Positions 1 through 64,000 of a stretch of DNA of 64,000 nt are shown in pieces. The notes beneath the pieces were generated by a model. That model had not been told where the DNA came from. It saw only the letters and a list, made by a program, of their open reading frames with translations, and made no database searches. The translations under genes were made by a program, and so were the position numbers. The stretch covers positions 1 to 64,000 of the forward strand of contig NIVC01002487.1 in NCBI GenBank assembly GCA_002269645.1, written 5' to 3'. The stretch comes from Macrostomum lignano. Its lineage: Eukaryota. Each line of letters opens with the position of its first letter. Positions within the stretch are counted from its first letter, which is position 1.

Positions 1-147
1 GTCAGCTACACTCCAGAAGTGTCAGCTACACCCCAAAAGTGTCAGCTACACTCCTAAAGTGTCAGCTACCCTCCAAAAGTGTCAGCTACACCTCAAAAGT
101 GTCAGATTAAAAAAAGTTTCAGCTACCCTTCAAAGGTGTCAGCTACT
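1..147. repeat. 20-bp tandem repeat (GTCAGCTACACCCCAAAAGT), intronic, cut by the window edge
   Basis: About 5-7 degenerate copies read directly from position 1. Confidence 0.85.
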
Positions 148-185
148 TAAGCATTGACTACTATTTAAACGCTCCCGCCCGTCAG

Positions 186-3100
186 GTCTGGTCTGCCCTC
201 GGCCCAATGCAACGCAGTCTACAGCCACCTGGCCGGTCACCTGGGCCTGGCCACAAAGGTTAGCCTGCGCCGTAAAATATTAAAAACTGCGCGAGAATCG
301 CAGCGAGTCCCAGTTGCAAGTGCTGCTAACCCGACTGCGCGAATTAGTGCAATCGGCTATGCCTGAACAGCTGGCCAGGCACGCTAAGGAGACTCGGCTC
401 TACAGGGAGCGAATAGACGCTTGGCGACAGCAGAACGACGCGGCCGCGGCTGCCGCGACGGCTGAGGGCAGGCCGCCGCCTTCGCCGTCGGTTGCCGGCA
501 AGCCGCCGGGCCCGCAACCGCGTCGAAACTTCGTCTGGTGCCAGAAGTCCACGGAGCTGTTGAACCGGGCGGCCAGGATTAAACTGGAAGCTTTGGCCAG
601 CCAGCGGATCAAAGAGAGCGAGCGGGAGGATGCGATTAAAGAGTTTGCTGAGAAGCAATTGGTGCCGCTGTGGCCAGCTGATTGGATGAGCTGCATGTGA
701 GTTTTGTTTTGCTTGGAGAACGTTGTGTAAGCAGCTTTTGGGATTTTGGGATCTCGACTTTAGAGCTTTTTGGAATTAGAATTTGGGGATTTTGGGATCT
801 TGAATTTTAGGTATTTCGGGATCTCACTTTAGGAATTTTTGGATGCCGAATTCAGGGATTTTGGGATCTCGATTTCAGGGATTTTGGGATCTCGATTTCA
901 GAGATTTTTGGATCCCAAATTTAGGAATTTTGGGATTTCGAGTTCAAGCTTGAGGACTTTATGATTTAGGATCCTTAAGGACTTTAGGATCTCAATTTTA
1001 GGGATTTCGTGATCTAGAATTTCAGGGATTTCGGGATCTCAAATTTCAGGGATTTCGGGATCTCCACCTAAGGCATTTTGGAATCTCGACTTCAGTAATT
1101 TTTTATCCCGAATTTAGAGATTTGGGATCTCGACTTAAATAATTTTTTATCGCGAATTTAGGGATTTTGGGATCTCGACTTTAGGGATTTTTTATCCCGA
1201 ATTTAGGGATTTTCGTATCTCGATTTAAGAGATTTTTCGATCCTGAGTTCAGGGATTTTGGGATCTCGATTTCAGGGATTTTGAAATCTCGATTTCAGGG
1301 ATTTCGGGATCTCGAAATTCTAGGGACTAGGATCTCTACCTAAGGCATTTTGGGATCTCGATTTTATGGATTCAGAGAATCATAGTTTTAGTCTATCCCA
1401 TAATCCTAATTTTAGCCGGAATTTTTATCGCAAATTTTAGGAAAGACAATTTAGAAATCTCTTTCAGAATGTAAGCTTTATCAAGCTTTGCTATGGAGTT
1501 GATCATACTGACTGGCTGCTTGTTTACAGGAAGTTGATGAGCATAATCAGGCCGATGCTGAAATCCAAGCCAAGCCAAGCCAAGCGCGAGCAGTCTCAGC
1601 AGCAGCGACAGCAGCAGCAGCAGCAGGCCTCTGCTACCGGTGCCTGCAAGGCCGAGCCAAGAGACAAGTCCAACTTCAAGTGAGAGTAGCGGCCGCTAAA
1701 GTTGTATTTTTCCTGTTTAGTTAGCAGGAGGTGCTAGAAGATTTTCTGTATTCAGCCAGCGACTGCAATTTATAGCTGATTGTTAAATCCTGTTTGTATA
1801 CACATGTACTTTGTTTTAATTCCTAACATTTTCTCCTAACAGAGCAGAGCACAAGATTGAGACAAGATGCCAACAAAAACTAACGTACTAATAGCAGTAC
1901 TGTTTCCGCATAAAATATTTGAAGTTTTAGTTCAGATTTTTATAGTAACACAACTATGCTAATGTTAATACATGGGCTTTACAGCTCTCAGCAACAGTCG
2001 CAGCATCTGCTGCCCGTCTCCAAACTTCAACAACGGCTGCAACAAGACAAGCCTCAGCAAGCACTGCAGCACCAAGTCACCACGCAGCAACCAACACCAC
2101 AGGTCGCAAGGCCTCGGGAACCGACACCACCACAAGTCTCAAGTCTTCAACAACCAACACCCCACAAGTCTCAAGTCTTCAGCAACCAACACCACCACAA
2201 ATCTCAAGGCCTCAGCAACCGACACCACCACAAATCTCAAGGCCTCAGCAACCGACACCATCACAGGTCTCAAGGCCTCAGCAACCGACGCCATCACAGG
2301 TCTCAAGACCTCAGCAACCGACACCATCACAGGTCTCAAGACCTCAGCAACCGACACCACCACAGGTCTCAAGGTCTCAGCAACCGATACTATCACAGGT
2401 CTCAAGGCTCAGCAACCAACACATCACAGGTCTCAAGGCCTCAGCAACCAACACCATCACAGGTCTCAAGGCCTCAGCAACCAACACCATCACAGGTTTC
2501 AAGATCGCAGCAACCGACACCATCACAGGTCTCAAGGCCTCAGCAACCGACACCATCACAGGTCTCAAGGCCTCAGCAACCGACACCATCACAGGTCTCA
2601 AGGCCTCAGCAACCGACACCATCACAGGTTTCAAGATCGCAGCAACCGACACCATCACAGGTCTCAAGACCTCAGCAACCTCAGCAACCGACACCGCCAC
2701 GGGTCTCAAGTCTTCAACAACCAGCATCACCACAGGTCTCAAGGCCTCAGCAACCGGCACCACCACAGGTCTCAAGGCCTGAGCAACCGCCGTCCAAACG
2801 TGTTTATGATCCTGTGCATTCGCCATCTCAAGAAATCTTCAAGTCTCAACAAATTCCACAGCGGCTCAGTAATGCATATCAGCCAATGCAGCAAGTCGCT
2901 AACCTTCAGCCATCAGCACCGCTAAGTTTCCCATCTCAACTGCAGACAACGCAGATGCATAAGCCTTCAAATCAATTGGCTCAGACATCGAAATCGCAGC
3001 AACAATCCAAGGCTAACTTAGCTAAGCAACAGTCGCAACAGTCGCTGTTTGATGCCTTTAAGTCAGTGCAGCAAGCTTCAAGTATCTATCAAAGTACGCA

Positions 3101-3595
3101 ACAGTCGCAGCAGAAGCAACAGAAACAAGATTTATCGTCATTTTCCACTCTTAATCAGTCTCAGCAAAAGCAGCAGCAGCAGACTCTGAGCCACTCGATT
3201 ACTCAGCAGCACCAACAGCAAAAGCTGCAGCCATTAATTCCTTCGCCGCCTCCAATGCCTCAGCAACAAGCTATGCCTCAACGGCAGCGTCAACAAAGGT
3301 TAGAGAAGCAGACACAGCCGACAGTGCCAAGCAGTAGTAGCAGTCTGGATGTTCACTTGTCACCATCGGCTGCATTGGCCGCAGCTGCAGCCGCAGCAGC
3401 TTGGCCTCATCAGCAAAATCAGCAACAGCATTCAGTATACTCTACTGGTGCTGTTAGCTCTGCATCTGCGCCTTTAGCTGCCTATAGCAATAGTCAAATC
3501 AATCTCAATCAGGTACAGCTGCATCAGCAACAGCAGCATCATCTTTTACTTCAGCGTCAGCAACAGCAAATTATGGCCGCTCAACAACAACAACA

Positions 3596-3630
<35 letters not shown>

Positions 3631-3755
3631 AACAACAACAGCAACAACAACAACAGCAGCAGCAGCAGGGTCGCTCGCTTCCACAGTTCAGCCATAGTTT
3701 TGGTCAGTTTGCCAGTAATTGGCCGTCGTTTGGGCAGCCGCCATATTATCAATGA
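186..3755 (+). CDS. UBN1: Ubinuclein/yemanuclein (HIRA complex subunit), 3' exons, 5'-partial
   Basis: Exon 186-696 encodes VYSHLAGHL...LRELVQSAMPEQ...PRRNFVW...IKLE...VPLWPADWM, matching the ubinuclein middle domain as recalled (VYAYLASFL...AIGRAMPEQ...PRKKFQW...KPLWPKGWM). Exons 1530-1679 and 1985-3755 join in phase through GT-AG sites and give a Q/P/S-rich tail ending at TGA 3753-3755. There is a frame discontinuity at about 259-313. UBN1 versus UBN2 cannot be distinguished. Confidence 0.8.
735..1370. repeat. Degenerate ~23-bp intronic tandem repeat (TTTTGGGATCTCGATTTCAGGGA)
   Basis: Recurring GGGATTTTGGGATCTCGA motif throughout the ubinuclein intron. Confidence 0.8.
2085..2790 (+). repeat. 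Coding 33-bp minisatellite (PQQPTPSQVSR units) in the last ubinuclein exon
   Basis: Unit CCTCAGCAACCGACACCATCACAGGTCTCAAGG, about 20 copies, inside the open frame 1956-3755. Confidence 0.85.
3582..3668 (+). repeat. CAA/CAG polyglutamine tract (29 Q)
   Basis: Mixed CAA/CAG run near the C-terminus of the ORF. Confidence 0.9.
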
Positions 3756-5287
3756 TTGATGAATTCAATTGAACATTGAAAACTTTTGCCTCTTCAACAA
3801 ATGGCAGTCAATATTTAGCCAGAGTTGTGAAAAAGATAGCTTTATGACACAAACATTTATTAACTTTTAACGTGTAACTAGTAGGAATATAAAGTCGGTT
3901 TTTCCAAGAAGCCTAGAGCTTTATTCTTGTAACCAAACAGGGGTAAGTTCCTTTCTCTTTGATGGTCGCCTGAAATAGTTCTCCAAGAATTAAGCATCAA
4001 CTCCAATGGATTTCTTATTGATCGCCAGCCTGACTGACCTTCAGAAATATCCTTCGCGATTAAAATAACTTTTAAAAAGATTTTCTCTTATGTGGGCTGC
4101 GTCAATTCAGTTCGAACGTATTTCAGTTTAGACATCAGAAACATGTGGCTCTTAAATTATTGAGTAGATAACAAACTTAGTCACTAGCTAGAGACAATAT
4201 TTTAAGTCAGTAGTATAAAACGGTTTCAATGGAAAAAGACTCAGTATTCCTTTGATGTTTGCTCGTTGTTTTAAAAATCCTGTATTTTTTAAATTTCCGC
4301 TTAGAAATGTTGATCAATATTTAGACAAATTAGAATTCGCCTTTAGTATAATATATATAAGTATAAGTTAAAATCTAAAAATGTTGTCTATCGTTAAAAT
4401 GCTAGAACGTGTTCCAAGGATCTCAAAACGGCCGATATAAAAAGGATTCACTCGTTCCAGCACTGTTGTCTGCGCTTGCATGAACAATTATGCATATATA
4501 CAATCTCATGGTGTAAAAACTCAATTGGTTTAACAGTTGAGCTGCATTTTTATTGTTGTCAACAATAAGAAGCAGCTTTATTCTTTAAAAGCTTCGCACT
4601 AAACCAATATGCAGTAATCAAAGTAATCTGTGACGCTTTATTCGCTATGCAGTCAATTTCTGCACTTAGTGCAGCCAAATTATGTGCAGTTATTAATTAA
4701 GTTATATTACTGTGCTGATCACTTTATGTACTCTTATGAGAGACGCGGTTGTAACTCATCGACTCCCTCATGCTGTAAATCAATTTTTTAGATATTGAGG
4801 ATCAAAAAATAGTTACTAAGCATAAAAATAGTGTCATTGGATTCCACACCGTACCTATGACAACATACGGAAATTTACCCTCGGAATACACTGTAGTACG
4901 AGAGGAAGTAGATAATAAATTATAATTAAAGAACCTGATCGTTTGCATTAACACATAACAACCTACTAACAAAATATTAACTGTCTACTCTGTCAGTAGG
5001 ATGCACTGTGGCTAAACTGCATGTCTAAACAACTATCTAACGCAAAATCTTGCTCAGTTGAACTGCTCTGTATTATGTATAGCATTATGAAATAGTTTTA
5101 TATATTTATCTATGCTGCATCGAGTTTTAACTTCAAACAATATTCTGAACTATGCATGTGTGGCATAAAACTTTTTGTGCAATTTTCGGTCAGGTATTTG
5201 CTTCCTTAAAAATCAATGTAATGTTTATCTGTGTACATTTCTTGGAATCAGCGTTACGTAATATTTGTAATACACCTTTTCACGTTC

Positions 5288-5462
5288 AATTTTGATCAGA
5301 GTCCAGTTCTAAAAAACTAGCGGAAATTCAATTTAGACTTGGGCCCAGTCTAACCCCAGCTCAAGACATTCTAACTGAAGTAAGGTTTAGCCATAGACAA
5401 AATTATCCTCAGTCTGAATTGAATTTCCGCTAGTTTTTTGGAACTGGACTTTGATCAAAATT
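5288..5462. mobile_element. Small palindromic MITE-like element (~52-bp arms, ~70-bp spacer)
   Basis: 5288-5339 (AATTTTGATCAGAGTCCAGTTCT...AGACT) is the reverse complement of 5411-5462 with 3 mismatches. No clear TSD. Confidence 0.6.
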
Positions 5463-6196
5463 AAACGGTAAAAGGTGTAGTAATAGAGGCGTGACAAGTT
5501 AAAAAGTACGGTTTAGTCTGCTTTTCATTTGATTTGTTCTTTACCATAACACGATTAGTAAAATAAATAAATTTAACTTTTTTTTCAACATTCGAATTTT
5601 TGTTTGGCTTTAAAAATACCCTAAATACCCTTAAAAGTAGCCCTAAAATTAATTGCCGCTTGCGAAAAGTGATGTTGTTTAACTTGACATGAAAAAGTAC
5701 AATGCTAAGACAACAATTAATTAGTTTCATTTGTACCGTGCTTAAAAGCGTAAGCTTAAAATCAATCAGAAAAACCGAAAATATTCGGAGGTTACTACTG
5801 TAGTAATAAAAGCTCGACAATAGCGATAATAATCAAATCAATAAGGTCCAAAGCTAGAAAGCCATTTTCATGCAGTTGAAAATTATTAAAAATTCGAAGG
5901 TTTTCTCTGTAGAGCATAAATTATGCGAGTAAATACACTTGTATGCTAGAAATAGGCAGAAAGCAGTGCTCTTATGTAGCTAAATGGAACGTGTATCATC
6001 AGTATCAGTATCAAAATGGGAAAATTCGAATAAATATTTGTGCGACTGTGCGTCTATCCGACGTAAAATAAAGTGCTATGTAGAGCCAAAATTATACAGA
6101 TTTAAAAGCAAAAACTATGCATAGTTGAAGCGAATGTTTTAAACACTGACATGACAAACGTCATTGATTTCTCAATGTCGTCGACTTTACTATGTT

Positions 6197-9004
6197 TCAC
6201 ACAGCATCAGGGGCGTTAGCTTCTTTATCCTTCCTAGCTGGTGGGACATCAGTAGTGATAGCAGCGGCCTGTGGCGCCTCTTCACCAGGTTTTCTATTTC
6301 TTGCTTGACTGCCTGTGACACTAATGTACAGCCACTCGAACAGCTCTACAACAAAAGCGCAACTGAGACCCAGCGTGATGCTGCAGACACCTCCAATCTG
6401 GCATACAAGGCTATAGAAATTCAGTGTCAATGTCTCCTTGCGCGTCTCCGTGGCGTCTCCTGTGGTGCGTCGAACTCGCAAGAATACAAATTGATGATCT
6501 CCGCTTTCGTCCTTGTTCCCGGACCCTGCTCCGTGACCCTGCAGCTCTCCGGCCAGCTGAGCCCAGCGGCCTAGTGTGTCATCGTCTGGGGACACATCAG
6601 TCAGGTTGTCAATGTCCCGTCGAGTGAAATAATTCTTTAGCCTTCTAATAGTGGAACTCGCGTTTGTGGCATTCTTATTAACTTAATGCGCTCCATGTGT
6701 TGGTAGACTCTATTCCACAAGGCATGCTGTTGCACCATACGCAGCATTTGCCAGCGGCTAACTAGCCAGTCCGTCTGCGACACCGCGGCTCGGTATTCAA
6801 TACGGCTGCAACGCTCGGGCACTGGCTGCTTGCCGAGGATGCATCTGTCGCCAGCATTGGAGTAATTCGCTCTGTAATTTGGCACAGAAGACGCAATAAA
6901 CTTTAAAATCTTATAGCAAAGAATCCTATTTCTAGTCTTATTAGGGCCTGGTTTGCTATTGTTGATTAGTTTCATTGGCTCATGCAGATTTTATTGAAAC
7001 AGGTATAAACCATTTTCTAGCATTCAACTCCAAAGTCAAACATTTTCAAACTAACAATTTCAAATGCACTTCACTTAAGGTGCGTAATTAATTATACGAA
7101 ACTAACTCTTAATCGCTTTTGCTAAGAAAAATATTAAGAATTTTTCTTTAGCCTCTTCATGTGTTGTCCCTGTTCAACGGAATTTGCTGGGCTAAAGTTA
7201 GTTTATAGTTCCCCTGAGTCCGTAGCTTCGTACAAGGTCCTCAGCCCAATGAGTGTGTTCCTCACCCAAGCAATCAAGTCGCTCAAATATACTGTCCACA
7301 CCCTGCCGCAAGTCTCCGCAGTAGGGCACCTGACCTGGCCGCACTCGCCTCATCAGCCACGCTGGCAGGCAGCGGCAGTGCTCTTCTATTACCCTAGCCG
7401 CTGCCGATTCGACGCATTTTTCGTGACTATAATCCACTACTAAATCAAGGTCGCGCAGACGACCCCGCTTGTGCTCTCCGGCGTTATTGATGCACGGACG
7501 CACCGGTGTGGCTGTTAGTTCGTGCCGAACTGCCTCGAATTTCAGCTGTGATTGACCGATTTTTTAATATAAAGTTGTTTTTTATATAAATGAGGTTAAT
7601 ATTAAATGATGTACGCAATACTAACAACTCAGAGGAATGGTGCATACGCTCGTACCTCGTTTAGCTTGCCATTCTGTAGATACACAGAGTGCCTTTTTAT
7701 ACTCGGGTATTGTCCGGCTTCGTGGACAGCGCCTAAGACGCCCCAGGCCTGCTCAAACACATCCTGGACAAACGCTGTATGCGGCCCGGTGTGCTGCGGC
7801 TGTTTGCCAATACTAATCACTACGGTTAACGAGTCCACACCGGTTGAATCGCCCTCGATGTTTAGAGTAAAACAGTTAAAATAGTCTGGATGACTCCACG
7901 TGCTGGTTGTCACTTTTGTACCGGATTCGAAAACGCAGTCGTATTGCTTTATGAAATTGAGAGATAGTCACGGGACAAACATCGGATCGTAAATGGTGTG
8001 AGTTGTTACTAACGCAAAAGCCACACGTTCGCAACGAACTCTAACGTCTAACTTGCGAGTATCTAAATCGGAGGTACTTTTAATACACTATTTAAAGAGC
8101 ATCATTGATAATTCTTATGTTCCTCTGAATCTTGCAAACTACTGCTCATTGCTCAGTGCTCACCCCAATGCAAGCTACGTTTCCCTGCACAGTCATCATA
8201 GCCATCAGTGCCTCGTCCATCTGGTATCCGAACTCTAGGGCCATGTCTGGGTCCAGACTTTGATAGTACATACTGCGCTTGTCGTAGTGGCTTAGAACGC
8301 TCGCCTTTGACAGCTCCGAGGCCTGTATCAGTTTGTCGACCTGCTGCCTTAAGCGACTACAATTGCAAAAAGGATTTCGGTAGCATTGCGATGTCTACTT
8401 AAAATTATAAATTTCACTGCTTGAAAAGTAAAAAGTCGAATAGTAAATGGCATGTTTCTACAGCCATAGCTAGTTACTTATTCATCTTCCTTGGCGAAAA
8501 CTCGGACATTTTGCTCTGCCAGAGTTGCCGAACTCTGTCAGGAAAAGGATGTAGCAGGCACAGTGTTGTGCTGGGAAACTCGGTCGGTGAGTTAGTGTGG
8601 ATTGTCGACATTATGGTGGTTTCGTAGCGCAGGTATCTGATGTATGGGGTACAGGAATTATTAGTGATTATCGAATCCAAATTCTACTACTATAGAAGCA
8701 GATTCGTCTTTATTACATTATTCTTTTTCTGGGGCTCAATTATCGCTGCAATAAAGTGATAATTACGAAAAATGAAGGCTTAAAGGTACAAAGCCTACCT
8801 CTGCACCAGACTAGTCACCGCGGCCACCATAAACGCTAGCATGGTTAGTACAAATACTAGCCACACTACCGTTAGCAGTGGCTTGTCAGTCTTTGTAAGC
8901 CGACCAACGCCACGAAGAGAGCTGGACTGACAGAAGCGCATTCCGCCACTTTTAACAGCCGCTGCAATCCTGCTTCCAGATTGCTTTTGCGCCTGCGAGT
9001 TCAT
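6197..9004 (-). CDS. DEG/ENaC (ASIC/FaNaC superfamily) ion channel subunit
   Basis: Exons about 9004-8799, 8636-8478, 8356-8164, 7946-7656, 7545-~7232 and ~6880-6197. Hallmarks: pre-TM1 FCQSSSLRGV, TM1 VVWLVFVLTMLAFMV, YLRYETT..EFPSTTLCLLHP, YFNCFTLN, GVLGAVHEAGQYP, YSHEKC..C.C..YC, CSRIEY..VSQTDW and TM2 LVCQIGGVCSITLGLSCAFVVELFEW. The 7232/6880 junction is not resolved, and there is a frame break near 6680. Confidence 0.88.
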
Positions 9005-9802
9005 AGTCTCCACTGTCTCAAGCTGCTGCTGGACTGAGAAACAGAGCAAAAATGAAAGCTTCTGTTGGAGAGAACTAATGCGCTTTGCCTTTAAAGCTGA
9101 AGTTTATAGTTTTGCTGTTTGCAAAACCCAGAGAAATGCGATTGGCGTTTGGATTAATTTGATTTTGCTTTAATTCTCGCGTTTTTAGTGACTAGAAATG
9201 CTCAGCGGAGTTAATTTCATTCAAATTAACACGGTGACCCTCGGTTCTATGCAAATTCAAAAAAATGATCTACGTACACCACGAAAATCCAACACCCTGC
9301 AGTCTTGTTTATGGCTGGATGAAAAGCAGAACCGTTTTGTGTGCGGTGGCGGTGTGATGTAGCTAGCAATTTCAAAATTGTCTCATAATGCGAATGCAGC
9401 CGCTGCTCTTCCTACTCTTCATCGGATACTCTGCTTTGAATCGCAATATTGCGCTTGTAGTCGCATATGGATATCTGATAAAAATGATTGTTGGGTTTGC
9501 ATTTGATGCACATGAACAACAAATTGTATGTCAAATGATTAGAACTATTAGGCAGAACTCACGAATCTCCTTAGAACAAATTACTGTAGTAGGATGTTTG
9601 CTCTAATATATTTTAATGCAATTCAATACTAATAAATGATATCTTGTGTTAAGGAATATTTACCAAGTCCGATAAAGCGAACATCTAATCGAACTCCGAG
9701 ACCGTCTGTTCACATTAGCAATATGAAACCGCACCAATATGAGGGGAAGTCAAAAAGTAATTATAATTTTGTTCTCACGAGTGTCAAACTTAAAATTAGA
9801 AT

Positions 9803-12020
9803 CTACTTTTCTACATAGTCCCCCTCCAGGGTCAGACACTTCTCCATGCGGTGTCGCCATCTCTCCAGGTCGTTCGCGTAGAACTCAGGAGGCTGTGCAG
9901 CAAGCCACTGTACAGTAGGGGGCGACCGGGACGGCCAAAGTCGGGCCGGGCAATGAGGACTCGGGCCTCGGGAATTCGGGACAAGATCTTTAGGACAGCT
10001 CAATAATTGGAAAAAAATCATAATAAATCTTAATACTTTTAGCATATGCGGATTACTATTAAATATATAATAAATATATGAATATATTAAATCTAATATA
10101 ATATATTAAGTGTATAATAAATATATGATAAACATTAAATATATTATAATATATAAATATATTAAATATATAATAATATATAAATAATATATATAATATA
10201 ATATATTAAAAATATATTAAATATATAATAAATATTATTATTATTTAATACATTAGTTAAGACTTCAGAATAGATAAGAGTTACATTAAAAGACTTAATA
10301 CTCAAATATCAATATACTCAATAGTTCAAATTCAATGTCACTGTGTGGCACAAGTACTATGTGTGTGCCAGTGACAGTGACACTAACAGGCAGTGAGGTA
10401 GGCAAGCAAGCACTGCGGCAGTGCGGCTGGCACTGGCAGCGGCAGTAAGCAAAAACAAGAAAAGCTGAAGCATTAAGTGTAAGGCACTTGGCATTGGAAG
10501 CAGTAAGGAAGTAAGAACCCAATCAATTGATTGATTCTTTTATTTGAATTTTTTGTTCCTTTACATAGCTTCAATGTAAAGAGCCATGTACACAGTCAGT
10601 ATTCAGTAAGACAACAAGACAAGACAACAGAACAGAACACAAGTGAAGTGACAACACAACACAACACTCAACTGTCTCAACAGAACAGAACAGGCAGACA
10701 ATGGAAATACAAGTAATTAGCTGATACCTGCCTACCTGCTCACCTACCTACCTAAACGAATATGATTACGAATACAATACTATGAGTCTACGACTACGAC
10801 TACCTACGAATACGATACAAATATGAACACGATTACAAAATCTGATAGATAGCAAACTTCTTGGAAAAATGGTAGCCTTGGCCCTTAATAGGTACTTCTT
10901 GGAATGTAAATAGGAAATGTTATTTACAAAAGCTTAAAAATGACAAATCAACTTTTTAAAGACTTGTCCCGATTTCCCGACTTTTTTAGGGTCGGGCCCG
11001 GGCCCGGGTCGGGCCACGATTTTGGTCGGGATTCCCGACTTTTCGGGCCCGGGCCCGGGACTGGGTCGCCCCTACTGTACAGTAGCCTTTTTGGCAGCCT
11101 CTTGGTCCTCATGTTGGACTCCTTTGATTGCTTCCTTCAGCTTGGAAACCAAAAAAAGTCTTAAGGAGCCAAACCAGGGCTATATGGAGGATGCTAGAGG
11201 ATTTCCCAGCGGAAATCTCGAAGGGGTTCACGGCAAAGCCGAGAAGTGTGGGCTGGTGCATTGTCGTGGTGAAAGAGAATCACACGGTACAGCTTGCCTG
11301 GTCGCTTTTTGGCCAGTTCGGAGTGGAGCTTTTGCAGAAGCGACTCATATTAGGTGGTATTGATGGTCTTCTGGCCTTCCAAGAAGTCCACCATCACCAC
11401 TCCCTCAACATCCCAGAAGATGGTCGCCAAGACCTTCGCTGCAGACCCTTCCGCACGGAACTTCTTGGGGCCCGCTGAACCTCGTGGCAGCCACTCCTTG
11501 GATTGGACTTTGGATTCGGGATTATACTGAAATATTCATGTTTCATCCCCAGTCACTAAGCGTTGGTAAAAGTTTTCTGAATCAGCGTTCAAGCAGTTCA
11601 GCAGGTTGATGGCGCAGTCAGTGCGCTGAACCCGGTGTTCAGGTCGCAACAGCCGCGGGACCCAGCGGGCACTCAGCTTGCTCAGACCAAGACAGTCAAT
11701 CACAATGGAATAAGCACTGCCATGAGAGATGGCCACTTGGTCAGCAATATTGTCTATGGTCACGCACCGATCCTGCTCAAGTACCTGCTGCACAGCTGCC
11801 ACATTTTTCTCTGTGCGCGATGTTGTGGGCCTTCCCGACCACTGGGCGTCTTCCATGGACTCTCGGCCATCCTTAAAAGCCTAAATCCAGCAGTAAATGG
11901 TTGGATCTGGTGGAGCAGTGTCCATATAGACCTTCTTCAAAGCGTCAATGATTTTGCTGGCTTCCAACCAAGTTTTACAAGAAACTTTACCTTAGTGCGA
12001 GCTTCGATTTTTCAATTTTC
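9803..12020 (-). pseudogene. Mariner transposase pseudogene
   Basis: Remnants include EDAQWSGRP, LVTGDET, HHDNAPAH, HPPYSPGLAP*D (34 residues between the 2nd and 3rd Asp) and the C-terminal EFYANDLERWRHRMEKCLTLEGDYVEK. In-frame stops, frameshifts and an insertion are present. Confidence 0.9.
9916..11074. mobile_element. Non-autonomous hAT-type element nested in the mariner
   Basis: Termini TAGGGGGCGACC...GGTCGCCCCTA, a perfect 8-bp TSD CTGTACAG (9908-9915 and 11075-11082), subterminal CCCGGG/TCGGG motifs, and an internal AT microsatellite at about 10060-10245. Confidence 0.88.
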
Positions 12021-12116
12021 CGTTGCTGAAAGGGTATATTGTGATTAGAGCGTCATCATGCAGAAATCGATCACTCTAGAAGAACCAAAACTCTGTCAAA
12101 TTAAGAACAAAAGATG

Positions 12117-12736
12117 TTTTTTCAAACGAAACGAGTTGCATTTCAATACCTCTTATATTTTAGGCGTTACAACAAAATTATAATTACTTTTTTACTTCCC
12201 CTCGTACTGCTTTTCAAAAACTGCACAAATTCCAGAAGTTGCGTATTTATCACGAGATCGGCAGCGCCTCATTATTGATCCCTACACTCTTGTCTCTTGA
12301 AACCGAATTCGTAGGACGGACTCATGCCCCTTAAAAGTCTGGCTCATTGTCTAGTATTCATAATATATAAGATCTGAAATAGCTAATATACTCGTAGTGA
12401 TGCGCTTTTTTGGACATGCCTTCGACATTTCATGTCATACGTTTGATTAATTCGCAACCCTAACCTGATTATTGGATGACCAGACGCTTTCGTTTGTCAG
12501 AGTTGTAGCCTAAAAGCATGTCAGTTGTATTTTTATTTGTCATTATGTGTATGCAGATAAGTAATTGGTTTTTAAAAAAGCTTCTTTACGCTCGTATTAG
12601 TGCACTTCCGGAATTTGTGCACTTTTTGAAAAGCAGTCGAGGATAAGCAGTCGAGGGGAAGTCAAAAAGTAATGATAATTTTGCTGTAACGCCTAAAATA
12701 TGAGGTATTGAAATGCAACTGGTTTCGTTTCAAAAA
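12117..12736. repeat. Inverted duplication of the mariner end plus ~38 bp of flank
   Basis: 12117-12242 is the reverse complement of 12602-12736 with a few mismatches and indels. The spacer is about 360 bp. Confidence 0.75.
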
Positions 12737-13034
12737 CCAGTCGAATATTAGTGATACAGTTTTGTATAGTACCGTTTCATTCAATTTTTCTAATACTTTA
12801 CTTGAAAAGGAAATGAACAAAGTAATATTTCTGCTTAAAAACGCTTTATGCAGCATGTACTTGTGCTGTTAAATACAATAACTTTTCAATATTAAGCGTG
12901 CCAAAACCTATTCGAAACACTTATCAATCATTGCTGTGTATGGATGTGTCAAATAACGCATTATAATGAGCGTAATCAGTGAATCCAGGAAGATCCTTGA
13001 AAACGCAAGTTTGAAGTCAAGAAAACGAGTTAGA

Positions 13035-16000
13035 TTAATGAAATCTCTGCAGCTCCTGTAGCAAATCTTCATTTAGACGTTCTCGAATGGCGGCATCAAC
13101 TTCGTCCTTGGCTTGTTGACCACCGCCCCCCTCATCTGCTGTGTCGAACTCAGAAGACGAAGACGACGACGTCACCGCCGATTTAACAACTCTCACCGGT
13201 GTCGGCTGTCGAACCTTAGGCGAAAGTGGCGAAGTCTTTGCCGAACCAACCATCGGAGATGTTGATGAAGGCGATGATGAGGACGAGGCCACAGAACAGC
13301 GGGGGCAGTCGCGTCGTATTGGTGCTAAGAAGGGCCGCTGCGGTATGATCACTCGTAGCTGGTTGCGACCGCGCTGACCTTTTCTACGCTGGCGTAAAGA
13401 TGAAGCTTCCGAGTTCGAATTCACAGATTGTGTGGGCGCAGGAGTAGGTGCTGTCGCCGATACTTGATGCGGCAGCGACTCCGGTGGCTGCAGCGGTCCA
13501 TCTGGCTCGTCGAATGCTACAATCTTGACTTTTTCTTTTCCGGTATCGGGCTTAGCTCTATTGCTTCCTTGAGAAATTTCATTACGCTGCTGAATAACTT
13601 GCGCATCATCGTGGGTTGTGATTTCTTCGTCGAATTCTTCCTCATCTTCATCGTCTTGATCGTCGAAGTCTAAATCCCAGCGTCTGGCGTGGCGTCCGCC
13701 GCCGCCGGTTCCGCTCGAGCTGTTAAGCGAGAACTCTGTCTCCCTTTGACTTATGTACTTTCCAAGAACTTTAGCGTCGTGGCGATTCACGCCCAGATTG
13801 GCGGACATGTTAAGGAAGTCGTTCATGTGCGACTGGTCGATGGGAACTCCAAGATCGAAGCTTCGTCTACGCTCGATGCACTCGGCTATGCACTTCTTGA
13901 TGCGAGGCAGACAGTTAAGAGTGTTGTACTCCATCATGGAAGCGATGCGATCGAATTCCAGCGGAGAGTAGACAAAGTTGAATGTACTGTAGGGATTCTT
14001 TTCTCCACCAAAAATGTCAAAGTTTGCAAAGTTTAGCTCGTCTTGCAGAGTCCGACGAACGTCTGGAAAAGAAATAGTTTAATTAAGCTTGTTTCTATCG
14101 ACAAACCGTAGAATCAAGTAGTGATTGGTATTTATAAAGTTAGGATTAACTTATTACTTGGGTTTTTAAACTCGCGGAATGATAAGTTGACCAGCACGAA
14201 GTGCATAATTATTGGCACTCGTGGATTCTCTTTGTCTCGAAAGATGTAAACCTCCTGCATGCCTTTCTTCTCGTATTTGTCTAGTGTGATGTGCGGAAAT
14301 GGAACATTTCTGATCAGGGCCCATTTGTACGCCAGTAATAGCTCCTGAAGTGACGAAAAAGATTATTTTGTACGAGTTTATAGGGCAAAGTTTTAAGTAT
14401 CGAACTATAACTTAATTAACTGTATACTAATGCGCAAATAACCACATTGACCAAATAAATCGGACGATTCAAATACTTGTTACATCCGGGGGCGAAATCG
14501 CATGGTTCGTCTGCTATCCAAAGTATAATAGGTAGGTATGCAGGGGTATCAATCATCTTTGTAACTAATGAATACAACTCGTAATAAACTATTGTCTCAC
14601 CTTAAAAGGCGGGTAATTGTCATGCTTTCTTCCGCTGAAGTCAAACGACAAAATGAGATCGACGCCCCTCTGCTGTCTCAGCACTAGCGGGTAGGGCGAA
14701 TTGAAGGCCAGACCAGCGTCGACTACGTGCATGTACTTGGAGAAGGAGTTCTGGTCCGTCTCAAACATTTCTAGGAAGTCACCATTGCCAGCCACTGCAA
14801 AAAGATTTTAGGTGTAGCTTTTTTAGAGATTGTAGCTTCTTCGTAAATAAGCAGAATGCAATCGTTAGATTGTGAAATCATTGGTACTTATAAAAAACAT
14901 TTAAATATCACTGCTAGTGATAGCATAATCTCATAGCATAGCTAAAATGCTTCTTTTTGGAAACCAACCTTTCTTTAATCGATAAACTCGTACGGAACGT
15001 AAACTTTAATGATTTTTTATCACTGTGATTAAAAAAAGTAAACGCAGTTAAGCTCACCTGAAATCGGTGCATCTTCAAAACGAAATCCAGCTTCACGAGG
15101 TCTTGTGGGAGTGAATGGCGCTATAGGATAGGCCTTGGTAACAGTCAGACTGCGCATAAAATTGTGCACCATGGCTGCCCTGCCCGACATGGTGTTGAGC
15201 AGTCGCAATCTGAAATTTTATAATTTTCTTTGATTCAGTATCTATTAATATGTATCGAAATCAAAAGATCTTTTTCTGCAATCAAAATACTGGCTCACTC
15301 CGAGAAAACGCTATTCCTCCATCGTTCCCACCAGCCTAGCGGTGAATTGTCCTCAGCAGTCAGTTGATCTAGCTTCTCTAAAATTCCTCGTTCCTCTTCG
15401 GAGTCGGAATCGTGCGACACAACTGAGGAGGCGTCGTCGTCTCCTGTGGATTGTGTACAAAAGATTCAACGAAATAAAAATTAGTGACAGAAGGAGTTTC
15501 TATTTACAGAGACCGACGATCAACAGCAAGACGCGCTCACCAATTGTTCCGTACTCCTCTGACGGCGGGTCGCCCTTGACAAACTGAAAAAGACTATCGC
15601 CGTTTGATTGCATCTTCACTGGCGCGCTCATGGAGCCAATCCCGCTTGAGCCAAAGTTGTAGGAGCTGCGCAAGTTTTTGCATTCGGCATCAAGATTCAG
15701 TAGCAATTTGTCAATTTTGTTGACTGGTCGCGGATGCAGCGGGTCAGCGCCACTGGCCGCAGCCATGCCGGCCCGCCGACGACCCAGGGGCTCCGAGTTG
15801 TTCGAGGAAACAGACAAGTCTGAAAATTGGAAAAATCACTTGGGTCAACCCAGTTCATATTTATTGGACAAGCGCGTACGGCATTCCGTAGAGTCGTTTA
15901 TATTTATATGATGCTTATTTAAAAAGAAAAGTTAGTCCATCAAAAACACGATATGTTAGCATTGTCACGAGAAAAATTGCTGAAATCATTCAAAAAGAAC

Positions 16001-19000
16001 TTCGAATTGTGGATGCATAGTTAAGAGGCTCGTTCGGAGGCTTTATAACGACTAAAGTGTGAACTACGAGCTAAAAATAGATTAATTGCTCTCCTGACTC
16101 GGAACGACTTAGACAGGAAATTTCTAAGGACATTTCTTTAACTCTGCGTTGCGACTGAAGCGACTTCATCTTCCCTTATGAGATGTCAGAAAATCGTATG
16201 AGTTCTTAGTGAGTCGTCCGAGTTGGTTGCACGACAGGTTCAATCGGGTTCAATGACTTTCTAGCGACGCTTTTCATAACAATGTTTCTTTATCCTCATC
16301 CTACACTGCTCCGACTTTGTCAAGCTGCGATTCCTTTAGTCCTCCGGGCCTTACCGCTGCCCCGTCTTTTAGCTGCTTCATCCAACCCGTTTGGAACTTC
16401 GCCTCGGAATCGCTCAGCCTCGTAGTTGCCATTGTACAACTTCTCCAAGTCAATCTCGCGCCGGAGCAGATCCTTGACCAGAATGGTAAACGCGCTGCCC
16501 CAAATACCTGCGCAAGATAAATTATGTGGCGTTGCGATTACGAATATTAACAAAATGTAAACAGACGATTTCAAACATTAAGCTCTTTTACCCATCAAGA
16601 AGTGTAGCGGTGGCTCTTCATATTCGCGGCAAAGCCGCCCGATGAAGAATTTGCAACCGAAATGGCAGGTTCGTTGGAAGCAGCCGTACTTGGGCAAGCC
16701 GATTTCGAACGGCGTGAACTCGAGCCACTCTTGAAATATTCTCGCCGATACGTCTTTCTTAACGTTTAGACAGCAATAGAGAGGCAAAGGAAGGTTGGCG
16801 TACTTCACTTTTTGACATTGATCGCTCAGTTTGCAGGACATGCGCTGAAATTAATATGAGCGTATGATACAAGTAATTTTCCGATAAAATGATAGCCAGA
16901 GTGACTAGTATTGCAGCACAATGAAGCTCATTCTCAGTTAATGTATATTCATTTTGTCATACAACGCACAGCTTGAAATATTTTGTTTGTGACTTTAAAT
17001 TCGATAGGTTTATACGAGGAATGTTCAATAAACTGAACAGTCGGAGTGGGGCAACTGCTTTTCTATGTGGTTTGAGAGAATGAGGAAGTGCACTGATGCA
17101 GACGGAGAGTACTTCAGAAAGGGCTAAAAGTTTGTTTTTTATTTAACACTGTTGCTTTTCTATGGATCGGGAAATATATCGAACACCCCTCGTATTTACT
17201 GCAAATATGTTAAAGTAATTACCATAGGGACCCTTTTTCCATGCAGTTTCATGCACTTAACGGTGCCCATACGCGTCAATAGCTAAATTAGTGTGTTCCG
17301 CTTTAACAAGCCAAGTCCCTTGAATTGCAAATGCTGCTTTCTTCCGCTGTTCGCGAATATTTAAGACGCATAAATTAGGTCGTAAAGGTTTTAACATTAA
17401 ATCACTAAATCTAACCAGGTGCGTCGCCATAGATTTTATTCGTGGGGGGACATGTTCATGTATACATGACTAAATTCCTACATTAACATTATTTTAAGAA
17501 TCGTGTTGTCAGAACTCATTTTGGCGCCGCAGGCACTCATTTTGGTACCGCATGCACTCATTTTGACGCCGCAGGCACTCATTTTGGCGCCGCAGATACT
17601 CATTTTGACGCCGCAGGCACTCATTTTGGCGCCGTAGGCACTCATTTTAGCACCGCAGGCACTCATTTTGGCGCCGTAGGCGCTCATTTTGGCACCGCAG
17701 GCACTCATTTTGGTGCCTTGAAGAAAAATTATTGATTACATTATTGATTATTGGTCACAAGGTGGAGTGGGGGAACAAAGCATTGGCATGTCCCCCCCCA
17801 TAGCCTTTACTGGGGGTGGGGGGCATGTCTCCCCTGTCCCCCCGGTGGCGACGCGCCTGAATCCAACTGCTTACATCGGGTATCAACGTCTGGCCAATCA
17901 TCAACCCGAAGAAGTCGGTGAATGACAACGGTATGCCATGTCGCTTTTTCTCGGCCAGGAGGCACACATAGTTGTACAGGTAGCTGGGTGACACTAGTCG
18001 CAGCATTGATTGTTGAACCCGAGAGCGGATTTCTTGTTGCACTATGCGGCAAGACTTCCTGGGATACTCCGGGTGGGAATACAGGGTGGCCAGATACCAG
18101 GCTGAGCCTGCGGGTGTCAGTTAATGGCATGTAAATCGATTTCATAGTAAACGAGTGTACTTCCTTCAGCCATTTTAGCACTGAACATGCTCACTGTGAG
18201 CATCGATTTTGGCCTACAGCTTAATGCATGTGACTGTTAAAATGATTGCAGTTTCGCTTCACTTGAAGCATGAAGTCGCTTTTCTATATAGTAGTCTACC
18301 CTAAACATGAATTTAAGCTGTTTCCACCAACTTAAATATTTACCTTGATTAACCATAACTCAGTGGTCTCAGAATTCCTAAGAAATCGAATTCCTAAAAG
18401 TCGCAATAGCTTACCTAAATTTGTGTTAAATCAAGAAGGGTAAAAACGATTCTTCAATTTTTTATAGAAATTGGAGCATCCAAAGAAAACGGCTAGATCT
18501 AGAATGTTCATATTTTATTCTTCATTTCACATTAAACGCATGTTTTTGAGCGTTTTCCGTGACACCAAATTGTCTAGCACTTAATTCTGCATAGACATTC
18601 AAACAAAAACTCGTTCATTGCTACCTACAAAACAAGGATTTACTTTTATAACTGTCTTTGCTAAAAAAATTGGCAAATAGGACGCTAGCTAATTAGCACT
18701 GTCATTCAACGATATGCGCTATCATTTAATGCATCTCTCCGCTTGTAAGAATCAAGATCGTTGTGATTTGTGAAACCCCTATTGGAAGTTGTATTGTTAA
18801 GTTTGGCAATTACGGATCTAATCATTAAAAATAACTTACATACGGTACAACAAGTTGATATATGATATAATCTGAGCTAGCTCTGTAGCTCTCTAGCAAC
18901 CTACCTGACAGAGCGGCAGTGTAGGTTGTGCAGTCCAACACTCCGCTAGACTCCAATGCGTTGAACACTCCGCTAAAAGCGGCCATCGCTCGGAAGCCGC

Positions 19001-20710
19001 CACCGGAGCCCATCACGGCGATGACGGGCACCTCGTCGAGGCTTTCGGGAGCGGCTTCTCGGGGCAGCAGTCCGTGCAGCGCTTCGAACACGACTTTGCG
19101 CCGACGCTCGCGGAACATTTTCTCTTCGTTGCATAGGCACAGGCTGAACCGGAGGTCAGGCTTGCAGCTGTTCTCGGTTGGGTTGGGTGGTTACGGTAAA
19201 TTGTTAAGATGTTTAAGCGCTTACGTTTAGAAGTGGCTTATTCTCGTAGATGATTTGACAGTAATCGTATAATCCAACGAGCTATGTGTTAGTTGAAGTA
19301 AAATGATTAGCTTTGTGGTTACTTGAGTATACTGAATGTAAACTTGCTCAGCTATTGAGAACTATATTTAATAAATCATAGGTGTCTTACAAATTTTGAC
19401 TGTCAGAAACACCGCGGTTGTGAAAGTGTTCTCAGTATATGATAAGTGGAAGTGCAAGCCTTTTGACGATGGCGGTAATTTCGGGATAAAATTTAATGGT
19501 CTATAGATACTGGTCTAATAAACTTACTCGTTGCTCAAGTAAAATTCAATGTCAACTTGTCCTTTCTGAAAAAAAATGTTCGGGTAGGTTAAAATTTATC
19601 GAGTTACATGAAACTTTCAAGTGTACTAGTTTATCCTTCAGTTTACAACACACACTAACCTTGTCAAAATGGAATGTTTTTGCAATCATTCGATCCATTT
19701 TAAGATCTCCTAGTGGATAATAAACTTCGCCATATTGGCTATCCAAGCCCAAATGGTTCGCTTCCTTTAAAGAGATTACTGAAACGAAGTTGAGAGAAAA
19801 TATAGTTGATGCAGTAATATCAGTACCGGTTGTATAGTAGTCCCGGTTCTTTGGCACAAATATTATCATAACAGTTTTTTTCGAATTGGTCGAATATTCG
19901 AATTAGTGCATTACATGTAGTTCGCCTAGTGGTTAGAGCGTCAGACTCACGACTGAAATTTCAGGGGGTTCGATTCCCGATTCCACTGGAACAATTTGTG
20001 TCCTTGAGCAAGACACTCAACTCTACATTGCGTCAGTTCACCCAGCTGTAAAATGGGTGCCAGCATTAGCTGGGGTAATTGAGTGTGTGTGGCGGCCCCC
20101 CCCCCCCCCCTAGTCCTTGGACTGAACAGCCGTACGCAGCCTTCAGATAGGCCGCGCGATAACTGCGGCTGAGCTGTCGGTTGCACATCTGCACATCTGA
20201 AGGTGCAATTAAAAATGTAATTCGATCACTTACTTAGCACGTTCTCCTTCGCTCCATCGAGCAGAAAGGTGAAAGACTCGTTCCACATGGGGTCAGAGTT
20301 GTTCTCTATGCAGCTGGTTCGCTTCACTCCAGTTGGACTGCTGGGAATCTTCAGCTGCACGTAGGGATCCGGCTTGTCAACTGCGGAGGCAGAGTTCACT
20401 TTTGGTTTTACAATCAGATGAGGTAGTACAGATTCTGTCAAGTTTTGGTCACGCGCAACTCACTGAAATCCCACAGTCGACCTTTGGTGATCTTCCGACC
20501 TTTTATAACGGTTACCTGCAACACCTGGCACGGCTGCTGCTCAACCTTAAACACCTGGTAGGGATCGAATCTGCGGGGAAAAGCTTTGTGCACTATTGAC
20601 CTGGCCCGGAACTCTCGGCTAAACTTTTGACGCGACTGATCGTCAAAAATGTGGACACTTGGCTTTGGTTTTGACTTGAAATGCTTTTTCTGATTTTCCT
20701 GCTTATGCAT
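13035..20710 (-). CDS. PLA2G4A: Cytosolic phospholipase A2 (group IV; C2 domain plus lysophospholipase catalytic domain)
   Basis: In-phase exons: (20710)/20570-20464, 20380-20234, 19778-19660, 19351-19323, 19167-18905, 18107-17875, 16844-16592, 16507-16355, 15819-15541, 15443-15299, 15209-15058, 14794-14601, 14344-14158, 14062-13035. Motifs: FDPYQ, DKPDPYV, PDLRFS, GSGGGFRAM, ALSG/SAWY (catalytic Ser), EWLEFTPFEIG, PLHFLMG/IWGSAF, VVDAGLAFNSPYPL (catalytic Asp). The start codon is uncertain. Confidence 0.93.
17416..17859. mobile_element. hAT-type MITE with an internal 21-bp tandem repeat, in a cPLA2 intron
   Basis: TIRs CAGGTGCGTCGCCA...TGGCGACGCGCCTG, an 8-bp TSD AATCTAAC/AATCCAAC (7/8 match), and about 9 internal copies of GGCACTCATTTTGGCGCCGCA. 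Confidence 0.82.
19917..20220 (+). mobile_element. tRNA-derived SINE with a CORE-like central domain
   Basis: A box (CCTAGTGGTTAGAGCG), B box (GGTTCGATTCC), then GTGTCCTTGAGCAAGACACTCAACTC...CAGCTGTAAAATGGG, which resembles the CORE-SINE consensus as recalled. Confidence 0.72.
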
Positions 20711-21562
20711 TGTTTTTTATAACTGCGCTTAATTGCTTATAATTTGGAAGCTGGTTTAAATAGGCAGTTTCTTTAAGTCTGTTCGCTTTTTCTTGTACGC
20801 TTTTGAGGAACTGCGGTTCAGTAAACTTCCTGCTAGGTAGAAAATTGTATCTCTTTTCAGGGTTTTTCTGGGTACGATCGTTTCAAAAATTTTATTTTAG
20901 GTGCAGATGCAAAGCAAGATCCCCTAATGTGCATGTTAAGTTCAATAAATCGACGGCTATACTTACTCTTTTGTGAATTCCATCTATCAATCCTTGTAGT
21001 TTACTTCGAACGCAAACTGTTTCTTCAATCCATAATACTAGACTGTTCTAACAGGCGTTAATTGAAAACAACACAGAACTAAAATCTATGTTAACACATT
21101 TGCTTAAGCACACGAAGCAGTTAAGAGATAAGCATGAGAGCTAGGGCAATTTTGTAAGAGAATCTATTAACAGATTCGGCAGACAGCTCAGCAACAATAC
21201 ACGCCCACTCAGGCACGCGTTAGGCGCATCGCTCAAGTGTATAGTGTACACACAGACTATTTTACCCCCAGTTACTTCGAGACTGTGCTCATGAGTGTAC
21301 TCGCCAAAAATTAAAAGAAAAACTGAGAAGTTGGGGTTTGAAAAATGAAATTAGCGCACAAGATGTAGTACGCGTTTTGTAGTGAAGGTCAAACTGTACA
21401 GTGTTCTGCTAAATTTGGACAGCTTCAAGAAGGAAAAGAAGAGAAGAGAGTGGGGTGGCTGCCTGTGTCACACCACCCGATGTTTTGCGCATTAGTACGA
21501 AGGTATAATACACTGGAGCAGTCCGAAAGCTTGCATGCATATGTATATAATACACATGTAGT

Positions 21563-22191
21563 GGGGTCGCCATCATAAGCTCGAAAAATCACAAGCTCGA
21601 AAAATCATATCGTCGAAAACTGATTTAGCAGCCACCATCACAAGCTCGAAAAGTCATAAGCTCGAAAAATCATAACGTCGAGAAGTTTAGCAACCACCAT
21701 CACAAGCTCGAAAAGTCATAAGCTCGAAAAATCACATCGTCGAAAACTGATTTAGCAGCCACCATCACAAGCTCGAAAAGTCATAAGCTCGAAAAATCAC
21801 ATCGTCGAAAAGTTTAGCAAACACCATCACAAGCTCGAAAAGGCACAAGCTCTAACCCTAAACCCAAGGCACTAACCCTAACCCTAAGGCACCAGTACCC
21901 TAGCCTAACCCTGAACCATAACCCTAACCTAACCCTAAACCCCAACTTAAAGGCACTAGTTCTAACCCCGACCCTAACCCTAAGCCCTAACCCTAAGGCA
22001 CAAGCTCTAACCCTAACCCTATTCAAGCTTGTGATGGTGGTTGCTAACCTTTTCGACGATATGATTTTTCGAGCTTATGACTTTTCGAGCTTGTGATGGT
22101 GGTTGCTAAACTTTTCGACGATGTGATTTTTCGAGCTTGTGATGGTGGATGCTTTTCGACGATGTGATTTTTCGAGCTTGTGATGGGCCCC
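21563..22191. mobile_element. Foldback-type element with modular inverted arms and a telomere-like (CCCTAA)n core
   Basis: The left arm of CCACCATCACAAGCTCGAAAA...CGTCGAAAA modules (21563-21850) is mirrored at 22022-22191. The core 21852-22021 is rich in TAACCC. The flanks carry a direct repeat ATGTAGT (7 bp; 8 bp if CATGTAGT). Confidence 0.82.
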
Positions 22192-22973
22192 ATGTAGTGT
22201 ATCCTGTTGTTCTTGCGGTCACCGTATCCAGATCCAGATCTTCTGTGCTATGATCTCTGTTTGATGTAGGAATTTGTTGATAAACGTATTAGATGTAAAA
22301 TGCTTCTGAAAATATGAAGTTTCCTTGCTTGATAATATCTTCCATAGGTTGCGAGATCTTCCCTGCTAAATATAAGAGATTTTTCGGCTAGATGTGATAA
22401 AATATCATAAAAAAGTGAATCATCTCTTATACTATCTTTTCGAAATAGCTTAGTCTTAACTATACACAAATCTGCATTAAAAAGTACAAGCCAAAAGTTG
22501 AACAGTAGAATCAGTTCTTATAATATGAGCTTTATTTACGTCAAAAATCATTGCAAATTTCATCCCACTAAGCCAGTTATTTTATGGTGGATCAATCAAT
22601 CGATAATAACTCTGCTACCCTGCACTGCAGAATCCGTCTTTCTTACCGAAAAACGTAATAAGAAACAGAAAGCAGAGTGAAAATCAAAGGATTGCAAGGC
22701 TTGGCCTATCGGCTTTAATAAATATTTTATTATATATATCAGAGACAGCCGTAGGGGATCTCGCGAGCTCATTAGTTATTCCTCTGATCAGATTAAAATT
22801 ATAAATTCAGAGCAAATAGTGGCTGCATATTGTGTAATTTTAGATCGAAAAATACAAGAACTGTTTCTTGATAAATCTTAGTTTATATCGTATAGGTTTC
22901 ATCAAATTTATTGATACCGCCAATATTGGTATCAAGCCAAAGCCAAGCCAAACTTATTGAACTTTGGCCAGAT

Positions 22974-23369
22974 TTAGATTTCTCTCATTGCTTTATGCAG
23001 GTATTCGTAGCCTCGCTTGCTCAGCATGGCGTCCCTCAGGTAGTTGTAACCTCGCTTGCTCAGCATGGCGTCCCTCAGGTAGTTATAGCCTCGCTTGCTC
23101 AGCATGGCGTCCCTCAGGTAGTTGTAGCCTCGCTTGCTCAGCATGGCGTCCCTCAGGTAGTTGTAGCCTCGCTTGCTCAGCATGGCGTCCCTCAGGTAGT
23201 TATAGCCTCGCTTGCTCAGCATGGCGTCCCTCAGGTAGTTGTAGCCTCGCTTGCTCAGCATGGCGTCCCTCGGGTAGTTATAGCGTCGCTTGCTTTCGTG
23301 AGCCTCGACCGTCAAGAAGCAGACAACGGCAATGACTGCCATAGCAAAAGCCGTTCCATAACGCACCAT
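22974..23369 (-). CDS. Neuropeptide prohormone: signal peptide plus 8 KR-flanked peptides (RYNYPRDAMLS, 6x GYNYLRDAMLS, GYEYLHKAMREI)
   Basis: 131-aa ORF with a hydrophobic N-terminus (AFAMAVIAVVCFLTVEA) and a KR after every 11-mer. Differences among the six identical units are synonymous only (GGT/GGC, TAC/TAT). An AG lies just upstream of the ATG and a CAG|GTGAGT donor at 23893 suggests a 5'UTR exon. Confidence 0.88.
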   Translation of the reverse strand: MVRYGTAFAMAVIAVVCFLTVEAHESKRRYNYPRDAMLSKRGYNYLRDAMLSKRGYNYLRDAMLSKRGYNYLRDAMLSKRGYNYLRDAMLSKRGYNYLRDAMLSKRGYNYLRDAMLSKRGYEYLHKAMREI

Positions 23370-24246
23370 GCTTGAATTAGCGTCAACGATATCTCAAGGT
23401 GCACGCGGTAGTTAATCCTTCGTGTGGATGTTGCTGTCGTTAAGAAGGAAATGGTGGCTAGATTTACTTACTCGCGGCTTATATTTTACAACTTAATCCT
23501 GTGGGGTGCATATTTAATGAGAGAGTCGGTAAAATATGCCAATGTGCCATATGCCATATGGCTCGCGGTGCGTCACCGATTGATAGGAAAAATCATTTTT
23601 TATGCTTGCTCTTATTTTTCTAATCTATCGAATTTGAGACCGCGTCACTACGACCAGTTCGATCTAGCAAGCACTAAACTGAATCCATTATGCTAATCCA
23701 TGCCTCCATCCAAGCCTCAAGGGAACTCAAGCTGCTGGCTTGGATAATATCAAATAATTTGATTTATTTGCCGCCTAAAGCGCGAATTTTTTGCAGCTAT
23801 GAAAAACTGAGCGAATTTCATGATGCAGCCTGTCTGAGAGCATGTATTAATATCTTTCTATAACATTCAATATATATATCAGCAAAACTCACCTGTTAGT
23901 ACGTTGAGACAAGCTCCAGTTCAAGAGAAGTTCTGGACTAAAAACCCGCTCGTGCCGCTGGAGGACCTGCGTCTCGAGCTGTTATAAGCTTTCAATAACA
24001 AAATTCGAGAGAATGAAACGACTGAACTGGATTTGATGCCAACCAATCGTGATTGGTTCTGGAGTTAATGAAAGCTTTAAACACGGGATGAGAGTGCAGG
24101 GCTGTGAGGGGATTTTTCTGTCCTCAGGTAGTAGGGAATTTTCCTTCTCTAAAAATCCAAAGCCTGATGCTTCTAATCCATCTCAGACTGTAGGGAATTT
24201 AAAAACCACCGCTTTTCAAAGATAGCAAATTCTTTCTTAATAAGTC

Positions 24247-24288
24247 TTCTGTCTCTATCTGTCTGCCCGTCTGTCTGTCTGTCTGCCC

Positions 24289-24330
<42 letters not shown>

Positions 24331-24340
24331 CTCTCTGTCC

Positions 24341-24398
<58 letters not shown>

Positions 24399-24408
24399 CT
24401 CTCTGTCC

Positions 24409-24474
<66 letters not shown>

Positions 24475-24517
24475 GTGTCGTGTCTGTGTGTCTGTCTGTC
24501 TGTCTGTCTGTCTGTAG

Positions 24518-24615
<98 letters not shown>

Positions 24616-24654
24616 GTGTCGTTTCTGTGTGTCTGTCTGTCTGTCTGTCTGTAG

Positions 24655-24709
<55 letters not shown>

Positions 24710-24740
24710 AGAGTGTCTGTCTGTCTATCTGTCTGTCTGT
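24247..24740. repeat. (TCTG)n microsatellite
   Basis: Long interrupted TCTG run. Confidence 0.95.
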
Positions 24741-25082
24741 GTAACTAGCTGGCTGCTATTAGGAACGGCTAGTTTGATTGTGCGTCTCAAAATTGCTCAT
24801 AGAGTTCCACTCGAGATGGCCTCAGGCATGCTCAATTTTCTTCACTTGGGAGTTCGCAGGTGCTCAAGAAATGTTTCATTAACTCAAGCCTTCAAAAGGC
24901 TCGAACTAGTTTGCTTACAAGCGTACTTACAACGTACTTCCCTTACTTTCTCTGATCCGTTAAAATCGACTCATCTTCTCCGAGGTCTAATTAACCTGCC
25001 TTGATTCATTCTATAAGACTCTGTCGAATCTTTTTTCACAAATTTTCAGATTTTTTTGATTAGACCAACATGTCCTAATGGT

Positions 25083-25410
25083 TCTATCTGCATCTATCTA
25101 CATGGTGTCACTGTCGATTGTGTCTGATCTACACGGTGTCACTGTCGATTGTGTCTGATCTACACGGTGTCACTGTCGATTGTGTCTGATCTACACGGTG
25201 TGTCTGATCTACAAGGTGTCACTGTCGATTGTGTCTGATCTACACGGTGTGTCTGATCTACAAGGTGTCACTGTCGATTGTGTCTGATCTACACAGTGTC
25301 ACTGTCGATTGTGCCTGATCTACACGGTGTCACTGTCAATTGTCTCTGATCTACACAGTGTCACTGTCGATTGTGTCTGATCTACACGGTGTCACTGTCG
25401 ATTGCGTCTG
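25083..25410. repeat. 31-bp tandem repeat (TCTACACGGTGTCACTGTCGATTGTGTCTGA)
   Basis: About 10 copies, some internally deleted. Confidence 0.9.
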
Positions 25411-25641
25411 GTACTATTGTCGACAGTTTAGTATTTGAGACTTTTTGATGCCATCTTTTTGAGTAGCTGGATCTGGTCTCTGTCTAAGTTTCGTGCGATA
25501 CTGTTTTGTTTAAACTTCTGAAAGAATTTCTGATTTTTATTATCCAGGAGTATTATAGTCTATGGTAAGTCGGTTTTTGTTCTTATAAAGCATTTTTTCC
25601 GCGAGCAAACACTGAGAATTCTAGTATTAGAATAATTTTAG

Positions 25642-28746
<3,105 letters not shown>

Positions 28747-28859
28747 TTGATTCGATACTGCAGTTTGATGTACGAGCTACCGTTTACAGTTGTGGACTTG
28801 GTGTAGGGTTGCGGAAGGGTCTGGACTGTTTTGCGATCCTGTTTATCTCCTCTATTAGC

Positions 28860-29865
28860 TTTGTGTCCCTGTCTGTCCCTGTCTGTCCCTGTCTGTCTGT
28901 CCCTGTCTGCCTTTGTCTGTCCCTGCCTGTCCCTGCCTGTCTTTGTCTGTCCCTGTCTGTCTTTGTCTGTCCCTGCCTGTCTTTGTCTTTGTCTGTCCCT
29001 GCCTGTCCCTGCCTGTCTTTGTCTGTCCCTGTCTGTCTTTGTCTGTCCCTGTCTGTCTTTGTCTGTCCCTGCCTGTCTTTGTCTGTCCCTGTCTGCCTTT
29101 GTCTGTCCCTGCCTGTCCCTGCCTGTCTTTGTCTGTCCCTGTCTGTCTTTGTCTGTCCCTGCCTGTCTTTGTCTGTCCCTGTCTGCCTTTGTCTGTCCCT
29201 GCCTGTCCCTGCCTGTCTTTGTCTGTCCCTGCCTGTCTTTGTCTGTCCCTGCCTGTCTTTATCTGTCCCTGCCTGTCTTTGTCTGTCCCTGTCTTTGTCT
29301 GTCCCTGTCTGTCTTTGTATGTCCCTGTCTGCCTTTGTCTGTCCCTGCCTGTCCCTGCCTGTCTGTCTGTCCCTGCCTGTCTTTGTCTGTCCCTGTCTGT
29401 CTTTGTCTGTCCCTGTCTGTCTTTGTATGTCCCTGTCTGCCTTTGTCTGTCCCTGCCTGTCCCTGCCTGTCTTTGTCTGTCCCTGCCTGTCTTTGTCTGT
29501 CCCTGTCTGTCTTTGTATGTCCCTGCCTGTCTTTGTCTGTCCATGTCTGTCTTTGTATGTCCCTGTCTGCCTTTGTCTGTCCCTGCCTGTCTTTATCTGT
29601 CCCTGCCTGTCTTTGTCTGTCCCTGTCTTTGTCTGTCCCTGTCTTTGTCTGTCCCTGTCTGCCTTTGTATGTCCCTGTCTGCCTTTGTCTGTCCCTGCCT
29701 GTCTTTATCTGTCCCTGCCTGTCTTTGTCTGTCCCTGTCTTTGTCTGTCCCTGCCTGTCTTTGTCTGTCCCTGCCTGTCTTTATCTGTCCCTGTCTGTCT
29801 TTTTCTGTCTCGTGTCTGTCTCTGTCTGTCCCTGTCTGTCTTTGCCTGTCCCTATCTGTCAGTGT
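28860..29865. repeat. Compound CTGT/CCCTGT/CTTTGT simple-sequence satellite
   Basis: Pyrimidine-rich low-complexity tract just after the stop of the two-TM gene. Confidence 0.93.
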
Positions 29866-31539
29866 CCTCTGTTCTGTTCCCTCTTCTATCTTCTCCCCCT
29901 GTACCTTCCCAGTTTTCTCCCACTGCATGGCAGTGACTTATTGTTTAACCCCGGTCACATCCCCCAGCAAAACATGTAACGAACTGCAGGCGCACAGTCA
30001 GCGAGAGGTTCGCTTCACCTCAGCCATGCATAATGCACGGTTGGTGAAGAAATTTCTGCCGTGTTTTACGACCTCCAAAGCTGTTATTATGGCCGCTGCA
30101 CCGCGATCGGGAGTCGGTTACGCATTAGTTAATAATAAATCAGACATTGTTAACATGAGCACAGCGGCTTGTTCCATGGGCTCTGGCTAAACGGGCTCAG
30201 TGACAGACGGGATGCTGCCCGTGGGCCAACTAAAATAAGCCAGAAGCTAAGGACGTTGTAAAATTAGTTATCGAGATTTCGGAAATTTTCAGTTCCTTTT
30301 TTAGCATTACGAAGCCGAACTGCCTATAGCTTCACCTTATTAAACTTCTGAATTGTAAACTGAAGAACTGTGTGTTTTGTCAGCCTATTTGCAAGTTCAG
30401 TTCACGGTGAGATGTGTTCTAGTTATTGTTAAATAAAACAGCAATTTCTGTCAACATTTTGCAGCAACAATCCGGACTTCACAGCTATGAAAGCCAAACC
30501 CCTCCAAGGCACTGCATGGTGCTGTGTGACGATATCTGATTTGCTTTGCATCAAACCTTTGCATCAAAGAGCCGAATGCTCAGTTCAAGTAAGGAATGTA
30601 AAAGGCAGCACGAGCTGATAACTTGATTGCTCAATTGTTTGATCTCAGCACGCACGCAAACTCAGTCTCTGAGCTGTCTGGCTCATGTCATGTCCTCACG
30701 TCTAAATATGGCCGGATGTTTTGGCACTGCATTGGCGCACTGCTTTGTTGTCAAAAATAGCTTTCGAACCTGTAAATCTAAACTCTATCTGATCCAAATT
30801 TTATCGATTTAATAAATTTTAAACTTTGAGCAGTGAGTTGTGGGATCTCAGCTCTAGGCAGGTATGCTGACTGCTTCAACTTGAAGCGTAAACTATAATG
30901 AGACGTGGCATCTGAGCAGGTGCATTGCGGGCGCCTCAACTTTGCGAAGATGCGCTCTGTATGACTATAATTTAGCAATTTTCCTAGGGAATTGCTGCTC
31001 GCTTGTTGTTGTTTTTCCTGAATAGCAATGGCTCCGGCTATTGTCAGAAAATTTTGCAGTCGGCCTCCCTCGCTTCTGCCTTCTGTATGTAGCGTTTCGT
31101 ATAATTACAGTCACAGACTGTTTGAGCGCAGGTAAGACTCGAAGTTCTGCCTATAATTAACATTCTGTCAAACAGAATTTCAGACTGTCTTGAGAAATTT
31201 TCTTCGAATTGATGCCGACAACTACAAGATCGAATTCAAATTTTAATCTGACTGAGTGGCATCTTGTCACTCGAGAATTGTTTTGAGTAGGACGAGGCTG
31301 CAGAGCTTCATTCAGACTGAGTGCAGATTGGTTGGGCTTATTTGCATTTTCGGCAGAACAGTAGTATATGCTAATTAAGTTGTTGAGCAGTGGGCGCTGA
31401 GAAACCGTAGTCTGAATAACCGCTGATAAAGATTCATTAAGGAAAAAGGAGGTAGCCTAAGTATACATAATCAAACTTCGAACTAAGGACCACTGGAAGT
31501 TACCGTTACAATATACAACACCACAGTGTTATCTTGTAT

Positions 31540-32200
31540 ATTGGAAACCTGCGGTGCTTCTTAGAAAACCCAATGGTACATCTAGAAAGCATTTATAGGT
31601 TTCTTAAAAGAAACTCACGAAGTTTCTTAGAAATCAAGTGAAACCTTACCAAAACCCGGTGATATCTCTTCAACTGTCTACGATGCTTCTTAGAAAACCC
31701 AGCATATTTCTTAGAAATCCTTAGATACTTCATTGAAACCCGATGATGCTTTTTTGTAAGAAGGCCCAAGATACTGCATCGAAACCTCGGGATTATTCGT
31801 GAAAAGTTAGCGATTATTTTTTAACGGGATATTATTTCATAGAAAACCTACCGATATTTCTTAGAAATCATGCGGATACTTTATCACAAGACCGACGATC
31901 GTATCTCTTAGCAGGCATATAATGCGTTTTAAAGAACTGTGGAACTTTTGTAATAAATCCACTATTATTCTTAGAAATCATAATAACGTCATTAAAAATC
32001 GACGGTCTCTTAGAAAGCCAATTAAAATTCTTAGAAAAACTTATGTTCTAAGTTTAACGTTTTTCCTCAGAAAACCCGAGTCGTTTCTTAGAAACGATTT
32101 TCTAAGAATCGTGGATTTTCTCTCAGAAATCCCTAGTAGAAAACTCTAAAATATGTTTTGATAAATCCTACCTAATTTTTTTAAAAGATCAAGACTTTTT
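31540..32200. repeat. Highly degenerate repeat region seeded with TTCTTAGAAA
   Basis: TTCTTAGAAA or TTTCTAAGAA recurs at irregular spacing. Confidence 0.55.
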
Positions 32201-33149
32201 TAAAATATGAGCGTTTATAAGTTTTCCTAAACTTAAAAAATCTGGATTAATAGGATACTATATAGTCAGAATATTTTCTGTGAATCCTGTGCAAAACCTG
32301 CGACAGTCTCTTTGCCTAATTTAGTAATAGAAAATACGAGCCACCTTCGATCCCAGTCCCAGATCTCAATCCCCATTGGTCAGGGCCACGCCTTGCTGAC
32401 AATTATATCTATCAGCTAGTCTCTCTATAAAAAGCATGCAAGAAAATCTCGCTTTAGAGACGCCGACTCTTGACAGTACAAGACAAAATCTGAGCAATCG
32501 TTGCGCGGTTACTGAATTCTCGATCTTTACCCAACATAATCCTGTGAACCATTTTCTTATTGGTAAGTGTGACAAGGCGGATTGATTTAGAACTTTTGCA
32601 TATGCTTTTGTGTCTCTTCTGGAGCGATGAAGCATATTACTTGTATCTGTCTGCTTATTTTCAAATTCTGATCCGTATTGATTGACAGAGTCTGGGAAAG
32701 AAACAGAAGCGGTTTAAACGCTCAAATCAATGGCCATTATCCGGGGGGGGGGATTACAGAGGGGACCAGCTGCCACAAGTGCAATGGACAGGCCGGTCCG
32801 GCCCTTCTTGTTGCTTCTAGTTATTTTTCTTGCATCAATTTCTTGCAGTTGAGTTTGGCCTGAGCCGCTTGCAGAACCAGCTTAAAAGTAAAAAATTTTG
32901 CCCAGATATGCTTTAAACATTATTGGAACAGTTACCAACTATGTAAGAAACTTTTTGTTTCTCAGCTGAGTGCTGTGAAGCTCGTGGCTTTGTTTAGCGT
33001 TTTGTTATCGAAGTTTTTCTCAGATTTTTAGCTACAGTACACTTGAAATTTTACGCTTCGTTTACATGAATTCGGTGGGTGTCTGAAAGGATGCAAAATG
33101 CAAGAAAAACATGGAGTCCTTTAAAAGAAGAATTGAAAATCAATTGGGG

Positions 33150-33516
33150 TTGTCGGCACATCAAAGGACTTGAAATCAATGGGAGGGTGTCGGCACATCA
33201 AAGGAAGGACTTGAAATTAATGGGGGTTGTCGGCACATTAAAGGAAGGACTTGAAATCAATGGGGGTTGTCGGCCCTTCAAAGGAAGGACTTGAAATCAA
33301 TGGGGGGTTGTCGGCACTTCAAAGAAAGGACCTGAAATCAATGGGGGGGGGTTGTAGGCACTTCAAAGAAAGGACCTGAAATCAATGGGGGGTTGTAGGC
33401 ACTTCAAAGAAAGGACCTGAAATCAATGGGGGGGTTGTAGGCACTTCAAAGAAAGGACCTGAAATCAATGGGGGGGTTGTAGGCACTTCAAAGAAAGGAC
33501 CTGAAATCAATGGGGG
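33150..33516. repeat. ~41-42-bp tandem repeat (GAAATCAATGGGGGGGTTGTAGGCACTTCAAAGAAAGGACCT)
   Basis: About 9 copies immediately upstream of the second prohormone. Confidence 0.9.
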
Positions 33517-33589
33517 TAGGTGGCCTTAAGAGTCACAAACTTACGCTTGCACTATGCTTTCGTTGATGCAGGATCTGAACTTTGCAAGA

Positions 33590-34428
33590 ATGCTCGGTCA
33601 GCAACACAAAAGCGGCACGGGATGCGTCATCATGATTGCTTGTTTTCTCATCATGAGCTTTATCTCAGCTACCTGTCTGGCTCTGCCTCAGCAGAGTCGA
33701 GATGGCGCTTCGAACGTAGTCGACTTTGAAAACGAGGGCGACTTCTCGGACGCTGCTAGCTCTGTTCCGACTGACGACCAGTTCGAGCGCGTGAGTAAAT
33801 AGTTTACTTACTCAGGTGGGTTCGTAGAGAGCCTCTAATACGAGCGTCTTATACGTGCATCATCGTAGATTTACAAAACAGGCGAGAGCCTAAACTCTCT
33901 AAAGGTCCGATCGTGGAGAGCCCCGATTTTTTGGGAGACTCGTAGGAGTCCAAAACTTTTGGAGGCTTCGTCGAGAGCTTTTGTTGCAGCTATTAGAGAT
34001 GTTTATAGATAGAGAGCCTCAACGCGTAGAAAGATTCGTCTTGCAAAGAAGTAGGAGCCTAAATAAGGTCTACATAAATGTAAGAGCGTCGAGAGCCTCA
34101 AAGTAAATGGAGAGTGAAAATTCTGTCTGTCGATTTTTCGAAAATCTCCTGAAATCTCCGTAATTCCATTACGATGAGAGCCTCAACTCTTCAAACAGTT
34201 CGTAGGGAGCCTCAACTCTAGGGCCTTTGGTACGTAAAATAGCAAGAAACATAAGAAGCCAATTCAATAATCCGATTCCAGCGTCGTGAGCTGATGCAGA
34301 AGATTCGCAGCTTCCTGCTCCATCATCGGGGCCAATCGCCGAGCAATCAGGAGCTGCGGAAGCGCCACTCTGGCACAATGTCAATGAAGAAGATTCGGAC
34401 GATGTTCGACATGCTTCGCACCGGTTGA
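33590..34428 (+). CDS. Two-exon neuropeptide prohormone yielding a predicted amidated peptide HSGTMSMKKIRTMFDMLRT-NH2
   Basis: Exon 33590-33790 encodes a signal peptide (MLGQQHKSGTGCVIMIACFLIMSFISATCLA) and an acidic pro-region, ending CGC|GTGAGT. Exon 34282-34428 (TTCCAG|CGT) reads RRELMQKIRSFLLHHRGQSPSNQELRKRHSGTMSMKKIRTMFDMLRTG-stop. Total 115 aa; an upstream in-frame ATG at 33554 is an alternative start. Confidence 0.82.
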
Positions 34429-34754
34429 GATTGAGAACATCTATCAAATAGTCGAGGCTCTACTCAATTATTGATCGTCTAATTGGCAAACAGATTTTTA
34501 ACTAACCTTCGTGTTGCTTGCTGACAGCTATTTTATTAACCATCCTCGCTAGCTCCGTCTCGCTTAAACTTAGACCAGCGTATCCATAGCGACTGTAGAA
34601 GCTGAGTAATGTTCAACTTTAGACAGAAAAATAAACCCGTGTACTGGCGATTTAGCTTTGCCATGTTGTAGGCCCCGAGTCGGGAACCTATTGCCTCACT
34701 TCAGTTGAGCATTCACTGATTTTTTCTTTTGACTACAACGGAGGTCACTACAAG

Positions 34755-35030
34755 GAGGTCAAGAGTGTCACACAGAAGTCACCCAAGAGTGTCACACAGA
34801 AGTCACTCAAGAGTATCACATAGAAGTCACTCGCGAGTGTCACACAGAAGTCACTCAAGAGTGTCACATAGAAGTCACTCGCGAGTGTCACACAGAAGTC
34901 ACCCAAGAGTGTCACACAGAAGTCACTCGCGAGTGTCACACAGAAGTCACCCAAGAGTGCCACACAAAAGTCACTCAAGAGTGTCACACAGAAGTCACTC
35001 AAGAGTGGCACACAGAAGTTACTCAAGAGT
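34755..35030. repeat. 24-bp tandem repeat (AAGAGTGTCACACAGAAGTCACTC)
   Basis: About 11 copies. Confidence 0.9.
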
Positions 35031-35934
35031 GTCAAGTAGGCCCTAATCAAGTCAAAGTAATTTCCTACATGTACTGCAATCATATTGACTTCATATTTTC
35101 CAGAATCTTCCCTCAAACACAATAGCCATTTGCGTCAGACTGAGGTCTAACCGAACAGATAATGACAGACAATGCGACACAAAACGCAAAGGCAGCCTGA
35201 GAGACAAGGGCGAAAAAATCAAGAAAACCCAATTATGTGATTTTTGCTTTTTGCTTAACTGCATGTTTATTAAAGGATAGAATTCTGTCAGGTAGGGGAA
35301 GTCAAGGCGCAAAAACTAGACAAATTGTAGTGCGCGTGCACACTTCTACCGTATTAGCGTTGAAGATCTACCTTCTGAAAAAGAAACTAGATTTCGTAAA
35401 AACAGCACTTTTCATTCCGGAAAATTACCCTATCTAAATTTTATCGAAACATTTTCTGGATTCCAAATTCAAAGCAATAAAAAGTCTATATATTTTTTCT
35501 ACCAAAAAATACGTGAAACGCTATCACTTAATCGCTTGTTGAGAGGACATGCGCTTTTAAAGGGCTGTCTATTACAGCACTAGCGTAATAATAGAACCCA
35601 AGGCAAAGTTAATTAGCTATATTCCTTTGCAACGACTGTCATCGCAAAAAAGTATTCACTTTTTTCAGAGATTTTCTTCTTGCGTCTTCCGGTTCAGTAG
35701 GCCGAACCAGACTTCATTATTCTGCCTTGGATTGTGTTGGGCACGACTGGAATGCGAAGAAATTATCGTTATAAATTACGGATTCTTGTGATAATAAATT
35801 TCTGTTATAACCATGCCCTTCTTCTATTACTATCAGTAGAAACTTTGCGAATGACTTAAATAGAACGCGACTATAGAAGCCTGTTTAAATAGGACTGTAT
35901 GAAAAGAACAGTTAGACATGACAAGCTACATAGT

Positions 35935-36958
35935 GAAGGTGAGAAGCTACCTGTTAGGGACATGAGAAAGCCACCAGTTAGAGACATGAGAAGCTACCTG
36001 TTAGAGACATGAGAAGCTACCTGTTAGAGACATGAGTAGCTACCTGTTAGAGACATGAGAAGATACCTGTTAGAGACATAAGAAGCCACCTGTTAGAGAC
36101 ATGAGAAGCTACCTGTTAGAGACATGAGCAGCTACCTGTTCGCGACATGAGAAGCTACCTGTTAGAGACATGAGAAGCCACCTGTTAGAGACATGAGAAG
36201 CCACCTGTTAGGGATATGAAAAGCCACCTGTTAGAGACATGAGCAGCTACCTGTTAGAGACATGAAAAGCTACCTGCTAGAGACATGAGAAAGCCACCAG
36301 TTAGAGACATGAGAAGCTACCTGTTAGAGACATGAGAAGCTACCTGTTAGAGACATGAGTAGCTACCTGTTAGAGACATGAGAAGATACCTGTTAGAGAC
36401 ATAAGAAGCCACCTGTTAGAGACATGAGAAGCTACCTGTTAGAGACATGAGCAGCTACCTGTTCGCGACATGAGAAGCTACCTGTTAGAGACATGAGAAG
36501 CCACCTGTTAGAGACATGAGAAGCCACCTGTTAGGGATATGAAAAGCCACCTGTTAGAGACATGAGCAGCTACCTGTTAGAGACATGAAAAGCTACCTGC
36601 TAGAGACATGAGAAGCTACCTGTTAGAGACACGAGAAGCTACCTGCTAGAGACATGAGAAGCTACCTGCTAGAGACATGAGAAGCTACCTGTTAGAGACA
36701 TGAGAAGCTACCTGTTAGAGACATGAGAAGCTACCTGCTAGAGACATGAGAAGCTACCTGCTAGAGACATGAGAAGCTACCTGTTAGAGACATGAGAAGC
36801 TACCTGCTAGAGACATGAGAAGCTACCTGCTAGAGACATGAGAAGCTACCTGTTAGAGACATGAGAAGCTACCTGTTAGAGACATGAGAAGCTACCTGCT
36901 AGAGACATGAGAAGCCTGCTAGAGACATGAGAAGCTACCTGCTAGAGACATGAGAACC
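35935..36958. repeat. 23-bp tandem repeat (GAGACATGAGAAGCTACCTGTTA)
   Basis: About 44 copies. Variant units recur about 323 bp apart (CGCGAC variant at 36141 and 36464). Confidence 0.93.
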
Positions 36959-37048
36959 TTTCCTGTTAGACACACTGACTAAGCTACCCTGAAGCAGTTG
37001 GTTATGAATGCATGGGCCTGATCTAACCCCTTAACCACAGCTCCCCCC

Positions 37049-40000
37049 TCAGCTCACGCGGTGCGGGCTGCCTATCTTCGAACCAGTACTTGGTTCCAGT
37101 TTTGGCACGTTGCAGCGCCTGCGATCTGTACAAATCGCCTCGGCTGGCGGAGCCCAGAGGGATTCCGGCGGCGTTGCGCGGCTGCACCTTTGGTGCCAGG
37201 CGGCTGTTGACGCTGAGGCCGCCGAACCCGGCAGCTCCCGGGTAGCCGTGCGGAGGAAAGCGGCGACAGTCATCCTCCTTGACGTTGCCTGGTCGGGGGG
37301 GAAGGGGGTAGTTGCTGCTGAAACTGTGACTTTTTGCTACTAATAGTAGTTGCCCATTTTAATTAGATTCGATAAATATGCTGAAAAATTCCAGTGTAAA
37401 AAGTCAGGTTTCGGTGTCAGAAGTCAGATTTCAGTGTCCAAGGTTAGATATCAGTGTCAGAAGTCAGATGTCAGTGTCAGAAGTCAGATATCAGTGTCAG
37501 AAGTCAGATATCAGTGTCAGAAGTCAGATGTCAGTGTCAGAAGTCAGATGTCAGTGTCAGAAGTCAGATGTCAGTGTCAGAAGTCAAATGTCAGTGTCAG
37601 AAGTCAGATGTCAGTGTCAGAAGTCAGATGTCAGTGTCAGAAGTCAGATGTCAGTGTAAGAAGTCAGATGTCAGTGTCAGAAGTCGGTGTCGGTGTCAGA
37701 AGTCAGATGTCGGTGTCAGAAGTCAGGTGTCGGTGTCAGAAGTCAGATGTCGGTGTCAGAAGTCAGGTATCAGTGTCAGAAGTCAGGTGTCGGTGTCAAA
37801 GGTCAGATACAGTGTCAGAAGTCAGGTGTCGGTGTCAGAAGTCAGGTGTCGGTGTCAAAGGTCAGATACAGTGTCAGAAGTCAGGTGTCGGTGTCAGAAG
37901 TCAGGTGTCGGTGTCAAAGGTCAGATTTCAGTGTCAGAAGTCAGATGTCAGTGTCAGAAGTCAGATGTCGGTGTCAGAAGTCAGGTATCGGTGTCAGAGG
38001 TCTGATGTCAGTGTCAAAGGTCAGATTTCAGTGTCAGAAGTCAGATGTCAGTGTCAGAAGTCAGATGTCGGTGTCAGAGGTCTGATGTCAGTGTCAAAGG
38101 TCAGATTTCAGTGTCAGAAGTCAGATGTCGGTGTCAGAGGTCAGGTATCGGTGTCAAAGGTCAGATACAGTGTCAGAAGTCAGGTGTCGGTGTCAGAAGT
38201 CAGGTGTCGGTGTCAAAGGTCAGATTTCAGTGTCAGAAGTCAGATGTCAGTGTCAGAAGTCAGATGTCGGTGTCAGAGGTCAGGTATCGGTGTCAGAGGT
38301 CTGATGTCAGTGTCAAAGGTCAGATGTCGGTGTCAGAAGTCAGATGTCAGTGTCAGAAGTCAGATGTCGGTGTCAGAGGTCTGATGTCAGTGTCAAAGGT
38401 CAGATGTCAGTGTCAGAAGTCAGATGTCGGTGTCAGAGGTCAGATTTCAGTGTCAGAAGTCAGATGTCGGTGTCAGAGGTCAGATTTCAGTGTCAGAAGT
38501 CAGATGTCGGTGTCAGAGGTCAGATTTCAGTGTCATCTTTTCATATCTTCGCACACAAACCCGGTAGGTAGAGGCAGCGCCACTCACCGTCGATAAACAT
38601 GATATTGTTGCCCAAATTGCCGGTGCACTGCCGCACGTGTCGCCAGCAGCTGCCGTTACGACCCGAACGAAACACCGGCGATCCATCCAGTGGATGCGCC
38701 TGCTGCTGCGAGCGCGACTGCGACAGCGCCGGCTCAAGGAGGCGCAGCTGAGCCGGGTCCAGCACCGGCAGGGTCTGGTAGCCGGGCAGTTGCCATGGAG
38801 ACAAGAGCACGAATGGCTGCTGCTGCTGCTTCTGTCCGTTGCCAGCAGTCGGTCCGCTCTGAACTCCAGGCACATAGTAGGGGTAGAAAAGGGCGCCACC
38901 GCCTGACGCCAGGCCGCCCGGCTGATCAGCTTCGGTGCTCTGGCCGGCGCTGACACCCATGGCCGGCGGCAGGGCCGCGTCGGTCTACGTTTAATTAATT
39001 ATTATAGTGGGGATTAACTACTTAGTAAAATGAGTTTATTAGTAGTATAAAAGAGTTTAATTCACTAAATATTATGGTTACCTAATTTGATTTTTGAAAT
39101 TCAGATATGTGAATATGCTGCTGGTTGAACTCTCGACTTACAGAGAATTTTTAGAATCCGGATAATTATCGAAGAGAGAGAGAGAGTTAGGAAATCCAGG
39201 TGATTATCGAATAGCGACTTAAATTCTCACCGAAAAAACCCAAGGAATCGAAAACTAGAAAATCATCAGAAGATCCGCTTCTCATCACACCCTACCTGAA
39301 TCTCCATATTTCTCTTCATCGCGCTGGGCGCCCGCCGGATGGGCACGTACTGCGGCCAGCAGGAGGCGTCCGCGGTGGATCTCAGCGACATCTGGGATCC
39401 GGATCTGGAGTGGGGAAAAGTGCAACACGATGACTCAGCAACAGCTTACTGCTAGCAGAGGGTGCGGGATATACCATGCCAGCGGCCCAGGCTCGATTCC
39501 AAGTGCAGTCGCATTAATTTAGGGCTAAATTGGAATCTCGGCTTGGCTCTGCTCGTGCAATTAACGGCCTTGAGGGCCAACCCCCCAAGGCACAGTGAAG
39601 TGTACATGACTGACGATTAAAAAGTCAGTGGGCAGCTGTACACCTTGTGTGAGCGCGTGTATGAGAGTGCCTGCTGGTTAAATAAATTCAAAACCCAATC
39701 CAACTCATTAAGCGAAGTGAAAGTCTAGACTGCAGCTATGGACCTCTGTTTGAGCAATGCCGTGTTTAAACAAAAACTGTCTACGAAATTGGAGCTGCAT
39801 GGTCTCAGAACTAAAGTGCAATATTCTAAGCTAGAGGCAGGATTCAATGTAGGATTCCAGGAAATCTTTGAGATAGAAGCGCAACTTTACAACTCAATAT
39901 TCACTGTCGGCGCTTACACTATTAAGACACTTAGCGCTTGCATTTCTAAGACAGTTGAAGCTTACATTTCTAAGACAGTTGATGCTTGCATTTCTAAGAC

Positions 40001-41771
40001 AGTTGATGCTTACATTTCTAAGACAGTTGATGCTTGTATTTCTAAGACAGTTGAAGCTTACATTTCTAAGACAGTTGATGCTTACATTTCTAAGACAGTT
40101 GATGCTTGCATTTCTAAGACAGTTGAAGCTTACATTTCTAAGACACTTAGCGCCTGCATTTCTAAGAAAATTGCTGCTAATTATATTACTAAGATAGTTG
40201 CTGCTTACATTTCTAAGACAGTTGACGCTTACATTTCTAACACAGTTGACGCTTACATTTCTACCACAGTTGACGCTTACATTTCTACCACAGTTGACGC
40301 TTACATTTCTAAGACAGTTGACGCTTACATTTCTACCACAGTTGACGCTTACATTTCTACCACAGTTGACGCTTACATTTCTAAGACACTTAGCGCCTGC
40401 ATTTTTAAGAAAATTGCTGCTAATTATATTACTAAGATAGTTGCTGCTTACATTTCTAAGACAGTTGACGCTTACATTTTTAAAACAGTTGACGCTTACA
40501 TTTCTAAGACAGTTGACGCTTACATTTCTACCACAGTTGACGCTTACATTTCTAAGACAGTTGACGCTTACATTTCTAAGACAGTTGACGCTTACATTTC
40601 TACCACAGTTGACGCTTACATTTCTAAGACAGTTGACGCTTACATTTCTAAGACAGTTGAAGCTTACATTTCTAAGACACTTAGCGCCTGCATTTCTAAG
40701 AAAATTGCTGCTAATTATATTACTAAGATAGTTGCTGCTTACATTTCTAAGACAGTTGACGCTTACATTTCTACCACAGTTGACGCTTACATTTCTACCA
40801 CAGTTGACGCTTACATTTCTACCACAGTTGACGCTTACATTTCTAAGACAGTTGACGCTTACATTTCTACCACAGTTGACGCTTACATTTCTACCACAGT
40901 TGACGCTTACATTTCTAAGACACTTAGCGCCTGCATTTTTAAGAAAATTGCTGCTAATTATATTACTAAGATAGTTGCTGCTTACATTTCTAAGACAGTT
41001 GACGCTTACATTTTTAAAACAGTTGACGCTTACATTTCTAAGACAGTTGACGCTTACATTTCTACCACAGTTGACGCTTACATTTCTAAGACAGTTGACG
41101 CTTACATTTCTAAGACAGTTGACGCTTACATTTCTAAGACAGTTGACGCTTACATTTCTAAAACAGTTGACGCTTACATTTCTAAAACAGTTGACGCTTA
41201 CATTTCTAAATCAGTTGACGCTTACATTTCTAAAACAGTTGACGCTTACATTTCTAAAACAGTTGACGCTTACATTTTTAAAACAGTTGACGCTTACATT
41301 TCTAAAACAGTTGACGCTTACATTTCTAAGACAGTTGACGCTTACATTTCTACCACAGTTGATGCTTGCATTTCTAAGACAGTTGAAGCTTACACTACTA
41401 GGACAGTTGACGCTTACATTTCTAAGACAGTTGACGCTTACATTTCTACCACAGTTGACGCTTACATTTCTAAGACAGTTGATGCTTACACTACTAGGAC
41501 AGTTGATGCTTACATTTCTAAGACAGTTGATGCTTACATTTCTAAGACACTTGGCGCTTACACTTCTAAGACACTTAGCGCTTACATTTCTAAGACAGTC
41601 GGTGCTTACAATTCTAAGATAATTGACGCTTACTTATCTAAGACAGTTGACTTAAGACCAAATCAACTGTACATGCATTTACCTTCTCGGCAGCCCGCCA
41701 GCCTCAGTTCGCTGCTGCAAGCCAACTCCACTCGGGCCGGCAGTTTTCGGCCGTTGAATTCCACTGCTCAT
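37049..41771 (-). CDS. Orphan 4-exon protein (~287 aa, low complexity, G/P/Q-rich)
   Basis: GC-rich exons 41771-41683, 39404-39296, 38984-38588 and 37317-37049 have GT-AG borders with compatible phases (2, 0, 1). The product reads MSSGIQRPK...CWPQYVPIRRAPSAMKRNMEIQTD...FYPYYVPG...IMFID.... No family was recognised. Confidence 0.55.
37400..38533. repeat. 20-bp intronic tandem repeat (TCAGTGTCAGAAGTCAGATG)
   Basis: About 55 copies filling nearly the whole intron. Confidence 0.95.
39465..39680 (+). mobile_element. Partial copy of SINE family 2
   Basis: Near-identical to 57840-58010 (GCTCGATTCCAA...TTGGAATCTCGGCTTGGCTCTGCTCGTGCAATTAACGGCCTTGAG...GTGAAGTGTACATG). A further fragment lies at about 55570-55680. 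Confidence 0.8.
39930..41650. repeat. 24-bp intronic tandem repeat (ACAGTTGACGCTTACATTTCTAAG) with higher-order structure
   Basis: About 70 units. A divergent block recurs at 40141, 40384, 40675 and 40918. Confidence 0.95.
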
Positions 41772-42481
41772 GCCTTTTTCGAGAATTATTCCAGTTAGGT
41801 TAATTAGACTAATTAGTCCTCTAAGCACTGCTCTATATATCAGCTTATAATTTTATCTACGGCTACTGCTACGGCTACGGCAGGTTTTAGGGACAGCAGA
41901 GCTTCAGAAGAAAACGGTCCTCAGAATTTAGTGCCAGTCAGAGCTAGGGGCATGATGAAGGAGAAACTGGGAGAGAGGCGGAGAGAGAGGGACTGTAAAC
42001 TGCACAGAGTTTAAGAAGTATATCTGATAGCTAGACAAAAAAGAACAATAGAAACCTATGCTTGCTGCAAGGGGGGTTAATTCTTTGCATGGAGCCTAGG
42101 CGAGAGAGCGGAATGACAATATGACGGTTTGTCGGTTTTCATTCGAGCTACCTGCAGTTGCTGGGCAGAGCTGGGAGGGGAGGTGGGTTGGCGTCACAGA
42201 GCGGCAGGTTAGGTCCTAAGCAACAGGCCTGAGAAAATATGAAAATTAAGATACTGACTGCCCGATGAAGCTGCATTTTAACTGTCTTGTCAATGTACTC
42301 TGTACTCTGCTTCGCTCAACATTTTAAGCAGGTGCAATTTTATCTCAACGGTGAGAAACAGTGCAGGCTCAAATTCGTTAACACGTATTGATGAGGCCAA
42401 GAAGTTCTGCAGCTAAAGAAGTGAATTTAGAATTTTGTCTGCTAAACTGGGTGCATTTCAACGTCAGTCGATTTAATAATG

Positions 42482-43248
42482 AGCCCGGGGGTCAGGAGAC
42501 CCGGGGGTTAGGAGACCCGGGGGTTAGGAGACCCGGGGGTCAGGAGACCCGGGGGTCAGGAGACCCGGGGGTCAGGAGACCCGGGGGTCAGGAGACCCGG
42601 GGGTCAGGAGACCCGGGGGTCAGGAGACCCGGGGGTCAGGAGACCCGGGGGTCAGGAGACCCGGGGGTCAAGAGACCCGGGGGTCAAGAGACCCGGGGGT
42701 CAACAGACCCGGGGGTCAACAGACCCGGGGGTCAACAGACCCGGGGGTCAACAGACCCGGGGGTCAACAGACCCGGGGGTCAACAGACCCGGGGGTCAAC
42801 AGACCCGGGGGTCAACAGACCCGGGGGTCAACAGACCCGGGGGTCAACAGACCCGGGGGTCAACAGACCCGGGGGTCAACAGACCCGGGGTCAACAGACC
42901 CGGGGGTCAACAGACCCGGGGGTCAACAGACCCGGGGGTCAACAGACCCGGGGGTCAACAGACCCGGGGGTCAACAGACCCGGGGGTCAACAGACCCGGG
43001 GGTCAACAGACCCGGGGGTCAACAGACCCGGGGGTCAACAGACCCGGGGGTCAACAGACCCGGGGTCAACAGACCCGGGGGTCAACAGACCCGGGGGTCA
43101 ACAGACCCGGGGGTCAACAGACCCGGGGGTCAACAGACCCGGGGGTCAACAGACCCGGGGGTCAACAGACCCGGGGGTCAACAGACCCGGGGGTCAACAG
43201 ACCCGGGGGTCAACAGACCCGGGGGTCAACAGACCCGGGGGTCAGGAG
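42482..43248. repeat. 16-bp G-rich tandem repeat (CCCGGGGGTCAACAGA / CCCGGGGGTCAGGAGA)
   Basis: About 47 copies in two variant blocks. Confidence 0.95.
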
Positions 43249-44429
43249 ACGTTCTCAAAGGAAAAGTCAAATGTTTTAAATCAAGGCACGCTTAAATTTG
43301 ATATAAACATTATCAAAGCAAAATTAAATTTATCCACTAAAATTTTATTTACTTTATAGATAATTTCCTATAGGGGTCTCAACAAGGAGAATCACAAAAA
43401 GAGCTTTAAAATAAGATATACTTTTTAATTACAACCTACCCAGCAGCGAACAGAGCAAATTAAGGGCAGGAATGAAAATAGCTAATTGTATCGTATGCAC
43501 ATACTGTACTACTTGTGGGCAATATAATTCGCGTGTTAACAAGAATTTTAACCGCAAAACAATAAATATTAATTACACTATCTGAAAATGTTGATTCCAA
43601 AATAGCAAGGAAAAATAGCTTAGCAATAAAATGAAAAATGCGACACAAAAATTTTTGAGAAAATAAAAATACAACAGAACGATATCAGCTAATTTTAGCA
43701 ATTAGTGATATTTATTTTTTTCTAAATTTAGAACAACATAAAATACTACTTAGTGCTGTGGCACAGCAGTAGTTTAGATTGATATTATGAGAATCTGGTG
43801 ATTTACAAGATACATATAGACTACTATTATTACAATATATGGACTAGATTTGAGAAATATACTAATCTATTAAGAATTCAGTAAAAAAACAATTCAGAAT
43901 TCAAGCGCCTATCATACTACTAACAGTGAAAATTCCTCGAATATATAAAAAGGAAGAAATTAATATCATTAATTATAGTTTGTGATACAGCTTAAAACGT
44001 TAGTTTAAACAAAAATAAATTTATTTACGATATGAAATTTGAACAATTTGAAAGTGTGCAATTGCAAGCGATGATTCAGTAGTATATTATGCACATATGT
44101 TTATAGTGTTCTTCGAGCGCAATAAATACGCAATACTTAAAGTGAAAAATAGAATGCTGTGCATAACAGAAAATCGTGAATTGCATTGACTTTGTGAGAT
44201 CGGCGCAAATCTACCAATAGACTATGAAATAACAGAAGTGCACAGTGCTCTGGCATGCTGGTCCAGCTCTCTGTCAAGGGTGAGTCCTGTAAGCCAAATT
44301 ATAAAAATGCAGCAACTCGCTTTCGTCTCGGAAGGAGGGCAGAAATTCGAGCTGTCAATGGGTCTGAAGAGGTAAATAGTGGTAATAATCTGGTTAGGTG
44401 CGAAGAAGTGAGGTCTCCTGAGGGGACAT

Positions 44430-44752
44430 TTTATGACACTGATCCCATTATACTATAAAGGGATACTTTATGAAACTATAATCCCATTATAATTTAAAGG
44501 GATACTTCATCACACTATAATCACATCATACTATAAAGGGGATATTTTATGACAATAAAATCCCATTATACTTTAAAGGGATATTTTATGACGCTATGAT
44601 CCCATTTTACCATAAAGGGGATGTTTTATGACACTATAATCCCATTATACTTTAAAGGGGATAATTTATGACACTATAATCCCATTATATTTTAAAGGGA
44701 TACTTTATGACACTATAATCCCATTATACTATAAAGGGGATATTTTATGACA
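44430..44752. repeat. ~39-bp tandem repeat (AAAGGGATATTTTATGACACTATAATCCCATTATACT)
   Basis: About 8 degenerate copies just downstream of the dystrobrevin stop. Confidence 0.82.
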
Positions 44753-44797
44753 CCAGAGCAGTAGTATAATACGCGCATACCCTCTATAACAAAGAGC

Positions 44798-45024
44798 TCA
44801 ATCCACAGTAGAATACTGTAGCTGTTGTAATTCTTCAACTAGGCCACCAATCGCAGTGGACACATCGTCCGCGGCATGGAACAGATGCCGCACTGGGTCT
44901 TGCTGTTGATGCTGTTGTTGCTGTTGTTGCTGATGTTGCTGATGATGTTGATGATGCATAATTTGCAAACTATGGTAAGGATGCTGCTGCTGCTGTTGCT
45001 GGGCATAATAATGAGGATATTGTG

Positions 45025-45056
<32 letters not shown>

Positions 45057-48000
45057 ATGTTTGGCAGAGCTGCTGGCACCGAACGCGAGGCGGCCGCGGC
45101 AGACTGAGCCCGATAATAGGTATCGGCCATAGACAGTCTGGCCATCAGCTGTTCAAGCTGCTGCATAAGATCTCGCCTGGACTCCTGCAGACGGCCCATC
45201 CTGTCCTCAAGTTGATCTTTGCGCTGTCTGAGATGTCGCAACTCGCCAAGGAGGCTGTTCTGATTTATGATCAGCTGATCCTGGCTGTGACTCTGCTGTT
45301 CCCGCAGCTGAGCCGACTGCAATTTTAACTGTTCAATCTCTGCAAGCATGCGTTCGTTTTGACGTTCCAAGTCGCGAATTTTGCGCTCCTGAGCTCGCGC
45401 CTGCGCCAGATCGGCAGCCGAAGCGGCTAAAGCGGCCGCGCCGCCATCGCCGCCAATGGCGCCGACTGGAAAAGCGCCGGAATTGGCGCCGGCTGCGCCA
45501 TTTAATTGTAGAGCGGCCGCGTACCTTGAGGGTTGGCGCCGAGGGATGCTTCATCAGAAAAGGACGTCTGTTTTCTAAGAATGGCGTCTATTTCTAAGAA
45601 TGGCGTCTATTTCTAAGAATGGCGTCTGTTTCTAAGAATCACGTCTGTTTCTAAGAATCACGTCTGCTTCTAAGAATCACGTCTGTTTATAAGAATTACG
45701 TATGTTTCTAAGAATGACGTCTGTTTCTATGAGTGACGTCTTTTTTCTAAGAATCATGTCTGTTTCTAAGAGTGACGTCGGTTTTCTAAGAATGACGCCT
45801 GTTTCTAAGAATGACGCCTGTTTCTAAGAATAACGCCTGTTTCTAAGAATAACGCCTGTTTCTAAGAATCACCTGTTTCTTAGAATCACGTCTGCTTCTA
45901 AGAATGATGTCTATTTTCTAAGAATTACGTCTGTTTTTAGAAACGACGTCTATTTCTAGGAATGACACCTGTTTTCTAAGAATAAAGCTTAGTTCTTAAA
46001 ATTAACTCCAGTTTTAAGAACATTTTTAGTACAAAACTTTCTAATAATATTGTAGCTGTTTTTAAAACAACGAATTTTTTTAAAAAAAGAAACGACTTGC
46101 TCTACTTAAAAAAGCTTTAATTTTTGTTGATATTAAACCTTCAAAAAGAGACTCAGGTTGGTCTTCAAGAAACACGGTCAAGAAGAGAGTAATTTTTGAC
46201 TCCCTACCTGGCAATTAACCGATGTTCGTCATCCAATCGCTGTTGCTGCTGTTGCTGTTGCTGCTGCCCAGACACAAAGGCATTCGTAGTCACAGTCAGT
46301 GCGCCAGTAGCGAGACTTGCTGGAGCCCACGCGTTAATCCCTGGCTGCTGCTGGTGCTGCTGATGCTGCACTGCTTGCAAAGCGAGCCCATCCGACATCA
46401 TTGGCTGAGCTATTGAAGCCGCAGAAAAAGGCGCAATACTAACAGAAGCAGCTGTAGCAGCAATTGATGGCATTGCTGAAGTCCCACCGTCAACATGCTG
46501 CAGACTGTGCGACAGCTGGGTGAGCTTGCCGGGTCTGCCCAGGCTGCCTCCTGCGGGTGGTTGTGGGGGGGGGGAGGCCCCGGGTTCGATTCCTCGTTAA
46601 TTTCGAAGGACCCGGGCTCGATACCAGATATGGCGTAAGAGGACCCAGGTTTGATTCCGGGTAGGGTGTCAGAGGGCCCGGGTTTGATTCCAGGTAGGGT
46701 GTCAGAGGGCCCGGGTTTGATTCCAGGTAGGGTGTCAGAGGGCCCGGGTTCGATTCCAGGTATGGTGTCAGAGGACCCGGGTTCGATTCCAGGTAGGGTG
46801 TCAGAGGGCCCGGGTTTGATTCCAGGTATGGTGTCAGAGGGCCCGGGTTCGATTCCAGGTATGGTGTCAGAGGACCCGGGTTCGATTCCAGGTAGGGTGT
46901 CAGAGGGCCCGGGTTCGATTCCAGGTATAGTGTCAGAGGACCCGGGTTTGATTCCAGGTAGGGTGTCAGAGGACCCGGGTTTGATTCCAGGTAGGGTGTC
47001 AGAGGGCCCGGGTTCGATTCCAGGTAGGGTGTCAGAGGACCCGGGTTCGATTCCAGGTATGGTGTCAGAGGACCCGGGTTTGATTCCGGGTAGGGTGTCA
47101 GAGGGCCCGGGTTTGATTCCGGGTATAGTGTCAGAGGACCCGGGTTCGATTCCAGGTAGGGTGTCAGAGGACCCGGGTTTGATTCCAGGTAGGGTGTCAG
47201 AGGGCCCGGGTTCGATTCCAGGTAGGGTGTCAGAGGACCCGGGTTCGATTCCAGGTATGGTGTCGGAGGACTCGGGTTCGATTCCAGGTAGGGTGTCAGA
47301 GGGCCCGGGTTCGATTCCAGGTATGGTGTCAGAGGACCCGGGTTCGATTCCAGGTATGGTGTCAGAGGACCCGGGTTCGATTCCAGGTAGGGTGTCAGAG
47401 GACCCGGGTTCGATTCCAGGTATGGTGTCAGAGGACCCGGGTTTGATTCCGGGTAGGGTGTCAGAGGGCCCGGGTTTGATTCCAGGTATAGTGTCAGAGG
47501 ACCCGGGTTCGATTCCAGGTATGGTGTCAGAGGACCCGGGTTTGATTCCAGGTAGGGTGTCAGAGGGCCCGGGTTCGATTCCAGGTAGGGTGTCAGAGGG
47601 CCCGGGTTCGATTCCAGGTAGGGTGTCAGAGGACCCGGGTTTGATTCCGGGTAGGGTGTCAGAGGACCCGGGTTTGATTCCGGGTATGGTGTCAGAGGGT
47701 CCGGGTTTGATTCCAGGTATGGTGTCAGAGGACCCGGGTTCGATTCCAGGTATGGTGTCAGAGGACCCGGGTTTGATTCCGGGTATGGTGTCAGAGGACC
47801 CGGGTTTGATTCCAGGTAGGGTGTCGGAGGGCCCGGGTTCGATTCCAGGTAGGGTGTCAGAGGACCCGGGTTCGATTCCAGGTAGGGTGTCAGAGGGCCC
47901 GGGTTCGATTCCAGGTAGGGTGTCAGAGGGCCCGGGTTCGATTCCAGGTAGGGTGTCAGAGGACCCGGGTTCGATTCCAGGTATGGTGTCAGAGGACCCG

Positions 48001-49514
48001 GGTTCGATTCCAGGTAGGGTGTCAGAGGGCCCGGGTTCGATTCCAGGTAGGGTGTCAGAGGACCCGGGTTCGATTCCAGGTAGGGTGTCAGAGGGCCCGG
48101 GTTCGATTCCAGGTAGGGTGTCAGAGGACCCGGGTTCGATTCCAGGTAGGGTGTCAGAGGGCCCGGGTTCGATTCCAGGTAGGGTGTCAGAGGGCCCGGG
48201 TTCGATTCCAGGTAGGGTATCAGAGGACTAGTTTTAAACTTAGAAAATCTGATGTAACTAAGGAAAATAGGAGAGGGTGCATCAGTCTATATCTGCACTT
48301 TATTATTGACAGTACTTGGATTGCATTAGAGCACAGTCTTAGACTATGCATACATACATATAATGCATATGCATGGTTCTCAATTTTCACCCAAAACTAT
48401 AAAAGCAAACGCCCAGCAAAGTCAAGCATTCGTAATGAAATCAAGGAGAGACAGGGGGTGAGAGAGGAATTCGGAGAAATTCAATTTACTGCAACTCTGA
48501 GCGACACTGCCACAACCGCAGCCATGGGGCTAACAAATCACTTTTTTTAGAGACTGTGCACCGCTTCATTAGCCCTTTGGGACAGGGCGATTGACAGTAA
48601 ATAGTGCATTTTAGCTGCGGGATGGATAGAGTACCTCATAACTCATAGTTATCCCGAATCTCCCAGATCCCCTCCTAGCCATCCAAATCTCCCAGATCCC
48701 TTCATAGTCATCCCAAATCTCCCAGATTCCCTTCTAGTCATCCCAAATCTCCCATATTCCCTTCTAGTCATCCCAAATCTCCCAGATTCCCTTCTAGTCA
48801 TCCCAAATCTCCCAGATCCCCTCCTAGCCATCCAAATCTCTCCCCTTCTAGTCATCCCAAATCTCCCAGATTCCCTTCTAGTCATCCCAAATCTCCCAGA
48901 TTCCCTTCTAGTCATCCCAAATCTCCCAGATTCCCTTCTAGTCATCCCAAATCTCCCAGATTCCCTTCTAGTCATCCTAAATCTCCCAGATCCCCTCCTA
49001 GCCATCCAAATCTCCCGAATCCCCTCCTAGTCATCCCGAATCTCCCGAATCCCCTCCTAGTCATCCCAAATCTCCCAGATCCCCTTATAGCCATCCGAAA
49101 TCTCCCAGATCCCCTCCTAGCCATCCCAAATCTCCCAGATCCCCTTCTAGTCATCCGAAATCTCCCGAATCCCCTTATAGTCATCCGAAATCTCCCGAAT
49201 CCCCTTATAGTCATCCCAAATCTCCCAGATCCCCTTATAGTCATCCCAAATCTCCCAGATCCCCTTATAGTCATCCCAAATCTCCCAGATCCCCTTATAG
49301 TCATCCGAAATCTCCCGAATCCCCTTATAGTCATCCGAAATCTCCCGAATCCCCTTATAGTCATCCCAAATCTCCCAGATCCCTCTCCATCAGCCTCACC
49401 AGTGGCAGTCAGACTCTGGTTCATTGACGCGGGCGGAGGCGGAGGCGGCACAATGTGAGTCAGGTCAAGCATCGGGCCGCTGTCCTGTGGATCCAACAGC
49501 GCCGCGGCCGTCGT

Positions 49515-49545
<31 letters not shown>

Positions 49546-52500
49546 CCGCCACCGCCGCCCATCAACATCATCGGAGCGGCGCCGTGCCCGCGCCCTCGGA
49601 CGGACGCCGAGCGCTCCAGAGACGCCGTCGGTTGGCCGCTGAAGTGGCGGCTGCGGCCCTGGTGAGGCGAAGCGGACGAGGCGGCGGCTCCCGAGTGAAA
49701 ACCGCGTCGCAGAGTTGAAGCCAAGCTGGATTGCTTGCCCGGCTGCTTCTAGAAGATAAAAAATGTAAAAAAAGCATAAGACACTGTCAGGGTGCCAATG
49801 CGATACATTTGTACACTAAGGCGTCAAATTGTCTACCAAGGCGCCAAATTGTTCACTAAAGCGCCAAATTGTCTACCAAGGCGCCAAATTGTCCACTAAG
49901 GTGCCAAATTGTCTACCAAGGCGCCAAATTGTCCACTAAGGTGCCAAATTGTCTACCAAGGCGCCAAATTGTCCACTAAGGCGCCAAATTGTCCACTAAG
50001 GCGCCAAATTGTCCACTAAGGCGCTAAATTGTTCACTAAGGCGCTAAATTGTCCACTAAGGCGCTAAATTGTCCACTAAGGCGCTAAGAGATTGTCCACT
50101 AAGGCGCTAAATTGTCCACTAAGGCGCTAACAGATTGTCTACTAAGGTTCCAAATTGTCCTCTAAGACGCCAACAAATTCTCCACTAAGGCGCCGCCAAA
50201 TTGTCCGCTAAGGCACCGAAAAATTGTCCACTAAGGTGCCAACAAATTGTCCACAAGGCGCCGAAAAATTGTCACTAAGGCGCCAAACTGTCTGTCACAA
50301 GCGTCAAATTCGGCAAGCCAGAAGCGCCAAATTGACCAAAATGCGCAGTGTAAGACGGAGGATCCGTACTGCCTCATTCCAAAACAGCAAGCTCATCACT
50401 CTGCAGTAAAGTTTGTCTTTCACTCATTACAGTCAGTCACTGTCTCCCTCTCTCATCAGCAACCAACTCTCTTGGGATTTTAAAAGCTAATAAGAAGAGA
50501 AACATCCTCATTTTTTTGCTTTCTACTTATACTTGCAGGCCAGGCAAAGGCATCAGGGGCGAGTTATTTAGACAGATCATAATAGTTCCCCCGGGGTAAA
50601 TGGCGGAGCTGTCTGTCTGACTTGTGCCGTCTCAGTCAGTCAGTCAGTCTATCTAGATCCGTTTGTCTAGAATAGATGTTAACTTCTCTCGTCTTTCTCT
50701 CGATCAGCAAGCGGCGCACACATACTGTATGCACACAGCATGACGCTAAATTGTTCGATGCAGCAGCAGCAGCTGCAGTTGAAGCCTCCCCCACCCCATC
50801 GCCCGCCTCTCCATCAATACAGGCATATAATATATATATATAGCTATAAGCCTTTCTATAAAAATCCCCCACGAAGGCGAGAAAGCGAAAAATATGGGAA
50901 ATAGAGTGGCGCAGCGCCTTAACCCCCCCCCCTCCCGGGGGGCTCATAGATCCCATATCCCCTTGCTCCCCCTCCCTAGCAGCGATATCTGTAAAACGAG
51001 AAATCCCCCCCACACACACAAATGCTTCCTTAATACTTACATATAGTTATCAGGGAAAGCAGGATGCCATTACCAGTGAACTCGGGTAGAGTTAAGAATT
51101 CCTTTAGAAGCTGGGGAATTCTATAGAAACTTGGGGAATTCTATTAAAAATTAGGGATCTCTACTTAAAGTTTGGGAATTTTACTAAAAATTAGAGAATT
51201 CTACTGAAAATTGAGGAATTCTATTGAAACTTGGGGAATTCTATTAAAAATTAGGGATCTCTACTTAAAGTTTGGGAATTTTACTAAAAATTAGAGAATT
51301 CTACTGAAAATTGAGGAATTCTATTGAAACTTGGGGAATTCTACTTAAAACTGGGAAATTCTACTCAAACTTGGGGAATTCTATTTGAAACTTGTAAATA
51401 ATTTATTGTAATTGGAAAAAACATTCTATCACAGATTGGAGTAAATTTCCATCACAGCTTGGGTACTTATAAGGAAGACTTTGATCGAGAATCCTATGAA
51501 AGCTTGCATCATTTCTACGAGTATAATGTATGAGCTTCAAGACTAAGGGATATACAGCAGATTAGTTAATTACATAGGCTGCATGCCATCTAGCAACCAA
51601 GGCCCTTAAAAAACGAGTAGAGCGAATAGACAGACGAGCGTAGAGCCGGTCAATGAAAGTCTCATAATTATAATTAGATACACAAATAAAAACATGGAAA
51701 TTATACTAAGCCGCTAACCCATAATACTATATTTAATAACGACTATAAAAGTACAGAAGCTTCGTGTGTAAAAAAAAAACACACCCGAAGATGAGTGGAA
51801 CAGCTAGAAATCGATTGGCAAAGACACGGCATTTTCAACTGGCCCTAATACGACACACACACAACACACACACAGACAGTAAGCAGTATTGCTTTTGTCA
51901 GCCTAACTGAGAATAAAGCCATCCAAAGTGAGAATCGATTGGTCTATGCGTCGTATTCTTTTATTTTTATACCTTCTGAGCCATATGACTAGCCAATAGC
52001 TTGAACGGAATAACGGAAACAGGAACACACTGGATGATTTCTTTTTAAAACTTTGCTTGTCCTTTATAGTCTATGGCTCATAGACTAGGCTGGACGCAGC
52101 TAGGCCCTTCGTATTCAGCGTAGGCAGGATTCTCACATTGGATGGCTTTTTATCACTTTGCTTGTCCTTTATAGTCTATGGCCCATAGACTAAGGCTGCA
52201 CGCAGCCAGGCCCTTCGCAGTCAGCGTAGGCAGGATTCTCACTTTGGATGGCTTTATTCTCAGTTAGGCTGACAAAACCAATACTATATGCCTTGCATTT
52301 TGTTTCAGTCGTTTCAGTGCATCTTACTACACCGTAACCGTAGATAGATATCTCGATAGGCAAGCGCTGTTATCAAATATATCTATGGGCATCCGGGGGT
52401 GGCGCTTTGCACTAATTGAGCAGGACAGACTAAGGGGCCTTGGTTGAAGAGGAGCTCCGGTTACAACTCAGTGAGCGACAGTAAAGTGCTCAAGAGCTTG

Positions 52501-52773
52501 ACTGTAGAGACAGTTAACACTGCCAACGGGTGAAGAGAGACCACTATGGATATAGTGAGATTGCTATTGGGAGAGGCTGGCTTGTAGATTGGCGGATAAT
52601 ATGGCTGAGACAGACTTAAGACATTAAAATGGCAACACGAACCGACAAACTGAGTAGACAAAAAGACAGACAGGCAGACACACACACACAGACACTAAGG
52701 CAGACAGACAGAAAGACAGACAGACAGACTGGCCGACAGACAGGCCGACAGACAGACAGACAGACAGACAGAA

Positions 52774-52820
<47 letters not shown>

Positions 52821-55800
52821 CAGACAGACAGACACAAACAGACAGACACACAGACAGACAGACAGACACACAGACAGACACAAACAGACAGACACAAACA
52901 GACAGACAGACACACAGAAGCGGCACTTACGGAGCGGGGCAGCAGCATTGAGGTGAGGCGGGAGGTGAAGCTCTCCGACCGTTTAACCGGACGCGGCGGT
53001 GGCCGGCTGTTTTGCTGCTTCTGTTCGGCGGATTGCGGCGCAGAAAAAGCAGAAGAATTCGATGCGGAAGAAGACAAAACAGCCGAAAAAGATTGCGGCA
53101 GAGAAGGCGGAGACGGCCGGGTCTTCAAGCAGCGCGGGCAGACAACTGCGGCGCGAGAAGCTGGGAAAGCTTCATCGCTGGGATTAACCGCTACAGAAGT
53201 TTTACCTTCCTTATTTGGCATGATCTGCTTTTGGACAGATTAAATAGAAAGCTGCAGAATCTCTCGATTTAAACGGGACTGAAGTTTTGCGTCTGTGTGT
53301 CCCGGCAGCCAGTCGCCCCTCCGCCAGCTTTTATCCCCTTTCTATACAGCCAGCTGACTGTGCAGGTCGGAGAGACAGAAAAAACGGGAAGACACCGAAG
53401 AAAGAAATGATGTAGAAGCCTTGCCCAGCAACACCCTCACTCTAACTGAATCTGGTGCAGGTAAAAAAAGTTGCACGCAGAAACCCACCATCTGGCTCTT
53501 GTTGGACCTGCACGGTTCGAACATTCGGGCCCAATAACGGTAGCCCCACCCCCTGCAGCTCCCCTCCACCTTCTTCGCCATTCTAAATTATCCCCAACTA
53601 CCTTAGCAACACCCCCTGTACAACGGGAAAGATTTTCCCTATAAACCTTATGCCTATGAAGTTGGAGAGAGGAAGAGAGAAACGTCAAGGAGATAAGATA
53701 AGCGATCCGGATATGAAAGGTAAACGAAGGGAAACTTTGGGCTTAGTAGAGCTTTTATATGCTTGTATGTGTAACGGATTCTAACACGTGTTTTCAATTA
53801 ATATGCGTGAGCCAGTCAGTCAGTCAGTCAGTCAGTCAGTCAGTCAGTCAGTCAGTCAGTCAGTCAGCCAGTCAGTCAGTCAGTCAGTCAGTCAGTCAGT
53901 CAGTCAGTCAGTCAGTCAGTCAGTCAGTCAGTCAGTCAGTCAGTCAGTCAGTCAGTCAGTCAGTCAGTCAGTCAGTCAGTCAGTCAGTCAGTCAGTCAGT
54001 CAGTCAGTCAGTCAGTCAGTCAGTCAGTCAGTCAGTCAGTCAGTCAGTCAGTCAGTCAGTCAGTCAGTCAGTCAGTCAGTCAGTCAGTCAGTCAGTCAGT
54101 CAGTCAGTCAGTCAGTCAGTCAGTCAGTCAGTCAGTCAGTCAGTCAGTCAGTCAGTCAGTCAGTCAGTCAGTCAGTCAGTCAGTCAGTCAGTCAGTCAGT
54201 CAGTCAGTCAGTCAGTCAGTCAGTCAGTCAGTCAGTCAGTCAGTCAGTCAGTCAGTCAGTCAGTCAGTCAGTCAGCAGAGTAGAACTGCTCTGCCCCCTG
54301 ACACTTCGCACAGGCTATTCAAATGCACAAGTCCAAGTCGAAGAGTCTCTGATAACATTTCAGTAAACGGATTAATAATAAAATTATTCCAAAAACAACT
54401 GATTCGCAAACAATGAATAGTTAGCCAAACTAAAAGAAGAAAATGCCTGCAATATAAAAGCATAGAAACAGTAGCTATGAAGCAAAACCGATGAACGAGA
54501 TGGATGGAAAAGCACAGAGCAACAGGCCTAGCAAGCGGAACAGCAATGTTTGCTGTATATAAATATTTATACCGAGTCCCATGCGGATAAAAGTGGAGCA
54601 TAGGCTTAAAAGGTTTACAGCTTATTCATTCTATTCTAGGACTTTACAAGTGCCCAACAACATCATAGTATTAAACCAACCGCCCTGTTGAGCGAGGACG
54701 CGGTTCATTCATTCTCATTTTTTCAAGAGTTGCTGCCCTTTATACACACCGCAAATTTAGCGATTGAATGTCCACTTAAAGCTCCACAAAAAAAGCAATC
54801 ACGTGGCTGACTGATCCTCAATCTCGTCTCCGACACGTACTCGCTCCCTACTTCATCCCCAAGCTCTGCCAATGCAAACAAAGTTCATGGCATGTTTCCA
54901 AGCGTTATATGAACTGCTGCTATAGGATTTATTACAATACGGTAGCTTAAAGGACTTATTGATCACTAGAAGGAATATAAAATAGAGAAATGTAAAATGT
55001 TCTATGAAGAACTGATACTTTCTTCGTAGCGAGATTAGAATTTCTGCGATTGATATGAGGGTTGCTGCGATCGATATGGAGGTTGCTGCGATCGATATGG
55101 GTGGGGGTTGCTGCGATCGATATTGGGGTTGCTGCGATCGATATGGGTGGGGGTTGCTGCGATCGATATGGGTGGGGGTTGCTGCGATCGATATGGGTGG
55201 GGGTTGCTGCGATCGATATGGGTGGGGGTTGCTGCGATCGATATGGGTGGGGGTTGCTGCGATCGATATTGGGGTTGCTGCGATCGATATGGGTGGGGGT
55301 TGCTGCGATCGATATGGGGGTTGCTACGACCGATATGGGTGGGGGTTGCTGCGATCGATACTGGGGGTTGCTTCAATCGATATGGGGGCCACTTCGATCG
55401 ATACTGGGATGTTGCTGCAATTGTGATTGAAATTTCTGCTTTTCTGAAGCCTCTAAGATCTTAGATGGAGGTTAATTTATAAATTTAATTTTTTTCTGAG
55501 ACTAAGATTAGGGGGTTACAATAATCGACGCAATGGAGTTTCTAAATTGAAACACAGGCATCGAGAGAGTACAGACATGCCTGACGATTAGAAAGTCAAA
55601 GGGCCCGCTGTACACCCTGTGTGAGCGTGTGTATTCGAGTGCGCGCCTAAGTACAGTATTGGCGCGCATTTATGCGTGCTCAGGTGTCAGCGGAATAAGC
55701 AGAATTGCCTCAGCGCTGGGCATAACCCACTTTATGTAAACTTCGAGCAACCTGCTGGCCAAGCGCCACTCACCCAGCTGGTGTACTCCTTAACCTCGTG

Positions 55801-56742
55801 GTTGAGCGTGTGCCCGCCAGCAGTCACCCCGGTCCAGAAGCACTCCTGGCACAGATTAAACGAACCGATGCACTGTTGGCATTTGTACCGAAAGCCCAAT
55901 ATCGGCTCCTGGCCGCACACCGAGCACCTCACTGGATGGCTGGCGGTAGTCTGCAGCCGATGAAATGTCGTCAGCCAGAGCAGCGGCTGTGGAGCGGCGT
56001 CTTCGGCTAGAAGAATTTCCAAGAAATGCAACAGACCGGCGCACTGAGACAGAAAGCAGCAGGTGTCCGGCTGGTAATAGAAATTATTCTGTTCGAATAC
56101 TCCGGCAGGTAAGGATAGCAGTTCGATGGTGTAAGCCTGGGCTTTAGTGCGATCTAGCACCCCAGTAACCGGGTCGCATATGAGCGTGAAATGATAGCGC
56201 AATTTATCAATAGGCTTAGCGTTGCACAGTACAGACATGGCCACTTTAGCGCCTAGTGCGGTCATTCGCTGGCCGAAGCCGAACTGCGATCTGGCAAACA
56301 GCCAAGCGTGCAGCATGCCGGCCAGTTCCTGCAGGTAGTTCTCGTGAGCGCCGGCCACTTCGGCTGAGTTGGCCAGCCCGAGCCGCTTGTTCAACTGATC
56401 GTACAGGGTGCATAGCAACTGTTCGAGCTGTTCCGGGCTCAGCTCGGCATCATATTCGAGCACGTGAAAATGGGCCAGTCTGAAGCATTCGATCAAGGTG
56501 TACAGGTCAACCAGGTGGAGGCTGACTCGACGTTGGATGAAGCGCAGTTTCATTGCTGTTCGATAGGCGGCGAAACGGATGCGATCTAGCTGGGACTGTT
56601 CTGTTTGAGTTGCATGAGGATAGAACGCTAATTGCAGATCCAACTAAAACTATTACTTTAAAATTAAATAGGGTTTTGAAAAAACCTGCTACTTACTTAA
56701 ATCCTGCAGTAGCTTTTTGTAGTACACGGATGATGATGTCAT
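44798..56742 (-). CDS. DTNA: Dystrobrevin (EF-hand region, ZZ zinc finger, coiled coils)
   Basis: In-phase exons 56742-56697, 56600-55774, 53020-52931, 49748-49400, 46550-46208 and 45524-44798. Motifs: [48 protein letters not shown]...GFRYKCQQC...LCQECFW...[22 protein letters not shown], coiled coil [15 protein letters not shown]. There is no WW domain or spectrin repeat. Alpha versus beta paralog cannot be assigned. Confidence 0.92.
45570..45980. repeat. 19-20-bp intronic tandem repeat (TTTCTAAGAATGACGTCTG)
   Basis: About 20 degenerate copies. Confidence 0.88.
46575..48228 (+). repeat. 33-bp tandem repeat built on a tRNA T-arm/B-box (GGTAGGGTGTCAGAGGGCCCGGGTTCGATTCCA)
   Basis: About 48 copies, each with GGGTT(C/T)GATTCC. 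Lies in a dystrobrevin intron, on the opposite strand. Confidence 0.93.
48650..49382. repeat. 30-bp intronic tandem repeat (TAGTCATCCCAAATCTCCCAGATTCCCTTC)
   Basis: About 24 copies starting about 18 bp from the 49400 splice donor. Confidence 0.93.
49810..50340. repeat. 20-bp intronic tandem repeat (AGGCGCCAAATTGTCCACTA)
   Basis: About 20 copies, degenerating rightwards. Confidence 0.88.
51105..51390. repeat. ~20-bp degenerate repeat (GGGGAATTCTATTGAAACTT) with an internal ~100-bp duplication
   Basis: 51131-51230 is repeated at 51231-51330. Confidence 0.8.
51889..52281. mobile_element. MITE-like element with ~48-bp TIRs (possible TA TSD)
   Basis: 51885-51936 is the reverse complement of 52234-52285 with 1 mismatch. 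There is an internal ~95-bp direct duplication. Confidence 0.68.
52655..52915. repeat. (CAGA)n/(CA)n microsatellite
   Basis: Directly adjacent to the 52931 donor. Confidence 0.92.
53813..54275. repeat. Near-perfect (CAGT)n microsatellite, ~115 units
   Basis: One interruption near 53868. Confidence 0.97.
55063..55410. repeat. 21/25-bp tandem repeat (GTTGCTGCGATCGATATGGGTGGGG)
   Basis: About 14 copies, intronic. Confidence 0.9.
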
Positions 56743-57783
56743 GGTGGACCAGAGAGAGATTCCCTGCCCTGAAATAATTCATACCATAAATTATCTGTGA
56801 TAAATTCGGTGAAAGCTAAAGTCTTTCTCTAAATTTAAAAATTATATTTGTATACAAGTTGCAAAAAATTGAAATCATAAAAGACATATGTTAATATCAC
56901 GGTTGTAATAAAGTTAAACCTTAGCAGTAAAATTGATCTTTACAATTTATATTTTTCATTGTCATTATTTATGAATAAAATGTACTTTAATGATATTAAA
57001 CAGTAAACACAAAAAGTACAAATTATTTTATATATTTTTGCTGCTTAAAATGATATAAAACTTTTAGAAATTAGTTTTAGAAATCTCTAGGCCTGCTATG
57101 GAATTATTAGTAGACCATAGTTCATAGCTTAGAGTACAAATAATGAAAGACAAATTCCATCTAAGAAATTAAAAATCACATAGAAGTAATGCTATCTTGA
57201 TTTTAGTTTAATTGTGAATTTTATTTCATAGATTTTATAACAAAAATTACCAACAAACTATCTATAAAACATGCTATTTCTTATTTTAGGATTTATGCCT
57301 AGGCTAAAAAATATTATAATACAATGTATCAAAGGTAGACCTAGAGTATAAAGGCCAAGGGGACTAAGGACCCATTTGCTATGGCCAGAAATAGATCATA
57401 ATTTCTTTGGCTTGTATTTTTTACCTTATTTTGCCTGTTCTAGTTGATTGGTATAGCTTGCCTCCCCAGAAAAAACTTTTTAGGTAGGTCCAAGTCCACC
57501 CTTAATTACCAAAAATTTTTTATTTAACCTAAGCCAAGATATTTCTTTGTCAATTGAAGTCTAAGTTAAATAAAGAACGCTTAAATTTTTTTCAGCTAGA
57601 TCTTCATATGTTAGCTAATAGCTATTATCTAGTCGAAAAACTAGAAAATTAGGAATAGATTGTGATATTATTATTGTCATTGAGTCCTTTGCTCAAAAAT
57701 TTTGGATAATTAAAGAGTATTCAAAAAGCGCAATATTCGCATCAAAATTTTTAAAAATCATGCTATGACTAAACCTGTGGTTC

Positions 57784-58150
57784 AGGGGGGGGGGGGCGTA
57801 GCCCAGCGGTCTAGCGCAGGCTCTTGTGTGCCAGCGACCCATGCTCGATTCCAATTGCAGTCACATTAATTTGGGGCTGAATTGGAATCTCGGCTTGGCT
57901 CTGCTCGTGCAATTAACGGCCTTGAGAGCCAACCCCCCCAAGGCGCAGTGAAGTGTACATGCCTAACGATAAAATAAAGTTTAGGGCCGCTGTACACTCC
58001 TGTGTGAGTGTGTGACTGCGTACGTATCCGCGCGCTTGTATGCCTGCTCAGGGGAGTCGGTGGAATGGGCAATAATGCTTCTCGCCGGTTGTGTGCCTAT
58101 GTCGCTTAAAGTGCGCCAGAGTGCACACAACCCCTCTGCCTCTAATAAAA
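57784..58150 (+). mobile_element. Full-length tRNA-derived SINE (family 2) with a 13-bp TSD
   Basis: A-box-like GCGTAGCCCAGCGGTCTAGCGC, B-box-like GCTCGATTCC and an A-rich tail. The perfect direct repeat AAACCTGTGGTTC lies at 57771-57783 and 58151-58163. Confidence 0.88.
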
Positions 58151-58748
58151 AAACCTGTGGTTCTAACTAGACACAAAAGACTTCAGCACTTAGCAAATCG
58201 TTGAGGCGCGATAACTCAATTTGAGATATTTAAGTCTTTCGTAGAAAAATGTAGTTTTGAAATCTATACTTATTTGCTTGTTCAAGAATTTGTCTTGTAA
58301 ATAAAGAGTTAAAAAATATTTTTATTCAACTTGTAGTTATTTACCTTTTGGACAATTTAACATTTTGAGAAAGTTGTTTTATTACTTTTTGAGGAAATTT
58401 GCTTTCCAAGAAATGTTTCTAAATAATAATAATTAATAATTAATAATAATAATTACCAAGTAGACTACACTGCTTTAACTGTATTCGTATCTGAAGTCCG
58501 TGTTTGTTTAATTTTTAATTAAAATATTGATTTTTAGCATACATTTATTATTATTATTACTAATGCATCTGCATTTTGTATAGTCTATAGAATCTGTTTC
58601 ACTGTTTGACTGTCTTCTGTCTGCCTTAGGCTTAGGCCTATTTTTTGCTTTCCGAACAAGCCTAGCAGTAAGCCCTTGCAGGTTTGTTTTTGCTGTCATT
58701 GTCTTAAAACCGAATAAACTAGTCTATCTACATAGATAGCATTTCCAT

Positions 58749-61700
58749 ATGCCTATTGATTCTAGAATGCAGAGTTTTGAAATAGGCATCAACCTGCGAG
58801 TAACAGAATGCATGAATCAGGGTATGCGTGCATACATGGAAGATTTTGCAACGTATTACTTTGAAAAGTGCCCAGACAAGCCTGAATCTGATCGCATTAA
58901 ATTTGCCTACTTTGGTGTTTTTGATGGTCATGGTGGAGCTGAAGCAGCTAAATTTGCTAAGTCTCATCTATTGAGTGAAATAAAGAAGATTGATGGCTTT
59001 TGGTCAAATGATGACAATGCTGTTCTTGAAGCTATAAGACAAGGCTTCATTAATACCCACAAAGCAATGTGGAATGAGCGAGGTAAGCTCTATACTAATT
59101 TTTAATTTTTGTTTAAAAAATGCCAATAGGCCTAGCATTGGCCAAATCTTTTTGGCTAAATCTTTTTGCATTTTATAAGGCTTATTTTAAGATATAAAAA
59201 TGTTAGTTCCAATCAATAGACAATTGCTTGTTTGTCTTTTCCTCACTTTTTTCTTTAACCTTTATGTACATAACACTGGCCTGTTCACACGCACTCCTTC
59301 GAATAAACTTTTTCTTGACCACATCATGGAGCTAAGATCCGCAGCTTTCATTTGAATCAAGTTACAATTAAAACGGACTGAAATTATGTCTGCTAGAAGA
59401 CATCGTAGCAAGGGTTTGGGAACTTTTGACAGATAGTATATTATGATGTATTAATGTATTATTCCTTTTCTATTGTTCTTCTTTCTTCTAACTGCCTATA
59501 AATCTATTACAATTATTTCCCTAATTTATCCTAAAAATAGCAACTAATCTACCCCAAAAATTGCCAATTCTAATGAACAATCACCTTCAAATTGCTGAGG
59601 CTAACTATGAGGTCCCAAATCTATTGAAAGAATTGCTGCAAATCCACCCTAGAAATAGCCCTAAATTCACTAAAAAACTCTAATTTATTACAATTATTGC
59701 TAAGACTCACTCACTAAAATTGCCCTTATAGATCCCAAGAATCATCCTTAATTCTTCATTACAATCGCTCTTAATCCCCCATTGGAATCACCCTAATCCA
59801 CCCCAATAATCATTCTAATCCACCTTAAGAAGAATCACTCTAATCCACCTTAAGAAGAATCACTCTAATCCACCCCAATAATCACTCCCAACCCACCAGG
59901 AATCGCCCCTAATCTCCCCATTTGAATCACTAATCCACCACAACAATCACTCTAATCCACCACAAGAATCACTCTAATCCACTCAGAAATCGCCTCTAAT
60001 CTTCCCATTTGAATCACTGTAATCCACCTCAAGAATCGCCCCTAATCCCCCAAATAGAATTGGCTTTGATCCACCCCAGGAATTGCCCTTAATCTCCCTT
60101 TAGAATCGCCCTTGATCCCCACTAGAATCACCGCTTAGAGTCCCCATGAACCGAGCTGAACTCTTAAATGCGGAAGAATATTTCTTGACCAATTTAGAAT
60201 CTCTATAAAAATCAAGCTTAAGATAGGCTAACATAGTTAACCAATCAATGTTGAATAGCCACAGAGTCACGTGACGCACCCACAATTGTCCCCTACAACA
60301 ACCCGCCAGGCAACTGGGCCAAGACTTCGCGCGGTTTAGACAGCACAGCCGGCACCACAGCCTCCATTGCTATTGTGCGCAATCGCAAGCTCTACACTGG
60401 CCACGTTGGCGACTCGGCCATTGTGCTGGGCTGTCGGGACACCCGCGAACAATCCCGCGATCTGTGGCACGCTCAAGCACTCACGGTTGAGCACAAGCCG
60501 TCAAACCCGAAGGAGCGAGAGCGTATCGAACGGGCCGGCGGCAGTCTGATGCGCAAAGGCGGCGTCTATCGGGTTGTGTGGCGCCGGCCAGCTCAGTCGA
60601 GCGGCGCCGATTCGTCTCCTCAGCAACAGCAGCAGCGCCAGTTATTTGAATCGGTGCCATTCCTAGCCGTAGCCCGTTCCCTGGGCGATTTATGGTCCTA
60701 CGATAAAAACTCTTCGGAATTCCACGTTTCCCCAGAGCCGGACGTGCAGTGCATCAATTTGGATTATAGCAAGCACAAGTGCCTCATATTGGGTTCCGAC
60801 GGATTGTGGAATATGGTTGCCCCCGATAGCGCCGTTGAGATGGTGCACATCTGCGAGAGATCCACAGAGAATAAGGTATTGTTATTGGAATTTGCTTTGT
60901 TTATATAAGATTTCTATAAGAAAATGGGTCTGTATTCTAAGAAACAGAGCTGCTATTTCAAGAAATTGGGTCTGTATTCTAAGAAACAGAGCTTCTTTTC
61001 CGAAAACTGGGTCTGTATTCTAAGAAACAGAGCTGCTATTTCAAGAAATTGGGTCTGTATTCTAACAAACAGAGCTTCTTCTCCGAAAACTGGGTCTGTA
61101 TTCTAAGAAACAGAGCTGCTATTCCAAAAAACTGGGTCTGTATTCTAAGAAACAGAGCTACTATTCCAAGAAACTGGGTCTGTATTCTAACAAACAGAGC
61201 TTCTTTTCCGAAAACTGGGTCTGTTTTCTAAGAAACAGAGCTTCTTTTCCGAAAACTGGGTCTGTATTCTAAGAAACAGAGCTGCTATTCCAAAAAACTG
61301 GGTCTGTATTCTAAGAAACAGAGCTTCTATTCCAAGAAACTGGGTCTGTATTCTAAGAAACAGAGCTTCTATTCCAAGAAACTGGGTCTGTATTCTAAGA
61401 AACGGAGCTGCTATTCCAAGAAACTGGGTCTGTATTCTAAGAAACAGAGCTGCTATTCCAAGAAATTGGGTTTGTATTATTTAACTCAAGAAACCGAGTT
61501 ACTGTTCTAAGAAACCCGGACACAATTTTAACAAATTAAATATCCATTTAAAAAAGCGGGGACCATTTTAAGAAACAAAGTTTCTGTTTAAGAATTAAGA
61601 GACAAAGACATTCAGAGATTAAACCTCTTTGTCTGCCGCCCTCCCTGCCGCAGGTATTCACCGACCCGGACGTGCCGCAGAATTTCTTTTACAATCCAAG

Positions 61701-62538
61701 CGGCAGCCTGGTTCAGATGGCGATGCAACGCTGGATGCGAGCCGACCTGCGGGCTGACAACATCACCGCTCTGGTGGTGATGCTGGACCCGCCGGGCAGG
61801 CCCATGTCGCAGCTGCGCAGCGAACAGCGCGACTTGACGCTAGCCAGGCTGGGACTGCAGCGAGAGTCGCCGACTGTAGTTGAAGGCGGCTTCTCAGACG
61901 ATGCCGAACGACAGCAGAGTCAGCAGCAGCAGCCGCTTCGCCTGCACGATCTGTTGGTCCAGTGCGACAAATGGCAGAACGCCAACAGGCCCGGCGCCAA
62001 TGCTCACGGCCACGCCAGGCACGCGCCGGCAGCCGCCGTCGAGCCGAGCGGCAAGCTGACTGGCCAGGCAATGGTGAAACGGCAGGCCGGCAGCGATCGG
62101 ACCCTGTTCTCGCCCGGCTTCAAACGTTCCCCGGCTCCGCCCCCGTTGTCGGGCTCGGCGACAGCGTCGGCTCCAGCATCGCAGGCTGCTGGCGTCAGCT
62201 TCTACCTGCCAACGACTCCAACAATTGATTCTACTTCTCCGTCGGCAAAGCGGCAGACTCGATCTACCGCGGCGTCTCCTGCTGCTGCTGCTGCCGCCGC
62301 CGCGCCGTCAAGTCCTGCTGGTAAAAAGCAGCAGAAACAGCAAAAGCAAAAGCAGCAACAATTGCAGCTGAAAAAGTCCGGCTCTGCCGCTGCTGCTGCT
62401 ACTGCTGCTGCTGCTTCCACTTCTGCAACACCGGTTGCTGCTAAACGCCGGCGCCTGTCAATGGGCTCCTCGGTGCCGGGAGCTTCGGCTGTTGAAAGCT
62501 GTTTAAAACGGCTTCGTAAGCGAAAGAGTGTGCGCTAA
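58749..62538 (+). CDS. PPM1D: Protein phosphatase 1D (Wip1, PP2C family)
   Basis: In-phase exons 58749-59082, 60310-60875 and 61654-62538. Motifs: NQGMRAYMED, FGVFDGHGG, TAGTTAS, GHVGDSAIVLG, HKPSNPKERERIERAGG, RVVWRRP, PFLAVARSLGDLWSY, LILGSDGLWN, RADNIT, followed by a disordered basic tail. Confidence 0.93.
59740..60130. repeat. Degenerate intronic repeat (AATCACTCTAATCCACC / AATCGCCCCTAATCTCC)
   Basis: Recurring motif in PPM1D intron 1. Confidence 0.7.
60920..61470. repeat. 42-bp intronic tandem repeat (GAAACTGGGTCTGTATTCTAAGAAACAGAGCTGCTATTCCAA)
   Basis: About 13 copies in PPM1D intron 2. Confidence 0.92.
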
Positions 62539-62734
62539 CGGTTTCCCGGACTTCTGCTGCTAATCGTAATAATGTTTTTTTAACTTTTGTCTATTGCATT
62601 CATTCTATCGCGTTACAATACAGCTTTCTGCTTTCTGCAATAATATTTGCTTCTGTTGGGCCTAGCGGAACAGTGGAAATGCAAAACAGGAGTTTGACGC
62701 ATCCTGATTGCTATAGCCAAGTTTTATGATTGCA

Positions 62735-63430
62735 ACGATTCTAGGGGAGGTTTGGGGGCGATTCTAGGGGAGGTTTGGGGGCGATTCTAGGGGAGGTTTG
62801 GGGGCGATTCTAGGGGAGGTTTGGGGGCGATTCTAGGGGAGGTTTGGGGGCGATTCTAGGGGAGGTTTGGGGGCGATTCTAGGGGAGGTTTGGGGGCGAT
62901 TCTAGGGGAGGTTTGGGGCGATTCTAGGGGAGGTTTGGGGGCGATTCTAGGGGAGGTCTAGGGGCGATTCTAGGGGAGGTCTAGGGGCGATTCTAGGGGA
63001 GGTTTGGGGGCGATTCTAGGGGAGGTTTGGGGGCGATTCTAGGGGAGGTTTAGGGGCGATTCTAGGGGAGGTTTGGGGGCGATTCTAGGGGAGGTTTGGG
63101 GGCGATTCTAGGGAGGTTTAGGGGCGATTCTAGGGGAGGTTTAGGGGCGATTCTAGGGGAGGTTTAGGGGCGATTCTAGGGGAGGTCTAGGGGCGATTCT
63201 AGGGGAGGTTTAGGGGCGATTCTATCCATTGATTAGGTGCGATTCTATCTATTGATTAGGAGCGATTCTATCTATTGATTAGGAGCATTCTAAGAGTGGA
63301 TTAGTGGTGATTCTAGGGGAGGTTTAGGTGCGATTCTATCCATTGATTAGGTGCGATTCTATCTATTGATTAGGAGCATTCTAAGAGTGGATTAGTGGTG
63401 ATTCTAGGGGAGGTTTAGGTGCGATTCTAA
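62735..63430. repeat. 23-bp G-rich tandem repeat (GATTCTAGGGGAGGTTTGGGGGC)
   Basis: About 21 regular copies to ~63225, then degenerate units. Confidence 0.93.
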
Positions 63431-64000
63431 TGGTTTTATACGTCGTTTATGAGCGTTTTTTATATACTGTGTATCGAAGTAATCTGGGTTGCCATTCTTT
63501 TTACTCTCCGTTTTGCGTTTCCACTGTTTATTAAAATAAAAATATTGAAATGGTTTAATGCCTTGAATATCTAAAACATGTTTAATTGTTTAATTAACGA
63601 AAACACTTAATGAAAATTACCGGGATAAACTCATAACTTAGTTAAATACTAATTAATAATTAAGAGGCGTCTGATTCAATATTTTGTCTATGGCCGAAAC
63701 CAAATGGCTTGGCATTTAATTTATTTAACGGGGCACAAAATTCCTCATTTACATAATTGTAGTTTAATTGTGCAAATTGAATCTTATGCGTTACTTACTA
63801 CTTACAGTAGTTTGCTATATCAGTGTTTTAGTTAATGTATTTTTGTTTTAATGTAATCTAAAAATATCAACTATCAGTTTTGTTTTACCTGTTGTCTGCG
63901 TTTTTATCTTTAGGTTGTAATAATTTATGCTAAGAGTTATTTATTGCTGTAAATATTAATTTGCTTTATGTATCCTTTTTTAGTTTGAATCTTTACAGTA

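What the first reader, a model, noticed from the sequence alone, without database searches (positions are those of the whole stretch)
22974..23369. Multi-copy neuropeptide precursor (GYNYLRDAMLS x6) disguised as a 39-bp minisatellite
Seen: a signal-peptide-like N-terminus, then HES-KR, RYNYPRDAMLS, six GYNYLRDAMLS and a terminal GYEYLHKAMREI, each separated by KR. The six core units differ only at synonymous third positions, unlike the non-coding arrays nearby. Established: KR is the prohormone convertase site, and absence of a C-terminal Gly means the peptides are not amidated. Inference: this is a real secreted peptide family that I do not recognise, with a Y-x-Y-L core, and repeat masking would probably hide it from annotation.
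Basis: partly seen in the sequence, partly recalled or inferred. Interest (0 to 1): 0.8.

Follow-up and report, generated by a model that had tools for sequence, protein, structure and literature searches.

The report
Flatworm multi-copy secreted peptide precursor gene
A small single-exon gene of the flatworm Macrostomum lignano encodes a signal peptide followed by eight short peptides separated by Lys-Arg cleavage sites, which is the usual layout of a neuropeptide or peptide-hormone precursor; GenBank already lists the gene, but with six of the eight copies wrongly spliced out.

Summary
Window 22974-23369 (- strand) is a 131-aa ATG-to-stop ORF: a signal-peptide-like N-terminus, HES-KR, RYNYPRDAMLS, six GYNYLRDAMLS and GYEYLHKAMREI, with KR at every junction. 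It sits on a 39-bp array of 7.6 copies.

The window is Macrostomum lignano contig NIVC01002487.1. The locus is already annotated as hypothetical protein BOX15_Mlig028694g1 (PAA57452.1). That annotation is built only from stranded RNA-seq, so a minus-strand transcript model exists. Its product is only 53 aa, which is the ORF minus exactly 234 nt (six units). No placement of that gap has GT-AG ends, so it looks like a repeat-collapse artefact.

No homologue was found in 5.8 billion protein clusters, 1.84 billion representatives, metagenomes or the literature. The best reading is a lineage-restricted, KR-processed, non-amidated multi-copy secreted peptide precursor. "Neuropeptide" is plausible but untested, because no tissue or mass-spectrometry data were found. 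This is a new member of a known kind, of moderate interest.

The parts
22974..23369 (-). Complete single-exon CDS, 131 aa plus stop: the multi-copy peptide precursor. It occupies the same 396 bp as GenBank gene BOX15_Mlig028694g1.
23301..23369 (-). Predicted signal peptide MVRYGTAFAMAVIAVVCFLTVEA. It has an n-region with Arg3, a hydrophobic core of about 15 residues, and V-E-A at -3..-1. The ATG is in a strong context (A at -3, G at +4).
   Evidence: Assessed by heuristics only; SignalP was not available.
23286..23300 (-). Spacer HES followed by the first KR site.
23247..23285 (-). Diverged first unit RYNYPRDAMLS-KR, with 3 nt differences from the core unit.
23013..23246 (-). Six core units GYNYLRDAMLS-KR (6 x 39 nt). 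They differ at three unit positions, all synonymous.
22974..23012 (-). Diverged last unit GYEYLHKAMREI plus the TAA stop. It differs from the core at 18 of 39 nt but keeps G-Y-x-Y-L..A-M.
22998..23294 (.). 39-bp tandem array as called by TRF: 7.6 copies, 95% matches, no indels.
23051..23284 (-). The 234 nt (exactly six units) missing from the annotated 53-aa product, in the only placement with GC..AG ends. The other 12 equivalent placements have no splice-like ends, and none is GT-AG. This is probably a repeat-collapse artefact.
23478..23483 (-). TATAAG, a candidate TATA box 109 nt upstream of the ATG.
   Evidence: Sequence match only.
22907..22912 (-). AATAAA, a candidate polyadenylation signal beginning 61 nt after the stop codon.
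   Evidence: Sequence match only.

Best explanation
This is a real, transcribed, single-exon gene of Macrostomum lignano that encodes a small secreted precursor of the prohormone or proneuropeptide type.

Proposed mechanism; the steps below are inferred from the sequence and from established secretory-pathway biochemistry.
1. The N-terminal 23 residues direct the protein into the ER and are removed after V-E-A.
2. In the secretory pathway a subtilisin/kexin-type convertase (PC2/PC1-3 or furin-like) cuts after each of the eight KR pairs.
3. A carboxypeptidase E-like enzyme trims off the Lys and Arg.
4. This releases one (R)YNYPRDAMLS, six identical GYNYLRDAMLS (monoisotopic mass 1301.607 Da, net charge about 0) and one GYEYLHKAMREI.
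5. No peptide ends in Gly, so none is amidated.

The six identical copies amplify the peptide yield per transcript. The peptides most likely act as extracellular signals, as neuropeptides or peptide hormones.

The GenBank model (53 aa, two peptides) is a truncated version. Six units were lost when a collapsed short-read transcript was aligned to the long-read genome.
For: **Shown by the sequence**
- A complete ORF with a hydrophobic N-terminus obeying the -3/-1 rule, and KR at all eight junctions, including the two diverged edge units.
- A strong start-codon context, TATAAG upstream and AATAAA downstream.
- A GC island of 58% against flanks of 31-40%.
- This is the only one of 136 ATG-ORFs in the window that has both a hydrophobic N-terminus and four or more KR.

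**Shown by the database**
- The locus carries GenBank gene BOX15_Mlig028694g1 / PAA57452.1 on the same strand with the same start and stop.
- That annotation derives only from stranded RNA-seq and a de novo transcriptome, with the weaker of two opposite-strand transcripts discarded (PMC5730564 section 31).

**Supporting the artefact reading of the 53-aa model**
- The gap is exactly 6 x 39 nt and lies in repeat register, with no GT-AG placement.

**Context**
- In planarians pc2 RNAi lowers a specific set of peptides, and dibasic convertase sites are used to predict prohormone processing (PMC2953531).
- The exhaustive HMMER search pulled out genuine KR-periodic multi-copy precursors (P0033, P0043, P0049, P0057) as architectural look-alikes.
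- The peptide is neutral (pI 5.8), which fits a signalling peptide better than a cationic antimicrobial peptide.
- AlphaFold2 gives no confident globular fold, only one short helix per unit broken at each KR-G.
Against: - There is no direct evidence of translation, secretion, cleavage, cell type or receptor.
- The signal peptide was judged by heuristics, not by SignalP.
- No orthologue was found anywhere, so there is no evolutionary test of constraint.
- Within-array variation is too small to show purifying selection.
- The units are 99% identical, so the array expanded or homogenised recently, and the gene could be young.
- The precursor has no acidic spacers, and the uncleaved proprotein is very basic (pI 10.2).
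- No expression data for this gene were found in six papers' supplements; one of them holds no supplement text.
- I could not see the transcript itself, only the gene model derived from it.
Confidence: 0.62

Rival explanations
1. The precursor chemistry is the same, but it is not neuronal. The peptides would be made by a gland (prostate or seminal fluid, epidermal, pharyngeal or adhesive) and act outside the animal or in the mating partner, as an allohormone, pheromone or defence peptide.
For: Nothing in the sequence says 'neuron'. M. lignano has many small, fast-evolving, lineage-restricted secreted prostate products (topic of PMC5977470). The absence of any orthologue suits rapidly evolving reproductive or ecological proteins.
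Against: The gene is not in the held supplements of the seminal-fluid screen, although those use older transcript names, so this is weak. The peptide is neutral, unlike a typical antimicrobial peptide. Tight KR-only spacing of identical short peptides is most typical of neuroendocrine precursors (my own knowledge).
Confidence: 0.2
2. It is a transcribed minisatellite with a fortuitous or very young ORF. The transcript exists, but the protein is not made or has no function.
For: The window is saturated with minisatellites, and tandem and simple repeats make up 15% of this genome (PMC5730564). Three frames are open across the array. Units are 99% identical, no orthologue is known, and the synonymous-site argument is statistically weak.
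Against: A unique, non-repeat 5' segment supplies the ATG in a strong context plus a textbook signal-peptide layout directly in frame with the array. The diverged edge units keep KR and the Y-x-Y..AM core. The stop, the AATAAA and the TATAAG are all well placed. No other ORF in the window combines these features.
Confidence: 0.1
3. It is an unprocessed, basic, Tyr-rich secreted structural repeat protein, such as an eggshell or adhesive component cross-linked through tyrosine. The KR pairs would be charged or cross-linking residues rather than cleavage sites.
For: After the signal peptide the protein is 15% Tyr, 16% Arg and 8% Lys, with pI 10.2. Flatworm eggshell precursors are Tyr/Lys-rich repeat proteins (my own knowledge, not tested here).
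Against: It is small (13 kDa), has only 6.5% Gly, and has a strict KR at every unit boundary. It shows no sequence similarity to any eggshell, vitelline or adhesive protein in 1.84 billion representatives, and no confident repeat fold.
Confidence: 0.05
4. The annotated 53-aa product is correct. Either a real 234-nt GC-AG intron is spliced out, or the expressed allele or paralogue has only two units. The gene would then yield just two peptides.
For: GenBank model PAA57452.1. One placement of the gap has GC..AG ends. M. lignano carries duplicated genome blocks, 180 Mb at 95% identity or more (PMC5730564), and minisatellite copy number is often polymorphic.
Against: The gap equals exactly six repeat units and can be slid to 13 equivalent positions. 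The GC donor context GAC|GCTATA is far from the AG|GCAAGT typical of GC-AG introns (my own knowledge). Short-read de novo assembly followed by BLAT or STAR mapping is expected to collapse 99%-identical 39-nt units. The genome was assembled from long reads.
Confidence: 0.1

Closest known systems
Invertebrate multi-copy proneuropeptides and prohormones, such as FMRFamide-type, Wamide/MIP-type (P0049 and P0057), planarian NPP/SPP prohormones (PMC2953531) and nematode NLP precursors
   Same: A signal peptide followed by tandem copies of a short peptide, each bounded by a dibasic KR site. The copies are near-identical and the edge copies diverged. The protein is small.
   Different: No sequence similarity to any of them. 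There is no C-terminal Gly, so no amidation. There are no acidic spacers. The motif G-Y-x-Y-L-R-D-A-M-L-S was not found in any paper searched. Expression and processing are untested.
GenBank PAA57452.1 / UniProt A0A267E9S5, hypothetical protein BOX15_Mlig028694g1 of Macrostomum lignano
   Same: The same locus, strand, start codon and stop codon. All 53 residues occur in the genomic ORF.
   Different: It lacks 78 residues (six units), carries no functional annotation, and its multi-copy nature is invisible.
Fungal Kex2-processed repeat proteins and pheromone or RiPP precursors (yeast alpha-factor, UstA-type repeats), cited from my own knowledge
   Same: It works the same way: a signal peptide plus many copies of a short, often Tyr-containing, core peptide released at KR by a kexin-family protease.
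   Different: The kingdom is different: the window carries a dystrobrevin-like gene and belongs to a flatworm. There is no sequence similarity, and no evidence of cyclisation or modification enzymes nearby.

Membership tests
Multi-copy secreted peptide precursor (prohormone/proneuropeptide class) | N-terminal cleavable signal peptide | tested here: met
   It has Arg3, a hydrophobic core of about 15 residues (mean Kyte-Doolittle 3.17, fourth highest of 136 ORFs) and V-E-A at -3..-1. This is a heuristic judgement; SignalP was not available.
Multi-copy secreted peptide precursor (prohormone/proneuropeptide class) | Repeated short peptides each flanked by dibasic convertase sites | tested here: met
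   Eight KR sites at a 13-residue period bound eight peptides of 11-12 aa.
Multi-copy secreted peptide precursor (prohormone/proneuropeptide class) | The gene is transcribed on the coding strand | tested here: met
   An RNA-seq-only GenBank gene model lies on the same strand with the same start and stop (method in PMC5730564). This is indirect: the reads themselves were not seen.
Multi-copy secreted peptide precursor (prohormone/proneuropeptide class) | Mature peptides are actually produced by convertase and carboxypeptidase processing | not testable with these tools
   This needs LC-MS/MS peptidomics, ideally with pc2 RNAi.
Neuropeptide (in the strict sense) | Expression in neurons or neurosecretory cells, with action through a receptor | not testable with these tools
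   No expression data for Mlig028694 in the text or supplements searched.
Known flatworm neuropeptide families (FLP, NPF/NPY, NPP and SPP families) | Sequence similarity of the precursor or peptide to a described family member | tested here: not met
   The only true hit in 5.8 billion clusters and 1.84 billion representatives is the gene's own truncated model. No literature string match. The Koziol 2016 and McVeigh 2009 catalogues could not be read directly.
Known flatworm neuropeptide families (FLP, NPF/NPY, NPP and SPP families) | C-terminal Gly amidation signal, which is typical although not universal | tested here: not met
   All units end ...MLS-KR and the last ends ...REI-stop. None has Gly before the basic pair.
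Non-coding minisatellite | A tandem array with no features of a gene beyond an open frame | tested here: not met
   It is a 39-bp array, but it is joined in frame to a unique ATG and signal-peptide segment, ends in a stop with AATAAA, and carries a transcript-based gene model.
Flatworm eggshell or adhesive Tyr-rich structural proteins | Sequence similarity or a Gly/Tyr-dominated low-complexity composition | tested here: not met
   No such hits. Composition is 15% Tyr but only 6.5% Gly, and the period is strict with KR at each boundary.

The most novel reading that the evidence does not exclude
GYNYLRDAMLS is the founding member of a Macrostomum-restricted, non-amidated signalling peptide family with no relatives in other animals. 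The gene arose recently, when a 39-bp minisatellite expanded in frame behind a signal-peptide-encoding segment. That would be a concrete case of a peptide-hormone gene being born or amplified through the minisatellite dynamics that pervade this genome.
Probability: 0.25. Interest if true: 0.55.

Novelty: new member of a known kind. Interest (0 to 1): 0.35.

Why it matters
If the peptides are real, M. lignano gains a candidate signalling peptide with no known relatives. This flatworm is a transgenic model for regeneration, stem-cell and sexual-selection research, and the candidate can be tested directly by RNAi, in situ hybridisation and mass spectrometry.

There is also a practical lesson. Multi-copy peptide precursors with near-identical units are systematically damaged by short-read transcript assembly and by filters that discard transcripts overlapping repeats. 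Here the public protein record keeps only two of the eight peptides. Peptide-precursor catalogues built from such annotations will undercount copies or miss genes. The architecture itself is ordinary for invertebrate peptide precursors.

Tried and rejected
- **Word-indexed protein search.** The only hit was P0001 (E 3e-3), a Logan ORF with RGYNF repeats, no signal peptide and no KR. I rejected it as chance.
- **Exhaustive HMMER search.** It gave 64 hits, and I read 24 of them in full. Apart from P0027 they were unrelated proteins with roughly 13-residue repeats, or genuine KR-periodic neuropeptide precursors matching only through periodicity. A motif scan of all retrieved proteins found KR-x-Y-x-Y repeated only in P0027.
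- **Pfam.** Four sub-threshold or zero-domain repeat-driven hits (YqbF, DUF559, zf-NOSIP, CW_7), which I treated as spurious.
- **Exact-sequence look-up of the 131-aa product.** Not on record.
- **Metagenome scan.** Nothing confirmed.
- **Rfam on the whole window and tRNA scan.** Nothing.
- **Literature string searches.** Searches for the peptide and for the gene id found nothing relevant.
- **Supplement searches of six M. lignano papers.** No occurrence; one of the six holds no supplement text.
- **Six-frame motif search for a second copy in the window.** None.
- **Synonymous-site argument as proof of coding.** Rejected as underpowered and non-specific.
- **AlphaFold2 on the single sequence.** pLDDT was 61, too low to justify a fold search, so none was run.
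- **Dystrobrevin exon search.** Best hits were only about 40% identical (fish, coral), which is not informative about the source. No M. lignano protein appeared in either run of this search tool. Negative results from it about M. lignano paralogues are therefore not informative.

Full report
**1. The observation**

The minus strand of window 22974-23369 is an uninterrupted ATG-to-TAA ORF of 131 codons. Its translation is:

MVRYGTAFAMAVIAVVCFLTVEA HES KR RYNYPRDAMLS KR (GYNYLRDAMLS KR)x6 GYEYLHKAMREI*

Tandem Repeats Finder calls a 39-bp array at 22998-23294 with 7.6 copies, 95% matches and no indels.

The six core units differ at three unit positions on two sites: TAC/TAT in two units and GGC/GGT in one. 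All three are third-codon and synonymous in this frame. The same changes alter amino acids in the two + strand frames that are also open across the array.

**2. Is it more than chance?**

An open frame across the array carries no weight. A stop-free 39-bp unit is open for as long as it repeats, and three frames are open here.

The synonymous-only pattern is also weak.
- It rests on two sites.
- 22% of all single substitutions and 36% of transitions in the unit are synonymous, so p is roughly 0.05-0.13.
- Arrays elsewhere in the window that are presumably non-coding show equal or stronger codon-phase bias, because one variant unit gets copied. The 33-bp array at 46607-48228 has phase counts of 2/74/27, p = 1e-17.

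What is unusual is the conjunction of other features.
- A unique, non-repeat 5' segment supplies an ATG in a strong context (A at -3, G at +4), with an in-frame stop nine codons upstream.
- That segment has a textbook signal-peptide layout: Arg3, a hydrophobic core of about 15 residues, and V-E-A before the predicted cut.
- A KR pair sits at every one of the eight junctions, including the two diverged edge units.
- The stop lies in the last, degenerate unit, and an AATAAA begins 61 nt after it.
- A TATAAG lies 109 nt upstream of the ATG.
- The CDS is a GC island of 58%, against 31-40% on either side.
- Of 136 ATG-ORFs of at least 50 aa in this repeat-saturated window, this is the only one with both a strongly hydrophobic N-terminus and four or more KR.

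**3. Where it comes from, and what is already on record**

An exhaustive HMMER search of 1.84 billion representative proteins returned one true relative, P0027. It is 53 aa long and 92% identical to residues 1-50:

MVRYGTAFAMAVIAVVCFLTVEAHESKRRYNYLRDAMLSKRGYEYLHKAMREI

P0027 is GenBank PAA57452.1 / UniProt A0A267E9S5, 'hypothetical protein BOX15_Mlig028694g1 [Macrostomum lignano]'. It is encoded on contig NIVC01002487.1 of assembly GCA_002269645.1, at record coordinates 22974-23369. The fetched locus is base-for-base identical to window 17974-28369.

According to its authors, the GenBank annotation of this assembly is made only from transcripts (PMC5730564 section 31):
- Stranded RNA-seq was assembled with StringTie and TACO and merged with a de novo transcriptome mapped by BLAT.
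- Where transcripts came from both strands at the same coordinates, the lower-expressing one was discarded.
- ORFs were called with TransDecoder.
- Transcripts overlapping repeat annotations were excluded.

A gene model with the same strand, start and stop is therefore indirect but real evidence of a minus-strand transcript. I could not see the reads themselves.

**4. The annotated product is truncated**

The 53-aa product equals the genomic ORF minus exactly 234 nt, which is six 39-nt units. The deletion can be placed at 13 equivalent positions. None has GT..AG ends. One (23284..23051) has GC..AG, in a poor donor context, GAC|GCTATA.

A gap that is an exact multiple of the repeat and lies in repeat register is what one expects when a short-read transcript assembly collapses 99%-identical units and is then aligned to a long-read genome. 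I therefore read the 'intron' as an artefact.

I cannot exclude a shorter allele or paralogue. The assembly contains 180 Mb of blocks duplicated at 95% identity or more. A genuine GC-AG intron is also possible but less likely.

In fact the gene is annotated, but six of its eight peptides are hidden. It may have survived the repeat-overlap filter only because the collapsed model skips most of the array; that is my inference.

**5. Relatives elsewhere**

None were found.
- The word-indexed search of 5.8 billion clusters gave only P0001. This is a Logan ORF with RGYNF repeats and no signal peptide or KR, at E 3e-3, and I dismissed it.
- The other 62 HMMER hits fall into two kinds. Some are long, unrelated proteins with repeats of roughly 13 residues. 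Others are genuine multi-copy neuropeptide precursors whose KR periodicity matches: P0033 ...YVVDPILGKR..., P0043 GLDHIGSSLLDKR, and P0049 and P0057 GWNxLxxxWGKR. The latter are architectural analogues, not homologues.
- A metagenome scan confirmed nothing.
- Pfam gave only sub-threshold, repeat-driven noise.
- Peptide strings and the gene id occur in no paper of the library, nor in the supplements of six M. lignano papers, one of which holds no supplement text.

One caveat applies. M. lignano's own RNA-seq, which should be in the Logan assemblies, produced no hit either. Repeat-broken short-read contigs are therefore probably blind to this gene, and its absence from other Macrostomum species is not established.

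**6. Mechanism**

Shown: the precursor architecture, and the existence of a transcript model.

Inferred from established secretory-pathway biochemistry:
1. The protein enters the ER co-translationally and the signal peptide is cut after Ala23.
2. A PC2/PC1-3 or furin-type convertase cleaves after each KR.
3. A carboxypeptidase E-type enzyme removes the basic residues.
4. The products are HES, one (R)YNYPRDAMLS, six GYNYLRDAMLS and one GYEYLHKAMREI.

No unit ends in Gly before the KR, so peptidylglycine alpha-amidating monooxygenase has no substrate and the peptides keep free C-termini. In planarians pc2 RNAi lowers a specific set of peptides, and dibasic convertase sites are used to predict prohormone processing (PMC2953531).

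The core peptide is neutral (pI 5.8; monoisotopic mass 1301.607 Da). This fits a signalling ligand better than a cationic membrane-active peptide.

A single-sequence AlphaFold2 model is of low confidence (pLDDT 61). It shows one short helix per unit, broken at each KR-G, and no globular or solenoid fold. That is compatible with a polyprotein of short peptides and gives no support to a folded structural repeat.

**7. Rivals**

- (a) Same chemistry but a gland product, such as a seminal-fluid allohormone, a pheromone or a defence peptide. The sequence cannot separate this from a neuropeptide.
- (b) A transcribed minisatellite with a fortuitous or very young ORF. The repeat-rich setting and the lack of orthologues favour it. 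The conjunction of start context, signal peptide, conserved KR, stop and poly(A) signal argues against it.
- (c) An unprocessed, basic, Tyr-rich structural protein. The composition is suggestive (15% Tyr, pI 10.2). Its small size, the strict KR period, the low Gly content and the lack of any similar protein argue against it.
- (d) The 53-aa model is the true product.

Probabilities are given in the Rival explanations section.

**8. Comparison, novelty and verdict**

It works like the multi-copy proneuropeptides and prohormones of invertebrates and, more remotely, like the Kex2-processed repeat precursors of fungi. It meets the structural criteria of the first class: a signal peptide, dibasic-flanked repeats and transcription. 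It fails the one criterion for membership of any named family, which is sequence similarity.

It is best described as a new, apparently lineage-restricted member of a known kind of gene. The database record exists but is truncated and uncharacterised. Calling it a 'neuropeptide' remains a hypothesis.

Interest is moderate. It is a testable candidate signalling peptide in a genetically tractable flatworm, and a clear example of how repeat collapse distorts peptide-precursor annotation. It is not a surprising architecture.

Noticed in passing
window 21570-22186: A degenerate telomere-like tract (CCCTAA/CTAACC)n lies at 21852-22021. It is flanked by arrays of a 62-65-bp unit in opposite orientation, with arms up to 93 nt that are 93-95% complementary. 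This is a palindromic structure about 700 bp downstream of the peptide gene's poly(A) signal. It could be an interstitial telomeric site, a head-to-head fusion remnant, or a transposon with repeat-bearing terminal inverted repeats.
   Followed up: partly
window 46607-48228: There are 49 copies of a 33-bp unit, AGGACCCGGGTTCGATTCCAGGTAGGGTGTCAG, which contains GGTTCGATTCC, the tRNA T-arm consensus. ARAGORN finds no intact tRNA in the window. This may be a tRNA- or SINE-derived satellite. Its variants are strongly phase-biased (2/74/27) although it is presumably non-coding.
   Followed up: partly
window 28447-28746 (+): A 99-aa ATG ORF has a signal-peptide-like N-terminus ([22 protein letters not shown]...). 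It lies just upstream of the long TGTCCCTGTC-type array at 28864-29860. It may be another small secreted-protein gene or it may be chance.
   Followed up: no
window about 17974-20983 (-), seen as L003 7387-10396: The next called gene on the same strand, downstream of the peptide gene, encodes a 1104-aa product with C2 and PLA2_B domains (cytosolic phospholipase A2-like).
   Followed up: no
window 55732-56643 (-), 60375-60908 (+) and 61672-62538 (+): A long dystrobrevin-like exon (EF-hand_2, EF-hand_3, ZZ) is only about 40% identical to fish and coral dystrobrevins. Nearby, 60375-60908 (+) matches the PP2C phosphatase family; the adjacent ORF at 61672-62538 (+) was not scanned and may belong to the same gene. 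No M. lignano protein appeared in either run of the word-indexed protein search tool.
   Followed up: partly
window 1956-3755 (+): A 599-aa Gln/Pro-rich ORF contains the 33-bp array at 2098-2789, which encodes PQQPTPSQVSR-type repeats and ends in a poly-Gln run. This may be a second case of a minisatellite lying inside coding sequence.
   Followed up: no
whole window: TRF reports 94 rows. Minisatellites with periods of 10-65 bp and arrays up to 1.7 kb occur every 1-2 kb, consistent with the published figure that tandem and simple repeats make up 15% of this genome.
   Followed up: no

What the first reader, a model, noticed from the sequence alone, without database searches (positions are those of the whole stretch)
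33590..34428. Hidden two-exon prohormone for an amidated 19-mer, HSGTMSMKKIRTMFDMLRT-NH2
Seen: exon 1 (signal peptide plus acidic spacer) ends at a consensus donor CGC|GTGAGT. A phase-0 acceptor at 34281 opens 48 codons ending RKR-HSGTMSMKKIRTMFDMLRT-G-stop. This exon is absent from the ORF track. Established: basic site + peptide + Gly + stop is the signature of PAM/PHM amidation. Inference: an amphipathic helical peptide with an HS N-terminus, loosely like class B GPCR ligands. An internal KK could release IRTMFDMLRT-NH2, and ELMQKIRSFLLHHRGQSPSNQEL could be a second product. I could not assign a family.
Basis: partly seen in the sequence, partly recalled or inferred. Interest (0 to 1): 0.78.

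Follow-up and report, generated by a model that had tools for sequence, protein, structure and literature searches.

The report
Orphan amidated-peptide precursor gene, Macrostomum
A small two-exon gene of the flatworm Macrostomum lignano, already in GenBank as an RNA-derived "hypothetical protein", most likely encodes a secreted precursor of an amidated signalling peptide, but its family, processing and function are still unproven.

Summary
Exon 1 (33590-33790) ends at CGC|GTGAGT. Exon 2 (34282-34428) follows an AG and ends RKR-HSGTMSMKKIRTMFDMLRT-G-stop.

It is not hidden. The window is Macrostomum lignano Mlig_3_7 contig NIVC01002487.1:1-64000. GenBank annotates exactly this 115-aa two-exon CDS at 33590-34428 (BOX15_Mlig009841). 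That annotation comes only from RNA-seq and transcript assemblies, so the splice junction has indirect RNA support. There are three copies, 98-100% identical. Codon usage and the GC contrast between exons and intron support real coding exons.

The prohormone reading is plausible but inferred. The protein has a hydrophobic signal-like N-terminus, an acidic spacer, two tribasic sites and a terminal Gly. The "dibasic...Gly-stop" tail alone is not enriched over chance.

No family could be assigned:
- Nothing but the gene's own copies matched in 1.84 billion representative proteins.
- Pfam gave no hit.
- UniProt's automatic name "CRF domain-containing protein" failed every profile test I ran.
- The glucagon/secretin model (class B ligands) gave no hit.
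- Amphipathicity is weak.
- A resemblance to annelid PDF, in architecture and in the best BLASTP match (E=0.34), is suggestive but unproven.

Verdict: an ordinary, already annotated orphan prohormone candidate of modest interest.

The parts
33558..33571 (+). Splice-acceptor-like tract TTTCGTTGATGCAG, 18 nt upstream of the ATG. Possibly a spliced-leader trans-splice site or the 5' boundary of the mRNA.
   Evidence: Sequence. The annotated CDS starts at 33590 although in-frame ATGs exist at 33554 and 33566. That fits a transcript whose 5' end lies downstream of them. 38.8% of M. lignano genes are trans-spliced (PMC5730564). This is inference, not shown.
33590..33682 (+). Predicted signal peptide, residues 1-31 (MLGQQHKSGTGCVIMIACFLIMSFISATCLA), with predicted cleavage before LPQQ.
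   Evidence: The h-region at residues 12-31 has mean Kyte-Doolittle 2.49, with C at -3 and A at -1. AlphaFold2 predicts a helix at 10-30. This is a heuristic only; no SignalP was available.
33683..33787 (+). Acidic spacer, residues 32-66 (LPQQSRDGASNVVDFENEGDFSDAASSVPTDDQFE).
   Evidence: The stretch counted, residues 32-67 (it includes R67 of the RRR site), has 9 D+E against 2 K+R. It is low-confidence and non-helical in the AlphaFold2 model: pLDDT <50 at residues 32-51, no helix before residue 62.
33590..33790 (+). Coding exon 1 (67 codons), ending CGC before the GTGAGT donor.
   Evidence: Codon log-likelihood is best in frame 0 (+0.234 against -0.316 and -0.249).
33791..34281 (+). Intron, 491 nt, GTGAGT...CCAG.
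   Evidence: Codon log-likelihood is negative in all frames (-0.43 to -0.51), and GC is 43% against 55% in the CDS. Removing it gives exactly the annotated protein P0002.
34282..34428 (+). Coding exon 2 (48 codons plus TGA).
   Evidence: Frame 0 codon log-likelihood is +0.340. This exon is 100% identical in all three genomic copies.
33788..34287 (+). Tribasic site R67-R68-R69, split by the intron (CGC | CGT CGT). Predicted prohormone-convertase site.
   Evidence: Cleavage is inferred.
34288..34356 (+). Intervening 23-mer ELMQKIRSFLLHHRGQSPSNQEL (residues 70-92), a possible second product or associated peptide.
   Evidence: AlphaFold2 predicts a helix over residues 62-82. There is no significant amphipathicity.
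34357..34365 (+). Tribasic site R93-K94-R95.
   Evidence: Cleavage is inferred.
34366..34422 (+). Predicted mature 19-mer HSGTMSMKKIRTMFDMLRT (residues 96-114).
   Evidence: The helix is predicted only for M102-T114. Calculated monoisotopic mass, if amidated, is 2269.1316 Da.
34423..34428 (+). Gly115 (putative amide donor) followed by the TGA stop.
34630..34635 (+). First plus-strand AATAAA downstream of the stop (202 nt after it), a candidate poly(A) signal.
   Evidence: L002 4041-4046, which is window 34630-34635. The hexamer is not enriched over chance, so this is inference.

Best explanation
This is a genuine, transcribed, spliced protein-coding gene of Macrostomum lignano (Mlig009841). 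It is present in three near-identical copies in this neopolyploid genome. It encodes a 115-aa secretory prepropeptide.

Most likely route (inferred):
1. The signal peptide is removed after Ala31.
2. Prohormone convertases cut at the tribasic sites RRR (67-69) and RKR (93-95).
3. A carboxypeptidase trims the basic residues.
4. The C-terminal Gly115 is converted by the amidating enzymes.
5. The products are HSGTMSMKKIRTMFDMLRT-NH2, the 23-mer ELMQKIRSFLLHHRGQSPSNQEL and an acidic N-terminal propeptide.

The amidated peptide would act as a lineage-restricted neuropeptide or peptide hormone on an unknown receptor.

Shown: the gene, its splice junction (via the RNA-derived annotation), its coding character and its sequence architecture. 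Inferred: secretion, cleavage, amidation, neuronal expression and signalling function.
For: - The exact spliced product equals GenBank PAA57451.1/PAA82544.1, annotated at 33590-34428 of NIVC01002487.1, which is the window.
- That annotation was built only from RNA-seq (StringTie/TACO), a de novo transcriptome and TransDecoder ORFs (PMC5730564).
- Codon log-likelihood is +0.278 in frame 0, against -0.255 and -0.042 in the other frames. Both exons are individually best in frame 0, and the intron is negative in all frames. CDS GC is 55% against 43% in the intron. GC3 is 0.66, similar to or slightly above the window's confident coding exons (0.51-0.65).
- The ORF is intact in all three copies. The only amino-acid changes (C18S, F19L) lie in the signal h-region, and exon 2 is invariant.
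- The N-terminus is signal-like, the spacer is acidic, and two tribasic sites bracket the peptides.
- The full composite signature is unique in the window.
- M. lignano is reported to encode amidated neuropeptides (predicted GLLamide precursor in the PMC6425005 supplement; PMC3503879).
Against: - There is no homologue outside the species' own copies: none in 1.84 billion representatives, none in 5.8 billion clusters, and no Pfam family. Conservation of the Gly-stop and cleavage sites is therefore untested.
- The three copies are 98-100% identical in intron and exons alike. Exons have 3/696 substitutions against 12/982 in the intron (Fisher p=0.12), so purifying selection is not demonstrated.
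- The Gly-stop tail is as common as chance predicts, and the full composite appears in about 10% of simulated windows.
- At 115 aa the ORF is only just above what I recall (not checked here) as TransDecoder's 100-aa default minimum.
- No expression-site or peptidomic data were found.
Confidence: 0.55

Rival explanations
1. The whole exon-2 product after RRR, ELMQKIRSFLLHHRGQSPSNQELRKRHSGTMSMKKIRTMFDMLRT-NH2 (45 aa), stays intact and is a divergent CRF/DH44/ELH-type hormone. This is what UniProt's automatic name 'CRF domain-containing protein' implies.
For: - UniProt names A0A1I8HJI8 a CRF domain-containing protein.
- A length of 45 aa lies within the family's range: the 44 members I collected run from 26 to 46 aa once the C-terminal Gly is removed.
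- The peptide would be C-terminally amidated, like the family.
- Family members tolerate internal basic clusters, for example the oyster DH44 ...EAHRKRF....
- Pfam's CRF model also misses a genuine lophotrochozoan DH44, so a Pfam miss alone is weak evidence against membership.
Against: - Three HMMs were tested: 35 lophotrochozoan DH44/ELH peptides, 9 Pfam-verified vertebrate/insect CRF/DH peptides, and both combined. They score the peptide at -0.7, 0.5 and 1.8 bits. Of 5000 shuffles, 4468, 550 and 1141 score at least as well.
- hhalign, local and global, gives probability <1%, and 16-62 of 200 shuffles do as well.
- There is no [LI]-S-[LIV] N-terminal motif and no hydrophobic C-terminal amide.
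- AlphaFold2 predicts three short helices with breaks, not one long helix.
- RKR is a strong consensus cleavage site.
Confidence: 0.07
2. The 19-mer is a divergent PDF/cerebrin-type peptide, and the gene is the flatworm counterpart of the PDF precursor. Its target would be a PDF-receptor-like class B GPCR.
For: - The precursor plan matches Platynereis Pdf (90 aa, sequence confirmed): signal peptide, helical associated peptide, basic site, then one 17-19-residue amidated peptide at the extreme C-terminus.
- The best BLASTP match between the two precursors is exactly that region: KRHSGTMSMKKIRTMFDMLRTG against KRNPGTLD--AVLDMPDLMSLG, 7/22 identities.
- Shuffle tests give p=0.02-0.05 for the C-terminal halves and the mature peptides. 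That is similar to the p=0.05 obtained for recalled Platynereis versus Drosophila PDF.
- The only secretin-type GPCR of Fasciola hepatica is PDF-receptor-like (PMC6114109).
- No pdf orthologue was recognisable in the planarian Schmidtea (PMC3890597).
Against: - BLASTP E=0.34 is for a single comparison, and I picked that comparison post hoc.
- Whole propeptides give p=0.27.
- There is no hit to Pfam Pigment_DH.
- There is no similarity to arthropod or nematode PDFs (p=0.12-0.77).
- A 2-residue indel is needed, the conserved Pro of the L/M-P-D-L motif is Phe here, and the peptide is strongly basic whereas PDFs are acidic or neutral.
Confidence: 0.1
3. It is a small secreted protein or peptide with a non-neuronal role, such as a gland, seminal-fluid, adhesive or antimicrobial product. 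The terminal Gly and the basic clusters would then be incidental.
For: - The signal-like N-terminus and the cationic C-terminal half (net charge +7 over 45 aa) fit many secreted effector peptides.
- The Gly-stop tail is a chance-level pattern.
- The gene has no homologues and is lineage-restricted, which is typical of fast-evolving secreted proteins.
Against: - Two tribasic sites placed exactly so as to release peptides of 23 and 19 residues, with Gly as the last residue, form the canonical prohormone layout.
- There are no cysteines after the signal peptide and no repeats.
Confidence: 0.18
4. The transcript is real but the ORF is not translated. It would be a chance ORF in a non-coding or UTR-like RNA that TransDecoder accepted.
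For: - At 115 aa the ORF is only just above what I recall (not checked here) as the 100-aa default minimum.
- There are no homologues.
- The composite signature arises in about 1 in 10 simulated windows.
- Exon conservation is not significantly greater than intron conservation.
Against: - Frame-specific codon usage resembles that of the neighbouring genes.
- There is a sharp exon/intron contrast in GC and coding potential exactly at the proposed boundaries.
- The ORF is intact in three copies, and exon 2 is invariant.
Confidence: 0.1

Closest known systems
PDF/cerebrin precursors of lophotrochozoans (e.g. Platynereis dumerilii Pdf, UniProt G8Z9G4)
   Same: A small precursor (90 aa against 115 aa) with a signal peptide and a helical associated peptide. 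One amidated peptide of 17-19 residues sits at the very C-terminus after a basic site. The best local alignment covers exactly this peptide (7/22 identities).
   Different: The similarity is not significant (E=0.34). The peptide is basic rather than acidic, lacks the conserved Pro, needs a 2-residue gap, and ends Gly-stop rather than Gly-Arg-Lys. There is no Pfam Pigment_DH hit.
CRF / DH44 / egg-laying hormone family (Pfam PF00473, PF02323)
   Same: UniProt's automatic label. If RKR is not cut, the product is a 45-residue C-terminally amidated peptide released after a basic site, which is within the family's length range.
   Different: There is no profile similarity above shuffles. The N-terminal L-S-I/V motif and the hydrophobic amidated C-terminus are missing. 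The predicted helix is interrupted.
Orphan flatworm prohormones (planarian spp/npp genes, Collins et al. 2010, PMC2953531)
   Same: Short, lineage-restricted precursors with a signal peptide and basic cleavage sites, often giving amidated products, and without homologues outside flatworms.
   Different: None of six 4-5-residue words of the peptide region that I searched (KIRT, KIRS, DMLR, LRTG, FDML, RKRHS) occurs in the supplementary files of that paper held as text. There is no peptidomic or expression evidence for the Macrostomum gene.
Glucagon/secretin/VIP/PACAP peptides (Pfam PF00123 Hormone_2)
   Same: A His-Ser N-terminus and a helical, basic C-terminal part.
   Different: Only two residues are shared. 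At 19 aa the peptide is shorter than the 27 or more I recall for that family. Pfam gives no hit even at E<=10.

Membership tests
Generic neuropeptide/peptide-hormone precursor (convertase, carboxypeptidase and amidating-enzyme route) | N-terminal signal peptide | tested here: met
   Heuristic only. The h-region is 20 residues with mean Kyte-Doolittle 2.49, and C and A sit at -3/-1 before LPQQ. AlphaFold2 predicts a helix at 10-30. SignalP was not available.
Generic neuropeptide/peptide-hormone precursor (convertase, carboxypeptidase and amidating-enzyme route) | Peptides flanked by di- or tribasic cleavage sites | tested here: met
   RRR (67-69) and RKR (93-95) bracket a 23-mer and a 19-mer.
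Generic neuropeptide/peptide-hormone precursor (convertase, carboxypeptidase and amidating-enzyme route) | C-terminal Gly available as amide donor | tested here: met
   Gly115 is followed directly by TGA. The pattern is not enriched over chance: 39 in the window against 44.8 +/- 6.9 simulated.
Generic neuropeptide/peptide-hormone precursor (convertase, carboxypeptidase and amidating-enzyme route) | Transcribed and spliced as proposed | tested here: met
   Indirect. The product is identical to a CDS from an annotation built solely on RNA-seq and transcript assemblies. The reads themselves were not inspected.
Generic neuropeptide/peptide-hormone precursor (convertase, carboxypeptidase and amidating-enzyme route) | Conservation of cleavage sites and Gly in related species | not testable with these tools
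   No other Macrostomum sequences are in the searchable collections. The three M. lignano copies are too similar to be informative.
Generic neuropeptide/peptide-hormone precursor (convertase, carboxypeptidase and amidating-enzyme route) | Mature peptide detected; expression in neurons or endocrine cells | not testable with these tools
   The gene id and the peptide strings are absent from the searchable literature and from the supplements I checked.
CRF/DH44/ELH | Significant match to family profiles | tested here: not met
   There is no Pfam CRF or ELH hit at E<=10. My own HMMs score it at -0.7, 0.5 and 1.8 bits, within the shuffle distribution. hhalign gives probability <1%.
CRF/DH44/ELH | N-terminal [LI]-S-[LIV] motif with a following L..L helix, and a hydrophobic amidated C-terminus | tested here: not met
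   The peptide starts ELMQKIRS and ends LRT-Gly. Compare the family alignment.
CRF/DH44/ELH | Amidated peptide within the family's length range | tested here: inconclusive
   The product is 45 aa only if the RKR site is left uncut. The 44 collected members run from 26 to 46 aa without the terminal Gly.
PDF/cerebrin | Match to Pfam Pigment_DH (PF06324) | tested here: not met
   No hit. However, the model also missed my recalled lophotrochozoan and nematode PDFs, so the test has little power.
PDF/cerebrin | Precursor with a single amidated peptide of about 18 residues at the extreme C-terminus after a basic site | tested here: met
   Compared with the Platynereis Pdf precursor from PMC3890597 Additional file 7, confirmed as UniRef G8Z9G4.
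PDF/cerebrin | Sequence similarity of the mature peptide to lophotrochozoan PDF | tested here: inconclusive
   BLASTP gives 7/22 identities, E=0.34. Shuffle tests give p=0.02-0.05 for the C-terminal halves and 0.27 for whole propeptides. The comparison was chosen post hoc.
PDF/cerebrin | Activates a PDF-type class B receptor | not testable with these tools
   Needs a receptor assay. A PDFR-like receptor exists in at least one flatworm (PMC6114109).
Glucagon/secretin/VIP (Hormone_2) | Match to Pfam PF00123 | tested here: not met
   No Pfam family was found at E<=10 for the precursor, exon 2 or the 19-mer.

The most novel reading that the evidence does not exclude
The 19-mer amide is the missing flatworm ligand of the PDF-receptor-like class B GPCRs, that is, a highly divergent basic PDF/cerebrin-type peptide. 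That would place PDF signalling in Platyhelminthes, where no ligand had been recognised in the papers I could read.
Probability: 0.1. Interest if true: 0.55.

Novelty: new member of a known kind. Interest (0 to 1): 0.3.

Why it matters
If the prediction holds, M. lignano gains one more candidate neuropeptide. The species is a transgenic, regenerating flatworm model, and the candidate comes with a concrete, synthesisable sequence and a mass to look for. The report also shows that UniProt's automatic "CRF domain" name for this protein is not backed by profile comparison. If the weak PDF resemblance turned out to be real, it would pair a ligand with the PDF-receptor-like class B GPCRs of flatworms. 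Otherwise this is one orphan prohormone among many, already present in public annotation.

Tried and rejected
- Homology searches. The word-indexed search of 5.8 billion clusters and a full phmmer scan of 1.84 billion representatives found only the gene's own copies. The PDB sequence search found nothing.
- Pfam on the precursor, exon 2 and the 19-mer gave no relevant family. The only hit was a spurious sub-threshold GIDA_C_1st match.
- The CRF/DH44/ELH hypothesis, prompted by UniProt's name, was rejected after HMM and hhalign tests against shuffles.
- The internal repeat MQKIRS/MKKIRT in exon 2 scores 21, and 20% of shuffles reach that, so I dropped it.
- Amphipathicity of the 19-mer, the 23-mer and the 45-mer is not significant.
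- tblastn found no paralogues in the window or in the sister locus.
- None of the six 4-5-residue words of the peptide region that I searched occurs in the planarian prohormone supplements.
- The gene id Mlig009841 and the peptide strings were absent from the full-text library and from the supplements of two M. lignano expression papers. No M. lignano neuropeptide or cell atlas was found.
- A search with Platynereis Pdf to find bridging flatworm PDFs returned only the query itself.
- The selection test across the three copies is underpowered (p=0.12 and 0.08).
Full report
**What is in the sequence.**
- An ATG at 33590 opens 67 codons (MLGQQHKSGTGCVIMIACFLIMSFISATCLALPQQSRDGASNVVDFENEGDFSDAASSVPTDDQFER) that end with CGC at 33788-33790.
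- GTGAGT follows at 33791.
- An AG at 34280-34281 precedes 48 codons (RRELMQKIRSFLLHHRGQSPSNQELRKRHSGTMSMKKIRTMFDMLRTG) and a TGA at 34426-34428.
- The junction is phase 0, and the spliced product is 115 aa.
- At a 30-aa cut-off the mechanical ORF list does show the tail as a 44-aa ATG ORF (34294-34428). It also shows exon 1 as part of an 82-aa ORF starting at an upstream in-frame ATG (33554-33802).

**Where the window comes from, and what is already annotated.**
- A search with the spliced protein returned one cluster: 'hypothetical protein BOX15_Mlig009841g1 [Macrostomum lignano]', 115 aa, 98% identical over its full length.
- The cluster's second member, P0002, is identical to the window's product residue for residue. 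It carries GenBank accessions PAA57451.1 and PAA82544.1 (BOX15_Mlig009841g3 and g2) and UniProt A0A1I8HJI8.
- P0002 is encoded on two contigs of assembly GCA_002269645.1 (Mlig_3_7). On NIVC01002487.1 the gene lies at record positions 33590-34428.
- That locus is base-identical to window 30590-37428. The window is therefore NIVC01002487.1:1-64000, and the 'hidden' gene is annotated at exactly the finding's coordinates.
- The GenBank annotation of Mlig_3_7 was derived only from RNA-seq-guided assemblies (StringTie, TACO), the de novo transcriptome MLRNA150904, experimentally defined trans-splice and poly(A) sites, and TransDecoder ORFs (PMC5730564). A CDS that needs removal of 33791-34281 therefore implies transcript support for this junction. 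I did not see the reads themselves.
- The three copies fit the known redundancy of this assembly. The window is collinear with the copy on NIVC01001526.1 over about 20 kb at 91-98% identity.

- Tails of the form dibasic, 5-40 residues, Gly-stop are as common as chance predicts: 39 observed against 44.8 +/- 6.9 in first-order Markov simulations.
- The full composite is a signal-like ATG exon, a GTRAGT donor, an in-phase AG and such a tail within 3 kb. It occurs only at this locus, but 3 of 30 simulated windows also produced one. The pattern alone is therefore weak evidence.
- Coding potential is better evidence. I built a codon table from five confident coding ORFs of the window. With it the spliced CDS scores +0.278 bits per codon in frame 0, against -0.255 and -0.042 in the other frames.
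- Each exon alone is best in frame 0, and the intron is negative in all frames (-0.43 to -0.51).
- GC is 55% in the CDS and 43% in the intron. GC3 is 0.66, similar to or slightly above the training exons at 0.51-0.65.
- Across the three copies the exons carry 3 substitutions in 696 compared positions, and the intron carries 12 in 982 plus 4 indel columns. Exon 2 carries none. These contrasts are not significant (p=0.12 and 0.08).
- The two amino-acid differences (C18S, F19L) lie in the hydrophobic core of the signal sequence.

**Architecture of the product.**
- Residues 12-31 form a 20-residue hydrophobic stretch (mean Kyte-Doolittle 2.49), with Cys and Ala at -3/-1 before LPQQ.
- Residues 32-67 have 9 acidic and 2 basic residues.
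- R67-R68-R69 straddles the intron, and R93-K94-R95 precedes the 19-mer. Gly115 is the last residue.
- A single-sequence AlphaFold2 model (mean pLDDT 62.9) gives helices at 10-30, 62-82, 89-95 and 102-114, and a disordered spacer. Only M102-T114 of the 19-mer is helical.
- The hydrophobic moment of the 19-mer is 0.41, and 8.6% of shuffles reach it. The 23-mer and the 45-mer are unremarkable.
- An apparent internal repeat (MQKIRS/MKKIRT) is not significant (p=0.20).
- A splice-acceptor-like tract ends at 33571, 18 nt before the ATG. It would remove the two upstream in-frame ATGs, which fits the annotated start and M. lignano's frequent spliced-leader trans-splicing. This is inference.
- The first downstream AATAAA is at 34630-34635.

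**Family assignment.**
- Nothing beyond the gene's own copies matched in 1.84 billion representative proteins or in the PDB. Pfam gave no family at E<=10.
- UniProt's automatic name, 'CRF domain-containing protein', suggested that the whole 45-residue exon-2 product might be a CRF/DH44/ELH-type hormone.
- To test this I took 35 lophotrochozoan DH44/ELH peptides from the supplement of PMC6425005. I added nine vertebrate and insect CRF/DH peptides, which I first verified as Pfam CRF hits (E 1e-13 to 1e-18).
- Three HMMs scored the Macrostomum peptide at -0.7, 0.5 and 1.8 bits. Of 5000 shuffles, 4468, 550 and 1141 did at least as well.
- hhalign, local and global, gave probabilities below 1%, and 16-62 of 200 shuffles did as well.
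- The family's N-terminal L-S-I/V motif and its hydrophobic C-terminal amide are absent. I therefore do not file the gene under CRF.
- One caveat applies. Pfam's CRF model also misses a genuine mollusc DH44, so very divergent membership cannot be excluded by sequence alone.

**The PDF lead.**
- The precursor layout resembles PDF/cerebrin precursors. The Platynereis Pdf precursor (90 aa) comes from PMC3890597 Additional file 7 and was confirmed as UniRef G8Z9G4. It ends ...KR-NPGTLDAVLDMPDLMSL-G-RK.
- BLASTP's best match between the two precursors is KRHSGTMSMKKIRTMFDMLRTG against KRNPGTLD--AVLDMPDLMSLG, with 7/22 identities and E=0.34.
- Shuffle tests give p=0.02-0.05 for the C-terminal halves and mature peptides, but 0.27 for the whole propeptides.
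- Arthropod and nematode PDFs show no similarity, and Pfam Pigment_DH does not hit.
- Context makes the lead worth noting. The only secretin-type GPCR of Fasciola hepatica is PDF-receptor-like (PMC6114109), and no pdf orthologue was recognised in Schmidtea (PMC3890597).
- The comparison was chosen post hoc and is not significant, so it stays a lead.

**Most likely mechanism, and rivals.**
- Best explanation (0.55). This is a real gene encoding a secretory prepropeptide. It is cut at RRR and RKR, trimmed, and amidated at Gly115 to give HSGTMSMKKIRTMFDMLRT-NH2 (2269.13 Da) plus a 23-mer. It would act as a lineage-restricted neuropeptide or hormone. The gene, the junction and the coding character are shown. 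Secretion, processing, amidation and function are inferred.
- Rival: a non-neuronal secreted peptide (0.18).
- Rival: a divergent PDF-type ligand (0.10). This is a special case of the best explanation.
- Rival: an untranslated chance ORF (0.10).
- Rival: an uncut 45-mer CRF-like hormone (0.07).
- I judge cleavage at the internal KK unlikely, from general knowledge that Lys-Lys before an aliphatic residue is rarely used. This was not tested.

**Novelty and verdict.** The gene is already public as a hypothetical protein. Neither its id nor its peptide sequences appear in the searchable literature. The prohormone reading therefore appears to be new annotation of a known kind of gene: a new member of a known kind, of modest interest.

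Noticed in passing
window 1-64000: The window is the first 64 kb of Macrostomum lignano Mlig_3_7 contig NIVC01002487.1 (GCA_002269645.1). It is collinear at 91-98% identity with a second contig (NIVC01001526.1), and the gene also sits on a third (NIVC01000463.1). These are the duplicated copies expected in this neopolyploid genome.
   Followed up: yes
UniProt A0A1I8HJI8 (= the window's protein): UniProt's automatic name is 'CRF domain-containing protein'. Pfam's CRF model does not hit the protein, and my family profiles score it no better than shuffles. The label looks like a false positive from a permissive signature.
   Followed up: yes
window 33137-33516: A 41-bp tandem repeat (about 9.3 copies, consensus AAATCAATGGGGGGTTGTCGGCACTTCAAAGAAAGGACCTG) ends 74 nt upstream of the ATG at 33590. 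In pairwise alignments this repeat-bearing upstream flank is the part of the locus that differs most between the three copies; some of that difference may be misalignment within the repeats.
   Followed up: partly
window 34759-35034, 35940-36988, 37392-37998 and many others (e.g. 24471-25004, 28743-30190, 39738-41798, 46651-48231, 53759-54366): The window is full of minisatellites; the three measured here have 20-24-bp units. They generate long, repetitive, spurious ORFs in several frames. Most long ORFs in the mechanical list are of this kind.
   Followed up: partly
window 35104-35280: A second 'dibasic...Gly-stop' open stretch has an AG in phase with the same 33790 donor. The annotated CDS does not use it. 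It illustrates how easily such tails arise by chance.
   Followed up: partly
window 55732-56643 (-) and 44798-45370 (-): A dystrobrevin/dystrophin-like gene. One large exon carries EF-hand_2, EF-hand_3 and ZZ zinc-finger domains (Pfam E 1e-21, 7e-13, 1e-10). A downstream exon is coiled-coil and poly-Q rich. It probably corresponds to the 771-aa product annotated on the sister contig.
   Followed up: partly
window 60375-60908 (+) and 61672-62538 (+): A PP2C-type protein phosphatase exon (Pfam PP2C, E 6e-34), followed by a low-complexity Ala/Gln/Ser-rich C-terminal exon.
   Followed up: no
window 1956-3755 (+): A 599-aa ORF that is extremely Gln/Pro/Ser-rich and internally repetitive, ending in a long poly-Q run. 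It may be a real low-complexity protein or a repeat artefact.
   Followed up: no
Pfam PF00473 (CRF) and PF06324 (Pigment_DH): Both models recognise vertebrate or arthropod members strongly. They missed a published mollusc DH44 peptide and my recalled lophotrochozoan and nematode PDFs. Negative Pfam results therefore say little for spiralian neuropeptides.
   Followed up: partly
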